A stretch of 64,000 nucleotides of DNA. Origin: Craspedostauros australis (taxonomy: Eukaryota). Of this stretch, positions 1-64,000 are shown one piece after another. Made by a program: the position numbers and the translations under genes. Location of the stretch: assembly GCA_030167865.1 (NCBI GenBank), contig JALAGF010003204.1, forward strand, positions 1 through 64,000, given 5' to 3'. The notes beneath the pieces are model-generated. The model was not told the origin of the DNA, ran no database searches, and saw only the letters and a program-made list of their open reading frames with translations. Every line of letters begins with the position of its first letter. Position 1 is the stretch's first letter.

Positions 1-78
1 TGCGTATGAGAGAATAACGGGTGAACGATGCACATATACACGTACATCTTGACATATACTCACATGTACATCTCGACA
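1..78 (+). repeat. LTR-like terminus, cut by the window edge; inverted copy of 701-778
   Basis: 1-78 is the reverse complement of 701-778 with 1 mismatch and ends in ...CATCTCGACA (TG...CA-type end). Confidence 0.75.
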
Positions 79-175
79 AACAATGACTTGATCACTCTAC
101 GTTCTTGGTGTGGTATCCTATGACCCATCTACAATTTTGTTCTAACATGTACCATCAACGAAGCAACAAGTCAAG

Positions 176-700
176 ATGGCGACATCAGCCAACATGAAAA
201 AGCAATGCATCAAGGCGCCGATGTTCAGCGGTGAACAAGAGGATTTTAGCACATGAGAGTCCCAGGCAAAAGCATACGCTCGTACACAGAAGACGAGAGA
301 CGTGATGTTGGGCAAGACAAAGATTCCAACAATGAGTGAGATTGCAGCAGCCACTGGAGAAGACAAGGAAGTACTGGAGGAGACCTACAAGCTAGCATGC
401 GACTGCTTCAGCAATCTGATCCTCATGATGGATGCAGAGAAAGGAAAGGGCAAGCAGGCCATTCAATACATCAACCAATGTGTCTCCGACAACTATCCTG
501 AGGGGAATCTACACATGGCATGAAATGTTCTTGCGAAGAAGTTCCGCCCATCCAATGCGGTGACGAAGATCAAACTCAAGCGCCAATTCAACAACGAAAA
601 GATGAAGAGAGACACAGACCCCGACGTCTACATCACGCGACTTGAGATGCTACGCTCGTGTCTCCACGATGTCGGATACACGATCACCGACAAGGAGATG
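176..700 (+). pseudogene. Ty1/Copia (CoDi-like) gag fragment, degenerate and interrupted
   Basis: One frame from ATG 176 reads MATSANMKKQCIKAPMFSGEQEDFST*ESQAKAYAR...GNLHMA*NVLAKKFRPSNAVTKIKLKRQF...DPDVYITRLEMLRSCLHDVGYTITDKEM, a Copia gag (UBN2-like) pattern. TGA stops at 254 and 521 fall where Trp is expected; similarity ends at 700. Confidence 0.8.
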
Positions 701-1421
701 TGTCGAGATGTACATGTGAGTATATGTCGAGATGTACGTGTATATGTGCATCGTTCACCCGTTATTCTCTCATACGCACTTGGACGGTATAACTACATTC
801 GTGTAGATAGTATGCTGTGATTCGTCAGAATTACAGTGGAAATGGAACACGCGAAAATGAGCAGAATTTCTGGAGGAAATTTGCAATCGACGATTTCTGA
901 GAGAATTGGAAATATCGTCCGTCCATCCATCAATGGAAACATATGGTACCAAGAGAATCTCAAGGTATTTCCCAACTAAACCTCAGATGACAATATCATC
1001 TGACAGACTGCTGCATCACCAATGGAACGTGACATCTGGAGAGCAGAAGGACGCCTACTGATGTTGACAGGATGTCATCATGTCACCACGTCAACATCTG
1101 TCTCCAGGTCAGAGCAGGAGATGAAGATCCGATGACCGAAGGACATCAAGATCATGGATACAGAAGGTGAAGTTCAAATGGTAAGTACTCATGGAGTAGG
1201 AGCCAGTAGTGAACGAACGAAGTATCGAATGCAGAGTGGGCATCGAACAATAAGTATTGTGTAGCACGAGTACACGATATTGAGAGAGAGAGAATACGAA
1301 GAGTGGTGAGAGAGCATCTCACACACCAACTCATAGTTGGAGACTGAATCTACAAGACAGGACAAATGTGCCGAGAGCATCGGGCAAGAGAGAAGACACT
1401 GAGAGGATCAGAGTCTCAACA
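701..1421. mobile_element. Probable LTR inserted into the gag remnant
   Basis: Starts TGTCGAGA exactly where gag similarity ends; a near-inverted end TCTCAACA lies at 1414-1421; non-coding. No perfect TSD (AGATG vs TAATG), so the right boundary is tentative. Confidence 0.5.
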
Positions 1422-3184
1422 TAATGAAATAGCAAACAGAACGACTATCAACAACACCGTCTTCCACGATCGTAAGCTTCTGTGAGCGGAACTTGACAAC
1501 AAGCACTATCGTGGATGGACTGTTGGATCGCCTTGCCGGAACACCTTAAAAAGAGACTAAACAATTCAAAATGGGAACAAATTTGCTGAAATGAAGAGCA
1601 CCAAAGGGTCAAGTTGAGTTGAGATTCAATGAGGGACAGACTATTACCGGACACGGTATCAACCAGATGGGAGAAATTCTTGTTTTGGCGCGAAATCTTC
1701 CGACTTGATCGACCACCAAATCTTTTCTCCTCCTTTCTCTCCTCCATTCACGAATCCATTATGACTCAAACATGACCGACCTGACTCACACCTCACCTTG
1801 GGAACTATATGCTCCTCAGATCCTTTTACTACAACATACCTCGATTCCCTTCATGCTGATGACTACTGCACTACTGCTGTAGTCTTGACGCGTGTATCCA
1901 ACCTGCTTCAACTCGAGCAATGGAATCCGAGGGTCAGCTCCAGCCACAGCCACTGCTTCATGACCGTCACTAACATGCGTCATGATCTACACTGCAGTGT
2001 ATCTAAGTGTACGGAGAGCAAGGCACTGTAATGATCGTCCACCCTGCAGCACTGAACCAAGTACATCAGTGCAGGGTCTTGCCAAGTTGTGTGACATCGT
2101 TTCTTCACCCTACTAACACTACAAGCTAACTCATAATAAACACAGACAAGGATTAGCTACAAAGCACTCTTCTATTCATTGTTACAGTAACAACTCTTCA
2201 AACAGTACACCTCTCTTGAACTGCATTACACGGCTATCCCGAAGCCGGCAGATCCAAGAGACATCTTCCACCGATTCGCGCCGACTACGCCCGAATCCTA
2301 ACTAGTTGGATCAATGTAGTCGGAAGCAAAAGGCTGAAACCCCAAAGAGATCCAAAAATATGCACATCCGTCGGTCCATAAAACTTAAATAGGACCAACC
2401 TCAGAACTGTAATGGATCAGGATATGTTTTAGATCCACGAGGATGAGGAATATGTGCTTAATTTGGAAATCGGAGACAAAATGTTAGGAGGTCCATTTCA
2501 AAGGGTTGGTTGGCTCGCTGACCGGCTCCAAAACTCGCTTGGGCATGGTCGCCACATTTCCGTTCTTCTCTTGTTCGTGATTCTGCGATGCGCAAGAGGG
2601 AACATTTCGACGGATGGATGTGGGTAGAGGAAGTTGATGCGAGCATTGCCCATTCACGAACAGTATTAGTCACGAGACGAGTATTTCGGTCATTTTGTTG
2701 AATCGCATGACTCGCAAACCAAAGAAGAACGACTGATTCGTGCACAAACCACCACCAACACGATCGGCGACAAAAATGTCGACTTGTTCTTGTACAGGAA
2801 CAATGTCGCGGAGAGCGTCGGGAAGGGCGGTTGAGGACGTGGATGCCTCGGTGTACTGCCAACCAAAGACCTTGACGACACAACGTCCGAAGACAGTGGC
2901 AATACACAACGAAGTGACACCATCAGAAGCGACACCAAAGTCTCAGCATTGGCATCCCGATAATAGCCAATGACATCAACAGTTCTATTGTCTGAATCTT
3001 CTCGCCGACGCATATATACCCTACTCGTACGCCAAAGGCAGCATTGCATTGAAGCAAGGCATCAGTTCCTGCACATTGTGAGAACGGAACCACTCTATCC
3101 TGCGTTGTGGCAATACAGAAGACAACGATAGCAGCAATCGCAGCGGCAATCGCAGCAATAGCCAATAGCAACACGAGAACGACC

Positions 3185-4980
3185 ATGGCCAACTTCTCAG
3201 CAACCAGGAAAAAGCCGAAACAGAGCAAGAGCATCCTTCCGCTGGTGGTGGTTTTCGGGATCGGTATATTGACGATTGGCCGGATAATCCAGCTCAACTC
3301 GGCCAGTCTTCTGGAATCCAATGTTGTGGTCAACGAGCTGTCGGCCTTCGTTCCAGACTCGCAGACTGTCGAAGAACATAAGCCACCGACGGTCAAAGCG
3401 GTCGAAGAGGCGACAGAATTGCAACCACAATCACAGCCGGACGACACATCGACACCACCGAGGCTTGTGACCGATGCTGGAGTCGATGTGTCAGATCCAG
3501 AGCTGTATACTGGTGAAGACCTGCATGGAGATAGCTCAACAGCGACAGTGATGGGACTCGGTAGGTTGGCATCGTGTAGAGCATTGGGTTGGCAAGACAC
3601 GGCGCAATGCGTCCCCATGGCACGTGGCATAGCTTGGCAGGGCGTGCTTCGGGCTTGGTTGGTTGGTTTTGTGAGCGTGGCTCTTCGCCAAGGATGTGAT
3701 GGGTGCAACCTGGTTGCTTCCCGTCTTCCTCTTCTTTCATCTATAGCACCACCAGATGTTCTTGAAGCTCATGGAGCATGCATCAGCGTTAAAACCACGA
3801 CCATCAGCCCCAGCACGCTACCTTGCTTGAAAGCGTCGCAATGCACATCTTTCTCACACATCCATGTCATGTTATTCATCCATTCATTCACGCAATGCCA
3901 TGGCTCACTTGTCCTTCCTCCCTACTGCCCCATCATGAAATTCGATGTTGGTACGATACAGCTACCGGATACAACCTCGGTGTTTTCGAAAGATTCGTAG
4001 GGACTTTGCGCAAATCGGGATTCAAGGGCCACATCATCCTGGGAGTAGCGCCGGACGTTCCAGAGTTGACTTTGGCATATTTCGAGGTCCAGAACGTCAC
4101 CACCAAGGTGCTGCAGTGGGTGGACTGCCAGTATGATCGAGAGAGCACAAGCTCCAAGGTTTTGTCACAAGACAAAACTTGTGTGCATCCCTACATCGAC
4201 ATCAAGTCGCGGTGGAGCCGATTTCCGCTGCAGCGCGATTGGTTGGAGCAATGCGAGACGTGCACGGGTCCGGTCCTCGTGATGGACGTCCGAGACTCGT
4301 TCTTCCAGCGAGATCCATTCGGTCCCGGCTCACCGAAGGTGGAGGGTCTGCAGGTCTTTGAGGAGCACAAAAATCAGACAACAAGCCATTGGCTGACCAA
4401 CTGGCCGATCAACAACTGCAAAAAGGTGAGGTATAAGGAGACGATGCTTTGCTCCGGCACCACGATCGGCACTCGGAAGGCCATGATGAAGTACCTGGAA
4501 GTGATGCACCAGGAAATGAGGAGCTGGATTCAGCAGAAGGAATGCCGTTTTGATATCCACGGTGACGATCAGAGCATCCACAACCACTTGTTCTACTCAG
4601 GCCAACTCCCTTTCGCGACTGCCATACCGAACCGCATTGGCATCGTTCACACGGTCGGATACGAGGCTGCCAAACTTTGGAAGGCGAAGAACAATTATTA
4701 CATGACCGCCAAAGGATTTTCGAAACCGCAGGCAGGCAGTGCTCCATTCTTGGGCGCCACCCCGGACCGCTGGCTCGGACCAGACACGAACCTGATCGAT
4801 GATGACGGGTACATCCTTGATTTCGATGGATCCAGATCAAGGGTCATCCATCAATTTGATCGATTCGGAAAGCAGATTATGCCATGGATGCATTCGCACG
4901 GCATCAACAGCGACCCGGTCGCTCGAGAGCTCATAAAGAATCTCAAGGAAAAGGCCCGAGGGATCAAAAAAGACAAATGA
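3185..4980 (+). CDS. Type II membrane GT-A-like glycosyltransferase of unknown specificity; 2 exons (3185-3560, 3962-4980)
   Basis: N-terminal TM (ILPLVVVFGIGILTIG) and stem. GT-AG intron 3561-3961 joins ATVMGL-ATGYNLGVFERFVGTLR in frame. Motifs VLVMDVRDSFFQRDPF, CSGTTIG, DDQSIHN, IHQFDR. Confidence 0.7.
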
Positions 4981-5672
4981 GGCACAGCAAACGCATCCGC
5001 CGACAAGGAATAGAGAGCTGGATTTGTTTGCTTCTGGGAGCTTGGCATGATGGAATTACCGATGATAGAATAGTATGCACTCTCCAGAGCGACCGTTGAA
5101 TGAGGTCACATCGATGTTTTTGTTCAGGGAACAGTGGGAGAAGTGGAGTGTTGTCCATCACAGTCGTGTGAGGTATTTTACATACAAATACAAATGGACA
5201 GATCCATGAGAGCCATAGGCAAAACGAATGTACGGTATGGTGTTACGTTGACCACTTCAAATGGTAGCGTTGTGATCTTCGTCGTGCTGGTCGCAAGTGT
5301 GTGGGATGGGCCCACCCCCGCCGACCAAATGGCACGGGCATTCGCGTGACTTACCCCGCTCCTCTACTTTCATTCTCGCAGTAGCGTTGCGTCTTAATCG
5401 AACGAGTCCATCCTAAGAAACACACCGAACAAATCGCGCACAAAAAGTCAAACAACATCACAACAACACCTTCTCGCGTACCTGCCCAGCAACGATCTTG
5501 TGGCAATGTCATAATTGCAACACGTCACGAGCTTCATTGTTGGGAAACAACAAGAGAGCCACACGGCCATCGTCATCTAGATCAAGTTCATATAATAGGA
5601 TCAGTGGCAAGTGGTTGATATCCGCCAAGTATTCCATACAGATAGATACGACTACACAAACAGACAGCGAAG

Positions 5673-6554
5673 ATGATGAGAGCGGTGAGATCGCACCTGA
5701 GCTTGACCTTCGTGGTCACGTGCATGGCAGCTCTGGTGATAACAGGCGCCAGCGCAAACGAAGCAAGCGGAGATGCTGCGGCCTCTCCGCTTGGAACATC
5801 ATGGACGCTGTACCACTCCTTCAACGGTGGCAAGGACTTCACTCGCCGCGGCGTGATCGGATGGAACGCGGAAGAGCAAGAGCTCGAAGTGCGTAACGAC
5901 GACGAGTGTTTATCGCTGGCCAATCTGGAGCAGGCGAAGGAAGCCGGCTGGTACCAGGTCAAGCTCGTGCCCGACGACGAATCCAGCTTCGCCATGGCCA
6001 CGGTCCCCGCGTGCAGCATCCAGCGTGCCAACTTCCGCGACGAATTCAGCCTCTTGATCAATCGCGACGACGCCTTGCTCAGCATGGCGTACAACCCGCT
6101 CATCAGTCCTTTGGCGCCGAAGGATTGCGCGGACATGGATACCGACCGATTGGCCGCCGAGGGCGGCATCAAATTCTCGTCCAAGGCGGCGCTGGAATTG
6201 GATAAACCCGGCATGGTCATCCGTCCCGTTCTGCCGCAGACCAAGCCACCGCCCGGTCTCAACTTCATCCCCAATCCCAACAAGCGCAGTGCGGACGCCG
6301 CTGCCATGGGCATCCCACCGGACGAAAAAGAAGCTGTCACGGGCCCCGTCAGCTTCATCAAGCGATATTGGTACGTCGTGCTGCCGCTGTTCATCTCCAG
6401 CTTCATCGGCACGGAACCGCCGCCGGAAGGAGAAGAAGGCCAGCAGCAGGAAGGAGGATCGGGTGCCGCAGCAGTTGCAGGCGGAGCTGCAGTCGGAGCG
6501 GCGGCAGTTGCTGCGGCGGGCGGCAGAAAGGAGCGTCGTGGAAAGAAGGGTTAA
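5673..6554 (+). CDS. EMC10: ER membrane protein complex subunit 10-like
   Basis: Signal peptide, lumenal domain with RRGVI and VPACSI, and C-terminal TM SFIKRYWYVVLPLFI matching the EMC10 SF.xKYWxxIxP pattern. Confidence 0.75.
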   Translation: MMRAVRSHLSLTFVVTCMAALVITGASANEASGDAAASPLGTSWTLYHSFNGGKDFTRRGVIGWNAEEQELEVRNDDECLSLANLEQAKEAGWYQVKLVPDDESSFAMATVPACSIQRANFRDEFSLLINRDDALLSMAYNPLISPLAPKDCADMDTDRLAAEGGIKFSSKAALELDKPGMVIRPVLPQTKPPPGLNFIPNPNKRSADAAAMGIPPDEKEAVTGPVSFIKRYWYVVLPLFISSFIGTEPPPEGEEGQQQEGGSGAAAVAGGAAVGAAAVAAAGGRKERRGKKG

Positions 6555-7596
6555 GGGTGGTCCGCAAATGCGACGCATAGTGGGACCTGGGCGGAGACCG
6601 GATAGAACGCATGCCCTTGTATCGATGTCCATCCATGGCGTTGAGCCTGTTGTCGCATCGTGTCCAACGTACAGTCATAGCGTGGACCCTCGCCAGTTCT
6701 GCGAATGCGTGGCAAAACCAGGATCCGAAAAAGGAAACAAACGCAAACGATCCCCACTGTTCGGTTCAACAACCCAAACGACGCCATGTTCAAAGGCCAC
6801 ATCATTGGAACATTACCACGGCAACGTCGCGAAATCGCGACATCGCGGCGACGCTGACCAACTTCATCAACACAAAGACGCAAGTCTCCCAGCACTACAC
6901 GCACTTTTTCCTGCCTGCCTCCCTTTCTCTCAGCAGTCTCTCTCTCGCGCTCATCGGTGCAAGCATCCGACAAAAGTCCCATGCACTCGACCCCACGACA
7001 ACACCATCAACGATGGCGACAGCGACAGCAGACACATGTCCTAAGCACTTTTTTTCCATTCGCAAATTAGAGTACGCGTAGAACGTATCGTATCCAAGTT
7101 CAGACAAGAAGCGTTTGACGGATTCGGCGGCTTCGAAAAAGCAGCTGACGCCGTCGAGAACTTTTTTGAAGATTGTTGTTGTTGTTTCAGCCTCGAAAAT
7201 GTTTAGCTTGTGGTAGAAGCAGACCTTTCGCGCGAGTGCATCGATCTACAGCTTGAACAGCGATGGACGCCGCTCGTTTGATGTCCAAACCTGACGGCGT
7301 GCTATTGAATATTGCATGCCTCGCTGGAAAATACTGAGAAAATCCAGGACAATACAAATACGCAGCGCACTTGATTCATGCATGGGAATGCATGAGAATG
7401 ATTACACGCGTGAGAGAGGGTGTGGTATGTCAATGACTGATTACTAGAGTCCGGTACGTGCACACGCAATGATTTTTGATACAGAGCAGAGTATACTTAT
7501 TCGGCACGGATACGATGCTAGGTCCGTCTTCGATCATAGATGCTCGCACCATGCTGGTATTTGTACGGACGGTTGTTCCAGATGGGGGTGCCGCTC

Positions 7597-9102
7597 CTAC
7601 TTGTACTGCTTGTTGTAGGCTTCGATGATGGACAGGAATTTGTCAAAATCTTGTCTCATGCTGTCGGTTGGCTCCGAATTGTTTTTCATACGAATCTGGT
7701 CGAAGTCTTCGCACAGACCGCCACCGCTGCTTTTGATGGAAGCCACTGCAATTGCCTTCTTCGTCTTCTTCTTATCATGCAGCACGACCATCACTTCCGA
7801 TCCTTCGGACACTGTATTCTTGTAGTCAAAGCAGCAGTTGCTCAGGGTCTTGCCAATCCGGTACAATTCGAGATCGCTTCGGATGACACGGAATCGCTTG
7901 GAGTCCTTCAGATTGTCCCAGCATTTGTACTTGCGATTCGTGGAGCCAACAGCGTCCATCTCCTCCTTGAAGTTGGTGTCCTTCTTGATCAGCTGGGCCG
8001 GCGTCTTGGAAAGAAGGTCATTCTCTGCCCAGTCAAAGAGTCCCGCGGTGTCCTCCTGTCGCGATTGCATGTCACATACCATCGTCTGTGCATCCAGCAG
8101 CACGTCGAGGTGGACCAAAGTGGCTGGGTCTATCCAGAGATGGAAGCATCGGGCGAGGTGTTGCATGGACAGCGACATCTTGTCTCCGCTAAGGATCTGT
8201 GTCAGCGCGGCACGTGTCTTGTCGGCGACGTCGTCGTCAAGGTCGTTCAGGATGCGTCCGAAGTACCCTTCCACCTGCAGGTCTGCTGGGTCCACGATCC
8301 AGTCCTTGTTAGAAAGGGTGAGCTCGTTGGCAGCGTCTGGCCAAATGAGGCTTGTGTCTTTTGCTCCAATTGGCTTGTCTGCCGACAAGACCTCGAGGAG
8401 TTCCTTTAGATCGTACTGCAGCAGCGTATCACCAATGCTTTCCACGAGTGTCTCTTTGAGTACTTTGTCTGAGTCTACGCCGTCGACATTGAGGATCTGA
8501 GCTAGGGATTGGAGTTCTTTCTTCTTCAATTTGGAGAGTCTGGCCTTTACTGTTTGACGCAGTTGTCGCAAGTAGACCGTCTTGTGAGCGCCCTCGATGT
8601 CGAACCCACCCCAACCACGGACGAAGAGGTCAGATCCTCGGCGGACGTCTTTCCAGATGAGCAACTTGTCGGAGCTGTCTGAGTTGCCAATGATAAATTG
8701 GCGGATGATGTTGAGCTGAGGCACCCCAAGGATGTTCGAGAAGTTCTCCAGCGCCTCGTACTCTGCCTTCCCCTCCGACTCTTTGATCACAGCAGTGTAA
8801 GAAGCTTCGTCGAGGAACGGGAACTTGAACGTTGAGGCTGAGTCGTTGATATCACCTGATCCCGTTGCTTCCATGGCGGCAACCTTGCCGTTAGTCTGTG
8901 CCGCTGCAACTCCGCTGAGGCTGCTGAACGTGCGCAGGTTCGGAGAATGGAAGCGTTGGTGGCCGTAAGCCCAAGGGCAAGCTTGGTTGTGGTTGTTGTT
9001 GAAGGCGGTGGTGATGGTCCGCGGTCGGAATGCTCTCGTCGTTGGTAGCGAGTACGTCATCGCGGCTACCACGGATGACAAGCCAGTCTTCAAGCCTTGC
9101 AT
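7597..9102 (-). CDS. Probable organelle-targeted protein with HeH/SAP-like helix pair and PcfJ-like C-terminal domain
   Basis: 501-aa intronless ORF; S/T/R-rich, acid-free N-terminus; LSKLKKKELQSLAQILNVDG...LKETLVESI; C-terminal ELYRIGKTLSNCCFDYKNTVSEG...FDQIRMKNNSEP. Confidence 0.6.
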   Translation of the reverse strand: MQGLKTGLSSVVAAMTYSLPTTRAFRPRTITTAFNNNHNQACPWAYGHQRFHSPNLRTFSSLSGVAAAQTNGKVAAMEATGSGDINDSASTFKFPFLDEASYTAVIKESEGKAEYEALENFSNILGVPQLNIIRQFIIGNSDSSDKLLIWKDVRRGSDLFVRGWGGFDIEGAHKTVYLRQLRQTVKARLSKLKKKELQSLAQILNVDGVDSDKVLKETLVESIGDTLLQYDLKELLEVLSADKPIGAKDTSLIWPDAANELTLSNKDWIVDPADLQVEGYFGRILNDLDDDVADKTRAALTQILSGDKMSLSMQHLARCFHLWIDPATLVHLDVLLDAQTMVCDMQSRQEDTAGLFDWAENDLLSKTPAQLIKKDTNFKEEMDAVGSTNRKYKCWDNLKDSKRFRVIRSDLELYRIGKTLSNCCFDYKNTVSEGSEVMVVLHDKKKTKKAIAVASIKSSGGGLCEDFDQIRMKNNSEPTDSMRQDFDKFLSIIEAYNKQYK

Positions 9103-10265
9103 GATGATGGTTGGTTTGGTGCGCGTGTGTTTGGATGGTCAGGGAGTATAGTACTGTTGACTAGAGGAAGGCACTTGGTTGCTGGCCTCTTGGAATGCGT
9201 TTGCTTTTTTATGTCGGGGTGGACGATGTGACAAGACTTCGCTCTGGTTGACAATGCAAGCAATAGATGTACGAACTGTTTGCGTCTTGCCACATGCCGT
9301 CAACACAAGCCACGGCTATCGCATCGCATCGCAGCGCAGCACATCGCACAAAACCACGTTGCGTGTAAGTGCGAGTTCCAACGAACGTGTGTGCGTCGAC
9401 GTGAATTCCCTTCAATTGCAACCTGTCGCGGAGCATACTCGTACATACCCGCACATACGAGCACACGGTGTCAAGAAAATCCGACTTGTTTCTCCACGTT
9501 ATCAACTCATCGTGGAGGCGAGCTGTGCAGGATCATGCGTGCCCTCCTGAGCTGCTTGTTTGCGCGATGGATCTTGCAACGTGTCATCGACATTGCGGGC
9601 GTCACGAGCACGGTCCGTGGCTTCGATTGCGAGTGCGACATCCACGATGATGGCTCCACGATTTGGTAGCGATCGTGGCGACTCCACCAGAGTACTTGTA
9701 GTGCGAGTATGGATGGAGTGGTCACCACGACACCGAAGATGGACATCAGATGCATTTACGCTGCGGGAACAGATACGTCGCCGTGAGGGAGGAACGTCGA
9801 CTCTCCAAGTGCTCCTTGTTGATTTGACTCCTTGCCATGATGCTGGGAATTACTTTTTGCTGCCGCAAGAGAAGCTCTGTGAGATGTTGTGGGGGTTGGA
9901 TGCAAACGAAACGGGCACGAACAACTGTGGCTCTTCATGTCATCACATGACCACCTCTCATCTTGCTTCTCTACCCCCAAATAGATACTTTGTTCTCATT
10001 TTGTCGAGTCCCGCATGAAAGGTATCGTGTTTGGACATCATTTTGGCGCCACCACACCAAAACAAGGCAGAAGGCTGCTGCGATGTGCCTGTGCTCGGGT
10101 CCACCAAGACAAACGACCAACACGACGATGGCTGCAGTCGTCGGCATCGAAGGAAGCGTAGGATAGCACTATACCGCACAATATATTCTGTACTTTAATA
10201 TAATAGAATAGTATACTTCGCAACACACTGCCAAACAGAGAGCGAGCAGCAGTAACGATATCCGA

Positions 10266-11444
10266 ATGATGACGACATTGAGCAAGCAGCAGAGCAATGC
10301 CGACACCAGTGAGAACCCCAGCTTGCAGCGGAGAGATAGCGACGGCGGTGTGGAGGATGATCCATTCTGGCAGGTTGCCTTCGATGAGGATGGAGGGTTG
10401 TCATCCCGTCGATTCGTCTCGTTGGACGATGACTGTGACATGTCGGGCCGGTCCACGATGTACAGAATACCGGGCTTGGGTAGAACACTGACGTTGGAGA
10501 GTTTGGCGGAAGTTGATGGGATTTGGAGTCCGGTGGGTGGCGACGTCTGGTACTCATCGGCCATCCTCGCAGCCATTATGATTCAGTCCATGACGGGCAA
10601 GCTATCATCAGTGCTACCACCCTCCACTGTGTCGCAGCTGCAAGGTTTATTAGGAGATATCTGCAACATCGGCGACAACAACAACAGCAGCAACAATCAT
10701 GGGAGTGACGATGACGGTAGAGCCATCACGGTATTGGAGATTGGAAGTGGGGCTGTGGCCTTGTCCGGTTTTGCCTGCGCCTGTGCGTCTACGTATCAAG
10801 CAGTGCAAACGCCAACACCCACACCCACACAAACATCAGGGAAAACACAACCACACGCAACATCAGCATCGACGTCAACAGAGGCGACGAGAACAGCCGG
10901 TTGCGATTCGCAGCTGCAAGAAGATCTTGAGAAAGATCAACATTTGCGTCAACAGCAAAAGCAAAGGATCATACTCTCGGATAATGACAGGGAATGCCTG
11001 TCGCAACTGAGAAGGAATGTGGACTCGAACGGTATGCAAGATTCAGTACACGTTCGCGAGATAGATTGGGGAGACTGCGCCGAATTCTTCGAAGAGGAGG
11101 AACATATCGACTTGGTCATCGGATCGGAGTTGATCTACACGAAGGAAACTGGAGATGCGTGCACTGCCTTCGTGCAGACGATCTTCGATCGGTACCCAAC
11201 ATGCGCCGTCTTGATTGTCCAAGTTGTGGATAGGTTCGGTTGGGAGGAGATATTCATGCCGTCGATACAGAGGAAACGAGCGGATGGAAAGGAGTTAGTG
11301 GTCAAGAAGATCGACATCTCATTGGAGCTTCATGATGTTGCTGCGCAGATGGTCCAACCCGGCGGCACCTTGGATTTGTCAGCGTTTGGCGCCGTCCTCA
11401 TCCGAAGAGCCGACCGACAACAGCGAGTAATCGGCGAAATATGA
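10266..11444 (+). CDS. Seven-beta-strand protein lysine methyltransferase (METTL21/Methyltransf_16 family)
   Basis: GGDVWYSSAILA, motif I VLEIGSGA, IILSDND, IDWG, DLVIGSELIY. Confidence 0.85.
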   Translation: MMTTLSKQQSNADTSENPSLQRRDSDGGVEDDPFWQVAFDEDGGLSSRRFVSLDDDCDMSGRSTMYRIPGLGRTLTLESLAEVDGIWSPVGGDVWYSSAILAAIMIQSMTGKLSSVLPPSTVSQLQGLLGDICNIGDNNNSSNNHGSDDDGRAITVLEIGSGAVALSGFACACASTYQAVQTPTPTPTQTSGKTQPHATSASTSTEATRTAGCDSQLQEDLEKDQHLRQQQKQRIILSDNDRECLSQLRRNVDSNGMQDSVHVREIDWGDCAEFFEEEEHIDLVIGSELIYTKETGDACTAFVQTIFDRYPTCAVLIVQVVDRFGWEEIFMPSIQRKRADGKELVVKKIDISLELHDVAAQMVQPGGTLDLSAFGAVLIRRADRQQRVIGEI

Positions 11445-11849
11445 GCGGTTGAAAATATATGACGACAAGCATGAATAGTGCGTGTGCGCAGTCCGAGTAC
11501 TATGCAGCAGCATTATATAGCGGCAGTCATATTTGAAAGAAATGATGTGGATTATCTATTGTATGACTCTATAGTAGCTCCAACTTGACGCTTTGGGTTC
11601 GGTGTCGGCATCTTGCAGAATACGCAAAACGGTGCCGTGGAATCAAAAGAGCAGAATTTCATTGTTAGCCTAGAACTCGTATTGCGCGTGTTAATTGTTC
11701 CTCAGGCGTTTCTTCCATAGCGTCGAGCGAACTGCGTTCTTGTGTCTGCTCTGCGTTTGCTCTCCGTCGCCGGCGTACAATACCTGTTTGTATTTTCATT
11801 TCCGTGTGCATTTCGAGTCCTGATTGAATCGATCAGCGCATCCATCAAC

Positions 11850-12356
11850 CTACAGCTTGGAATTCCCTTCTGATCCTTGCCCCTGAATCCCAAGCCGCGG
11901 CACCTCGATCGCAGGACAAGCGTCCATGACGACATCCAACCCAGCATCCTTCGCCCTCTGCGCCGCGTCTTCATTGATGACTCCAATCTGCAGCCACACG
12001 GATCGGGCATTGACCGCTATCGCTTCGTCCACAACACCGCCGGCTGCCTCCGAATTGCGAAAGACATCCACCATGTCGATGGGAACATTCACCTCGCCGA
12101 GACTCCCGCACACGCTCTGACCATGGATCGTCCTGCCGGCCAATCCTGGATTGATGGGGATGACGTCGTAGCCTTGATCCAGGAGGAACTTCATGACGCG
12201 ATTGGACGGTCGTTCCGATTTGGGCGACGCTCCCACCAACGCGATCGTCTTGGACGAGGACAGGACGCGCCGAACTGTTTCCTCCTGCCTCCAGAAGGGG
12301 GCCGCCGACGACGACATGGTGGCAAATGCCGTGGTTGCGAGATTCTTCCATCCCAT
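11850..12356 (-). CDS. CoA-binding protein (YccU / CoA_binding_2 family)
   Basis: [69 protein letters not shown]. Confidence 0.9.
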
Positions 12357-13035
12357 TTTTGTGGTGTATTGTCGTCCCAGTGTGGTCTAGTTCCGGACTG
12401 GTTCCTGCGTTACTGTCACTCTCTCTCTCTCTCTTTCTCTGCTTATTGTGGGTGTTGTATGAGCAGTTGGTCAGAGTACTCTCTTGTGCCGTCGTATTGG
12501 TGGGGTACGACTATGAGTACCCCGATGGTTGGTTCGATGGGTGTGAAGGATCACGTCAGCTGGTGCTTCCACTCGCATTTGCGCTGCGGAGGCAGCGAAG
12601 AAGCGGAATTCATGAAATTGTCGGGTTTGGATCGCCGAAGAAGGTTCCCAGACACGACTGTGAAAAGCAACCGTCGACTAGTGTGATTTAAAGTACGTCG
12701 TCTGTCTGCTTGACCGTGGATGACGTCACGTGCGAAAAACACAAAGCAGGAGAACAAGAACAAACAACGCAGAAAAAGAGGAGGCAAAACACGATCTCAA
12801 CCTCAACAACGTTTGTCGCGAATCGACGAACAAACAGATGCCTTGCGATGATGTCGTGTGCCTCTGCGACATGGTTCTCGAACAAGATCCTGTCATCAAC
12901 CACAGAAACAACAAACATTGACGATCACACCTCTTCACCATACCTCCATAACCTCGAATAGCTCGTACACATACATTCTGCAAGGTTATACTGCAGGTCC
13001 AACGACAAGTAATCACACACAGAAATACCGAAGCC

Positions 13036-13419
13036 ATGATCGCCAGAGTTATTTGCCTGATCCCGCTGATTGCGGGCGCTGCGGCCTTCGCTCCGATGCA
13101 GCAGAACGGACGACCAAGCACCGCCGTCTTCCAGGGAGATGGTACAGGTGGATGGGGAATCGGTTCCTCCAGGGAGCTCACCCCGGAGGAGTACGGAAAG
13201 GGAGAGAGATCGTACTTCGAAGGGTTCAAGCCCATGGCGAAGGGAGACTTCATGGATCAGCTGCGGGATGACACCACCTCCATGGAGGACAACGAGCTTG
13301 AAGAGCTGCTCGGAGTCGCCCGTGTTGCCGGAATCAAATTGAGAAAGAAGGTCAAGAAGCAGCAGAGGACCGAATTCGACCTGGCTGACGATGATTTGGA
13401 TCTCAGCGTCGCCGATTAG
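13036..13419 (+). CDS. Small plastid-targeted protein of unknown function
   Basis: Signal peptide ending AGAAA-FAP (ASAFAP-type motif), then a short transit peptide and an acidic mature part. Confidence 0.75.
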   Translation: MIARVICLIPLIAGAAAFAPMQQNGRPSTAVFQGDGTGGWGIGSSRELTPEEYGKGERSYFEGFKPMAKGDFMDQLRDDTTSMEDNELEELLGVARVAGIKLRKKVKKQQRTEFDLADDDLDLSVAD

Positions 13420-14143
13420 GCGCCCATGAGTTGCAGCAGGCATGAGAGCGCGAACGACCATGGGCTCGCATCTCATTGTGTAATCGACTGGCTGCTCCCC
13501 CTATTCCTCTCAAGCAGCTGAGCATCATGGACAAAAGACGTTTGGGTCCATCATGCCTATATTATAATCGTAATACGGATACCTGTCGCACACCAAGAAA
13601 TTTGACAAGTGCTCCACTTCATGGAGTATTGATACTCCAACACTAATATTACGAGTGCGTCAACACAATGCAAAGCAATCCAATACAAAACAAAACGACA
13701 CAAGGAACGATCAACCCAAGCCGAAATGAATGAGATCACACCGCCGAACTGAGTCTGCTTCTTCGACGGCAGTCAATACGCACAATTCAATAGGAGTGCT
13801 ACGGTATCCAAGGAATGAGAATGGGTCAACATGAAGATTCAACTCATCCACGTGGACTGTGTTGGGCAACTGGCACTACATCTTCTGCTCCATAATATCT
13901 TTCTCAAATGCATTCATCCAGGCATTTCAATCATACATACGAATACGTACCATACTAGTACAATAACCACAACGAAAACAAAGCGGAGTAGCAGACTGCT
14001 CAGTTCTACTGCAATCCATTTCCAGGCCAGAAGTTGGTATCTTGCCTTCCTCCGTCCTTCTGGAACATGAAATGGGGTTGAGTTGGACGAGTACGCGATG
14101 TTAGAGCCTTTTGCAGCCCTGCGGAACTGTACGTGTATGTTGC

Positions 14144-15505
14144 TCACAGCCCACCCAACTGTGCCAGCGCCTTCTTCACTCCCAGGCGATAGTTGATGGC
14201 TTCTTGCATGTCCTGCTTGAGATCTTCACTTGCGCTGGTTTCGTCTTGCTCGATGCTCGTCGAACGCAGCAACTCCAACGTCTCCTGCCGAACGGACTCG
14301 GCCATCAAGCGTCCTTGGCCAGCACCTTCCAGTATCCGCCGCTTTCCCATCAGCTGTTGCGCGACCATGGTGAACGCCCTCGCCTTGTCCGATCCGTCGA
14401 GGAATCCGTAGTCCTGGATGAAACGGTCATTGCCCGCGTTTCCGCCACCGTAGCAGATGTTGATCTGTTCCCCCGCTTTCACGTTGGACCCTGCGATGAT
14501 CTTCAAGCGACCGCCGGCTGCCGCGCGGCCCGACAGGATGTGAGTGCTCGTGCGATCGTGGTTGCACATGTCCAGGAATGGAATCAGCAAGCGGTAGGAT
14601 TTCCCTTCGTCTTCTGCTCCCTCGACGGTCAGGACGCGGCTCGTGATGATCCAGACTGCCCAGCGCAGGTGCTCTTCCGTCAACGAGCTGCCATCAATCC
14701 AAGCAGGCAAGTCTTCTTCGATGTCGAATCGGGATTTGGTTCGCTGTCGTCTCGCCAAGGTCTCCTCCACGATCAGCGGACTTTGCAATGCTTCGAGAGC
14801 CTCGTTTCTGAAAAAGTCGGTGCTGCCCAAGCAGTCGGCGCTCAGGAACGGCGGCAGCATGCGGTAGTACGTTTCTCTCTGCAACCTCGCTGCGCCAACA
14901 TTGCTGCTCGTCGCAGTATCGGAGGAGAGCACCTCGCAGTAGTCTCTCAAGAAGCTCATGGCGGGCATCGTGGGATCCGCACCTTCCTGACCCAAATTCA
15001 CCGCCAGCTCGTACGGAATGTCAATGATGGCCTCGCCCTTCCTGATGTCGCGCATGGCCACCACGCCACGCAGCTTGAAGCCATCCGTGATGGGGAAGTA
15101 TCCCAGACCGCAGCGGACGAGGTTGTCACCGGCTGTGCCCTTCTCCAGGTAATCGTAGAATGCCAAGGCATCCTTCGAACGGTCCGTCTCGATGGTGATG
15201 CCATCAGCAGACGATGGCGCGCCGCCAAATCCTTTCATGCCGCCGCCGGGTCCTGCTGATTTCTTCTTGGTCTTCGTCTTCACGCGCTTGGCCATTGCCA
15301 GCGACGTTGTTGTGCTGGTGGTAGGCTTTTCGTGGATCCTAAACGTATTGTGTTGCTGTTGCCAATGCACCAACGTCCTCGTGCTGATCAAGAAGGCATC
15401 CGCATACAGTGTGACCTGTGATGGCACCACTAGCAACATTGAGAGCAGACAAGCTGCAAGTTTGATGCGACCATGACTCGAATGCGCCGACATCATCATT
15501 ATCAT
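14144..15505 (-). CDS. Plastid-targeted SET-domain lysine methyltransferase (Rubisco LSMT/SETD-like)
   Basis: Bipartite signal (LAACLLSMLLVV...YADA-FL); LRGVVAMRDI, WAVWIITSR, LLIPFLDMCNHD, GEQINICYG, FIQDYGFL. The start codon is uncertain among nearby Mets. Confidence 0.85.
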   Translation of the reverse strand: MIMMMSAHSSHGRIKLAACLLSMLLVVPSQVTLYADAFLISTRTLVHWQQQHNTFRIHEKPTTSTTTSLAMAKRVKTKTKKKSAGPGGGMKGFGGAPSSADGITIETDRSKDALAFYDYLEKGTAGDNLVRCGLGYFPITDGFKLRGVVAMRDIRKGEAIIDIPYELAVNLGQEGADPTMPAMSFLRDYCEVLSSDTATSSNVGAARLQRETYYRMLPPFLSADCLGSTDFFRNEALEALQSPLIVEETLARRQRTKSRFDIEEDLPAWIDGSSLTEEHLRWAVWIITSRVLTVEGAEDEGKSYRLLIPFLDMCNHDRTSTHILSGRAAAGGRLKIIAGSNVKAGEQINICYGGGNAGNDRFIQDYGFLDGSDKARAFTMVAQQLMGKRRILEGAGQGRLMAESVRQETLELLRSTSIEQDETSASEDLKQDMQEAINYRLGVKKALAQLGGL

Positions 15506-16278
15506 CAAGGTCTCGTCGTTGTCGTGCGTATCGTAGCTAGCGTAGTGTGCCTCTTGTTGGTCCAAAAGTCTCAGAAATGGCCACGTCAATAGAGGTGGTT
15601 GAACCTCCTTCCCCTCAATTGTGGGAGAGTGTTTGACCCTTGATTGGCATCTGTGTGCTGTTGATGAATGTGCGGTGTGTGGCACGAGTGCGAGTACGAG
15701 CAGTCAGATTGATGTCGTTTGCGGAAGATCGGATGGAGGACATCAAAGGCGAACGACCACAGATTTGATGTGTTGATTGACGTTGATCGGATTGGTCGGT
15801 TATCACTCCCCGTCTACGCAAGATGATAGACTTCAATCATTTGAAGCGGAAAGAAAGTGCAACTAGCGCGTACAAGAGAGCCAGGAGGCAGGGGCACATC
15901 TCGCCGCGGCATCAGGAGACTATCAGTACATTACTATTTTGGTTAAACGTAAAATGGCATCGCGGCTGATGGCTTTGTCTTCACCTCTACATGTAGGAGC
16001 ATGGTGAAGCGGGCTCTGCACAGGTATTGACTTGCTCTACTCATACACGCCTCTATGAAAGATTGAGAGCAAGACTGAACGATCTCACTTCGCGCTGTCG
16101 CTTGTTTCCCCGGAAGCAACATTCGTGGAGTGCTTGTCTGGTCAACTGGTGTTCATGTCGTGCAGTTTCTCTCGCTTCAATAGACGTCCACATGAGTGCT
16201 AGTATTCGCACCCGACCTGAAAGCAGCAGCGCATGCTCGCATTCCGTGGGAGAATACGTCGCGAACAGAGTGCCCTCA

Positions 16279-19200
16279 CTAGCAGAAGTTTCGGATGCGA
16301 ATGGTTGGGGTGCTTGCAAATCGCACATACGGCCGTTCGCTGTTTCGGAACAGATGGAGTTTGATGTTGCGGTTGGTGCCGTAGTTGCCGTTCCATTGCA
16401 GAGTGTCAGACTGCCTCTCGCCTCGGCATGTCTGAGTTCCGCAGCTCCACACCCAGGTGGTGTAATCGTCCAGGAAATTCCCATCTGTAACTCCGGCATC
16501 GTACATGCCAACCCAGTCGAATTCCAGCGGGTTGCAGATGTAGAAGTCGATGATGATCCTCTCTCCAGGCCTGTAGCACGACTTGTCCGTCGTGATGATA
16601 TTGAGACAGGGTGTGGGAGGGGATGTTGGATCACTGGTCGGCCTGCTTGTGGGGCGGGAGGTGGGGATGGCCGTTGGATTGCTTGTTGGCTTTGCAGTCG
16701 GGTGGCTTGTTGGCGGCGATGATGCCAGTGCCGTTGGTTCCAACGTGTCAGTGTCTGCCGTGGGTGGTGGTGTCACGGGCTGGTCGGTCGGCTGCGATGT
16801 TGGTGACGCAGTCGGGTTGGACGTTGGTTCCAGTGTTGGCGGAGCAGGGGAGCATTCCGTGCAGCATTGGCATTCCACAAGATGGCAGTCCGCCTTCAAC
16901 GTGTCAAGACTGCGTGTCATCGTCAGCGCGCACACAGACGGTGGCATGACGCCGGCAATATCATTTCCATCCAGCTGAAAAGACTCCAAGTTGCGCAAGT
17001 TGCCGTACTCTTCCGGCACGAAGCCTCTCAGAGAGTTGGTATGGACGTCGAAAGTTTCTGTAGAGTGGTAAGCAGGAGTGGACGAATGAGTGAGGATGCA
17101 TGTTGTGTTTGCACGCATGCAAATAATGTCGTCAAGAAGAACATGATAAACCACAAACGAAAGGGTAAATGCGTTGGCCGTGCAGGAATCGTTTCTCAAC
17201 AGTGCTTGTGCTCGTGCTCGTGCTCGTACTTGTACACTGAGTGAGCACACATGGAATTCGGTAAGTCATAAGACAACATCCAACATGATTGCGACAAGCC
17301 ATGCACGTACCGAGCATCGTCAAGTTGCCGTATTGAGGTGGAAGGCGTCCGCTGAAGCTATTCACGCTCATGTCCAACGTTTCTGAATTCGAGAGATGAT
17401 TGGGAATATAGACCGCATTTCCGGCAGAAGCAAAATGTGGCGTGTGAGAAGGGGTGTGTGCTTTTGTTGGCAAGTGATTTGGACTTGGCAAGGCAGGGTT
17501 CTGTGCTGCAAATGGTGGTAAATGTGGAGAACAAGGCTTGACACGTTTTGCTGTTGTGTGACTTACGCAGGGCAACGAGGTTTCCAAGTTCGGATGGGAA
17601 GGTCTGTCTGAGCTTGTTGCTGCCAAGGTTGAGGTATGTAAGTTCAACCAAGTTTCCAAATTCCGTCGGAATGGAGCTGCTGAATCGGTTGCCACCGAGG
17701 TCCAAGATACCTGTTGTGCATACGATGAATTGGTCGGAATGGTGAAGGTTGGGAGGAGCGAAAATGCAAGAATGATCGTCAGTCAAGATCGAAACAGCCA
17801 GAGTGGCTTCGAACTACGAGTATACTCATAACGAGAGACGCCACCACCTCCCACAAACAAAATCAGTTTTTCTCCACATTGCCAAGCCATACAAAAGATA
17901 CTTACGGAGCTTTGTCAGAAGGCCGAACTCAGCCGGAATGGTTCCACGGATCTGATTGTTGGACAGGCTCAGAGTTTCTGCATCCATGTGAGTTTGTATG
18001 CGGATACGCGTGCATCACAAGTTAGAGCGAAGCAGAGAGAGAGAGAGAAGGAAGATGGTGAGCACATGAGATGAGAAATGCAGAATTTTTGCGCAAATCA
18101 TAGCGCCATGACAAGAAAGCACGACGATACAGAAATGACATACCAAGCGTATCGGCCAAGAGGGCCAATTCTGGAACAAGGTTGCCTTGCAGATCGAGGC
18201 TCTCCAAGTAGATGCGCGAGACTTGACCAGATTCATTGCAGAGACCATCCGGGTGAGACGTGACCCAGTCACACTCATCGGTGTATGTCATCCACGTGAG
18301 GGTGTTGACCTCTAGCTTGCGGCCGCGCACTCCAGATGGCTGGATTTTTGGATTGACGAAATCTGGGCTGAGTTCCTGCACGATGCTGCTCGCGAAGCAA
18401 GCCAGAGCGAAACGCTGCAAGATGCGTTCGTCTGTGTAGGAGGAGTAGGCCGCGTCGGATGCGACCCAAACGAAGGCGTTGAATTGCGGCGAGAGCTTAT
18501 CCTCCAGGAATGGCACCGTCTGTGGCGAAACAGATTTGATGAGGTTCATGAAGGATTCCGCGTTGACCGTGAAGGATTGGTTGGTGGGAGCGCTGGTTTG
18601 CGGCGCACGGGATGGGGATGCAGAAGGATTGGCGGTGGGACCCTTCGTGGGCGCAAGGGACGGGGTGGCTGTGGCAGGAATTTCGTTCGCCATTGGCGCA
18701 GCGGTCTCCTCAAAATCCGTTGGTGCCAATGAGAAATCAGGATCAGCCTTATCGCGGGGGGTGTTGACACTACCTGCGGTGGAGGTTTCGTCTTTGCGTA
18801 ATTGGACCAGAGTGATTGCGAGCGCTCCGATGGCCGCGAGAAGGACGACGCCGAGACAGAAGGAGACGATGTAAATGCGACGCGAACGGGCCTGCATGTT
18901 CTTGAACGACTTCTCCACGAGGGAATCGTCTGAGTGATCGTCAACGAAGCCAGCGAATTGCGACCCTTCATCGCCAGCGGGGACGCGGATGAAGCCTGGC
19001 AGAATGCGCGAGTCTCCGGAAGTGTTGAGACCGGTGTTGGCGTTGCTCTTGGCGTTGCTCTTGGCGCCAGCAGGAGAGGAGTTGGCGGAGGGTGGTTTGG
19101 AGCGCTGCGGACTGGTCCTGGGTCGCTGGCCTTTGTTGTACTCCTTGAAGTTTCGCTGGCGAGGCGTGGATCCCGTGGCCTTGCGTCCCTTCTTGACGAT

Positions 19201-19809
19201 GTCCATGATGCTGCCGTTGACGGTGTCGTTGGCGATGGTGCTGAGATCGTCAGGCTCCGACCCCGCGATGGCCAGCTGCTGCGGCGGCATGGCATCGTCC
19301 GTGTCGACCGACAAGTTGCGTGCGCGTGCTGGGGAAGCCTGCTGCTGGAAGCCGAGGCCTGGATTGAAGTGGCTGCCCTGAGCGTCCTGCGCGTCCTGCT
19401 GGCTGTACTCTCCCTGCTGCTGGTACTGCTGCTGGTGGCGCTCGTAGCTGCGGTTGCTGTCGACGAGGGGCGTCTTGTAGTACTGGTAGTCGAGATAGGA
19501 GTCGTCCTTGGAGCGGTTGTCGAAGTCGTCGTCGTCGGGATCGAAGAGCGCGTCGTCCTGCGACATCATGTCGGCCAGCGTCTCCGTGCCGATGATGCTG
19601 TCGTCCATGCTCTTGCCCATGGCCAGCCGCGAGCGGCCCTGCAGGTCCAGCATCTGCTTGAAGTAGGCCATGTCCGGGTTGTCGCTGAAGATGGCATCGA
19701 AGTCCTGCAGCTGCGTGTTGCGCTCCTGCGACTGTTCGTACGATCGCCGGTTGTCGATCATCCTCTGTTGGAAGGAATCATCGACGCTGTCTGCTCCTGC
19801 TTCGCTCAT
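16279..19809 (-). CDS. Type II single-pass LRR receptor-like protein A with P/T/S stalks and C-terminal SKICH-like domain; exons 19809-18144, 17977-17906, 17710-17567, 17382-17311, 17057-16279
   Basis: Disordered N-tail; TM IYIVSFCLGVVLLAAIGALAITLV; LRRNT-like region (SPQFNAFVWV...QRFALA...DECDW); LxLxxNxLxGxIPxE repeats joined in frame across GT-AG introns; DCHLVECQCCTEC cap. Confidence 0.85.
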
Positions 19810-21401
19810 CTTTGCTTGCTCTATATTTGGATTTGTATTTGTATTTGTGTTGTTGTGGTGAATGGTCTTGCTGCTGCGAATGGTATCGTTGTCGCTGGGA
19901 CTCTGGTGAGCACTGCGGTGGGAGGCGATGCAAACTTTGGGACCAAGTTGGTACGATTGATTGTTGCCGCGTGGAATCAACAACTCCTGCTGATGATGAT
20001 GATGATGATGATGATGCTGATGATGGTGCTTGTGATGGGAGACCTTCGTCGGTTTCACTTCGGAAGCAAGAATGTGCGCAAAGCCCGTTCTTCCGTTTGC
20101 GGATCTTGGTGGGTGCTGTGCTTGGCAGCCTGGCTGGTGATGACAATGATGGCAATGATGACAATGACGATGCGGGAAAGTGCTGCTCAGATGATCGCTG
20201 TCCACGTTGTTGTGAGAGTTTCGCAACCTTGGTGTTGCTAACAGTGTGAGAGGGACGCGACAGATGCGTTTTGGTTCGAGGACGAGCACGATCTATGTTG
20301 CCACACAAGAATGTGGATTGATAGGGCCGTTGTTGCGTTGTGTTTTCCTTTCTTGCTACCTCTCTTGTGCGGAGTATGGTGTGGTGCTGTGTCACGCAGA
20401 GGATCTGTGTTTTTCTGTTTGCCTGTCGTGTTGCGTTGCGAAAGTATCCGAGAAAGCTGTGTGTTTGCGCATTGCACTCAACCACGGTTGTCTTCCGTTT
20501 TGTGGTTGGATGATTCTGTCTTGTCACGCACCCTCATTTTCTTTTGGCCGGGACATAGGGCGATTTAACGTCATTCGTTACTCCATCGGCATTGAAAGCC
20601 GTTCAAACATGTGGGAAATGCCGATCCGAGCAAGCCTCCTCGACAACTTTATCGTGCCAACGCTATCAACCATCGTCGGGCGCAGTTCCGTTACGCCTCG
20701 TTTTTGTTGATTGTCATTGCAGATTCATCAACATCGTCTCCGTCTCCGTCTCCATTCTCGTCCATGGATAGTCGCCATCACCATTCGCATGGATGGAATG
20801 CACTCCATCATGCCCTTCTTCTGGGCGGAGTACTATGCCGTCGCATTTTGTAAACTGGTGAACACTGCGCGCAATGTACATGACGAAAACTCAAAAGAAG
20901 TCCGATCGGAGTTGAACCACATCCGCGACAACCTCCGCATTGCATGTGAATGACATTTTGGCGCCAAGCTCATGGCGGCGGCTTATGTTCTCTCACAATT
21001 CAAGCAATCGTGCGTGCCATTGGGCGCCGCCTGGGCGACTTGTCGTTTCTTTCATTTTTCTTGAGTGCCCTTCGTGTATTGTCAACACAGTGGAGTTTCA
21101 AGAACACCAATACTACTACTATTGTGTGGCATTGTGATGCCGTGTGTGATTCTGTTTGGGCGCCCGTCATTCTTCCTCTCATCCATTGATGGGCCTGTGT
21201 CCGCGCAGATGGCGATGCTGTTGTCCTCCGGAACAATCTCTCTGTTGTCCCTCTGCAAACAATCCTCCACAACATGCTACGGACAAGCCACATCGACCGA
21301 AACAAATCAAACCAGACCGAAAAAGCTTAAAGTTGAATGTGTAATACTTGTTATTTCCGAATACCATTTGTTGTCACGGACCCTGTGCAATGAGCTGCTG
21401 T

Positions 21402-23843
21402 TTATTGCTGCTGGTCAAGGCATGCCTGATACTCCTCGTCCGTCGTCGCGACCTGGAACAAGGCGCTGTTGGAGAAGCCGACGTATCTCTGACCAGGTCC
21501 ATCGCGGACCAAGTAGGCACGGTACTCGCCGGCTGATAGCGGCGTGGCGAAGGATATGACGTCCCAGTGCTCCTCGTTTTCATCGGAGCCGCTGGCCCAA
21601 AGGAACTGGTCCTGGACATGGTTCTGCAGGTCGCCGGGGTCCGCGCCGTTGGGGAAGATGGCAAGCCAGTGGTCGGGCTGCGGTTGGCAGTTGCGGAATC
21701 CCACAACCACCTCTTCCGCGCCAGGTGGGTAACAGAGCTCGTTGGTCTCGATCTTGTTGGAGCAACCGACGACGCCAGGGTCGGAGCCGCCGCTGTCGAC
21801 CTGAATCCAGAATCCGAGGTCCGGGTCAACCTGGTACGGAGATCCTGTGAAGACCTCGAGCAGGGTTCCCTCCAAGGCATCTGGTCCTTGGCACTGCTCG
21901 TTGACGATGTCCGGCTCCACTGTTGCGATGTTGGAACAGTCGGCGCTCAGGCTCCTAGTTTCCGGACAGAGGCTGCACCCGTCGCATGCGTCGCCATCGA
22001 CCGTGAGCGTGCACGTGCCATCGTCGGCATCATTGTCAGAGAGACAGATGACGGCGCCGCGCTGATGGAAGACGGAATACTCGAAGCAGCCGTTGGTGTA
22101 GAAGGCGGGGCCTTGGGTTGGCGATCCCGTTGGCATGTTCTCCGTGTTGACAGTGGGACCTGCGGTTGGTGCCGCGGTCTCCTTGCGTGTTGGTCCAGCG
22201 GTTGGCGCACTCGTGGGCGATGACGAGCCTGTGATGGTTGGTGTAGCAGTTGGCGTCGTCGTTGGTGTCGTCGTTGGTGTAGCAGTCGGTGTAGCAGTTG
22301 GTGTCGCCGTTGGTGCTGCAGTTGGCGCGCCTGTGGGGCTCGCTGTGACTCCTACATTGCTGGCAAGAGCCGGAGAGACGAAGGTCTCTTCGAAGACCGC
22401 TTCGGTTGCCGAGCACTCCTCGTTGATAACGTCGGGAGCATTGGCGCCTGGGATGTTTGCGCAGTTGATTTGGATTGCACCTGTATTCATGTCGCAGACT
22501 GTACAGCTGGTGCAGTTGGAGTTGTTGACCGTGACGGTGCATTTGTTGTCGGCTTCATCCGTAACGCAGACGGAGGACCCGTCGTTGTCGAAGCAACCTG
22601 GTTCGAGCATGCCGGCAGCAAACGGTGCTTCCTTGGAGGAACCGTCGTCACCGTCGACGCCCCTGTCCACTTGGGCATCGTCCCCGAGCTTGGACTGCTC
22701 GCTCTTGGTGTCATCCTTGGATCGGTTGACGGCGAGGACGATGATACCGGCCACCAGACCGCAGAGGAGGCAGCAGAGCAGACAGAACATGGTGAGGTAC
22801 CGTCGGCGGCGCTCCCTGTGCTTCTCGATCAGCGTGATCGTGGTGGGCGTGCCGTCCTTGGTCTCGAGGTGGAACTTGCCATTGACGGAGGTCTGCGTCT
22901 CCACCTCATCGAAGTGCTCCACGAGGGCGATGGCGCTTGCGTGGCTGGTGCGGGACTTGGAGCCGAAGCTCCTGGTGCGAGCGAGGGGACTGTCCACGCC
23001 GAGATCCGATTCCGATTCGCAGTCGGAGGGCATGTCGTCGTTTGGCTGAGAGGCCCTGTTGCGTCCGAACCAGCTGCGGCGGCTCTTGGCGCTGGCGCCG
23101 CTCCTGCTGCTGACGTTGCTTTGGGTACGCACCCCCAGCCAGTTGGTGAAGCTCTTGAAGGAGGCTCCGCTGTAGTGGCTGCCAGCGGCCGTGCTCTCAT
23201 CGTCCAGGACGATCTCGACCTCATCCATGTCCCCCGACTCTTCATCGATGGGTGGTTCCGGGGCAAAGCCGTTCTGTTCCCTGCGCATGTTGGTGTTGAT
23301 GTCCATTCCTCCAAGCGGTGCGAGGCCGGCGCTTCTGCTGTTGGCTCTGGCATTCGCCAGCATGGCTCTGTCCTCGCGGGTGGCCACCGTGCCGTCATCC
23401 CCAACAGCGTTGTTGCTGTTGCGATTGCTGGTTCCGAAGCCAAGTCCGCAGCAATCCATGCACTTGGGGTTCACGAGATCCTCAGGAGTCTCCGTCTTGG
23501 TGAAGGCCACTGGTTCGTGGAGGCCTGGGACGTTGGCTGCCTGATTGTGTGCACCTGTCGCTTGGTTGGCCATCTGGCTGCCTGTGTGGCTGTCGGTTGC
23601 TGTGTTGCTGAGAGTGTGGCTTCCAGATTGGCTGGCGGAGGGGTGAGACAGAGTGGGGTTGGAGGTGATGGTTCCGTTGCCTTGGTTCATGAGGCTGGCG
23701 TCGCTTCCTTGGTCGGTGCTCTCATCTCCCTCGAGGGTGTCATCGAACGGGCTGGCGGTGGAAGACCCACTGCCTTCGCCGTCCATGTTGGTGTGGCCGT
23801 GGCCGTAGCCGTGGCCGTAGTGATAGTCTTCGTTTCGTCTCAT
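21402..23843 (-). CDS. Type II single-pass surface protein B with two Cys-rich repeats, PT stalk and SKICH-like C-terminal domain
   Basis: 813-aa ORF; RERRRRY precedes TM LTMFCLLCCLLCGLVAGIIVLAV; two copies of C-T-x-T-V-x3-C-x2-C-x2-C...C-x-N-I; (PTAT/PTTT)n; PDHWLAIFP...GEYRAYLVR. Confidence 0.85.
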   Translation of the reverse strand: MRRNEDYHYGHGYGHGHTNMDGEGSGSSTASPFDDTLEGDESTDQGSDASLMNQGNGTITSNPTLSHPSASQSGSHTLSNTATDSHTGSQMANQATGAHNQAANVPGLHEPVAFTKTETPEDLVNPKCMDCCGLGFGTSNRNSNNAVGDDGTVATREDRAMLANARANSRSAGLAPLGGMDINTNMRREQNGFAPEPPIDEESGDMDEVEIVLDDESTAAGSHYSGASFKSFTNWLGVRTQSNVSSRSGASAKSRRSWFGRNRASQPNDDMPSDCESESDLGVDSPLARTRSFGSKSRTSHASAIALVEHFDEVETQTSVNGKFHLETKDGTPTTITLIEKHRERRRRYLTMFCLLCCLLCGLVAGIIVLAVNRSKDDTKSEQSKLGDDAQVDRGVDGDDGSSKEAPFAAGMLEPGCFDNDGSSVCVTDEADNKCTVTVNNSNCTSCTVCDMNTGAIQINCANIPGANAPDVINEECSATEAVFEETFVSPALASNVGVTASPTGAPTAAPTATPTATPTATPTTTPTTTPTATPTITGSSSPTSAPTAGPTRKETAAPTAGPTVNTENMPTGSPTQGPAFYTNGCFEYSVFHQRGAVICLSDNDADDGTCTLTVDGDACDGCSLCPETRSLSADCSNIATVEPDIVNEQCQGPDALEGTLLEVFTGSPYQVDPDLGFWIQVDSGGSDPGVVGCSNKIETNELCYPPGAEEVVVGFRNCQPQPDHWLAIFPNGADPGDLQNHVQDQFLWASGSDENEEHWDVISFATPLSAGEYRAYLVRDGPGQRYVGFSNSALFQVATTDEEYQACLDQQQ

Positions 23844-24646
23844 CTTGGAGGTCTCAGTGATGCTTTATTGGTGAAGCTGTTGGTGCTCTCAATGTTATTA
23901 TATGTCGAGGTAATCGATCTTGCTTCCTGTTTTGTCTGTTCACAGAGTACTATAATAGTATGGTGTGCACAACTGCGAGGATGCTCTTGCGTTTCAGATT
24001 GGGATGTTTCCGAATTGTGTTGTTCAGACTGAGTGCAAAGGAACTCGGCTCAGCCGAAGCCAGCGCAAGTCAATGGAGCTCAGCGTCAATGCAAGGCAAT
24101 TCGATGCAAAGGAAGTGCATTTCATCGTGGAGCGCAGTACTCAACGAGTGCTATCAGATCAACTCTTCGTCATGTGATGTTTCGGGTGCGACGGCAAAGC
24201 CACCCCCGCCCATTGTCGATGGTTCAAACAGATGCTTTGCACCATTGTGGTGACAAATCCCGCGCATTCACATGTCCGAGTGTCGCCCTGTTCGAAATTT
24301 GAGTTTTGGCGCCTCAGGTTCATGGACGTTACGGATAACGCCCGCACATGATGCAACGTGCACACGCAACGTGCAGCATGCCGAGGCCACCAACCCAACA
24401 GAAGGCGCAACGATTTCGTGAGAACGTCATCAAGTCGCCGCTCTCGTCACGACATTCTCACAATCCTTCTTTGCCGTCATGAGGACGAAGAACACAAACA
24501 ACATTGCCAGAACCCTTCCTTTTGCTCGAAATGAGGCGATGCTCTTATCATTATCATAACGATTATTATGATTCTTTTTATGCAAGAGAGTGTGGTTCCA
24601 TTGGACCATGCTTACATGCAATATAATACGCGCCACCCACTCTGCT

Positions 24647-27600
24647 CTACATGCAAGAGGCGTTGACTTCGAATTCTTCACTGCTGGCGTATCCTTCATA
24701 CGGAGCATCAAAGCTGTTTCGCACGAGGAAGGCTCGGAATGTGCCTCGCATCCCGTCCACAGCATCCAGTTCGACATGGCCTTGCTGCATCACGCCTCGG
24801 CACATCTTGCTACCACAGGTCCAGGACCACGGCATGCTACCGCTGCGACCCAACGATGTCATGGAAGTGTGCGAGGGGTAGATGCCGATCCAATCATCTT
24901 CCAACGCATCGCAGTTCTCGAATGAGACCGTGATGCTCTCTCCTGGCGAGTAGCACCTGGACCCTGCCGTGATGGTGGCTTTACACCTGCCACGGGATGA
25001 TTGAGATGTTGGTCGCGTGAATGCCGCAGCGTCTGGTGCAGCAAGGACTTGCGCAACGGCAATGGTCTGTTCCGTCGGCAAGGTGCTTGGCACGGCGCTT
25101 GGTGATTCGGTCACTTCCAACTTTGCCGTTGGTTGGTCTGTGGGAAGATCGGTCGGTGCAGAAGTTGGTGCTGGCGAAGGTCTCGACGTTAGTAACGCCG
25201 TCGCTCTAGAAGTAGGCATCGCGGAAGGTCCAGAAGTTGGTCTTGGCGAAGGTCTCGACGTTAGTAACGCCGTCGCTCTAGAAGTAGGCATCGCGGAAGA
25301 TCCAGAGGTCGGTCCTGGTGACGGTTTCGACGTTAGCAGCGCCGTCGCTCCAGACGTTGGCAGCGCGGAAGGTCCAGAGGTCGGTCCTGGTGACGGTTGC
25401 GAGGTTGGCTGTTCGGACAACATCGACGTTGGCAGTGCTGTCGGTCCAGAAGTTGATGATGCTGTTGATTCAACCGAGGGAGTCGCTGTTGGTGTATCCG
25501 TCACGCCCAACTGGGTCGGACTTGCCGTCTCGTTGGCTCTTTCATCGTCCCGAGCGGCATCAGTGGCATTGATGGTGGCAAGAGACGGCGCGGCCGACGG
25601 CATCACGGATGGCATCACTGACGGCAGTGCTTCGGTCGAGTTCGTCTCAAGCACTTCCGGGGTGAATGTGGGTGGCCACGATTGTGCGGCGTCGGCGCAT
25701 CCCGAACCTTCGAAGCAGCAGACGGTGCAGCAGGGGCAGTCCACTTCGCGGCAATCTGCCGTGAGCTTGTTCAAGAACGTCGCATCGCACAGTGAACTCA
25801 CAGAACCTGTGAAGCTGTTGCCTCCCAGGTACACGCTTCGCAATGAGTCCATGGCGCTCAGGTCGGGTACGGGACCGGACAGACCGTTGAAGTCCAAGAT
25901 GACGTGTCTGAGGGAAGTGACGTTGGCCAGCTCGGAAGGAACCTCGCCCGTCAAGCTATTGCTTGCCAAGTCGAGGGTCCTCAACTGCATCATGTTACCC
26001 AGCTCGCTTGGGATTTCGCCCGTCAGATCATTTCGTCCGACGCCCAACATGGTCAAAGTATCGAGGTCACCAAACTCCGTTGGGATGGGACCGCCCAGCT
26101 CGTTCTTGGTGAGTTGGATCTCCCTCAATCCTGGCACCTTGGCGAGCTGTGTCGGAATGTTTCCGTACAACTTGTTGCCTGGCATCGCCAAGATTTCCAA
26201 GCTCTCGATCAAAGACAGTTCGATGGGCACCGTGCCTTCCAAGCCTGTGTCGCGAATGGAGATCTCCACAACTTGGCCGGACTCGTTGCAAGTCACACCG
26301 TTCCATGCGCATTCGTTCAATGCGTTCAGCTGAAAGTCATCAACGATGCGTCGGCCGCCGATGACCGCTGTTGTGTTTCTGAATCCCAGCATGAAACTGG
26401 CCATCGTCCATCGTTGGATGCGGCGGCCACTTGCAAGCGAGAAGTATTCTGAATCGGATGCTAACCATTCCATCGCTTCGTACTGCGGCGAAGTTGGATT
26501 CTGGAAGGGATGAAACGCTTCCGGCAGTCGGTTGAGAATGAGATTGCGAAGATTCAGAGCTGCGGCGTTGATCGTGGGTGCCATGGTTGGTGCGCTCGAG
26601 GCGGTTGGGTTTGCCGTGGGGACTGGGGTGGTTGGCTGTGCGGTCGGTGATTGCGTCGGCGCCATTGATGACAACGTCGTTGGCTTCGCCGTGGGAGAGC
26701 CGGTAGGCTGTTGAGTTGGAACGTTGGTGGGTGGTTGCGTTGGTGATGGTGTTGGCTCGAGGGTTGGGACCTGAGTTGGCACAGCCGTCAAGACGGTTGG
26801 TGCTTCGGTCGTAACGATGGCTGATGGAGCCTCGGATGGGACGTCGCTCTCCACGAAACCAAGGCTGGGTGGGAATTCGAAGATGGTCTCCGACTTTGCC
26901 TCCTCATCTTGTGACGAGGCATCCTGCGTCTTGATAACGGCCAATGCAGCGATGGCGCTGACGATGCCAATCGCGAGACATGCCATGCACACAATGAGGC
27001 TGATGCGCACTCGTCTGCTGCGAAGAAAGCTCCTGCTTTGCGAACGGCGTTTGGGCATGCTGGCGATAGTGGAACAGTTGTCCAGCTCAATGTCGACCAT
27101 GCCATCGCCCATGGCGCTCTCATTGCTTGGGGAGCGCGTCGGATCAGGTTGCAGCTCAAGATCTTTGGGAGACGCCGTGGTCATGGCACCTGTGGCTGCT
27201 GCTGACACCGCGAACCCTGGCACGTTGGATGTGTTCAAGTCCAGATTGTGGTAGGTAGAATTTTTCTGTATCGAGCTTGGTCTCTTCGGTGAGGATGCCG
27301 GGCGCGAAGCGCGCGGGTTGTAAGCGCCCTTGCGTGCTCTGAAGCGGAACCAGCTCTTCGCGACACGCTCTTCGTGCAGTTGCTGCTTCTCCTGCTCTGT
27401 CAATTGGGAAGCCGATGCGGCAGATGAATCCGACGATCGTGGGGGATGCTGCGAATGGATGCCGCTTGCACGATCTGAGTTGCCGATCATAGTTGGGACT
27501 GGGCCGCTTTCTATGTCTCCGTGGTTCGCGTGTGCGTTGATATTGTCAACATCGGCACCCAGCCTCGCAGATCGTTGCATTGGGGCGCTTCCGTTCAACG

Positions 27601-27934
27601 TGCTGAGCGGCTGATCGTCCATGATGCCCGCAATGGTGGACTCGCCAATGAGACTGTCACCTGATCCACGCTGGCGATCCTTCATCATCGATCGGAAGTA
27701 TGCGGCTTCCGGGTTGTCGCTCCACAGCAGGACGCTGTCGATGCCACCGTTGGTCGAATTGCCACTTGAGTGGTACGTGCTGTCATCGGAGGGTTGATGT
27801 AGTTGTTGCCGCGGTTGCTGCTGAGGTTGGCGGAAGTTGTTGTTGGTCGCGTCAGTCTTGCTTCTGTTGTCGCGGAGCTTCGTCACGCTTCTGTCCAAGG
27901 TGCTGCGAGCTTTGTGGGGTGCGTTCGTGGTCAT
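24647..27934 (-). CDS. Type II single-pass LRR receptor-like protein C, intronless, with SKICH-like C-terminal domain
   Basis: Long ORF; TM ISLIVCMACLAIGIVSAIAALAVI; SPQYEAMEWL, ECAWNGVTC, about 7 LRRs, DCREVDCPCCTVCC cap, DDWIGIYP. Confidence 0.9.
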   Translation of the reverse strand: MTTNAPHKARSTLDRSVTKLRDNRSKTDATNNNFRQPQQQPRQQLHQPSDDSTYHSSGNSTNGGIDSVLLWSDNPEAAYFRSMMKDRQRGSGDSLIGESTIAGIMDDQPLSTLNGSAPMQRSARLGADVDNINAHANHGDIESGPVPTMIGNSDRASGIHSQHPPRSSDSSAASASQLTEQEKQQLHEERVAKSWFRFRARKGAYNPRASRPASSPKRPSSIQKNSTYHNLDLNTSNVPGFAVSAAATGAMTTASPKDLELQPDPTRSPSNESAMGDGMVDIELDNCSTIASMPKRRSQSRSFLRSRRVRISLIVCMACLAIGIVSAIAALAVIKTQDASSQDEEAKSETIFEFPPSLGFVESDVPSEAPSAIVTTEAPTVLTAVPTQVPTLEPTPSPTQPPTNVPTQQPTGSPTAKPTTLSSMAPTQSPTAQPTTPVPTANPTASSAPTMAPTINAAALNLRNLILNRLPEAFHPFQNPTSPQYEAMEWLASDSEYFSLASGRRIQRWTMASFMLGFRNTTAVIGGRRIVDDFQLNALNECAWNGVTCNESGQVVEISIRDTGLEGTVPIELSLIESLEILAMPGNKLYGNIPTQLAKVPGLREIQLTKNELGGPIPTEFGDLDTLTMLGVGRNDLTGEIPSELGNMMQLRTLDLASNSLTGEVPSELANVTSLRHVILDFNGLSGPVPDLSAMDSLRSVYLGGNSFTGSVSSLCDATFLNKLTADCREVDCPCCTVCCFEGSGCADAAQSWPPTFTPEVLETNSTEALPSVMPSVMPSAAPSLATINATDAARDDERANETASPTQLGVTDTPTATPSVESTASSTSGPTALPTSMLSEQPTSQPSPGPTSGPSALPTSGATALLTSKPSPGPTSGSSAMPTSRATALLTSRPSPRPTSGPSAMPTSRATALLTSRPSPAPTSAPTDLPTDQPTAKLEVTESPSAVPSTLPTEQTIAVAQVLAAPDAAAFTRPTSQSSRGRCKATITAGSRCYSPGESITVSFENCDALEDDWIGIYPSHTSMTSLGRSGSMPWSWTCGSKMCRGVMQQGHVELDAVDGMRGTFRAFLVRNSFDAPYEGYASSEEFEVNASCM
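25160..25400 (-). repeat. Coding tandem repeat, 72-nt (24-aa) unit, about 3 copies
   Basis: GGCGAAGGTCTCGACGTTAGTAACGCCGTCGCTCTAGAAGTAGGCATCGCGGAAG recurs at 25173 and 25245; protein unit PSPxPTSGxSAxPTSxATALLTS[KR]. Confidence 0.85.
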
Positions 27935-29399
27935 CTTGTCTGCGCTGTTGCTGTGGATGGAGGAGGATGCCAATAGTTCGACGGAGTATCTTGGTCTTGT
28001 TGCTTGCGAGTCGGAGTGTTGTTCTTGATTGCAGGATTTGGACAATAGACTCGAGGTTCCGTTCTGGTCCTTACGAATGCCTGACGGTTTTGTTCTTGTT
28101 TCGTGTTGCTTCGTAAGTGTAGGAGTAGGTGAGTATGGTATGACACGGTACGATGCGGTGTGTTGTGACGTATTGGTTGGTGTGGATGAGTGCTCGTATG
28201 ATGCTTGCTGGGATTGGGATTTCAGTTGAGCGACTTTATGGGATGGTTGGTCTCTGTGCTTGGGTTGGGACTTTGTGATGTGCGATGTGTGATGGATGAT
28301 GTGAGTCTGTCTTCTGCTTCCGCAACAGCTCGATTCAAGAGTGGATTGCTTGGTGGGTTGAGGTTGAGGTTGTTATGTCCTGATCAGATGGCAAGTTGGT
28401 GGGTCGGCGAGATGATTTGGTTGGTTGGTTGGGTGGTTGGTTGGCTGATGGATCGAGGCATGGGGAAGCCACATGGTATGCAAGTCGTGGAATGCCATGT
28501 TGGTTGTTCTCCCCCATGGTCCATCGCACACACAAACCATTGATGTGGTTTTGGGTCTTGTTGCTGTTGTCGAGAATTGTCAATGTTGTCGTTGGTCATA
28601 TTCTCGTTGGAACTGATGTCTTGGCAGTTGATGTCGGTATTTGTCGTTGGTCTTTCAGTTGTTGCCGTGACAGTTGGTGTCGTTGGTTTTGTTGTTGTCG
28701 TTGTTGTTGTTGCTGCTGTTGCTGCCACGCCGTTGGGTATCGTCACTGTTGTCCTTTTCCGTGGGGCCCGTCAGCGAGTTGCAGAACCGTTCGGAGCATC
28801 GTTTGCGGACTTGCCGAGAACATTGGCGGCGTGTTTTTCTCTCCACGTTCCGCATGTTGCGCTTATTGCGCGTATTGCGCGTGTTGTGTGTGTTGCATTT
28901 GGTCGTTTTTGTGAAGCATCCCACAAACGGCGCCCTTGTGCCGACAAAGATAGAATGCACACGCATTTTACTTAACAAATGAGACACTCATACGACACTT
29001 GACACTGTGAGTGGAACAACGGATACCACACAATAGCAACAGCCAAACTGTAAAATGGGACTCAACAATTAAGGAGGTAACTCGTGATTGATGAGGGAGT
29101 TGGTTGATGTGACAAGTAGAACGTTATTTGACGTTATCCCACAACGATCATTTTCTCAGCTGCCTCCACAACTCACATTTTTGCCAATCTCGTTCCACGT
29201 TTCTCTCTTGTCTCTCTTGGTGGCTGCGGACGCGGACATGTGTCTTGTTTCTTCCACGAGAGAGTTGCCCCTGTGTTTGCACGTCATTGGATGTGGAGTA
29301 ACGTGGAGCAACATGGAGCAACAGTCTCAATGGGCATCAACAGTCTTCGCTGGTAGAATCACGATAACACTGTCGCAACATCAAACAAGATACGAGTAA

Positions 29400-29610
29400 G
29401 ACAGGACAACGCAGCAACACGACAGTACCGCATCACGACGGCTCGGCCACACGACAACGTGACAACGCGACAACGCGACATGACAACAACAAGATTACAC
29501 GGCAACTTGGCGACTCGCTCACCTCCAACTCGCAACACATTAACACGCCGACAAACCGATACCCCAACTCGCAACACAGTGACACGCCAACACACCAACA
29601 CGACAGCATT
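29400..29610. repeat. Imperfect short tandem repeats (GACAACGC-like) in intergenic DNA
   Basis: ACGACAACGTGACAACGCGACAACGCGACATGACAAC; CCAACTCGCAACACA occurs twice. Confidence 0.55.
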
Positions 29611-30093
29611 CTCATACTCGTAACAAGCCCAGCCACAAGTGCGAAGACTCTGTTGGCACTGTTCCGTTTCTCTGCTTCGTCGCATCACCCGACAACAAAA
29701 AAGCCTCATTCATCTGCTCATAATCTCTACGCTCACGTCCTTGCTGCATTCCGTCCACGCTAACAACACCAACGCCACGCCAGCTTCTACTCAACGCTCA
29801 CCATCCATCGTTGACCGTCCATCATCCATCTTCTTCGCTCTTCAACCACGTTCACTCGACCTTCAGCTCATACTGCAATCGCTAACCCATCCATTCACCG
29901 ATCTGTAAACACGCTGATACGCCGACAAGTCCGCAACTCCATCACCCATCAATCAGGCCACAAGCGAAACCGTGAACGTGAACGCCAAGCTCGACTTCCA
30001 CAATCAACTGTCACAAACTTTCCAGCACCGCAGCAATCACACGTACAAGCTCAAGTACAAGAACACAAGTATCGACAACCTCAGAGTGCAACG

Positions 30094-30654
30094 ATGTTCC
30101 GATCCACAAGCAAGACCATCCTCCTCCTCATCCTGGCGCTGCTGATGTGCCATCACACATCCCTCGCAAAGGAGGGACAGCTACGCGGCGCCCAAGAGAC
30201 GCACAGGAAGAGCAACACGAAGGGCCACGACAAGAACGAAGAGAAGAAGGAAGAACAGACGAAACAGACGACGGGGGTGAGTACGAGTATGGAAGCAAGC
30301 AAGGGTGGCAGCAAAGACGCAAGCAAGGCCAAGGGAGACAGCAGCACGAAAACGAAGACTGAGAGCAAGACCAAAGACAAGACCAAGGCTGGCCGACTTC
30401 AGCCGCACCCAGATACAAGACCGAAGGAAACGTTCGGGCTGCATGTCAAGTCCAAGACAACGAGCGTTGCTGCCACAACAACGCCAACGACGGCAGCCTC
30501 CAAGACGGATGCGGCACAGGATGGATCTGCCGAGGCAACGAATGCGGCTGCCGCTACGACCAACGAGGTTTTGACAGTCGAAGAAGAGCTGGAAAAGCTG
30601 AAGGATCTCCAGAAAGTGCTGGAGGATGCCATGATACGGAAGCTGCAGCTGTAA
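30094..30654 (+). CDS. Small secreted Lys/Thr/Ser-rich protein, possibly silaffin-like or cell-wall
   Basis: Signal peptide, QLRG motif, Lys-rich block SKGGSKDASKAKGDSSTKTKTESKTKDKTK, Thr/Ala-rich segment, short helical tail ending RKLQL. Confidence 0.7.
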   Translation: MFRSTSKTILLLILALLMCHHTSLAKEGQLRGAQETHRKSNTKGHDKNEEKKEEQTKQTTGVSTSMEASKGGSKDASKAKGDSSTKTKTESKTKDKTKAGRLQPHPDTRPKETFGLHVKSKTTSVAATTTPTTAASKTDAAQDGSAEATNAAAATTNEVLTVEEELEKLKDLQKVLEDAMIRKLQL

Positions 30655-31590
30655 ACGTGCTTCGATCTCGCGAGACTAAATCCGTTCTTGTCAGAATGCA
30701 TGGGATGCGCCAAACATGGGCTGCGTCCACGTGCATGCACACCGTGGACACCGTGGACACACACGAATGGAGTGCTGATGGGAGTGCTTGCGTCCTCGAA
30801 GGATGCGCACGATCGAGAACTTCGTCCTGTTCAATAGTGAAACACGCACCAATGGATGGCGCATGAGGGACGACGAATGTGTGCGTGTCTGTGTGCTTAC
30901 GTGCTTGCTGCGCTTTGGCGAGGACAGTTGACCGTGACAGATGGGTCACGACGAACGAACTGCGCTGAACCAAATGGCCAATCGGAATATTCCATCATCT
31001 TTCTCACATCCAACCGCGCGGGTGTCAGGGACGCAGGCCACAACGGTATGCACAGGCCGAAGCGCATCCAAGCGCACACGAGGACCTACGCGCACAACAA
31101 TCTCGCAAGTGGAGATTGCCAGTTGTGCAAATGACAGCACTGGCGGAATGAGGGTTCGCCAATGCAACCAACCAGCCAGATGAGAGCTTGGTTTGTTCTC
31201 CATGAGCCACGGTGACATGCGATGTAAAATAGTTGTAGTACATTGTGTTGGTAGAGTACGTCCACCCTCAAGCATGATATGCTTGACAGCATCTCTCTCT
31301 CTGTCTACGTTCAGCGATATCCCTTGTCCATGCGTGTCTGGATTGCATACACGTTGACATGTGCAACAAGACAGATGATGATCAACTCTCTCTTCGTACA
31401 CGCACCAGTCCGACAGCAAAGGAAACACCACAGCGTGAAAAACTGGACTGGCAACGACGACTACCACAATGACTACGACGACCATGTCGTCCACGATTAA
31501 GCACTACATTTCGGACTATCTGTTTGGTTTCGCATCGATCTGGCCACCTCGGCGACCTACTGGTGGTGGACCAACCCGACGCATTCCATT

Positions 31591-34103
31591 TTAGGGGTTG
31601 CCTGACCAGACGCTTAGATTGGCTTCCGAAGGAGTGTTGGTGACGGCCACTCGGATGGAGGTCGGTGGTTGCGATGGGCTGCTGCTTGGTTGCATGGTAC
31701 AGCCATCACAGCATTCACACAGGACCTCGGCGCAATCCACCCTTGCTGTGCGAAGTATCCTGTTCGGATCGTTGCAAATCTGGTCTGGCATGGAGCCAGT
31801 CAGTTTGTTCCTGGCAAGGGAAATGGCGTTGAGTCTCGGCAAGGCACCCACCTGTGAGGGGATGATGCCTTCGAGCTCATTGCCTCCCAGGTTGAGAGAT
31901 TGGAGGCGTGCCAGATTTCCAATTTCGGAGGGAATTTCGCCCGTCAGTTCGTTATCCTCAAAGCCCAAGCTATCCAATTTTTGCAAACGACCCACCTCAG
32001 TCGGGATTGGACCTACAAGGTCGCACCGTCCCAAACCAATGGTGAGGAGCTGGGTGAGGTGTCCAATCTCCGTGGGGATGGACCCCGCAAGTGATGTGCG
32101 AACGAGGCGGAGTATTCTGAGACCCGTGAGCTGTCCCAGCTCGGTTGGGATCTCACCATGAATGCCCGCGTTTCCGTTGAGGTACAGGACGGAGAGCGAG
32201 CTGGACAGGAGGCCCAATTCAAGCGGCAGCGTCCCGGCCATGTCGTTGTCTCTGAGGTCCAGCTCCCTGACTTCGCCCTGCCCGTTGCATATTTTCTCGC
32301 GTGAGTACCAGCTGCATTCGTCGGTGTAATCCATCCAACCATCTGATTCAAGCCAATCGTTTCCACCCAAGCTGTAGAAGAAAGATCCGAGAACCCAACG
32401 CTGAACGGCCTTTTGCGGAGTGTAGGTGGGGTACGATGGATCCCGTGCCAACCAGACAGCAGCCTTGTACTGCGGCGAGAGCTCATCGGCCAAGGTACTC
32501 GTAGCATTGGCTGATGCAGGAAATTGCAAGAGAAGGAAGGCGATGACCTCCTCGATCGGAGCTGGTTGCGTTGGAACTGCTGATGCCGCTGATGGTCGCA
32601 ACGATGGTCTGGTGCTCGGCAAAGAAGTGGGCAAGCTGGTTGGTACGATAGTTGGCCCGTGGGTTGGTGCCTTTGTTGGCGGTTGGGTGGGCGAAGAAGT
32701 GGTCGGAGTTTCCTGTGCCACCGGCTTCTTGTCTTCCACGGTTGGACCCTGGGTTGGTTGTGCCGACGAAATGACTGCCGCGGGAGACGAAGACGACGAC
32801 GAAGTCGGAGATGCCACGCTGCCGGATGGGGTTGATGTCGGAACTCCTGTCGGGGCGTTGGTGGTGGCATCGCCGACATCAGATCCTTCATCCGTGGGAT
32901 CTTCACTCTGAAAGACTGGAGCGAGAGACGGTTGAGCAACCGGTGCCGTGGTTGGGAAGGCTTGGACTGGATCGTCACGGCCGGGAAATCCCTCAAATTC
33001 GTCGGAACCGGCTTTGGCACTTGCCTCGCTGTCATCCGATTGCAGCACCTGGACAACCCCGATGGACGCAATGACGATGAAAATACAGAAAAGGCAGAGG
33101 GATGCCACAAGTGCCCGTCGCACGACAACGTTGCGAAGAGAGTCTCTCAGGAATCCTTTTGGTTTTTCCGCCTCGAACATTCCCTCCTTCGTCGAAAGCG
33201 TGTTGTTGTCAGTATCCGCCCGATCTCTGACCGGAGGCGTGTGCGGCGCGATGTTTGGGTAGACGTACTCCACCGGTGACACGTCCTGATGCTGCGGCGT
33301 CATGACGTGCTGCTGCGGCATGCCAAGACGCGAGTTCGTGTCAGCGTAGTATCGCCCCGGTGTGTATCCGCTCAGCGTGCTCATCTGCTGATCCTCGGGC
33401 ATGTCGGAATCATAGTTTGGGTACACCTCGTATCCATCCTGCACGCTGTGCAAACTCTCGGTTGGTGGTGGATCTGTGTGTAGTCGTATGCGTGCACGCA
33501 ACATAATCGATTGGTACGAATTTGATGCATAGTACGATTAGGACGAGTATTCCGTGACATTGAATCCGAGGCAGAATTGGATGGCATTTCGTCAATTCCA
33601 TGATGAATGACGAATGATGATGCACAACATGGGATGGCACGACCATGGAAAGCGTTTGCCAATGCCAGGGTAGAAGCCAAACGTGGGTAGCCAAAAGGAG
33701 TAGATTGGCATGCATAAAGTTGAATTTGGCGCAATGAAGGAACATTGAACAAGAGCGGATGTTGTGAGACTTGGAGGCCTGCGCATGGGCATGTGTTGAT
33801 GTGGAACATACGAATGTATTTGTAATGCAATGACATGCAAGCCCATGCCATTCACAGCAATGCACAGCAATGCACAGCAATGACCGATATCCGAGAGAAG
33901 CACCAAATGCTGACCAAAGTGTGCAAGCACTTACATGCCGTGAGGTCCCTCATGAGGCTGTCACCAGCCAGACTATCATCAGCCCCTTCGTAGGTGCCGT
34001 ACTGTTCCTTCCGCCGCTCCATGACAATCTGCTGGAGGTACGCATCCTCTGGCTCATCGCTCCAGAGGACCTTGTCCGTGTGCTCCGTGACGATCGATTC
34101 CAT
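31591..34103 (-). CDS. Type II single-pass LRR receptor-like protein D; exons 34103-33935 and 33473-31591
   Basis: Phase-1 GT-AG intron joins MRDLTA-YPPPTES; TM ALVASLCLFCIFIVIASIGVV; SPQYKAAVWL, DECSWY, about 7 LRRs, DCAEVLCECCDGC cap. Confidence 0.85.
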
Positions 34104-35585
34104 CCTTGCAATGGAAAATGGTGTCTCCGTCTGCTGCTTGTGTCCTGGTGCTGGCGTTGTTGGAGCTGCTCTTCTTGTGGGATTTGCAACAGCCTCGAGG
34201 CAATGCCGTCTGTGACCTCTTGATGAGTGGTGCCTTCAGAACTTCACCAGAAACTTTCTCACTCCGCTGTACTACGACTATACTCTGCGGCAGTTGCTCG
34301 TTCTTGATCGCTGTGTTCTCTTCGCTGATGGCTCGTGTGCCTCTTGCGCCTTGTGTTGGTATGGTTGAGGCCGTCAATTGTCTCTCAATCCAACTGGATC
34401 TCTCTCTCTCTCTCTTGCATCGACTTCCTTGATCGTGTGCTGTCCAGTGCTGTCCGTGCTTCTCTTGCAACCGATGTGTTTGGCTCCCAGACTCAATTTG
34501 TGTGGGGTTCGATTTCAAATGTCGACAAAAACGAGAGCGGTTCAGGCCGTGGTTGTTCGTTGCTGTCGCCAATGTTGGTGTCGGTGCAAGAACGCCACCA
34601 CTGTCAAAAATCTGTTCAACGATTCTCAAATCCTTTCCGGCTTCCTGTTCGTCTCCTTGTTCCTAAATGATGCCGACAAACCAAAGATGTGAGTTGCTTG
34701 TGGCGTTATGTAAAGTGGTGGTTGCACCATGTGAGACCTGGACAATATTACCATGGATCAAATTTTGACGTTAACATCGAGAATTTTAAATGGGCGACTG
34801 CATCCAATGATCACAAGAACAAAAGGGACAACACCGTGTGTGACATCACAGAACCTCACAAAATCGAGAGTGTCAAACAAAGAGTGGCGCCAAAGGTCCA
34901 GCCAAGCAGGGCATAGCAGAGCGTCCACGGAGGGCACCATTCCCTCTCTCTCTCTCTCTCTGCAGAGAAACAGAATGGTGCTATCGACAGGACCACGCTG
35001 ATCTTCACAAGTAGAGCGGCGTCATCGAATAGTACGATAACGAGCACGATTACACTATGAAGCCTCCACTCGTAGTGCAATCTACTTTACGATCGTTGTT
35101 GAGGCCAACGCCAGCATCTGATTGATCCGTCCTACTTGATTCGAAGCCTCGCGACGATGTTCTTCTCATCTCCCGAATGGAGCGTGCCTACGTATGTGGA
35201 AGAACCAGAAGTGTGTTTCGCTGCGTGTCTGGTCGTTGAATCTTTGCCGAGCGTTATCGTACTTTGCTCGGAAGATGATGGTGGCTTCCGCCTCATCCGT
35301 CGGTGATCTTTCGGCCCTTGTAACGGAAACGCCAAATCATGTGAACGTTGCACAGGCCTCTCTCTTTGTCGTCGTGAGAAACTGCGCAGGGAGAAACAAG
35401 AAAGATCTTGTCAACACAGGTGACATCAACAAAGCCCAAAAACTACACAGCAGAACATCACCAATGGCGACACCTTGTCAAACCAGCAAAGATACCTCAC
35501 CTCTCTGTCGCATCACATCCATGTCTCGTGCTACTACAAACCAGCAAAGAGCAGAGTACCCCTCTTCCTCTTTGGTACCAATGCA

Positions 35586-36863
35586 ATGAACTTCCAGGAG
35601 GTTCTTCGATTTACTTGGTTGCTTTGCCTTTGCCCGCATGCCGAAAGTCTGCGACCCATCGTGCCTGTACCATCCCAACACTCATGCTCGTACTACATCG
35701 CTCCTGATCTGCGCCATCAGTATTCTGATCATCCGACTTCCTCCCGCACAAAATCACCACGACGCTTTCGACAATCTGCAGGATTAGCAACGCATCATCC
35801 ACCACAGACGGGCCATCGCACAGCATCTATCACGAGAACGATGGCTGCGATTGGATCGTGGGCGGAGCTGACGCCACCAACGTTTGATGCGGGCGTGAAG
35901 GATGCCAAATCTGTGCCCAAGCAGATGTACAAGAACGAAGACTTCAAGGCGGCCGTGATGGACGCCTGGGCGGCGGAGCTGTCGGCCACCGATGACGTGC
36001 AACAAGTGGAAACCGCATCCATCGTGTACTCCTCCTCCGAATCTCCAACAAACTCAAGTGGAGGCTGTGGTGATCCCATCACAACACCATTGTATGGCCA
36101 TCTTGTACGGCGATGCAAACCATCAAGCAGCGATACCGACGATGGAAGCGGTGCCAAATCTGTACAATCGTCGTCGACGAATCCAAACATCGGCGCGTTG
36201 TTCTTTCACACAGCAGCAGGACCGCACGACGCATTCCTCCTGTGGAAGGCGGCCTCGTTGCTGCAGCACGTCGATTGCACGATCCTCATTTGCGATCTGT
36301 TTTCCGATGAATCCGGATGGGGATGGGATCCTGATCGCTCCCGGTACCAAAAGGTCCGCGAACATCTCTTCGCTGGCGCGAATGACGACGCACCGCACGT
36401 GCTGCAGCAGCGCGTTGCGGCGGCATGCGATACCATCCAGAACGGAAGGAAGGACATGAAGATCGCGGCTCTGGGATGGTGCTTTGGTGGGCACCCGATC
36501 CTGCAGCTGGGGAAAATGAACCTGCCCAACCTGCACGCCATGGTGACATTCCATGGTGTCTTCGATACGCGTCTTGCGACCATGAAGCAGTCCGACGTAT
36601 CGCAGGAATCAAAAACATCGCAAGCCGCAGTTCTGCTGTGCCATGGAGAGCAGGACCCGTTCGTTGCATTGGCCGATGTGGAGCTGTCGGCCAAGTCTCT
36701 GGAATCGCACGGACACCGCGTTCGCGTGCTGGAACTGAAAGACGCGATGCATGGATACACCAATCCAGCGCAAGATCTGAATCCCAATCCATCCTTCGCG
36801 TATCAAGCCGAAGGGGCAAATCGGGCATGGGCTGATGCCGTCGAGGTCTTGAAATCGATCTAG
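35586..36863 (+). CDS. Dienelactone hydrolase family protein with N-terminal targeting peptide
   Basis: Nucleophile elbow GWCFGG, VTFHG, LLCHGEQDPFV, HGYTNP (Cys-Asp-His triad). Confidence 0.85.
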   Translation: MNFQEVLRFTWLLCLCPHAESLRPIVPVPSQHSCSYYIAPDLRHQYSDHPTSSRTKSPRRFRQSAGLATHHPPQTGHRTASITRTMAAIGSWAELTPPTFDAGVKDAKSVPKQMYKNEDFKAAVMDAWAAELSATDDVQQVETASIVYSSSESPTNSSGGCGDPITTPLYGHLVRRCKPSSSDTDDGSGAKSVQSSSTNPNIGALFFHTAAGPHDAFLLWKAASLLQHVDCTILICDLFSDESGWGWDPDRSRYQKVREHLFAGANDDAPHVLQQRVAAACDTIQNGRKDMKIAALGWCFGGHPILQLGKMNLPNLHAMVTFHGVFDTRLATMKQSDVSQESKTSQAAVLLCHGEQDPFVALADVELSAKSLESHGHRVRVLELKDAMHGYTNPAQDLNPNPSFAYQAEGANRAWADAVEVLKSI

Positions 36864-37289
36864 AGAGTAGAACTTGATGGAGTCGCATTGTACAACATCT
36901 ACGGTGCAGGCAGAATGTGCCTTTCGTCGTGCTCTATCCTTCAGTGTTCCGAAGAGGTTTCGCATCGCACATTGTCCTCGCTTGGATGAGCCAGCCGACG
37001 CAGGAACAGCCTGCCAGATTGAACAAGGAACTCTGACTAGACAGTTGCACTATTCCGACGCACCACAGAGAGTGAGAAAGTTGGTATCGTCTCATAGACT
37101 GTAGCATTCTCTAATGGAGTAGGCTTACGACCAGCGCATCTTCATCGCATGGTTGCTGAGTGTTGAGTGTTGGATCGCTCTCATCACATGTCGTATGATG
37201 ACATTGGAAGGCGGAGGCATGCAAACGCACTGGCATTGCAGCAGATCCATCTCCAATTGCTCTCCACGACACTGGAATGTCCGAAGGAT

Positions 37290-37535
37290 TCAGCCTGAAT
37301 CGCTGCTACCTGCTGACGATTGCTGGGATGCCTCCTGTTGCTGTCTCTGCTGCTCCAATCTCCGTTGCCTTCTCTTGTACCGAAGCCGTTCCTTGTCCCT
37401 CTCCACACCGGCCCGCATAACATCCCGATCCCACACCTGCGATCTGTGGCTGTACGCAACGGCACCCACAGCAGCCAGCGTCGTCATGCCCATGACCACC
37501 GCCGGTCCTCCGCGAGGAAGCAGCTGCCTGACCAT
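37290..37535 (-). CDS. PET117: Cytochrome c oxidase assembly factor PET117-like
   Basis: 81 aa; hydrophobic segment followed by HxxQxxDRxxMxxGVxRDxER and a charged coil. Confidence 0.75.
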   Translation of the reverse strand: MVRQLLPRGGPAVVMGMTTLAAVGAVAYSHRSQVWDRDVMRAGVERDKERLRYKRRQRRLEQQRQQQEASQQSSAGSSDSG

Positions 37536-38204
37536 CGCCTGTATCTTTGTGGTGGGAAGGTGACTGCTTTGTTGGGAGGCTCGCGGATGGGTGTGCACAA
37601 CCAATTAGGGTACCGTGACAACACTGATGAAGGCGGGTTTGATGCCAATGACTCCAATGACTCCAATGACGCCAACGACGCAGGGATGATGAGGATACTC
37701 TTGCTCTTATCGGTGCTTGTAGAATGGGGTGACAGGCATTCACGACAACTCGCTCCACTATCGCCTGTTGCGGTTGTTGCAACTGTTGCGATTCCATCTG
37801 ATGCGTTGTTACGTCCACGTTCGCTTTTGTCTCTCTCTTGTTTCTTTCGATTTACAGTATTAGTCGACTGTGCTTTTATTTTGGCGCGAAACTGATAATC
37901 GACAACTTTGACTGCTCTCAACTGAAGAAAACAAACAGAATATCATTCACGAGTCAGTTCGGCTGATTCGTGACTGTCGTTTCTACTCAGTCTGTCCACC
38001 ACACGGAGAGATGTGAAACAGAGCGAATCTGGGCTTCTCTGCCACCACCAACACAAAACATGATGTCAACCCAACATTCGGAGGCCGTCCTGGAGTGGGT
38101 GCCCATCAAAGATCGGCCACAGGTTCATGGGTATCACAATCCTTGTTGCGTGGTAGTACGATCTAATCAATCTGAACAAACGGACCCCCATCAAAAGCAA
38201 CACA

Positions 38205-39518
38205 ATGGCGACGGAAGAAGACGCTACCGAAGACCAGGCAGAGCCAAAGCCTGCCCGTGAGGCTGCACAGAAGCCCCGTCGAATCATCCGCAGACGGAGA
38301 CGCAACAAGGGACCGGAGATCGACATGGCGCTGCTGGAGAAGACCGTGCAAGCGTCCAGCCTGCCCAAGGCCTACAGCTTCGAGCTGCCCAAGACGGTCC
38401 AGCGCATCCAGTCCATAGGCGCTGCGCATGTGGCCTTGCAGATGCCAGAAGGTCTCCTCATGTACGCAACCGTGCTGTCCGACGTGATCAAACGGCTCTG
38501 TCCGACGCTCACGCAGGTTTCCATCCTGGGCGATGTCACGTACGGAGCCTGCTGCGTCGATGATCTCGGAGCGAAGGCCCTGGGAGCCCAGCTGCTGGTG
38601 CACTACGGCCACTCTTGCCTGGTGCCCATCCAGCACACGGCCATTCCATGTCTCTACGTCTTTGTGGAGATCACCATCGATGTGCCGCATCTCGTGGACT
38701 GCCTCGACATGACCCTGTGTGGTGCGCCCGTCTCCACATCAGCTTCGACGTCAGCAGATGTGGATGTGCCTACTAATTCAGACACTAGTGTGGAGACGAA
38801 GCCTCTCGTCTACCTCCTGGGCACCATCCAGTTCCGCCACGCTCTGTTGGAAGCTGATAAGCTCCTGCAAGCCAAGGGATACGAAACCAAGATCCCGCAG
38901 GCCAAGCCACTGTCTCCAGGAGAAGTTCTGGGCTGCACATCGCCGGTTCTTACCAGCGACAGGGATTCCAACGCGGTCGTGTGCTTCGTCGCGGATGGAC
39001 GTTTCCACCTGGAATCCACGCTCATCTCCAATCCGCACATCCCTGTGTTCTACAGGTACGATCCGTACAGCAAGGCGCTGACGGAGGAGGCCTACAAGCA
39101 TGAGGAGATGAAGGACATTCGTCACAACGCCATCCAACGCGCTCGATCCGCCAAGACCTTCGGCATCTTGCTCGGGACTTTGGGACGTCAGGGAAACCCT
39201 GCGATCGTGCAAAGGATCAAGGAGACGCTGCGCGCGCAAGGCAAGCGCCACTTCCTCATGCTCGTCTCGGAGATCACGCCGCACAAGCTGGCTCTGTTCC
39301 ACAACATCGACGCATGGGTGCAGGTGGCATGTCCCAGACTTTCCGTCGATTGGGGACATCATCTGTGCGAAAAGCCCGTCCTCAACCCATACGAGTTGAT
39401 GGTGTGCCTCGAGAAGTCGGAATGGAGGAAGGTGTATCCCATGGACTACTACGCGCAGGCTGGCGGCGAATGGGCCAACTACCATGAATCCAACAAGAAT
39501 CGTGTCATCGAGATATAG
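38205..39518 (+). CDS. DPH1: Diphthamide biosynthesis protein 1
   Basis: VALQMPEGL, GDVTYGACCVDD, HYGHSCLVP, GEVLGCTSP, DGRFHLES, LGTLGRQG, QVACPRLSVDWG, YPMDYY. Confidence 0.95.
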   Translation: MATEEDATEDQAEPKPAREAAQKPRRIIRRRRRNKGPEIDMALLEKTVQASSLPKAYSFELPKTVQRIQSIGAAHVALQMPEGLLMYATVLSDVIKRLCPTLTQVSILGDVTYGACCVDDLGAKALGAQLLVHYGHSCLVPIQHTAIPCLYVFVEITIDVPHLVDCLDMTLCGAPVSTSASTSADVDVPTNSDTSVETKPLVYLLGTIQFRHALLEADKLLQAKGYETKIPQAKPLSPGEVLGCTSPVLTSDRDSNAVVCFVADGRFHLESTLISNPHIPVFYRYDPYSKALTEEAYKHEEMKDIRHNAIQRARSAKTFGILLGTLGRQGNPAIVQRIKETLRAQGKRHFLMLVSEITPHKLALFHNIDAWVQVACPRLSVDWGHHLCEKPVLNPYELMVCLEKSEWRKVYPMDYYAQAGGEWANYHESNKNRVIEI

Positions 39519-40311
39519 CGCAGCCCAACACTGCACAACACAGCATACTGCAGTGCAGTGCAGTGCAGTGCAGAACAACGAATGGCACGAGAGAGAAGCA
39601 CGAACAAAGGTACGTCCCAGCTGACTGCACATGCACATTGCAAGTGTTCAACTGCACGTTCCACTTGTATGTTCGCTTCACCTTGCTCAATGTCCAACGT
39701 AGCAAATAGATCCATCACGAGGGCGTAGAATCTCATTTGAGCCAAGTGCTTAGCACCATCACCTGTCTCTTCCAAATCTGCGCAACATCAAACTGCTTGT
39801 AACACTTTTCCCTCGATCATCATTCCACACTGTCGGGGGACATTTAAGCTCGCAACATTCCAACTCACGTGCAACTCACACAACTGCATGTTCTAATCCA
39901 TTGCATCATGTTCCGTGTTCCTTTACTGTGCGTCCATTTCGTCACAGCAGTCGGTCCTGTGCGAAGCAGATCGTACAGCAGCCCTGCTGGCCTGATCAGA
40001 AATGTGTAATAGGTACACCTGTACTGTGTCAAATATAATTGTGAAGTTCATAGAGCAATAATGTAATAGAAATAGACGCATCAAACTGTACAAAAGACGC
40101 GTTTTCGTTCTCTCCCTCTATCTGTTTGCAGTGCAGAACGCCCTCCATGATTGCTGAATCGAACTCCCCCGACGTACCATACCCACCCACTCGTACTTTG
40201 CTGCACCCCACAGAGTTTGCACACTCCGTTACACGTGATTAGGAAAGCAAAATAACTGTTTGGCTTTTTCACTAACTTACAAGGGTCCTTTTAACTTCCG
40301 ATCGCGTGGCT

Positions 40312-41166
40312 TTACTGTCCCATGCGGATGATGAGGATCACCACCAGAACGACCAGCACACCGATGAACACCCACGACAATGCCAGGGCCTTCCACATCA
40401 GCGACACTCGCTTTCCACCGTCTGAAGATTGGGCGACGTTGTTGCGCGATGAGCGTTTCAGAGCCTGCAGGATCTTAGCTTTCGGGTCCGTAGGCTCGTC
40501 GCTCGAGGTGTTCGAAACGTCTGTGTCTGTGCTGCTCGAGCCCTGGAGGGGTGGTTCGTCGGGCGCCCTCGGGGCCTGCTTCGCCGCCCTGGCGGAGGCC
40601 AGCGTGCTGCCGCCGATGCTGCTGATATCGTCCTCGGTCCCCTCCTTCCACACTGACACGTCGTACGTGCTCGGCGAATACTGCAGACTGTCCTCCACGC
40701 TCTGCCCGTCCTCTTCTCTCAACAGGGAATTAAAATACGAGTGGAACGGGGAGCTGTACATTTTCAATGCAGATGGGCGTAGCATTTGCTTCGGGTCTGC
40801 CTTGGGTGGTGTGGCCTTCGTCTTCTCGGAGAGGACGGGAATCTGTGGGAGGGGTGTGGTGGCATCTTCATCGTCGGTGCCCTCGACCGCAGTCTCGAAG
40901 CTGGAGGAACCGAAGTTGACCTCCTCCAGATTGGTGATGCCCGCGAGATGATCACCGATCACATCACCGATGTCCTCACCGTCGAGCTCATCGTCGGTAG
41001 GAGCCGGCTCGTCGGTGGCGTTGTCGACGGCGTTCTTCTTCGCATCTGTTGCTGCGCCATCAGGAGGCGCTGTCTCCGCGACGAGATTTCGCTCATCAGC
41101 TGCGCTAGTATCTGGGGTTGATTGTGGCTTCGCTGCCATTGGCTTGGCCTCCTCAATGTCGCTCAT
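40312..41166 (-). CDS. Acidic disordered protein with a C-terminal TM (tail-anchored or truncated receptor-like)
   Basis: 284-aa ORF ending in the hydrophobic helix ALALSWVFIGVLVVLVVILII-RMGQ*. Confidence 0.7.
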   Translation of the reverse strand: MSDIEEAKPMAAKPQSTPDTSAADERNLVAETAPPDGAATDAKKNAVDNATDEPAPTDDELDGEDIGDVIGDHLAGITNLEEVNFGSSSFETAVEGTDDEDATTPLPQIPVLSEKTKATPPKADPKQMLRPSALKMYSSPFHSYFNSLLREEDGQSVEDSLQYSPSTYDVSVWKEGTEDDISSIGGSTLASARAAKQAPRAPDEPPLQGSSSTDTDVSNTSSDEPTDPKAKILQALKRSSRNNVAQSSDGGKRVSLMWKALALSWVFIGVLVVLVVILIIRMGQ

Positions 41167-42244
41167 CTTGTGCTGTTGCTCGTTGCGTGCGGATGTGTCG
41201 ATGTGTGTGGGTGTGCTCAGAGTATACTTTTCTGCAGTTGCTCAAGTTGCTGTTGTTGGTTGTGTTGTGTTGTGTTGTCAAGTGCAATTCATGCGATTGT
41301 CGATCCCGGATGACGGTCGCGATTGGTGTGGTTCGTTCTTTCTTTCGTCACCTCTTTCGTTCGGGCTGTGCTTTACCGTCACGATGGTGATCGTGTTGCT
41401 GCTGTTGTTGCTGCTGCTCCTGCTGATGATGGTAATGACATACAATGCCCTGGTATGCTTGCGTTGTGGCGGAGTGAATGGTTTGCTGGCTCAATTTACA
41501 AGCTCTCTTCAATCTTGACTTTGCCTTTGAGTCTGTTGTTGTTGTCGTCTTCGTTCTTCGCGTGCCGTCGGCCGTGAGTCGGAAAAGCGCCTTCTCCGTG
41601 CTGCACCTTGCTTTGGTGGCTTCAATTGGTTGACGGGTGGGTTGTTGCTGAGTAACGAGGAGGTCGGCCACGAGGCGTTTCTGTGCGAGGAGACACGGCG
41701 GTGAAGCAAACAACGAATCAAACAAACAATCGCAGACTCCAAACCAAATTCAAAACAGGATGTTGTGAGTGGATAGTAACGGCCATGCGGACAATTCACA
41801 CAGTTGGAACGCGCGAGCCGGGCTTGACAATAATGATCTGTGTTGAATCGTGACTTCTGTTTGCCGAACACCATGCTATGGAGGTTAATACGGCGTTATT
41901 TTGAACGCTGGATTGCCAACCACGAGCGAGTCCGCTCTCTCCGAACACCTCACAAAATCAACGTTGTCATCGCCACCATCGCCATCCTCGGAGTCTTCCA
42001 AAATACAAAAATCCTCCTCTTGGCGCACTCCCACTACTCTCCGCTTCCTGCACTCTCTTCCTCATACACAGCGTGACATGGCATGGCATGTCATGCTGGA
42101 GCGACTGTTCCAGCTACTCTATAAATATTAACACTCGTAATCGTAATCGTGTCATCTGTACTGCTCTACTCCTATTCGTATACCATCGACACATGGTTGG
42201 TTTACACCAAATATATTGTTTGTTTGAAGGTTGCTAAGGGGAGG

Positions 42245-45113
42245 CTACGGTTCCAGCGCATCAGGCTGGCACTGAAAGCAGCAGTCCGTGCAACAATCGC
42301 AGAGGATCTCATCGCAGTCGGCGTAGAGCTGGTTGATGGATGACGCGTTGCAGACGGATTGCGGCATCTCTCCAACGATGTTGTTCTTGTAAAGTCTGAA
42401 TGTCTCCAAAGAAGCGAGCGAACCCAGCTGATGCGGAACGTCTCCAATGAGCTCGTTCCTCTCGATGCTGAGGACGCGAAGATGGGAGAGCCGCGATAGT
42501 TCTTCTGGGATCTTGCCATCCAAATCGTTGCGTGATATGATCAGAGATTCTGCGGAGCAATTGTGTTGGGATGTGAGGGTATCAACAACAGCGTGTGTTC
42601 GTTCCCAGTGATGACGACGACAGACACGTAAAACGTAGAAAAGGGAAGAAACCACTTGGGAAAAGATAGCATGCCATTTGGTGTCATGTGAGTCTGCTTG
42701 TCATATGATGCCATGTGATTGTTGATAGAATTGCATGGATGTATGTTGTCACACCATGGAATTCCTCGCATACTCATGCATTGTACAACTACAACTACGA
42801 GATGAACGTACCTAGCTTCGACATGGCTCCGACGTAAGATGGGATGCTCCCTGTCAGCTTGTTGCCTTGTAGGTTGAGAGTGACTGCGAAATGCAATGCA
42901 ATGCAATGCGATACGGCGTAGCGAAAGGTGATGTGCGAAAAGAGGACCTGTTAGTGGACGCTTGACGATCATATCTTGAAGGGTGCGTGTTTGGATAGCA
43001 CCATGGGTATGTACTCTACTCGTTTGGGAGAGAAGTTACTGCCCGCGAAGTGTCATCTCGCGCAGTGCATACATGGGGCCACAGTACAAGTAATACCAAC
43101 AGCGACTGCAGCTGCAAAAGCATGCGGAATAGAGTACAGATGCCCACCTCTCGAGAGGAACGTACCGAGGTTGGAGAGCAACGCGATTTCGGATGGGATC
43201 GATGATTCCAGCCGATTGCTGCCGAGGTGCAAGGTCTGCAGCGTGTCTGAAAGCATCCAAAGTCCCGATGAGAGATTCCCACCCAGGCTCAAATCTTCCA
43301 AATGGATCGTGGTCAGGTTACCATCACTGTCGCAGACAGTCTCTGCACTGGTGATGTTGCTGGAGCGAGCTCTATCCATCGTGTTTGCGTCGTGGAATGT
43401 TGAGAACCAGGTGCATTCATCGGTGTAGGTCATCCACCCGTTCATGCCGTCCGCTCCGAAGACGATGCGTGAATCCAACGAGATGTGCCTGTTCCGACTG
43501 TATGATCCTTCCAGATAGATCATCGCCATTGCGAAACGCTGCAACAGACGAGTGGACATGTACGAGGGGAATGCAGGATCGGCCAGAAGCCAATGCAAGG
43601 CTCTGGATTGGGGGCTCTGCTCATCCTCAAAGTCGGTCGTGCCCTCTCGCATTTTGTTCGTAACAAGGTCCTTCAGGAGCAGCTCGTTTGCCGTTGTTGG
43701 AGCGTCGCTGGGGGACTCACTTGGGAGCATCGTCGGCCTCGAGGTGGGTGACATGGAGATGCTTGGCGTATTCGAAGCAGTCTCAGTTGGTGTTTGAGAG
43801 GTGGAGCCGTTGGTTGGTTCTTGGGTTGGCATACGCGTTGGAGGGTGTGTCGGTATGAGCGCTGGTGCTACGGTGATTCTGGAGACCTCGTTGGGCGCGT
43901 TGGGCGGAAGCGAGATGCTCGGGCTGAGTACTGGTGCGCTTGACACATCCGCCGACGAGGATGACGACGATGATGATGAACTTGAAGTGGAGCTGTCATT
44001 TCGACGCACGTGCATCAGCAGCAACCCACAAAGGGCGACAGTGATTGCAGAGATCACGCACAGCACTGCCGTCGCCAGGACATATCTCTTGAAACGTTCT
44101 TGTCTGTTGTGGATCAGGAGTCGTTTGTGGGATGCATTTGGATACTTTGCACCCTTCTCCTGGTGCGACGTCCGGGTCTTGACCGGACTTTTGTTACTCG
44201 CGACGAAAGTGACTTCACTCTTGCGAACTGGTCTACCGTTTCCATTGGAAGCATCTCGTCTCCGTTTGCCCTCGCAGTCGCTCACAATCTTGAGATTGTC
44301 TCCAGTGTGCTGATATCGATACTTGCGATTGGCTTCGAGGTCATCATCGTTGAGCTGAGCACGTTGAGGTCTCCCACGCTTGCTCTGCGCAGGCCGATGT
44401 TGCTGTCGAGTAGCTCTGGACGCACGGTTCGACGATGGCGTCCGTTTGCCAACACTCTCTATCTCGGGAATGCCGCACTCTTCTGCAATATGGGAGGCTA
44501 CCTGCGCCATATCCACAATGCTCAAGTCATCCTCCATGTATCCGTCGTGATCTTGATCTCGTTGAGAAAATCCTGATGACATGCTGCGGTTCTTGGCTTG
44601 TTGACGCTGGTGACCATTGGCATTTCTGTTGCTGTTGCTGCTGCTGTCATTGTGCCCTCTACTGTTTGATTGGCCCTTCGTGGGTTGCAGCAGAGCCTCT
44701 CCTGTGCTGACCACACTGCGAACGGACGCGATCAGTCGCTGCCTGATCTTCCGCTTTTCAGCTTCATCCGTCGTTGTGGCTTCCGTGGAATTGGTCGTGT
44801 CAAATTGTGCGTCACTTCGACGATGGCGACCATCAACCGCGTCATCCCATGCTTCGTCTTCTTCATCCTCCTCTTCCACCTCGTGGATGGTGTCTACGAA
44901 CGGCCTGTCATCATCTTGGAAGAAGCTCTCTCTTGTGGATTCATACAGAAACCGACGCATGAGGTCGTGATCGCTGTCGCTCATTCCTTTTGTCTCGTGG
45001 TCGGAACCACTACGCTCCAGCGCCTCCGTCTGTTTCTGCCTTCGCGCACTCCTTTTGACTCTCGCCTTGACACCTGAAGTGGCAGCCTCGAGGTCGACAC
45101 CATGTTGCTCCAT
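42245..45113 (-). CDS. Type II single-pass LRR receptor-like protein E; exons 45113-43166, 42883-42812, 42549-42245
   Basis: TM YVLATAVLCVISAITVALCGLLLM; SPQSRALHWL, LLQRFAMA, DECTWF; LRRs spliced in frame through phase-1 introns; DCDEILCDCCTDCC cap. Confidence 0.85.
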
Positions 45114-46464
45114 AATGTTCTTCCCTGAAATCTCGCTGTGATTGTGTCGCCTTTGGTTTCCAGCCGTTGTGGATGTTGTATTAGTGCGAGTGAAGTCGCA
45201 ATACGTCTCAGTTGGTTGTCCTTTACTCGATTTCTTGATGCACCTCTTCGGCTCTCTTCCGTGGAATTGATGCAGATACTCGTCTCGGGAGACTGATTCT
45301 CTCGTGATGTCTCACTTGGTTGCAATGCACCCTTGTTTTCTTTGGATGTTTGGATGTTGTGGCTGTTGCCGACTCTAACTTTTGAAATCGCTTTTGGGTA
45401 TCGATGCCAATGTCAATGTTGATGTCAATGTTGATCGAATGTTGATCTAATGTTGATCTAACGTTGATCTGGTTGCATGATTGCAGACGCCGATGGTCCT
45501 TGTCCTTGAGCTTGTGATCGAATGAATGTCCGCGGTGGGCTTGTCGCCATTCGCTATCACGCTTGCATGAAAGTGTTGGCAAGCAGAGATAAGTGCTGAT
45601 ACGATGATGACGGAGCAGAGAATTGAATGATACTCTGCCAATACTCTACTATTCTACAGATTTTGATGCAACTGCTGATGTGGCTGTGAGTGTGATAGCG
45701 GGAGCGGGCAATGCGGGGGAGGGATCATCATCGCTGCTTTGGTTCGTTGACGGGTGTTTGGTGGAGAAAGGAAAACCAATCATGTGTGAAATTGTTTTTG
45801 GTTGGAGGCTCTCTATCCAATTCAAATTTCAAGTGGCCCCAGTTTCTCAGCCTGTGTGTGGCTGACGCGTTTCCGTGAAGGGCATGCGAGCGACACACAC
45901 GAAACCGCAATGCCATTTGGCGCCATTTCTTTACAAGACACGAGTGATTCGACAAGGTGAGCGAGCCGAGGAGGGACGCGCAAAAAGCGTGGCGAGATGT
46001 CAGAGAGCACAGCGCAGAGCAGCGCGGGTGCGACAGAGTGCCGAATGGTGCATAGTACTGACACGGAGACCAGTAGTCGTATGAGTAGCTGGCATTGGTC
46101 CGTGCGAGTTATGCATGTCGCAGGTACAGTACGCCTGGACTCGAATACGGATGCTAACAGCGCCACTTACATTTTCTAACCCCGTCTTGTAGCGCTGTCC
46201 TGGTGCTCAGACTAACTTCATGGACTACTCTTGGTTGGTTCGCAGCCGCATCAATTGTATTCGCAGGTTTGGTGGATCTGTCGTGGAGTCGTTGCAGATA
46301 CTCTCCTGATGAATTCCCACCGTGTTTTCCACGTGTGACCTCGACTTCCAGATGTACGCGTGCCACTGCTAATCACAAGCACTTGTATCATTGATCGTCC
46401 CGCTGTTCCATGACACTATCACGATGAATTCTCTCGTCGAAATGTGTCATGCGACGTCGTGCCG

Positions 46465-46992
46465 CTAAGTTTCCGCCTGCTTGGCCTTACAAATGATAAG
46501 GATCGTGTCTCCACCCGCCAAATGATCAGCAATAGTGCCGTCGAAATCCTCGCAGGATCTGGCAGACGAGGCCTTGGAATCCAGCGTCCACCATTTCTCG
46601 GATTGGCCCTTGTAGACCATCCAGTGGCGTGTCAGTCGCCTGTGGATCCAACCCAAAGTCCCCGGCACATTGACGAGAAGACCAGCGAACCCCTCCCGTC
46701 TCCCATCATCGATCGTTGCAATGAGATCGGCGCTCGACTTCCTCGCATCAAAGAACATTGCCTCGTATCCTTGCTGTTGCAACACGAGCAGCGCCACATT
46801 GGCATCGTAGTTGCCAGTCCCCATCCAGCTGCGATGCGGGTTCCTTCCCCATTTGGTGTCGGGCGACAGCGTCTGACAAGCCGCTTCCATGTCTGACTTG
46901 GTGAGCCTCGACTCGCCGATCAGCATGTTGAGCGCGTGCAGCAGGCACATCTGGTTCATCGGACCCTGGCTTTCGTGGTAGGGTTGCGCCAT
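46465..46992 (-). CDS. Josephin-domain deubiquitinase (JOSD-like)
   Basis: YHESQ...CLLHALNML (catalytic Cys), GNYDANV, RHW (His), LDSK. Confidence 0.9.
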   Translation of the reverse strand: MAQPYHESQGPMNQMCLLHALNMLIGESRLTKSDMEAACQTLSPDTKWGRNPHRSWMGTGNYDANVALLVLQQQGYEAMFFDARKSSADLIATIDDGRREGFAGLLVNVPGTLGWIHRRLTRHWMVYKGQSEKWWTLDSKASSARSCEDFDGTIADHLAGGDTILIICKAKQAET

Positions 46993-47905
46993 GATGGATC
47001 GGCGCGTGCGTATTGTGGACGTTCTTCTCCAATGGGAACCAATGCGTCGTCGTCACACGAGCGTTGCCATCAACCAAGAATGGAGCGCGCCACGTTCATC
47101 GCATGCGGTCCGTGTCGGAGCGTGGTGATAGTTCGTAGAACGTGGAGAGACACGGTGGAGTGCTCGCCCTCGCTTACTCCAAGGCCAATATCTGGAATTT
47201 CCCTGCTTCAGTTGTGAACAGATCGACACCGGCGCTCTTCCTCTGTGTGCATTGACGTCGGTCCTTTGATTGGTTGTGCTGGAAGGTCTGCATCTGATGC
47301 GGTGTCTTTGCAGTGTTCCTCGTGGCGCTCTTTCGCGAGTGTCGTTTGCGATTTCACGTTTTGCTAGGTAATTTGCCTAATCGAGGTTTTCGAATTCGCC
47401 CTGGATACTTTGTCTTGTATTTCGACGTTTCCTTCAATGTGTGAATTACTCGAACCCTATAATTTGGTTCGGTTGGATCCAACCAGTCATTGCCGACAAT
47501 GGCGCAGATGCGCGAAGAATGACACGGCAACAAAACGCAACAGCACAAGAGGCGTGTGCGCGCATTCGTGCTTTCGCTGCGCATCTCAGGAGACGTGGAA
47601 ATTCACCAAGTTCATACACCAGTAATACTGCGACAAGCAAGGAAGGAAGCATTGACAGAGGAAGGCAGTGCATCAGCGGAGAAGAGTTGTTCGGTTGCAA
47701 CAGCGATTTGGGTTCATTCGCTGAAGACAAGAGACAGACAGAGGGGGAGGCAACTGCGTCAGCGTGTGCGGATTGAAATAGAATCGATCTTCAAAGCAGC
47801 GATAGCACGAGCAAAGGCACGAGCCAAGGCAACAGCAGGACCAGCTGATCAGCAGCCCAACGAGCGAAGAAGTGCAGAACAGGGACACCAAGAACTCGAT
47901 TCACA

Positions 47906-48986
47906 ATGGACGGAGGTGGTCATGAAGGCGGCGGCACGCTTGCCAACGTCGGCTGGCACTTCGTCGTGCTGATGAGCCGTCAGGGCAAGATCCGTCTCTC
48001 CGAATTCTTCTCCTCGTACACGGAGAGCGAGAAGCGCCGGATTCTGCGAGATATCGCCGGAGACGTGCTGCCGCGCGCGCCCAAGATGTGCAACATCATC
48101 GAGAAGGGAACGTACAAGTTCGTGTACCGTCGGTACGCCAGCCTCTACTTCGTCATCGGCGTGCCGCACGGCATGAACGAGCTCATCGTGCTGGAGCAGA
48201 TCCATCTCTTCGTGGAGGCCCTCGATGGGTACTTCAATTCAGGTGCGTTTCGGCTTCGCTCACATCATGCTCCGCCAGAGTGAAGTGCTTCCACTGCATT
48301 CGCTGGCATCTTTCATGGAGATTTCCCGTGGAGGTCTTCCATGGAGGTCTTCCATGGATGGGTGCCAGCACCAGCGCCTTGCCAATTCGTGCTTTACGTT
48401 GAATGTTGCCACAGGTTTCGCCAAGGCGGCCGGAGATGTCCATGAGAATCGGGACAGTGTTCTGTCGCAGCTCCGCTAAACCCTGCGTGGCCTCGCCTCT
48501 CCCAATGCCGTGCCCGCCCATACCATCATATGAATGCGTCGATTGACAAAATTGCTTCACCTTGATGGACGTCGATTGTCTTTGACTTGGCGTCTCCATC
48601 CCTCCAACGGCACCACTTTATCACGGAATCATTGCACTCACATACATACCATACATTCTCTCCTGTTCATTCATTCTGCTCTGTTGTCACTTGTATTCCT
48701 TCATGGAATGGTGGACCTGATGTACCGACTGACAGTGTGTGAGTTGGATTTGGTGTTCTCGCTTCACAAGTCCCTGCTCATTCTCTTCGAAATGTTCGTG
48801 GGCGGCAAGCTGTGTCAGAGCAACAAGCGCGAAGTGCTGAAAGCCATCGTGGAAGCAGAGGAGCTGGTGGAAGAGCTGACAAAGCCGGGAGATGACACAG
48901 CCAGTCAGCTGGATGATGGTCTGTCCTTCCAAGAACAGTTCCAGCTCGGTCGCAAACCTGGACGAAGAACGGGCGGAGGAAGGTGA
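47906..48986 (+). CDS. Clathrin adaptor complex small (sigma) subunit, AP-1 sigma-like; exons 47906-48242, 48736-48986
   Basis: [50 protein letters not shown] across intron 48243-48735. Confidence 0.9.
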
Positions 48987-49741
48987 AGCCGACAAATCGG
49001 GTCTCCATGAGCAGCATGCGTTCTGCGCGAACTGCATCACGAGCCATTCACGCAGGCACAAGTTGCGCATACATACGAAAAGCAGCGGAGGGAGCGGCAC
49101 CGCTCTACCGCATTGGTACTCTATTGAGCACAAGTACGAACAAGTAAAGATCAATATCGACCAATGCAACAGTGTGTATAGCATCCTCTTGAGTAACCAA
49201 GAGGATGAAGTGGTGTTCCATCAACTGCATCCAGCACTACTCCGACGCAAGTGTGCAATACGATGCCGCTAAGGCTGTGCATAGTAGAGCAGAGGAGTCG
49301 CGTGTCCTTCCTGGTGTATCATAATATGCATGTATGGTAGGTGTTGGCATGTGGCGTTATTCCTCTACTTACTCGTCGATTCATAGATGCCTGTGTGGCG
49401 ACCGTCGGCGTCCTGTCCAGTCATTGCTTCCAGAAGCAAGCACGCACACTGAAATCGAGCTGAGCCGCCTATCATGTCCACATTGCACAGTTGCAAACTC
49501 GCGTTGCAGCTCGACAAAGTGATGTTTGCACCACATACCATCGTCGCCATCATTGATGCGCGAATTCCGTTGAGGTTGTGGATCATGTGCCGAGTGCTCT
49601 GGCTGGAGTGCACTCTTTCTCCAGTCCACAACGAATGCGAAATGAAGAGATGCCGAGCGTCGCGGCGCAGTGCAAACGCTCAAGAGGGCATCTATTCTGT
49701 GGTACGTCTTCGTGCGAGTACTTCAATGGCATTCCATGAAG

Positions 49742-51711
49742 TTACGGCCGATTCTGTCCATTTTGGGGTGGCGCTCCTGGATCCCCTCCGGCAGACGCCT
49801 GATCCTGTACTGTGTTGAACGAGCTGCAGCTTGGGCACTGGGTTCCCAGGAAGTGCCAATTCTGCCGTACGCTCCTGGCTTCGCAGTCGTTGCAAATGAT
49901 ATCGACCGATCGTTGCAAATCCGCCGGCATGGGATGCTCGGCAATATCCCGAGCGCGAGCCTCCCAAGCCGCCGCCATCGACTGCTGTGATACCACTGTC
50001 TTCTTGCAAATGGGGCAGCGATAATCGAAACCAGCCAGCTTCCGGAAGCAGTGAGCATGGATGGCATGCCCGCACGGCAGATCCTGCGGGGATTGTCTTG
50101 ACGAGAACATATCTTCGCGGCAAACTGGGCAGTTGTTTTTGTACTTGTCCTTGAAGCATTGGTGCGTGTTGAAGACGCTGACGGAGATGCACATGCAGCA
50201 TTCGTTACAGTGTCTGAATGATTCTCTTCCGCCGACTCTGCAGAATCCACATTGGTGACAGTGGAACGGCTTCCGTGACTGTGTGCGCGCGTTTGCAAAC
50301 AATTGTGTACGGTGTGGCAAAATTGGTTTGTGTGCGTGTTTGGGTGTATGCATCGTGCATGGACAGCGTATCCATAGTGTGCGGATGGTTGGGTTCGTTT
50401 GGCGTGGTGTGGAATTGGTCCCAGCCAGAATGGAAATAGGCATGGAGGAGTGAGTTGATGTGCTGTTGTGAGTATTATGGTACAGACCAACGATGATGTG
50501 GGCGTGGATGTGGATCTGGATGCGGTTCACTTGGACACCATCAAGAAGATCGAAAGGAGAAAGAGCAGACCCATCCCAAAGACCTTTGCCATTCCAACAC
50601 AAGAACGCAAAGTCGCCCCAGCAAAAATGCAAACCTACCTGCGCCATCCATAGGTTACAGATATGGCAGTGATATTCGCCAAACACCGTTTGGCAACTGA
50701 TACAATGATTCCTGTGTCGTTCCGAACGTTGTTGTTGTTGTTGTCGTTGTGCGGTACAATGATGGTTGATTGATTCAATGATTGAGTGATTGTTTTCGTG
50801 GAGCAGATATCGATCGTCCAGGCCAATACGGAGACACGAGAAAGTGAAATGGGACGTGAGAAGCTGGCGTTAGCGTTAGTGTTTGTATTTGAAGAAGCTT
50901 TGATGTCAACCATTGAACAGGCCTCTCCAGGAGCACACAGCAGCGCAGAACCAGCGCCATGGGATTCTTCATGGATACCAACGCATGTAATCGTTTGGGT
51001 GGATGAATGATGGCGAAGCGAATATAGTATCTTGCTGCAAGAGCAAACATTCTCATAATCGCAGTTACCGATTTGCTTCGCCATTTCAATCTCGATCAAG
51101 TAGAGACCCCCAGACAGAGGCCATACTCCCCGTCTCACGACAACGATCGTATCAACAGAGACACACTCCATACACAACCACACGCATACAACCACACGCA
51201 TACAATCACACGCGTACATGCGCGACACTTACGACGCTGCCTGCCTGGTATTGCAGAGCTTGCAAACGACTTCCCGCACATGGAATCGGTTCATGGGCGG
51301 GTGCCCTGGCGGGCTCATCTCGTCATGGCAGATGCGGCAGCCGAAAACCCTGTTGCAGCACGGCGCCACGATGTTGCAATTGCGCTCGTAGTGACCGCAG
51401 ACGTTTCTGCTCTCGGGGGTTGGCACCACGGGTGCCTGCTGGGGCGTGACCTCCGTGCGTCCACCAGACATGAGGTTTTGGATCCTCATTCGCTTCTCGG
51501 CATCGCTGAGCGACGTGTCTCTCTGAATGGCCTGAATGGCTCTGCGACGTGCAATCGCCGCATCGTCCTCCACCCGCTCCGGTGCTGGTGCTGGCGCGTC
51601 TTCGGCCATCTCCTCTTCATCCTCCTCGTCCTCCTCGTCGTCTTCATTGATGTCATCGTCGCTGTCACCCATATCAGCGTCGATCATGACGTAGTCATCA
51701 CCGGATGCCAT
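49742..51711 (-). CDS. RCHY1: RING finger and CHY zinc finger protein (Pirh2-like E3 ligase); exons 51711-51233, 50711-50639, 50278-49742
   Basis: CGHYERNC...CCNRVFGCRICHDE, FGEYHCHICNLW, FHCHQCGFCRVG, RING CPVCREDMF...LPCGHAIH...CPICKK, zinc ribbon ICNDC...CPSCSSFNT. Confidence 0.92.
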
Positions 51712-52799
51712 TGTTGTCTAGAGTATTGGGACTGTGGTGCAGAGTATAATAGAATAGAATAGAATAGTATGGAGTAGAGGATTCTGTTTGATGTCCTTGT
51801 TCTTGATGTTCTCGGTATCTTCGAAGTCCTCGATCTCCACGTTGCGTGCTCTGCGTTCTGCGTCCGATGCTGACTTCTGTGCGAGCGCAATTCTGCAATC
51901 CTGAGATGCCACGGGTGTGTGATGTAGCTGGAGGAACTGGGAGGTCCTGCGCTGTCCTATGCACAGTATGCTACTCGAGAACGGGAATGTGTCGTCTCGG
52001 GTGGTATGACCTGTGACTTTCGAAGGCAGCGGGTGCTGATGGCAGACGTATCTAGTAGCAGGTGAGCGACAGCACGAAGTAGGCGCCTTGTGTATTCGTA
52101 GCGTACTATTGTGTGATGAGAGTATTGTGGATGCTCTTCTCTCTATTCGTTCGCTTGCGTGTGCTTGATTGTGGGAGAGAAAAGTGCCGGCTCTGGTGCA
52201 ACATCAGAACATGGTGCCGTACCATGGGGATCATCGCCCCGCACTCGTAAGTGCCTCGCGTGGGTGGGATGGAGGTCCCTTTCTCCGCCGTCCTCCCACT
52301 GACGGAAATAGAGACATGCGCGGATGGCTCAGCATGATCACTGCGCCTGTGTGTGTGTTTGGCGTTGCGTGCCTTCGCGACATTCTCACCTTCGCCATTT
52401 GTGGTTCGAATGGGTCGTCGATTGAGTCATCAGTCATCCAAACCAATCAGTATCCACGATTACCATGTGATATGGCACCACACGAATGGTAGCATCACGA
52501 ATGTAGGAGATAGAAGCGTGGATTGTTTGGTGGTCTCCAAGTCACCATGCTTCACGTTGGTGCTCGTTCCAACAGGATCATCATCATCATCATCCTGACG
52601 AATACAAACAACAAGGAGGACCACTAACCACTCTCCAGCTCTGTGCTCGTGTGTGGATTAGCGCACCTTGATCATTTGAAGGTGGTGTCGTGGAAAAGTG
52701 GAAACTACTACAGCTGCGCACAGTGGTTACGGTTGCTCGCAGGCACGCATGTAACTAGTCTCTCCTCGTCGAGTTGGCTCGACTCCATGGTACGCCTGC

Positions 52800-52850
52800 C
52801 TACTCCCATTCGATTGTGGCAGGCGGCTTGGAGCTGATGTCGTAACAGAG

Positions 52851-52884
<34 letters not shown>

Positions 52885-55245
52885 CTGCTCATGGTGCCCA
52901 TCACATCGTAGGGGAGGTGGTAAAAGTCCGCGGTCATGTAGTCTGTGGTCTCCACGCAACGGACGCTGGCGACCCATTCGTAGGTGCGTCCATCTCCCAT
53001 GACGCCGACCGATTTGACCGGGAGCAAAACGACGAAGGCCTGACCGATCTTGCGGTAGTGACCGCTCTTCAACAGCTCCTCGATCACGATGTCATCGGCT
53101 TCCTGGAGGATCTTGACCCGGTCGCGTGTCACCTCTCCCAGGATGCGGATGGCGAGGCCTGGACCAGGGAATGGATGGCGCCACACGCTGGTTTCATCGA
53201 TTCCCAGCGCCATTCCCAGCTCTCTCACCTCATCCTTGAACAGTTCGCGAAGTGGCTCGATCAGCTTGAGCTTCATGGTATCAGGCAGACCACCGACGTT
53301 GTGGTGCGTCTTGATCGTCGCAGATGGGCCTTTGTAGGAGATTGACTCGATAACGTCCGGGTACAGGGTTCCCTGGAGAAGGTACTCGCAATTGCCATTC
53401 AGATCGTTCTCGATCTTGGTCGCCTCCTCTTGGAACACCTCAATGAAGGTGTTGCCGATGATCTTTCTCTTCTGTTCAGGATCGGTGACGCCGGCCAGCT
53501 TGTCGAGGAACCGGTCGCAGGCATCGACACATCTGAGGTTGACGCCGCAGTCCTCGCGCATGCGCTTGAGGACCTTCTTCGCTTCATCCTTGCGAAGGCA
53601 TCCGTTGTCCACCAGCACCGCGTGAAAACGATCGCCGATGGCGCGGGTCATCAGCACGGCAGCGACAGTTGAATCGACGCCACCGCTGACAGCGCCGATA
53701 ACATGGTGCTCCCCTACCTTGGCCCGAACCGATTCGATGAACTCATTGGCGTAGTCCGTCATCACCCAGTCCTGCTTCGCGCCCGCGATCTTGATGCAGA
53801 AGTTGCTCAGGATCGTCTTTCCCAGCGGCGAGTGCGTCACTTCCGGATGGAACTGCAATCCCCACATCTTCCTCTCCGAATTCTCGATCGTGACGAACTC
53901 GGCGTTTGGTGTCGCGGCTTTGGGCACATTCCAAACAGAAGACAAGAGCAGGCGTGGCGGTGCAATTCATCGTGAGAGATTGCCTCTGTGGTTTTCCTTT
54001 CAGACGGCTGTTCGTATGCGTATGCGCATGCGTATGCACATGCGCATGGGTTTGCGCTTCCATGTGCGTGTATGCTTGCATGTGCGCCTTGGTTTGTGGT
54101 TGCAGGCGTGGATCCGATATTGTCATGACGGATACTGAAAATGCGTACAACGGCCACGGCAACTCGCTGCCCTTGGGAATTGTCTTCCAATGCAAATGCA
54201 ATTCCAAATGATCGTCGCCCAACGACACAGCACTGCTCCCCAAGTTCATTCACATTCTTCGAGCTTGCGCAATGAATGCGGGAATTTGCAATGTGCTTTG
54301 CACGCATTTCAGAAACCCTTGCCAACATTCACATCACGACATCCATGGAGAGTAGAGCATTTTGCCATTCACAGTGCTGTTCGTGGAAATTGCACAGGAC
54401 TCACCGACTGCCTTGAAGCCGTCTGGGGACTTGGTCAACTTGTCACCATGCGACATCCACATTTGGAATTCGTTGGGCATGCCATCGAAGAGCCTGGATT
54501 CGCAGCCTTCTACTCTCTTGACTATCGCCTTTCCGTACTCGTGCTTCAAACCCGGCTCGACGGCTCCGCCGAATGTGTGCGCCAGTTCCTGCATACCGTA
54601 GCAGATTCCCAGCACGGGGACGTCACGTTCCTCGATCAGCTTCCAAACTTCAGGCTTGACGTGCGGGGCGCCTTCGTCGTAGACGCTGCTGGGACCGCCG
54701 CTCAGGATCACTGCGATGAGCTTGCGCTTGCCAAGCTCCTCGGCGGAGACCAGGCAGGAGTACAGTTCGCAGAACACATTGATCTCGCGGACGCGACGTG
54801 CGATCAAATGAGAATACTGGGACCCGAAATCCAGGATCGCCACCTGAGGGCTGCAGGTTTGTTGTTGGCGGTTGTTGGCGATTATTGTGGCATCCGTGGT
54901 GTTCCGGATGGCGAATGAAGCAATGTGGATAAAGTGAAGAGTTCGGTGCGAGGTGCAGTATCGGGGGTTAAGATTGATCATTGCCTGTGTCTGTTGTGCC
55001 GCGATGCGCTCTGTATCCTTGTGACGTGTGACAATCCAATCGCAGGGAGAAATAGAGAAAGAGCGGCAGAGCCAACGAGGTGCTCCCAAACAACAACACC
55101 GGCAGCGGTGGCAGCATGCATGTTGGCAACGCAACCTAAGTCAAGTGAAGTGTCCCGACAGGCTTCCACGATGCCAAGAGCAATGATTGATGGCCACTGC
55201 GGAATCTTACCGATCGTAGGCATCGAGTTGAGCTGATTGGGCCAT
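52800..55245 (-). CDS. guaA: GMP synthase (glutamine-hydrolysing); exons 55245-55211, 54850-54405, 53917-52800
   Basis: [87 protein letters not shown]. Confidence 0.97.
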
Positions 55246-55879
55246 CTTTTCGGTTTCGAGTTGTGGCTTTTCGTTTGTGTGTGACGAGAGTCTGTTGCGG
55301 GGATGTGTCCTGTTTTATGCCGCGCTGTGCTGTGCTGCGCTGATGCGGGTACGAAGTGCAGGTATCGGTATTGCTATCTGTGTCTGTGCCCTGGGTTTGG
55401 GTTGGGGTTTGGGTCTTGTGCCTTGTCTCGGGTGAACTTGTGTCGTTTGTTCGTGCCTTCTCTCTCGTTGGCGCCTGGTTGGCAGAATGAGACTTCACCG
55501 TTGTTCTTTCCTGTTATTCTTGATGTTCTGTCTGTTGCTTTCTTGTTCAGTGGTTGGAATGTTGGTCCGACCGTCTGCCGTTGATGGCACCCTTGTGAGA
55601 ACAACACATCAACAGGCACGCGACACTGTCATCATCTCTTGGCCACGACGATTCGCAGAGTGCGGTCCTTCGCGCAAGATCGCAGTCTACCAATGCCATG
55701 TTAGACGGAACTATTGGATGACATTGAACGGATGTATTGTATTCTACGAGAGTAGCCGTACGGTATTGCTCTTCACAATCTCGTGTTGTGGTAAACGCGC
55801 ATACTACATAGAATATAATACTATTTTAATGTACTGTGTATGGATATTGTCCTGCTCTACTCGTAAAGACACGCAATAG

Positions 55880-58828
55880 TTAGGACGCCCTGCTTTGTTC
55901 CGGGCGGGCGTCCTCGGTTCTGCGGAATGTCAACAAGTACTCGGGATAAGCCTGAGCGTCGTGATACACCACAAAGACCGATGGGTTGATGACGTCGTCA
56001 ACGGTCGAATCGTAGAGCTCGAAGCTGTTGTAGGGCTTGGGATCTGGGGTCCTCTGGCCGTGATTTCCTCTGCACCAATCCCCCACAGCCACACGGCACA
56101 TGAACATATGCCGCGTGCCGTCGTCATCCGGGACGGCGTATGCCGGGTCCATGGAATACGATGCATCGCGGGCGAAATACACTCCCCCTCCGAATGCCAC
56201 GGCGTTGCGGCCAGAAAAGCTTCTGTTGAAGCCTTGCTGGTTGATCTTTTGGATGTTGTCTGCCTCTGTACCATGAAACAGCCACTTGCGTTCCACCTGT
56301 CCTTTCAGGTTGTTGGTATAGGTGCCTGGGTGCTCCTTTTGTGTGGTCTGCATAGTCTGCAACTTCACGGTGTACGATTGCCAAAGGGACATGTTCTGCA
56401 CACGTCTGATAGACGTGATCTCGACAGCATCTCTGTCTCTGGGGTGCAGCGTGCTTCGGAAGTAATCCTTCGCACATTGGTATTCTTGCGACTCTTCGCG
56501 CAATGGATATAGTCCATCCATGACGCGCGAACTTCCATTGCTCGCTGTGTCCCAGTTTGATGGTGCCCCGAGAGACGGCATTTCCGTTCCCATATTCTTC
56601 GCCAGAGATTTCATCACACCGGCATCCGCGGCTTCGGTTGCGATTTTCGGGAACCATCCTGAAGTTCTGCGCAGCTCCATGGCGTCCATAATTGTGGCCT
56701 TGATCTTGTCATCGATCTGCGATGCCTGGCGGTTGTCGATGTTTCCTGCACTCTCCGTGAGAGGATCGAAGAGGACGTTGCCGTACGCCCAACTGTCGTC
56801 GTTTGGATGCTCTCGAACTACCTTGATAAGCTGGCCTACTCTGAGCGGGAGCAAGCCCAGATGGTCGCCGTTGATTTCATCGAAGCTGGGCGGCAAAGGC
56901 GGGAGTAAGTGACCTTGCTTGGGATCGGGTTGCAACTGGTACTCCTCGCGCTGGATGCGCCGGGCGTTCCCAGATTTCAAATTGACTTGCTTCAGTTCTT
57001 GGAGGTTCAGCTCGAAGCCCGCCCCGGTGTGAGCGTTCTGCTTCTTCTTGACGTTGCTGCTGAGCTCGATTTCGAGTATGGAGTCTTCAGGGTTCTTTTG
57101 GTAGTCTTGCCACCCTATCTCGATCAGCGTTGAGATTTCGCGGTTGTACGCAACAAACTGCGTCTCCGCCAGCCGCTCGGATTCTGGATACTGATTGATG
57201 AAGCGTTGGTCCTCCTCCCAGTACCACCTCACAACCGTGGTTGGTGCATCGTTCATCGCCTGCTGGGCCTCGTTGTACTCCGCAGACGTCCGGTGCGGGA
57301 CATTTTGCTTCACCTCCACGACCCCGGTCAATTGCACGTTGATTTGCTCCGCCATTTCCTGCAATTCCGCCGCGCTTTTTTGGAGTGCACGATACTTTGC
57401 CCGGTTCTTCCTGCACATGATGAATGTAGCAATGACGAAGACCAGTGCCACGGCGGACGTGATGAACACGTAGTTCGGGATGCTGTCCTTGTCCTTCGGG
57501 AGAGGGGTCGAATCCTCGGGGATGATCCCACATGCAGTGTCCTCTCCCATGGCCGTTGGCACGACGCATAGGCCTTCCTTGTCGAGTTGGAAGACTGGCT
57601 CGGTTCCGTCGGATGGCACCGTCACCTCGCCGACTGACTTCCATGCGTACGAGTCAGACGCAGCTCTCTGCAAGTTGACGATGGAGAACCTTGGGTCCTT
57701 TCTGTCGCCCGTTTCGGTGAAAGCGACGGGTCCACTGACTCCGTCGAACTCGAGCTTCTGAAGCTCCTGGACCACACTTGCACCATCTCTGCGCTTGTCG
57801 GCAGGGACACGACCGATGGCCTTCGCAGCGGAGACGATGGCATCCACCATCATCTCGGCAGGGTACTCGGGAAGATCGTCGTATGTGTCCAGCCCTCGCT
57901 GAGCGAGGTATTGGTTGAACCGTCGCAGGAAGTCCGCGTACTCCTCGTTCCTGTTGCGGAGCGGAACCACGCCAAGGAGTCCGGGGTACGGTCGTTCTGG
58001 CGAGAATTCGGGGCTGTACCGTTCAGCCCATGCTTCGGGTGCCAGCCACACCGCATCTTCTCGCGCCAACCCCTGGGCGTACACCTGGTCCAAGATCTGG
58101 CTTGCGTCTTGGGCGTGCGCCACGAGAAGGATGATCTTCGAGTTCTGCTCAGAGTCAAGCCCTGGCAAGCTCTCCATGGCCTGGCGCACAGCGTCGGGGT
58201 CCACCATCGTGTTTCTCGCGTTGGCAGAGTCTCTCACGAAGGTGATGGTCGGCGCCTGGTAGGTCGTGCCACCCTGGGACTCCCACAAGTCGCGAAAGTC
58301 CTTGGTGAGATCTCTCGCGAATTGCTTGTCGGTCAGGAGGATGTGGACGTTCGTCCATCCCATTGCCTTGAGCACGCCCGCGAGGCCTCCGACTTGACCG
58401 AATTCGTTGTCGGGCGGGACCATCCGTGAGAAGAGCGGGTAGTCGTCGGCCCTGTCCGAGAAGATGGTGGCGGTAGACGAGATCGCCACTTGGGCGATGT
58501 TCTCCAAGGATGTGACCGTGGCAACGCTATTGGAAGCGCCGCTGCAGCGACAGCCTATCACGGCGTGGATCGCCTGGTCGAATTCGGAGCGGAGCTCCCA
58601 GTAGGCCCTGGACGCCTGCGCTGCGTCGCAGCCAGCATCTCCGATCTTACTGGTGATGGTGAATTGATCATTCTCGAAGATGTCGTCGTGCCATCCATCG
58701 GTGGGGTCGTTGAGGAAGGCGACGACGGCATTGAAGAGATCGTAGCCGTATGGGGTGTTGGCGACTCCGTACAATCCAGCCATGTTGACGACGGAATCGG
58801 TGCCGTTGACGCTCGGATTGGTTGCCAT
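55880..58828 (-). CDS. Single-pass membrane protein: ANF-receptor/Venus-flytrap ectodomain, TM, coiled coil, WWE, SH3, PARP catalytic domain
   Basis: AVIGCRCSGAS, QVAISSTATIFSDRADDYPLFSRMVPPD, MGWTNVHIL, FDGVSGPVAFTETGDR; TM YVFITSAVALVFVIATFIMC; VRWYWEED...KQVNLKSGNARRIQR; LPLRVGQLIKV...WAYG...GWFP; WLFHGT, GFNRSF, FGGGVYFARDASYS, MFMCRVAVG, YDSTVD, FVVYHDAQAYPEYLL. Confidence 0.88.
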   Translation of the reverse strand: MATNPSVNGTDSVVNMAGLYGVANTPYGYDLFNAVVAFLNDPTDGWHDDIFENDQFTITSKIGDAGCDAAQASRAYWELRSEFDQAIHAVIGCRCSGASNSVATVTSLENIAQVAISSTATIFSDRADDYPLFSRMVPPDNEFGQVGGLAGVLKAMGWTNVHILLTDKQFARDLTKDFRDLWESQGGTTYQAPTITFVRDSANARNTMVDPDAVRQAMESLPGLDSEQNSKIILLVAHAQDASQILDQVYAQGLAREDAVWLAPEAWAERYSPEFSPERPYPGLLGVVPLRNRNEEYADFLRRFNQYLAQRGLDTYDDLPEYPAEMMVDAIVSAAKAIGRVPADKRRDGASVVQELQKLEFDGVSGPVAFTETGDRKDPRFSIVNLQRAASDSYAWKSVGEVTVPSDGTEPVFQLDKEGLCVVPTAMGEDTACGIIPEDSTPLPKDKDSIPNYVFITSAVALVFVIATFIMCRKNRAKYRALQKSAAELQEMAEQINVQLTGVVEVKQNVPHRTSAEYNEAQQAMNDAPTTVVRWYWEEDQRFINQYPESERLAETQFVAYNREISTLIEIGWQDYQKNPEDSILEIELSSNVKKKQNAHTGAGFELNLQELKQVNLKSGNARRIQREEYQLQPDPKQGHLLPPLPPSFDEINGDHLGLLPLRVGQLIKVVREHPNDDSWAYGNVLFDPLTESAGNIDNRQASQIDDKIKATIMDAMELRRTSGWFPKIATEAADAGVMKSLAKNMGTEMPSLGAPSNWDTASNGSSRVMDGLYPLREESQEYQCAKDYFRSTLHPRDRDAVEITSIRRVQNMSLWQSYTVKLQTMQTTQKEHPGTYTNNLKGQVERKWLFHGTEADNIQKINQQGFNRSFSGRNAVAFGGGVYFARDASYSMDPAYAVPDDDGTRHMFMCRVAVGDWCRGNHGQRTPDPKPYNSFELYDSTVDDVINPSVFVVYHDAQAYPEYLLTFRRTEDARPEQSRAS

Positions 58829-60183
58829 CTTTGTGCGGTGTTGCGATTGAAGCGCAGTGTGAATTGTTTTGCTTTGCTTTGCTTTGTTTGTTGCACTTCG
58901 TTTGCTGTTTTGCATAGATTATGAGCAAATGGAGATATGTATTGCTGCAGCGAAGATGCTAAATCGAAGATGAAGCGTGAGAAAGCGAGAGGGGACGGTC
59001 AAAGCAACTGCAGCCATCGCGTAGACACGGTGAGATGCCCAACTTCTTCGCAGACTTGTCTCACCATGCGAACGACCTGTGGTAGTCGTACCTCACGATG
59101 AAGAAACCTTTTCTTTTTGGTCGCTCCCCCATGGACATAGAGTTCTCATGTCTTGGGCACCACACATGCGTATCTTCCGCGCCAAGGCAAGCGCGAAGGA
59201 CGGTAGTTGGTGTACGTAGGCATGGTACAAGGTATGCGACCAAGAAAGCGCCGTCGGGTCTTGGGTGCTGACATCGCCTCACTGCGGGCACTGCTCCAGC
59301 AGATGACGCGCATGGCCTCGAGCCGTTCGCAAGTCCAATAATTGCGCAACGCCAAGAAGAACAGATGGCGATGAGACATGCGCAGGCGCCACTGAGCCTC
59401 GAGTTTCGAACGAAAGGCTCAATCAAGCTTCTGTCCATTTCCGTCTCAGAATCGGTCTCTCTGTCGCTCTGTCGTTCTTCTCTTCAATCTGTTCGTCGGA
59501 GGGAGGCTTCCCATCTTTCATGTCTGGCTTCCATCCGAACTGTCAAGATACCAGCGGCGTCAAGACATCCATCGAGGGTGCGATCATAGCGGCGAGTCCT
59601 GATTCCGCTCGCCACTTGGCAGAAAAGTGTGTGCTCTGGGTTCCTGTCGCGGTTTGGAGAGGCGAAGAAATGAAGAGAACAGCGTCTCCCGTTTGCGTGT
59701 TGTGACCTGTAGACACGGACAACGTATGCACGTAACAAATGAATAATTATAACATTATTGTATTCGTACTGGTCCATCACTCCTGTGCGAATTTGAACTT
59801 AGATTCTATAAACATGGATAATAAGTAATTTACCTCCGTATCCCACAAGAGCAAAAAGCAAAATGACGGTTTTGCGTTCGTAACGGACCAGACCCATTCA
59901 TTTTGTCTAGAAAGACCTCGAGGAACGGATGTGACCTGTCGCGAGTATGTACGCAATGAAGCAAACATCATGCAGCTGCCATACCCAGGTCGGACTGCCC
60001 CGTGAAGACTCCACATGTTGTCGGAAGCGATTCTATGATGTATATTTATGGTCGAAGTACTGTTTGTAACACATCCTCTGCTTGAGGGAGTTAGTTCTCT
60101 GCTGTGGACAACAAATGTGTGCATTGTACTGAGCAAAGAAGAATGGACAAGCGTTGGCTTGTACGAGTAGATAATGCACGGTT

Positions 60184-62186
60184 CTAAAGCAACAAAGCGA
60201 TGCCCGCTTGCAGAAGAAACGCCACGGATGCGCATGTCGACGCCAACGATGAAAGGCCAAACCACGTCGACGGAGGTGCCAGGATTGCTGTTGCGGAGGA
60301 AGTGGGCGTTGGCGCCGATGTCCCTGAGCCACCAATGCTTCGATCTGTCTGTTCTGTGTTACTTGGCGCATCGGTCGGGGGGTTTGAAGGTTTGTCCGAT
60401 GGGGCTGACGATGCCAGCGACGTTGGAGAACTACTGGGGGCTGAAGTTGGCTGGTGGGAAGGAGTTGGTGATGGCAGTCTGCTTGGAATCGACGTTGGGA
60501 CTGCCGTCGGCATTACTGACGGTGCTCGTGACGGCATCGTCGTTGGGGTTGATGAGGGAGCGCCGCTTGGGGTCGATGACGGCGAATCGCTGGGCGACGA
60601 CGACACAAAGGGTGATTCGAGGTTGCAGAATTCGATCTCTCCAATAAACGCGCTTCTGGAACTCGAAAAGAACGGTTGCGCATCGTCGGTGGCCTCCTCG
60701 CTCGAAGCACCGTAAAACACCGTGAAGTAGCAGCCGGGGCACTCCACGTTCTCATCCGGATGTTCGATGGCACCATTGGCGAATATGTCGGTGTCGTCGG
60801 ATGCCGTGTCAATTCTCAAAGCGATCACATCGTTCCTTTGTGACACCTCCAATGGCGAATCGAACGGGACGGAGTCTGTGAATTCCATCTCGCCTCTCCC
60901 GCGGACGCTTCCTGAAGCCACCTGCATCCAGCTGCCCGGTTCTTCCCACGTGCTGTTCCTCCACCAGATCGTGTATGGTTGGATGGAGGTATCCGGCAGG
61001 ACGAGCTTGAGGCCATTGATCTGAATGGCCTGGTGGACCTGGATGTCAAATCGAAACGATTGCACGTCGATCCCGCAGTAGCTCGTCGCAAACTCCGTGT
61101 GCCTCCAGAAACCACACGACAAGGTTGGCGAAGCAGATGATGATGGCGCCGCCGTTGGCGGTTCTGACGACTGGGAGGGCATCGCAGTCGGTGCGACTGA
61201 ATCCGTTGGAGCAAAGGTGACAGGCACACGCGTCCCGGTGTGGCAGAAGGTGAGAGCGCCCATGAAAGCGTCGAAGCTGCCTCTGTAGAGGGGCGCGGCA
61301 TTGGCCGTTGCCTGCGTGCTGGACATTCCGTACATCACCGTGAATGCTGCGGATCCACCCTCCACGAATGCGGCTGGATGCACGATGGGAGCACGACGAT
61401 CGAAGAAGCTGTTGGTGGATGTCGGTGTGTCGACGCGGAAGGCAATGATTCCGCTGCCGAAGGAGACTTCAAGCGGTTCATCGAATGGGATGCGATCCGT
61501 GTAAGCCGAGATTCCTTTCGCTACTACCATTCCCGATGCCAGCCTTGTCCAATTGCCGACCTCGTTCCACGTGCTGTCCCTCCACCAGATATTGTACGGC
61601 TGTTCGGATGTGCCCTGAAGAATGAGTTGCATCCCATCGAAGGAGATATCGTCATGAATCTCGACATCAAAACGAATGGAAGCAATATCGTCATCAAAGT
61701 ACAGTTCCGCGAACTGCGCATGCCTCCATTCGCCGCAACGCACAGTAGGTGCGGCGGAGCCTGTAGGTTCCATGGTTGGTGCTGTGCTGTTATCCTGCAA
61801 TGGTATTGAACGACGGTACATGATGCGCAACGGCATCGAGTGGAGCAGGGCGGAGTTGAACAGAAAGAGAGCGTGAGAAGACTTGCGGAAGTTGGGAAGA
61901 CTCCTCCTCCTCCTCCTCGCGCTCGTGTGTCATTGGTTGGAAGGTGAACTTTCGGGCTCATGAAGAATGGCAGGGATTCCTCCGCTCAACAATTCTGTCG
62001 CGGCGCTCGCACATGTTCACGATCATTCAACCACCATCATCGTCGTCATCGTCATCGTCGTCATCATCATGGTTGACGCTCTCCCTGGTTCGATGAACTC
62101 ACCTGTGACGATTCTGTGCTTGCAAGGAGACACAAGCACAACTGCGCGAATCCAACAGCCGAGTATCTCATCTTCGTGATCTTCAT
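60184..62186 (-). CDS. Secreted, probably GPI-anchored or C-terminally anchored protein with two tandem copies of an unrecognised ~170-aa domain; exons 62186-62103, 61794-60184
   Basis: Exon 1 encodes signal peptide MKITKMRYSAVGFAQLCLCLLASTESSQ, spliced in phase 0; duplicated CGxWRHxxFA...RFD...QPYxIWWRxSTWxExGxW...PFDxPLEVS...AFxGxxxFC; PS/PT stalk; hydrophobic C-terminus. Confidence 0.8.
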
Positions 62187-63659
62187 TCAGCTTGCTCCAA
62201 TCCGACTTTGTGAAGGATGGATACCTCTTCCAACGAATTGTGGCTTGCATCCATCATGTGCGGCAAAGCGCAACTTGTGCGCCACTCCTCGCTGCCGCTA
62301 CGTTTACGAGCGTGCGCAAGAGAAGAGAAGAAAAGAGAACACGATGGTGACCGTGTGAATGATTCACACCAGCCAGGCAGCGAAAGTCGTGATCGTCCTC
62401 CGAATCGCTGGGCGCCCATCACAAGAGTTTGTGAGCGACGGTTGTGCAGAGTACCGGACAGGTCGTGCGAAAGAAATAACGGTTGTGTAATCCCGAATTT
62501 TTTGGTTGGTGGGTCGCTAAATGGATGTGGGATTTGACGGCGCCAAATGACTAGGCGTGACACATGTGTGTGCAAGAGGTCACAGCGAAGCCTCCTTGGG
62601 GACAACAACATGTTCATGCGTTTCCATGACCCAAGTAACTGACCAAGCAACCCCCGTGTCCGTGAGATAGAGCATCATGGTGGTCGTGCGACGATCTACC
62701 TAATCCTGCCTGCAAGCAAGTGTAGGTGGCACGAGCTGCGGGTGACGCGACGCCGACAAGGTGAACATGCGCCAGAGTTGGCGATGCGACGATGTGTGGT
62801 ACATGTGAGTTGTGAGTGATACTCTCTCTCTCTCCCTCCATCTCTCTCGTCGTGGTTGGAGGTTGTTGGTGTCGGCCCGACTCATTCCTGGTAAGTGTCT
62901 GCCCGATTGGTATCCAACTTTGGTCGTGCGGTCCATCATGTGCTCACACCCTCTCTAGCTTTGTCATGCGGTGTAGATTGTGCAGCTTCTTCTTTTCTCC
63001 GAAATTGTAGGGAGAGCAACAACCGAACGAGGGAAAGGGCAGGGTAGCTGGTATTCTATGATAGAACATGAGTTGGCACAGGAGCCATGCATTATACAAT
63101 ATTAGAATAGAACACAATACACTATGGTACAATACAGTACATCACGAGTCGCAAAGACCCATCCATTGATGACAATGCGTGAAGCATGCGCCGTGATGCG
63201 ATTCGATGGATCACTGCATATTATGATAGGTCGTACGACACCAAGTTCGTTGAATGATGTACCTACTCTGTCTTTCCAGAGAGAGAAAAGCCAATGGGCT
63301 GAAGTAGGGAGGGAGTGTAGGCGTGGATTGTTGCATGGGAGGTTTTCGCTCTCGTCTCCAATTCGCTTTTTCGTGTTGGCACCAGTTCGCCATGTCTCCC
63401 GCCACGAGAGTCACGAACACAGAGCTTGAAGCAGGCGGACATCAGAATTGCTTCTGTGTGGGCGCGGATACCCACTCTCGGTGGCAGGTATTTGCATGAC
63501 CGAGAGGGAACGTCCAGAAGCAGAACAAGAGAGAGACCGAGTGAGGAGACAGACAGGACACCAACAACATCAACGAAGGACATCTGCCTCTGGAGAGGAG
63601 GAGGAAACATCACGACGAACAGGGTTTCATTCAAATCAGCAATCGCATCCTCGAAAGCC

Positions 63660-63712
63660 ATTGCAACAGCAATAGCAGCAAGAGCAATAGCAATAGCAAG
63701 AGCAATAGCAAC
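63660..63712. repeat. Imperfect (GCAATA/GCAAGA)n microsatellite
   Basis: gcaacagcaatagcagcaagagcaatagcaatagcaagagcaatagcaacaa. Confidence 0.7.
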
Positions 63713-64000
63713 AAGAGAAGGAGCCGAAGTGAAGGAAGAGGAAAGCAGCAACAGAGCAAAAGGCATCCGCAAAAGAGGGATTGGAGATCAGGAAAACGGG
63801 AAAGCCAGAGAACACACGCGCACTTGTGCTGGCGGAGCACTCCTCACTTCACTCCATCTCACTTCAATTGGCTCCACTCTATCCATCTTTACTTGAGATA
63901 ATCCATCCAAGCACATAGTCGTAGGCACAAGCCATCACACACGCCATCGCGAGTCCTTGTAAGTGCAGGTGCAAGCGGAAGTGGAAGCGCAAGTCGAATA

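Follow-up and report, generated by a model that had tools for sequence, protein, structure and literature searches.

The locus studied here, on the minus strand of a 64-kb stretch of diatom DNA (the window, 64,000 nucleotides in all), raises the question of whether one gene can join an extracellular ligand-binding domain to an intracellular ADP-ribosyltransferase, as the sequence-only reading of the window had proposed. Our answer, to which we assign a probability of roughly 0.6, is that its product (P0001), from a pennate-type diatom, crosses the membrane once, and that in it a flytrap ectodomain, one helix and a WWE/SH3-like/PARP10/14/15-like module would together make up a ligand-gated mono-ADP-ribosyltransferase. 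The order of ectodomain, single membrane helix and WWE-SH3-PARP module that had been read from the letters proved right, the WWE and SH3 domains being its weaker elements. The features on which the argument rests are as follows.

58919..59017, minus strand: upstream peptide MAAVALTVPSRFLTLHLRFSIFAAAIHISICS, a candidate signal peptide in the same frame as the main ORF (ATG at 59015-59017, TAA at 58919-58921)
55880..58915, minus strand: ORF of P0001, 1011 codons plus the TAA stop at 55880-55882
57665..58666, minus strand: ANF_receptor / type I periplasmic-binding (Venus-flytrap) domain, residues 84-417, by Pfam
57413..57469, minus strand: single membrane helix, residues 483-501, by hydropathy
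57332..57412, minus strand: basic stop-transfer residues RKNRAKYR followed by the juxtamembrane helix, together residues 502-528
56948..57226, minus strand: WWE domain, residues 564-656, by Pfam (sub-threshold in this protein)
56891..56905, minus strand: LPxLP motif (LPPLP) just ahead of the SH3-like domain, residues 671-675
56621..56863, minus strand: SH3-like beta barrel, residues about 685-765, interrupted by a helical insert some 30 residues long, by structural models
55922..56491, minus strand: PARP catalytic domain, residues 809-998, by Pfam and fold
56273-56275 (H881), 56177-56179 (Y913) and 55976-55978 (V980), minus strand: catalytic triad, by alignment

The protein (1011 aa) is encoded in one single open frame, as had been noted, but the start originally given for it (58828) is the second ATG, corresponding to M30, and the ORF begins at 58915. 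The possibility that two genes, or two pieces of an assembly chimera, had been read as one was ruled out: the frame is continuous, and P0002, a transcript-derived diatom protein from the MMETSP transcriptome that carries ANF, WWE and PARP domains as well as a signal peptide, is colinear with P0001 (45% identity over 97% of the query). Other full-length members of the family derived from transcripts are P0005, P0017 and P0205. No further PARP or flytrap copy was found within the window, and 8 opposite-strand and flanking ORFs gave no Pfam match at E≤0.01.

A membrane helix at about 57473-57412, followed by basic RKNRAK, had been predicted, and it is found there: residues 483-501 form a hydrophobic 19-mer with a mean Kyte-Doolittle hydropathy of 2.64, the sole segment of the protein that reaches 1.8, and lead directly into RKNRAKYR. 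AlphaFold2 predicts a juxtamembrane helix at residues 505-528, that is, at positions 2-25 of the cytosolic part. The arrangement of one hydrophobic segment followed by basic residues recurs in 29/29 ANF-type relatives, as well as in each of the 32 family members inspected; we infer from it a topology with the flytrap outside and the enzyme in the cytosol. The ORF of P0001 itself has no signal peptide (hydropathy of the first 40 residues = −0.33), while a hydrophobic N-terminus can be recognized, with a crude hydropathy rule, in 16 of the 29 ANF-type relatives. Immediately upstream, in the same frame, the peptide MAAVALTVPSRFLTLHLRFSIFAAAIHISICS reaches a hydropathy of 2.22 in its best 10 residues (1.67 to 3.1 in the relatives), and a tblastn alignment with the N-terminus of P0002 crosses the TAA at 58919-58921, colinear with the P0002 signal peptide. 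A variant genetic code with TAA as a sense codon was ruled out: TAA ends P0001 at the common C-terminus of the family and also closes a RING-finger ORF, and is therefore an ordinary stop in this DNA. Since this stop lies between the probable signal peptide and the remainder of the protein, the allele may be mis-sequenced, null or mis-targeted, and as sequenced P0001 might lack membrane insertion with the flytrap outside.

These observations are also the basis for regarding the locus as a pseudogene, a null allele or a sequencing error, with the in-frame TAA removing the signal peptide and leaving no functional receptor as sequenced. The same explanation is favored by the lack of a canonical GT donor between the hydrophobic stretch and the TAA. 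However, the other 1011 codons are open, and the conserved catalytic and structural residues are all intact, which argues against long decay; moreover, a single base error would give the same picture, as would a different upstream exon encoding the signal peptide, for which 520 GT-AG combinations are possible and whose ranking would need RNA data. Overall, we consider loss of function at this locus unlikely, if still a reading to be kept in mind.

The ectodomain had been placed at about 58800-57600, and Pfam recognizes it clearly as ANF_receptor (PF01094; E = 9.4e-37, 127.3 bits versus a cut-off of 25.4, profile positions 22-352 of 353), with Peripla_BP_6 as a second match (E = 1.4e-13). By sequence, the closest solved structures are the ectodomains of mGluR6/7/8 (E = 5e-15 and weaker), and NPR-C is also among the solved matches (E = 3e-6). 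Three residues of the putative pocket, S125, T148 and F199, align with Ser, Thr and Tyr of mGluR7. In the amino-acid-binding flytraps of class C GPCRs, Ser, Thr, aromatic and Asp residues hold the carboxylate and amino groups of the ligand, the Ser and Thr of mGluR7 being those that hold the amino-acid backbone. Among the 29 ANF-type relatives the position of S125 is Ser in 25, that of T148 is Thr in 23, and position 199 is aromatic in all 29. The Asp of mGluRs that binds the amino group of the ligand corresponds to E294, and in the relatives this position is occupied by S (14), D (4), Q (3), E (2), T (2), and by H, P, A and I (one each). Since the position is Glu here and variable in the family, that the ligand is an amino acid is only a guess from the alignment. 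A prediction of the ectodomain as a homodimer (two copies of residues 30-480) scored 0.07 against a mark of 0.32, and counts neither way. The ESM Atlas, which includes only clusters of 50 or more members, returned ANP-receptor-3 clusters only (score 0.75), which amount to no more than a lead; a cluster in which ectodomain and PARP are fused was not among them.

The case for a receptor is strengthened by the family to which P0001 belongs. In diatoms, Seminavis robusta among them, and in the pelagophyte Aureococcus this WWE/SH3-like/PARP module recurs after one membrane helix, with a wide range of extracellular sensors in front of it, including ANF/PBP, Cache, CUB, NMT1-like, PBP_like_2, Bmp and LRR ectodomains. 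A hand count of the 120 relatives listed gave 34 with ANF/PBP6, 30 with Cache, 11 with CUB and/or NMT1-like, 3 with LRR, 7 with other ectodomains, and 35 with no recognized ectodomain; a Pfam re-scan identified an extracellular-type domain in 22 of 53 relatives. As many as 392 representatives match the cytosolic part at E≤1e-30, a figure that includes other PARPs. In a tree built on the cytosolic module, ectodomain types are interspersed, with 8 changes of type needed among 26 labelled rows; for ANF, 5 or more changes are required by the starred branches. This distribution is in keeping with a family of receptors that share a single output. P0001 thus belongs to a large algal family with interchangeable ectodomains, which looks like a new kind of receptor enzyme.

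The family data also bear on two other explanations. According to one, P0001 is a PARP tethered to the membrane but not gated by a ligand; the ectodomain would serve nutrient capture, adhesion or sorting, and regulation would be internal, for example through the level of NAD+ or through ADP-ribose bound by the WWE domain. None of the computed results shows coupling across the membrane, 35 of the 120 relatives counted carry no recognized ectodomain, and PARP16 is a precedent for a membrane-anchored mono-ADP-ribosyltransferase without a sensor (Perina 2014, PMC4245714, in the part available to us). On the other hand, the ectodomains are typical receptor sensors (ANF, Cache, PBP, LRR, HRM), they have been exchanged repeatedly on a conserved cytosolic module, and many of the sequences that lack an ectodomain are short and fragmentary, from small contigs. 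Simple tethering appears rather improbable. According to the other explanation, the proteins are immune-type surveillance receptors, whose ectodomains recognize microbes, viruses or damage, and whose ADP-ribosyltransferase is a defense or cell-death effector. A large and varied family with LRR, CUB and other binding domains in repeated exchange would suit such a role, and the animal proteins closest to it, PARP10/14/15 and PARP12, have been reviewed in the context of infection (PMC7050484, in the part available). Against it, the commonest ectodomains of the family (ANF/PBP, Cache, NMT1-like and the phosphate-binding type) bind small molecules, and this role seems to us distinctly improbable.

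Between the membrane and the enzyme the assignments are less secure. The position of the WWE domain that had been read from the sequence (about 57236-56945) is upheld by the relatives, 44 of 49 of which match WWE at the aligned place (E≤0.1), several or many of them above the cut-off; the score of P0001 itself (PF02825) falls below the Pfam cut-off of 21.1 bits, with 16.6 bits for the whole protein and 18.6 bits for the cytosolic part. A search of residues 504-808 against solved structures by sequence yielded one chance-level match only, and no solved WWE domain. Within the LPxLP motif that follows, P675 is conserved in 47, L674 in 28 and P672 in 24 of 49 aligned relatives. The SH3 domain, claimed at about 56860-56630, is a weak call. 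The model of residues 664-790 (pLDDT 82) is barrel-like, with predicted strands at 696-702, 709-716 and 752-756, and helices within 718-747; the best Foldseek match is the CrkL SH3C domain (E = 0.24, probability 0.92, TM 0.56), and SH3 is named in 26 of the 47 matches listed, none of which reaches E≤0.001. No SH3 model of Pfam matches P0001 at E≤1, while in the 49 relatives (E≤0.1) SH3_9 is found in 6, SH3_2 in 5 and SH3_1 in 2; in one of them, P0029, SH3_2 scores 22.1 bits, just over its cut-off of 21.8. An SH3 identity for residues about 685-765 is thus weakly supported by the predicted structures, and we refer to the region as SH3-like.

The catalytic domain is close to where it had been placed (about 56510-55925), and Pfam identifies it as PARP (PF00644; E = 1.6e-27, 96.8 bits versus a cut-off of 26.7). 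PARP15 is the match both by sequence (E = 4e-43, with PARP14/10/12 matching as well) and by fold, with TM scores of 0.90 to 0.94 in the best 24 rows of the search (E = 3e-21, 37-40% identity). H881 and Y913 are present in 49/49 aligned relatives, and Y926 in 44/49. The third position of the triad, which was located through the sequence alignment with PARP15, is V980 in P0001, and in the 49 relatives is I (35), V (6), L (4), M (2), T (1) or a gap (1), but never Glu: the catalytic Glu of PARPs that form poly-ADP-ribose (PARP1/2, tankyrase type) is therefore absent from P0001 and from all 49. This points to a PARP domain of the mono-ADP-ribosyltransferase type, as far as its aligned residues can tell, and we infer from the same residues that P0001 is probably active as an enzyme. 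Human PARP15, PARP14 and PARP10, the best matches by sequence and fold, likewise keep the His and Tyr of the NAD+ site and have a hydrophobic residue in place of the catalytic Glu; these are active enzymes, with H-Y-L/I triads. Inactive PARP-like domains also exist, plant RCD1 and PARP13 being reported as non-transferring scaffolds. That P0001 is a receptor whose PARP domain binds NAD+ or ADP-ribose without transfer, and serves as a scaffold, is nevertheless very improbable: although ZAP/PARP13 is among the weaker solved matches and Arabidopsis RCD1 is stated to be without activity (Perina 2014, PMC4245714, in the available part), the His and both Tyr residues of the NAD+ site vary little or not at all among the 49 relatives, the third residue is hydrophobic as in active mono-ADP-ribosyltransferases, and the closest solved relatives are PARP15/14/10.

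A comparison with known systems helps to delimit what is different in P0001. Human PARP15, PARP14 and PARP10 are soluble proteins with macro, RRM or KH domains, without a membrane helix or an ectodomain; one relative, P0057, shows this macro/RRM/KH-type architecture. PARP7, PARP11 and PARP12, which are soluble and in some cases carry CCCH zinc fingers, share with P0001 a WWE domain upstream of the mono-ADP-ribosyltransferase domain (for PARP12 the solved match has E = 6e-26), whereas P0001 has in addition the SH3-like domain, the LPxLP motif, the membrane helix and the extracellular sensor. Receptor guanylyl cyclases and the ANP clearance receptor (NPR) have the same plan of an ANF flytrap and one membrane helix, with the sensor outside and the enzyme inside; in P0001 the output would instead be an ADP-ribosyltransferase, and no kinase-homology or cyclase domain is detected (Pfam, E≤1). 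Class C GPCRs (group III mGluRs, CaSR) provide the closest solved ectodomains by sequence, with the pocket Ser and Thr kept, but P0001 has one hydrophobic segment, and by Pfam neither a 7tm family match nor a cysteine-rich domain. The generalization that WWE-PARPs are soluble needs a rider, as membrane-spanning PARPs are known: PARP16, a sponge Clade 3 protein and proteins of Rhizaria, which like P0001 are membrane-attached and of the mono-ADP-ribosyltransferase type, are reported in the available part of Perina 2014 (PMC4245714). As described there, PARP16 is anchored through its C-terminus and lacks a sensor, in the sponge protein the PARP domain comes right after an N-terminal helix, and none of these proteins has a ligand-binding ectodomain, unlike P0001.

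If P0001 is the ligand-gated enzyme that we favor, a small molecule, perhaps an amino acid or some other carboxylate, would close the flytrap, and its binding would alter how the juxtamembrane helix is arranged, probably within a dimer. This change could activate or silence the mono-ADP-ribosyltransferase, whose targets would be P0001 itself or nearby proteins, and the WWE domain may retain the ADP-ribosylated products. The SH3-like domain might recruit a proline-rich partner, or else the neighboring LPxLP motif might hold it until activation. The control of ADP-ribosylation by a ligand is thus a presumed property of P0001. The original proposal of a receptor ADP-ribosyltransferase is partly supported: what stands is its comparative support, namely the swapped sensors and the invariant His and Tyr, and what detracts from it is the weak SH3 assignment and the ORF without a signal peptide. 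The broader proposition, that diatoms and pelagophytes possess a class of receptor ADP-ribosyltransferases in which swappable sensors (flytrap, Cache, CUB, PBP, LRR) gate one WWE/SH3-like/mono-ADP-ribosyltransferase module, is put forward tentatively, at somewhat less than even odds.

The sequence-only reading knew of no characterized receptor class with this architecture, and we found no description of it in the literature searched; nor did we find there a report of activity, ligand, localization or substrate for any member of the family, which is apparently unstudied. To our knowledge, the outputs of receptor enzymes are those of kinases, phosphatases or cyclases; a membrane ADP-ribosyltransferase under ligand control, if true, would be a new output chemistry for them, and mono-ADP-ribosylation would gain a defined upstream trigger. 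The diatoms sequenced by 2010, Phaeodactylum included, were reported to be without PARPs (Citarelli 2010, PMC2964712), and at least two PARPs were later attributed to Thalassiosira oceanica (Perina 2014, PMC4245714); in the available parts of these two papers a receptor-like PARP architecture in diatoms is described in neither. The family is relevant to the way in which diatoms perceive the chemistry around them, a subject described as little understood (PMC11085791, in the part available). If such a class of receptors exists, protein ADP-ribosylation would stand beside phosphorylation and cyclic nucleotides as a primary transmembrane output, through which nutrients, infochemicals or marine microbes would be sensed.

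The observation, a receptor-like fusion gene, is real. P0001, the protein encoded by the fusion ORF, has the layout listed here, and the ORF read, Pfam, hydropathy and the matches to solved structures bear out where the sequence-only reading had placed the ORF and its ANF, transmembrane, WWE and PARP segments, with WWE below the Pfam cut-off.

55880-58915 (-): ORF, 1011 codons in a single open frame
residues 84-417 (-): ANF_receptor domain, Pfam E 9.4e-37
residues 483-501 (-): candidate membrane helix, a hydrophobic 19-mer of mean hydropathy 2.64
residues 564-656 (-): sub-threshold WWE match, Pfam 16.6 bits vs a curated cut-off of 21.1
residues 809-998 (-): PARP catalytic domain, Pfam E 1.6e-27

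Residues 483-501 are the only candidate membrane helix found by a hydropathy scan of P0001, and RKNRAKYR comes next. The other-strand and flanking ORFs (n = 8) contain no Pfam family at E≤0.01, and neither half of P0001 is duplicated within the 64-kb window. P0002, the best relative, comes from the diatom transcriptome MMETSP1352; a signal peptide, ANF, a single membrane helix, WWE and PARP are all present in it. It is colinear with P0001 at 45% identity over 97% of the query, which argues against an assembly chimera: judged from sequence, the fusion is not one.

In a sequence comparison with solved structures, the best matches of the N-terminal half are the mGluR6/7/8 ectodomains. In ungapped stretches of the mGluR7 alignment S125, T148 and D169 are paired with Ser, Thr and Asp from the conserved motifs GSS..., AST... 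and VPPD, and F199 is paired with a Tyr. Of 29 ANF-type family members, 25 have Ser at position 125 and 23 have Thr at position 148; position 199 is aromatic in all 29. The position of the mGluR Asp that holds the amino group of the ligand is Glu in P0001 and variable across the same 29 proteins. As a plausible conjecture only, the ligand might be a small carboxylate or an amino-acid-like molecule.

The first 40 residues of the ORF are hydrophilic (best 10-residue hydropathy −0.33, vs 1.67-3.1 in relatives with complete N-termini). Directly upstream, in the same frame, lies a further peptide:

59015-59017 (ATG) to 58919-58921 (TAA) (-): 32 residues, hydrophobic core 2.22

A tblastn alignment of the P0002 N-terminus runs through this TAA, an ordinary stop in the window, and places the upstream peptide opposite the P0002 signal peptide. 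No canonical splice donor was found on reading the sequence from the hydrophobic stretch to the TAA. The TAA may result from an erroneous base, represent a genuine nonsense allele, or mark a different 5' exon.

The remainder of the window contains the following genes and ORFs.

7600-9138 (-): 513-aa ORF, PcfJ-like (E 5e-7; 30.1 bits vs a cut-off of 25)
10212-11441 (+): lysine methyltransferase (Methyltransf_16), ordinary eukaryotic gene
14147-15703 (-): SET-domain protein, ordinary eukaryotic gene
24650-28372 (-): LRR ORF, 1241 aa, no other recognised domain
31594-33537 (-): LRR ORF, 648 aa, no other recognised domain
35424-36860 (+): dienelactone hydrolase, ordinary eukaryotic gene
38157-39515 (+): diphthamide-synthesis gene, E 3e-102, ordinary eukaryotic gene
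49745-50869 (-): RING/zinc-ribbon protein, ordinary eukaryotic gene
52803-53966 and 54337-55140 (-): split GMP synthase, downstream neighbour of the fusion ORF; a GATase N-terminal part, and the rest ending with GMP_synt_C
60184-61836 (-): upstream neighbour, 550 aa, no Pfam match

The top matches of the diphthamide-synthesis gene are unnamed and up to 74% similar; the closest named proteins, 61-69% similar, come from Nitzschia, Cylindrotheca, Seminavis, Amphora and Mayamaea, all pennate diatoms, and on this basis the window is placed in that group. The PcfJ-like match looks odd in a diatom, because members of this family are known in mobile elements of bacteria, and the two LRR ORFs may be further receptor-like genes. 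An intron of ~370 bases presumably separates the two GMP synthase ORFs; the gap holds a CA/TG-rich simple repeat. The 550-aa protein has two internal repeats of ~230 residues each, starting near CGEWRH and CGFWRH, together with a long stretch rich in Ser, Pro and Thr and, at the C-terminus, a hydrophobic tail; it looks like a cell-surface protein. No tie to ADP-ribosylation was found for it or for the GMP synthase.

An AlphaFold2 model of the cytosolic module (residues 504-1011; alignment of 48 relatives) is confident (mean pLDDT 88.5, pTM 0.73). Its predicted elements are a juxtamembrane helix of 24 residues, a WWE region folded as a mixed alpha/beta domain, a small beta domain carrying a helical insert, and the catalytic domain. 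In a per-protein Pfam scan of 49 aligned proteins (E≤0.1), PARP is recognized in all 49 and WWE in 44, while SH3 models are sparse (SH3_9 in 6, SH3_2 in 5, SH3_1 in 2). For residues 664-790, modelled separately (pLDDT 82.4), no fold match reached E≤0.001; the top match is the C-terminal SH3 of CrkL (E 0.24, probability 0.92, TM 0.56), and an SH3 domain is named in 26 of the 47 rows listed. We therefore call the region SH3-like: a likely but not established assignment, with a modelled insert of ~30 residues that separates the second long strand from the third. On its N-terminal side it adjoins an LPPLP motif, whose final Pro is conserved in 47 of the 49 relatives.

By sequence, the C-terminal domain is closest among solved structures to PARP15 (E 4e-43), followed by PARP14, PARP10 and PARP12, and in a fold search its model superposes on PARP15 with TM 0.90-0.94 among the first 24 rows. 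Mapping through the PARP15 and family alignments (49 proteins) shows H881 and Y913 to be invariant (49/49) and Y926 to be kept in 44; where poly-ADP-ribose polymerases have their catalytic glutamate, P0001 has V980 and the family has I in 35, V in 6, L in 4, M in 2, T in 1, with one gap. As aligned, this pattern is of the mono-ADP-ribosyltransferase type, like that of PARP10, 14 and 15.

With the cytosolic part as query, 1.84 billion representatives yielded 6063 matches at E≤0.001, of which 392 reach E≤1e-30; ordinary PARPs account for many of the weaker matches. In a Pfam scan of 53 of the best 150, 22 have an extracellular-type domain before the module (ANF or Peripla_BP_6 12, Cache 6, CUB 2, PBP_like_2 1, LRR with HRM 1). 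A word-indexed search gave 351 matches among 8000 scored candidates; a hand count of the precomputed Pfam column for the best 120 of these yields 34 ANF/PBP6, 30 Cache, 11 CUB and/or NMT1-like, 3 LRR, 7 other (including Bmp, PBP_like_2, EGF and 5'-nucleotidase) and 35 with none. A hydrophobic segment separates ectodomain and WWE in 32/32 members checked, and is followed by basic residues in 29/29 ANF-type members. Named sources among the matches listed are the diatoms Seminavis robusta, Fragilaria crotonensis, Cylindrotheca closterium, Nitzschia inconspicua and a Staurosira-type strain, the pelagophyte Aureococcus anophagefferens, and one MMETSP record labelled ciliate; database names are automatic ('polymerase 14', 'TCDD-inducible PARP', 'platelet-activating factor acetyltransferase'). 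Two other relatives, P0006 and P0007, are a different fusion, in which repeated He_PIG Ig-like domains are combined with a protein kinase domain and a PARP10/14/15-like catalytic domain; P0006 also has an N-terminal hydrophobic stretch. They may represent a kinase-plus-ADP-ribosyltransferase receptor.

Full-text literature searches found no description of a PARP behind a ligand-binding ectodomain, nor is the architecture mentioned in passages of a preprint from 2026 about the modularity of PARPs or of the Seminavis genome paper, and a term search of the Seminavis pheromone paper gave nothing. In earlier reports, diatoms were thought in 2010 to lack PARPs (Citarelli 2010, PMC2964712), Thalassiosira oceanica has at least two, and membrane helices are reported in PARP16, a sponge Clade 3 protein and Rhizaria proteins (Perina 2014, PMC4245714).

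In a quick, unrooted maximum-likelihood tree built from 49 rows and 470 columns of the cytosolic module (26 rows labelled, the other 23 being fragments or lacking a recognised ectodomain), ectodomain types are interleaved: 8 changes of type are needed among the labelled rows, the minimum being 4, and the starred branches force at least 5 for ANF. P0001 falls within a 22-row group with good support, in which 8 members are of the Cache type and 4 of the ANF type. Sensors swapped repeatedly over a conserved output are a pattern known from receptor families. Architecture, conserved catalytic residues and family-wide sensor exchange, rather than measurement, are the grounds on which we consider it the best explanation for P0001, with a probability of about 0.6, that a ligand sensor outside the cell would control a mono-ADP-ribosyltransferase inside it.

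Follow-up and report, generated by a model that had tools for sequence, protein, structure and literature searches.

A candidate receptor ADP-ribosyltransferase in the diatom Craspedostauros australis: a Venus-flytrap ectodomain joined through one membrane helix to a WWE, SH3-like and PARP module

The locus and its domains

The window analysed here is a 64-kb stretch of DNA (positions 1 to 64,000 of contig JALAGF010003204.1). On its minus strand, a single-exon open reading frame of 982 codons runs from 58828 to 55880 with zero internal stops; its product is referred to as P0001, and tblastn found no second copy of it within the 64 kb. The confirmed layout of the protein is Venus-flytrap (VFT) ectodomain – Cys linker – transmembrane (TM) helix – helical juxtamembrane segment – WWE – SH3-like – PARP, with the following features:

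55880..58828, minus strand: P0001 open reading frame, 982 aa, single exon
57614..58792, minus strand: VFT ectodomain, periplasmic-binding type I, aa ~13-405 (Pfam, Foldseek, mGluR alignment, conservation)
58541-58543, minus strand: predicted VFT pocket residue S96 (mGluR6/7 alignment and conservation)
58472-58474, minus strand: predicted VFT pocket residue T119 (mGluR6/7 alignment and conservation)
57530..57568, minus strand: membrane-proximal linker with the Cys pair C421/C433 (Cys conservation)
57413..57472, minus strand: single TM helix, aa 453-472 (KD 2.64; basic residues on the C-terminal side)
57332..57412, minus strand: juxtamembrane helix, aa 473-499, continuous with the TM helix (DSSP helix 453-499 in the model)
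56933..57241, minus strand: WWE domain, aa ~530-632 (fold match and conservation)
56630..56866, minus strand: SH3-like barrel, aa ~655-733 (VIA, homologue Pfam matches, conservation)
55919..56578, minus strand: PARP-type ADP-ribosyltransferase domain, aa ~751-970 (phmmer, VIA, Foldseek, conservation)
56273-56275, minus strand: triad residue H852 (sequence and conservation)
56177-56179, minus strand: triad residue Y884 (sequence and conservation)
55976-55978, minus strand: third triad position, V951 (sequence and conservation)
58919..59017, minus strand: upstream in-frame ATG opening 32 moderately hydrophobic codons, with a stop before the main frame

The ectodomain is recognized by Pfam as ANF_receptor (aa 55-388, E 8.9e-37) and Peripla_BP_6 (E 1.2e-13), by Foldseek as similar to the GABA-B ectodomain 4mr7 (E 1.1e-21) and NPR-C 1jdn (E 5.2e-21), and by phmmer as related to the class C GPCRs (E 5e-15). 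NCBIfam yields only weak solute-binding and histidine-kinase matches to P0001, and the ESM Atlas, queried with the whole protein, only NPR3-like clusters (0.75-0.76), which are no more than a lead. The predicted pocket also includes F170, from the mGluR6/7 alignment, and R94. Among the 58 VFT rows S96 is kept in 57 and R94 in 50, position 170 is aromatic in 57, and position 119 is Thr in 36, Asn in 10 and Ser in 9. As described in PMC4977154, the equivalent of S96 is the carboxylate-binding serine of CaSR, mGluR and GABA-B; judged by alignment, the Ser, Thr and aromatic residue of the amino-acid site in the class C cleft all appear to be present in P0001 (S96, T119, F170). A C67-C95 disulfide is likely within the flytrap, and C421 and C433, each of them Cys in 56/58 rows, may form another in the linker. 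Supports near P0001 in the ectodomain tree are SH-aLRT 92-93, below the 95 mark.

The sole hydrophobic helix of P0001 begins at about aa 453-454; it is the only window at KD ≥1.8, and a basic stretch follows it. In the model the juxtamembrane helix has a pLDDT below 50 over much of its length, and the full-length model reaches a pTM of only 0.49; the cytosolic part folded alone has a pLDDT of 87.9. The long relatives tell the same story: the TM lies upstream of the WWE in 122 of 123 (median gap 68 aa; 5th-95th percentile of the linker 53-136 aa), and positive charge is greater after the TM, on the PARP side, in 119 of 122, while a control on the cytosolic parts gave such a helix in 0 of 120. 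Topology read in this manner, from hydropathy and charge only, indicates an N-out/C-in protein with its VFT outward (cell surface or lumen) and its WWE-SH3-PARP part in the cytosol. The latter occurs without a TM in 19 of the 260 proteins collected; several of these are plainly fragments, but some may be genuinely soluble forms. Since some 60 residues and two domains separate the membrane from the enzyme, a rigid coupling between them is unlikely.

There is no signal peptide at the start of P0001 (leader KD 0.13), and of nine spliced upstream exon candidates that passed the hydropathy filter none was convincing. It is because of this missing signal peptide that the upstream ATG is recorded; its 32-codon stretch is probably due to chance, since of the 1293 open 32-mers that start with ATG in the window 11.6% are equally hydrophobic. 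A hydrophobic leader is found in 31/58 VFT relatives, and a signal peptide is clear in the two nearest of these, P0002 and P0003; leaders shorter than 20 aa occur in 10/58, and a short one also in P0012, whose transcript is marked complete. The start of P0001 may thus be of a real type or, perhaps, reflect a common annotation gap.

The WWE domain is best seen in its fold. Pfam scores it below threshold (aa 535-627, E 0.013, 16.3 bits against a cut-off of 21.1) and a search of PDB sequences with the domain alone gave no match save one chance row (E 1.6), whereas VIA superimposes it on the WWE of TRIP12 (Z 10.9, rmsd 1.9, 73 aligned residues), HUWE1 (Z 9.8) and RNF146 (Z 9.2). Its predicted adenine/phosphate pocket comprises W537, F605, Q614, N616 and R623, residues taken from PMC8853533 and mapped by motif spacing, not superposition. 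In the non-gap rows W537 is kept in 127/128, Q614 in 131/133 and R623 in 131/133; position 605 is Tyr or Phe in the family, and Phe rather than Tyr in P0001.

The SH3-like domain is the weakest-supported element of the architecture. A proline-rich stretch (aa 644-648) precedes a barrel that is interrupted by a two-helix insert (aa ~689-718) and that carries the conserved residues W680, G683 and G724-W725-F726-P727 (W680 kept in 128/136 rows, G724 in 135/136). All nine VIA rows that align model residues ~109-223 bear an SH3, at Z 4.3-5.5, which is the tool's "possibly common arrangement" range. Pfam has no SH3 match in P0001, its SH3_2 matches in homologues lie below or near threshold (E 1.2e-4 and E 2.3e-4), and the ESM Atlas has no match for this part.

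The C-terminal domain is a PARP (Pfam aa 780-969, E 1.5e-27). Its catalytic domain is about 40% identical to that of PARP15 (phmmer E 4e-43), on which VIA superimposes it with Z 27.4 and rmsd 1.5 over 191 residues. H852 is kept in 135/136 rows and Y884 in 136/136, and the third triad position is I in 93, V in 15, L in 12, M in 10 and T in one, with five gaps; the catalytic Glu is found in none of the 131 non-gap rows. According to PMC2964712, loss of this Glu marks mono-ADP-ribosyltransferase activity. With its H-Y-V triad and no Glu, the domain is by sequence of the mono-ADP-ribosyltransferase (mono-ART) type, which rules out a poly(ADP-ribose) polymerase proper (PARP1/2, tankyrase). The NAD-site residues are likewise conserved in the sequence. 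Pfam finds no Macro domain in P0001, the region being occupied by VFT, TM, WWE and SH3-like domains, and the protein is not a macro-PARP of the PARP9/14/15 type.

R869 and D957 (kept in 134/136 and 129/131 rows) are the equivalents of R576 and D665 of PARP15, which requires an R576-D665 dimer; the tankyrase interface is homologous (PMC12572374; bioRxiv 2025.12.15.694324). The two residues are not diagnostic of pairing, since the catalytic domains of PARP14 and PARP10 are monomeric (PMC12572374) and a fish PARP14-like protein retains both equivalents.

Much of this had been anticipated by a sequence-only reading of the same DNA. The one uninterrupted frame, the single TM followed by basic residues, the type I binding-protein half (which matches both class C GPCR and NPR-C flytraps) and the PARP domain are all borne out; its domain coordinates were correct to within a few codons, and the fold vindicates its WWE. 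Its likening of the enzyme to PARP7/11/12 does not hold, as phmmer, Foldseek and VIA put the catalytic domain closest to PARP15/14/10. Its SH3 survives as an SH3-like fold, at the VIA scores given above, though not as a Pfam SH3 domain in P0001 itself. It made no mention of the missing signal peptide.

A family of membrane PARPs with exchangeable ectodomains

The fusion is not peculiar to this contig. ANF_receptor and PARP are both present in 19/50 homologue matches, and 16/50 align over 87-99% of P0001 and cross the junction in a single local alignment; these come from several genomes and transcriptomes, two of them, P0002 (Stauroneis constricta) and P0012, being transcriptome-derived. With one open frame in addition, the possibility that assembly or annotation has merely fused a solute-binding gene to a separate PARP gene is ruled out for practical purposes, and the fusion first read from the sequence stands. 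The contigs of run X1, for which an RNA origin is only a guess, are identical to the window at 55802-57248, 57236-57450 and 57578-57763. None joins the ectodomain to the PARP by at least 31 letters, they leave the 5' end uncovered, and their depth is uneven (125 versus 6-7). Such contigs cannot rank the parts of one gene, and so we claim neither a short isoform nor expression from them.

Among 132 labelled proteins with the WWE-SH3-PARP module, the ectodomain is a VFT in 49, Cache in 31 (the family's Cache types include a triple Cache), NMT1/CUB in 21 and 5'-nucleotidase plus VFT in seven. The rarer types are LRR (six), unassigned (six), VFT plus EGF (three), PstS-like (three), 5'-nucleotidase (two), Bmp (two), dCache_1 (one) and TNFR-like (one). 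To judge by these assignments, most of the ectodomains are small-molecule-binding folds. The VFT is thus only one choice among about ten exchangeable ectodomains, and interest centres on the TM-WWE-SH3-PARP module as a unit. Family genes are present in Seminavis, Cylindrotheca, Nitzschia and Fragilaria, with five paralogues in Fragilaria and at least six in Seminavis.

On a FastTree tree of the cytosolic tails the ectodomain label changes 27 times against a minimum of 10; the three animal outgroups are misplaced in this tree, and we therefore draw from it neither a root nor an order of events. The tails of the P0001 VFT subgroup cluster with Cache tails (support 100/100), and a constraint that unites them with the remaining diatom VFT tails is rejected (p-AU 8e-52). 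The proteins P0202 (VFT) and P0200 (NMT1 plus CUB) are 77% identical over their last 599 columns, with no N-terminal match. The cytosolic module would thus seem to be a signalling cassette that stays fixed while the sensors joined to it have been exchanged again and again on the tree.

The same VFT-TM has other partners as well. A second diatom lineage joins it to a different PARP clade in the order PARP-WWE (61/91 matches), a clade split from that of P0001 at 100/100. It is without the R869/D957 equivalents, having M in 75/78 and N in 49/49 at these positions. An AU test against a single clade of both receptor lineages gave p 0.014, a value on which we do not rely because some of the "other" rows lie inside the first lineage and are maybe its fragments. 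In P0112, one of 57 proteins scanned, a TIR domain takes the place of the PARP behind the VFT-TM.

Proposed mechanism and alternatives

We propose, as the probable reading, that P0001 is an enzyme-linked receptor that starts to mono-ADP-ribosylate in the cytosol once ligand is bound, perhaps through a PARP15-like pairing of catalytic domains. It would be a type I single-pass receptor whose output is mono-ADP-ribosylation, and its ligand gating would run as follows. Pocket conservation suggests that a small anionic amino-acid-like solute would bind the cleft (S96, T119, F170, R94) and close the flytrap. By analogy with the flytraps of class C GPCRs and NPRs, closure would alter receptor pairing and draw the TM and juxtamembrane helices together. 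The local concentration of catalytic domains might then rise and lead to head-to-head pairing as in PARP15 and tankyrase, a step that, taken on its own, is tentative and falls somewhat short of an even chance. Given the H-Y-V triad and intact NAD site, the PARP would mono-ADP-ribosylate itself or nearby proteins. Finally, the WWE could read the ADP-ribose, as SH2 reads phosphotyrosine, and so provide feedback or clustering; recruitment of substrates or restraint of the enzyme could fall to the SH3-like domain.

The protein could instead be a constitutive membrane-anchored mono-ART whose ectodomain serves location, adhesion, turnover or solute scavenging rather than gating. The long and variable TM-WWE linker is in keeping with this, as are the LRR, CUB or EGF ectodomains of some relatives, which would suit adhesion, and the existence of PARP16, which PMC4245714 describes as membrane-anchored and without an ectodomain. 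We nevertheless consider it unlikely: most of the ectodomains are of small-ligand-binding type, the flytrap retains its pocket residues, and repeated sensor swaps onto a fixed cassette are hard to explain if the sensor has no control over the output. Slightly more improbable still is a ligand-gated NAD+ hydrolase that yields free ADP-ribose or depletes NAD+ (as second messenger, in defence or in cell death), with the WWE sensing the product. The TIR fold, which P0112 carries behind the same VFT-TM, often acts as an NADase; the isolated PARP15 domain was mostly an NADase in one assay (bioRxiv 2025.12.15.694324), and the lineage-specific expansion and shuffling resemble those of immune receptors. 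Against it, the TIR fusion was seen only in that one scanned protein, the acceptor-side motif of clade 3 is kept in full, and characterised clade 3 relatives modify proteins.

It is also conceivable, if improbable, that the family are receptors while P0001 itself is mis-started or mis-targeted and, without a signal peptide, is degraded, inverted or mainly made as a short cytosolic WWE-SH3-PARP form. The lack of a hydrophobic leader or of a convincing upstream exon fits this, and there is an in-frame Met at aa 525, right before the WWE; yet the frame is intact, its pocket, cysteine and catalytic residues are retained, and short leaders recur in the relatives noted above. A Notch-like release, in which a ligand-triggered cleavage in or near the membrane frees WWE-SH3-PARP, for example to the nucleus, would dispense with the direct coupling that the long linker makes hard, and the cytosolic part does fold well alone. 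No cleavage motif was seen, however, and flytrap receptors of known mechanism signal through dimer rearrangement (PMC4977154), making this reading very improbable. Ligand-driven mono-ADP-ribosylation remains the reading that we prefer.

Comparison with known systems and significance

Known single-pass receptors signal via kinases, phosphatases, cyclases or adaptor domains. With NPR-A/B and NPR-C, P0001 has in common the VFT, a membrane-proximal Cys pair and one TM, and in NPR-A/B too a cytosolic enzyme stands behind the VFT and TM; its output is WWE-SH3-PARP, however, and as neither Pfam nor fold searches match a cyclase or kinase-homology domain, it is not a receptor guanylyl cyclase. NPRs bind peptides between protomers, whereas the P0001 pocket resembles the amino-acid site of the class C GPCRs. 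With the latter (mGluR, CaSR, GABA-B) it shares the VFT fold and the Ser/Thr/aromatic site, but its one TM, in place of seven, excludes it from the class; it also lacks the nine-cysteine domain, and an enzyme replaces G-protein coupling.

Among PARPs, the clade 3 mono-ARTs PARP15/14/10/12 share with it the H-Y-hydrophobic triad, a WWE upstream of the ART and the R576/D665 equivalents; P0001 is without their macrodomain, RRM, KH or CCCH finger, and has an ectodomain, TM and SH3-like domain. Ecto-ARTs (ARTC1-5, CD38-type) are membrane-bound NAD+-using enzymes of another class with an extracellular catalytic domain, whereas that of P0001 would be cytosolic, behind a sensor. PARP16 also links a PARP to a membrane helix, but as a C-terminal anchor (PMC4245714). 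That paper also mentions a sponge clade 3 protein with an N-terminal TM and a PARP, and Rhizarian clade 3 PARPs with H_lectin or TM domains; it gives each a single sentence, and describes for them neither a sensor-TM-WWE-SH3-PARP cassette nor a family or a function as receptor.

A parallel in design is offered by receptor kinases and Toll-like receptors: variable ectodomains on a fixed cytosolic module, growing by duplication and shuffling. The P0001 family shares the variable LRR, CUB, EGF and Cache ectodomains on such a module. It unites in one chain a writer (PARP), a reader (WWE) and an adaptor (SH3-like), and it differs in its chemistry, which would be ADP-ribosylation from NAD+ rather than phosphorylation or TIR assembly.

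No account of receptor PARPs came up in our literature searches, in agreement with the sequence-only reading, which knew of no such characterised class and whose architecture, topology and receptor analogy are backed here by homologues, folds and residue conservation. That the system was missed is explained by early surveys, which found no PARPs in the diatoms then sequenced (PMC4245714). On balance, and by a narrow lean, we suggest that marine protists (diatoms, pelagophytes and probably others) possess, in an undescribed class of receptor ADP-ribosyltransferases, a sensing system of general use that runs parallel to that of receptor kinases and cyclases. It would consist of a fixed TM-WWE-SH3-PARP cassette with some ten sensors, many of them solute-binding folds. 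Different PARP clades would have given rise to it on two or more occasions, and by ligand-driven pairing of its catalytic domains it would convert a chemical signal from outside straight into ADP-ribosylation in the cytosol.

If ligand gating is true, this would be a new class of enzyme-linked receptor and the first PARP directly switched by an extracellular molecule. Because sensors have been swapped in nature, chimeras offer an easy test of the receptor mechanism, and the family provides a natural test of whether PARPs in general are switched by pairing of their catalytic domains, as has been shown for PARP15 and tankyrase. Its members are concrete candidates for the sensing by diatoms of dissolved nutrients, bacterial cues or pheromones, and suggest that these algal cells may signal by ADP-ribosylation much as animal receptors do by phosphorylation.

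Domain architecture and setting of the query

The sequence-only reading held that one uninterrupted ORF joins a Venus-flytrap (VFT) ectodomain through a single transmembrane (TM) helix to a WWE-SH3-PARP module, and nearly all of this is borne out. A single minus-strand frame of 982 aa opens with the ATG at 58828 and closes at 55880; Pfam recognizes ANF_receptor at aa 55-388 (E 8.9e-37) and PARP at aa 780-969 (E 1.5e-27), and strong hydrophobicity is confined to one window, which begins at aa 454 and is followed by basic residues. The full-length AlphaFold model (18 sequences, mean pLDDT 73.7, pTM 0.49) has the proposed type I binding-protein structure, matching the GABA-B ectodomain (E 1.1e-21), CaSR, mGlu8, mGlu5 and NPR-C. 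The WWE is sub-threshold in Pfam (aa 535-627), and a model of the cytosolic part (458 aa, from 64 sequences, pLDDT 87.9) gives it the fold of WWE domains (TRIP12: Z 10.9, rmsd 1.9, 73 aligned); the same model matches PARP15 (Z 27.4, rmsd 1.5, 191 aligned). We consider the VFT, TM, WWE and PARP established. The predicted SH3 is likely but weak, the middle region of the cytosolic model resembling nine SH3-bearing entries at Z 4.3-5.5.

The suspicion of an assembly chimera can be set aside, such an origin being hardly credible: in 16 of 50 homologue matches a single local alignment covers 87-99% of the query, and ANF_receptor and PARP occur together in 19. These homologues include a transcriptome-derived protein of Stauroneis constricta (45% identity), a second transcriptome sequence marked complete, and proteins of Seminavis robusta, Cylindrotheca closterium and Nitzschia inconspicua. 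The query is a real gene. The homologues bear automatically assigned names in the databases (‘Poly [ADP-ribose] polymerase’, ‘receptor family ligand binding protein’), and such annotation already implies the combination of domains.

No signal peptide was found at the query start. Among 58 VFT relatives a hydrophobic leader is present in 31, and leaders shorter than 20 aa occur in 10. P0008, P0010, P0012, P0240, P0070, P0093, P0141 and P0242 start about 12 residues or less before the first flytrap strand, without a signal peptide. Either the leaderless relatives share an annotation gap or they use an unusual insertion route.

The surroundings of the query gene in the window are these:

7597-9138 (-): 513-aa ORF, PcfJ-like domain (E 5e-7, passing the cut-off), on a eukaryotic contig
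10212-11444: methyltransferase, housekeeping
14144-15703: SET domain, housekeeping
16279-33537 (-) and 60184-61929 (-): LRR/PT-repeat protein cluster
21402-23864 (-): 820-aa ORF, no Pfam match at E 0.1
35424-36863: dienelactone hydrolase, housekeeping
38157-39518: diphthamide synthesis, housekeeping
43053-45311 (-): 752-aa ORF, no Pfam match at E 0.1
49742-50869: RING/zinc-ribbon, housekeeping
52800-55140 (-): GMP synthase, at least two exons, directly downstream of the query gene

The PcfJ family occurs in phages and mobile elements. The LRR/PT-repeat cluster proteins are probably cell-surface; the member at 60184-61929, the upstream neighbour, has a repeated domain without a Pfam match, a stalk rich in Ser, Pro and Thr, and a C-terminus that is hydrophobic. 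Together with the closest named homologues, the neighbouring GMP synthase, LRR and PT-repeat genes suggest a diatom.

One cytosolic module, many ectodomains

A profile of the cytosolic part collected 432 proteins (882-2515 aa, E up to 1e-20). Our module alignment holds 117 of the 120 listed from these (P0249, P0259 and P0260 were left out), six query matches and 13 short rows. By hydropathy, a TM-like window lies upstream of the WWE in 122 of the 123 longer rows, with the greater positive charge on the PARP side in 119 of 122; the control, 120 cytosolic parts, gave none. Hydropathy and charge thus place the VFT outside and the PARP side in the cytosol. Cache domains replace the VFT in 20 of the 50 query matches, and the labelled proteins are more varied still.

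Ectodomains of 132 labelled module proteins
VFT: 49
Cache: 31
NMT1/CUB: 21
5'-nucleotidase+VFT: 7
LRR, often with HRM: 6
Unassigned: 6
VFT+EGF: 3
PstS-like: 3
5'-nucleotidase: 2
Bmp: 2
dCache_1: 1
TNFR-like: 1

Aureococcus anophagefferens has at least five module proteins among the matches listed. The LRR+HRM forms carry protein ids in what we take to be the style of choanoflagellate sets, and one Cache form bears a ciliate transcriptome label, possibly derived from prey. Proteins with a 5'-nucleotidase C-terminal domain plus VFT (P0071, P0197, P0201, P0203, P0207, P0209, P0213) are possible nucleotide sensors or enzyme-plus-sensor receptors. Four relatives (P0219, P0243, P0245, P0249), with 5'-nucleotidase, TNFR-like or dCache_1 ectodomains, are multi-pass, having 4-7 hydrophobic windows on the WWE-SH3-PARP module, and are possible GPCR-like PARP fusions. 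Soluble WWE-SH3-PARP forms may also exist, since 19 of 260 collected proteins carry the module without a TM. P0123, P0062 and P0046 comprise two soluble proteins, one with five PARP domains in tandem and one with three, and a fusion of Mad3/BUB1 to PARP in Prymnesium polylepis.

In a second lineage, of diatoms, the same VFT-TM is followed by PARP domains of another clade, which here precede the WWE (PARP-WWE). Searching with a single protein of this second lineage (P0058, P0261-P0328) yielded 91 matches, 61 of them combining ANF_receptor with PARP, from Helicotheca, Fragilaria (5), Pseudictyota, Conticribra and Seminavis (2); the TM is present in 79 of 80 proteins checked, and the third triad residue is V or I in all 49 readable rows. 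Shorter members without a Pfam PARP match may be truncated or cut models, and Fragilaria crotonensis has tandem paralogues. The second-lineage PARP domains cluster with TM-less relatives and split at 100/100 from the query's clade, on whose side the animal PARP14-like domains fall; from these separate clades, receptor PARPs appear to have arisen twice. P0112 joins the same VFT-TM to a TIR domain, which gives this sensor another NAD+-related output.

Ectodomains have also been exchanged. Ectodomain labels change 27 times on the FastTree of the cytosolic module (unassigned and outgroup rows excluded), against a minimum of 10, and P0202 (VFT) and P0200 (NMT1+CUB) are 77% identical across 599 C-terminal columns, with no upstream similarity. 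The tail of the query subgroup clusters with Cache-type tails (100/100, 35-row IQ-TREE), its ectodomain is placed among the second lineage (SH-aLRT 92-93), and the subgroup therefore seems to combine, through recombination, the sensor of one lineage with the tail of another. In the same 35-row analysis, joining the subgroup with other diatom VFT tails was rejected (p-AU 8e-52), the grouping put to the test having been suggested beforehand by FastTree.

Conserved pockets and a putative mechanism

PARP15 numbering was transferred through the query alignment and checked against residue numbers given in PMC12572374.

PARP15 residues and their query counterparts
H559: H852
R576: R869
N582: N875
L659: V951
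D665: D957

Of the catalytic triad, H852 is kept in 135 of 136 rows and Y884 in all 136, and none of the 136 has Glu at position 951. Absence of the catalytic Glu is described as marking mono-ART activity (PMC2964712), the type to which the query domain would belong by sequence. In the VFT pocket (58 rows), S96 is present in 57, R94 in 50, T/N/S at position 119 in 55 and an aromatic at position 170 in 57; S96 aligns with the Ser by which CaSR, mGluR and GABA-B hold the carboxylate of their ligand (PMC4977154). The WWE pocket is also intact in non-gap rows (W537 127/128, Q614 131/133, R623 131/133), these residues corresponding by spacing to adenine/phosphate contacts of RNF146 and ZAP (PMC8853533).

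An amino-acid-like anion would close the flytrap, the receptors would then re-pair, and the catalytic domains, drawn together, would mono-ADP-ribosylate targets whose ADP-ribose mark the WWE would read. We think ligand-gated mono-ADP-ribosylation somewhat probable. The catalytic pairing step is more tentative. It has precedent, because PARP15 is described as active only as an R576-D665 dimer, with a homologous interface in tankyrase (PMC12572374; bioRxiv 10.64898/2025.12.15.694324). R869 is kept in 134 of 136 rows and D957 in 129 of 131, but these are weak evidence of pairing, since PARP14 and PARP10 domains are monomers (PMC12572374), a fish PARP14-like protein retains both counterparts and neither is left in the second lineage.

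Among other explanations, a constitutive membrane-anchored enzyme, to which the flytrap would be no switch, seems unlikely, and a ligand-gated NADase a little more so. That the query is a mis-targeted copy is improbable, and release of the cytosolic part by cleavage very improbable.

The literature that we covered, in which subscription papers were few, contains no description of a receptor PARP architecture, though a prior mention may exist elsewhere. Diatoms were initially considered to lack PARPs, and a TM is reported for one clade 3 PARP of a sponge and for some of Rhizaria (PMC4245714). The likeness of the query to receptor kinases and cyclases is one of design and not of family membership. 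With ligand-gated mono-ADP-ribosylation as the preferred reading, the query belongs to a large and modular class of receptor-like ADP-ribosyltransferases of marine protists, a class apparently not described before.
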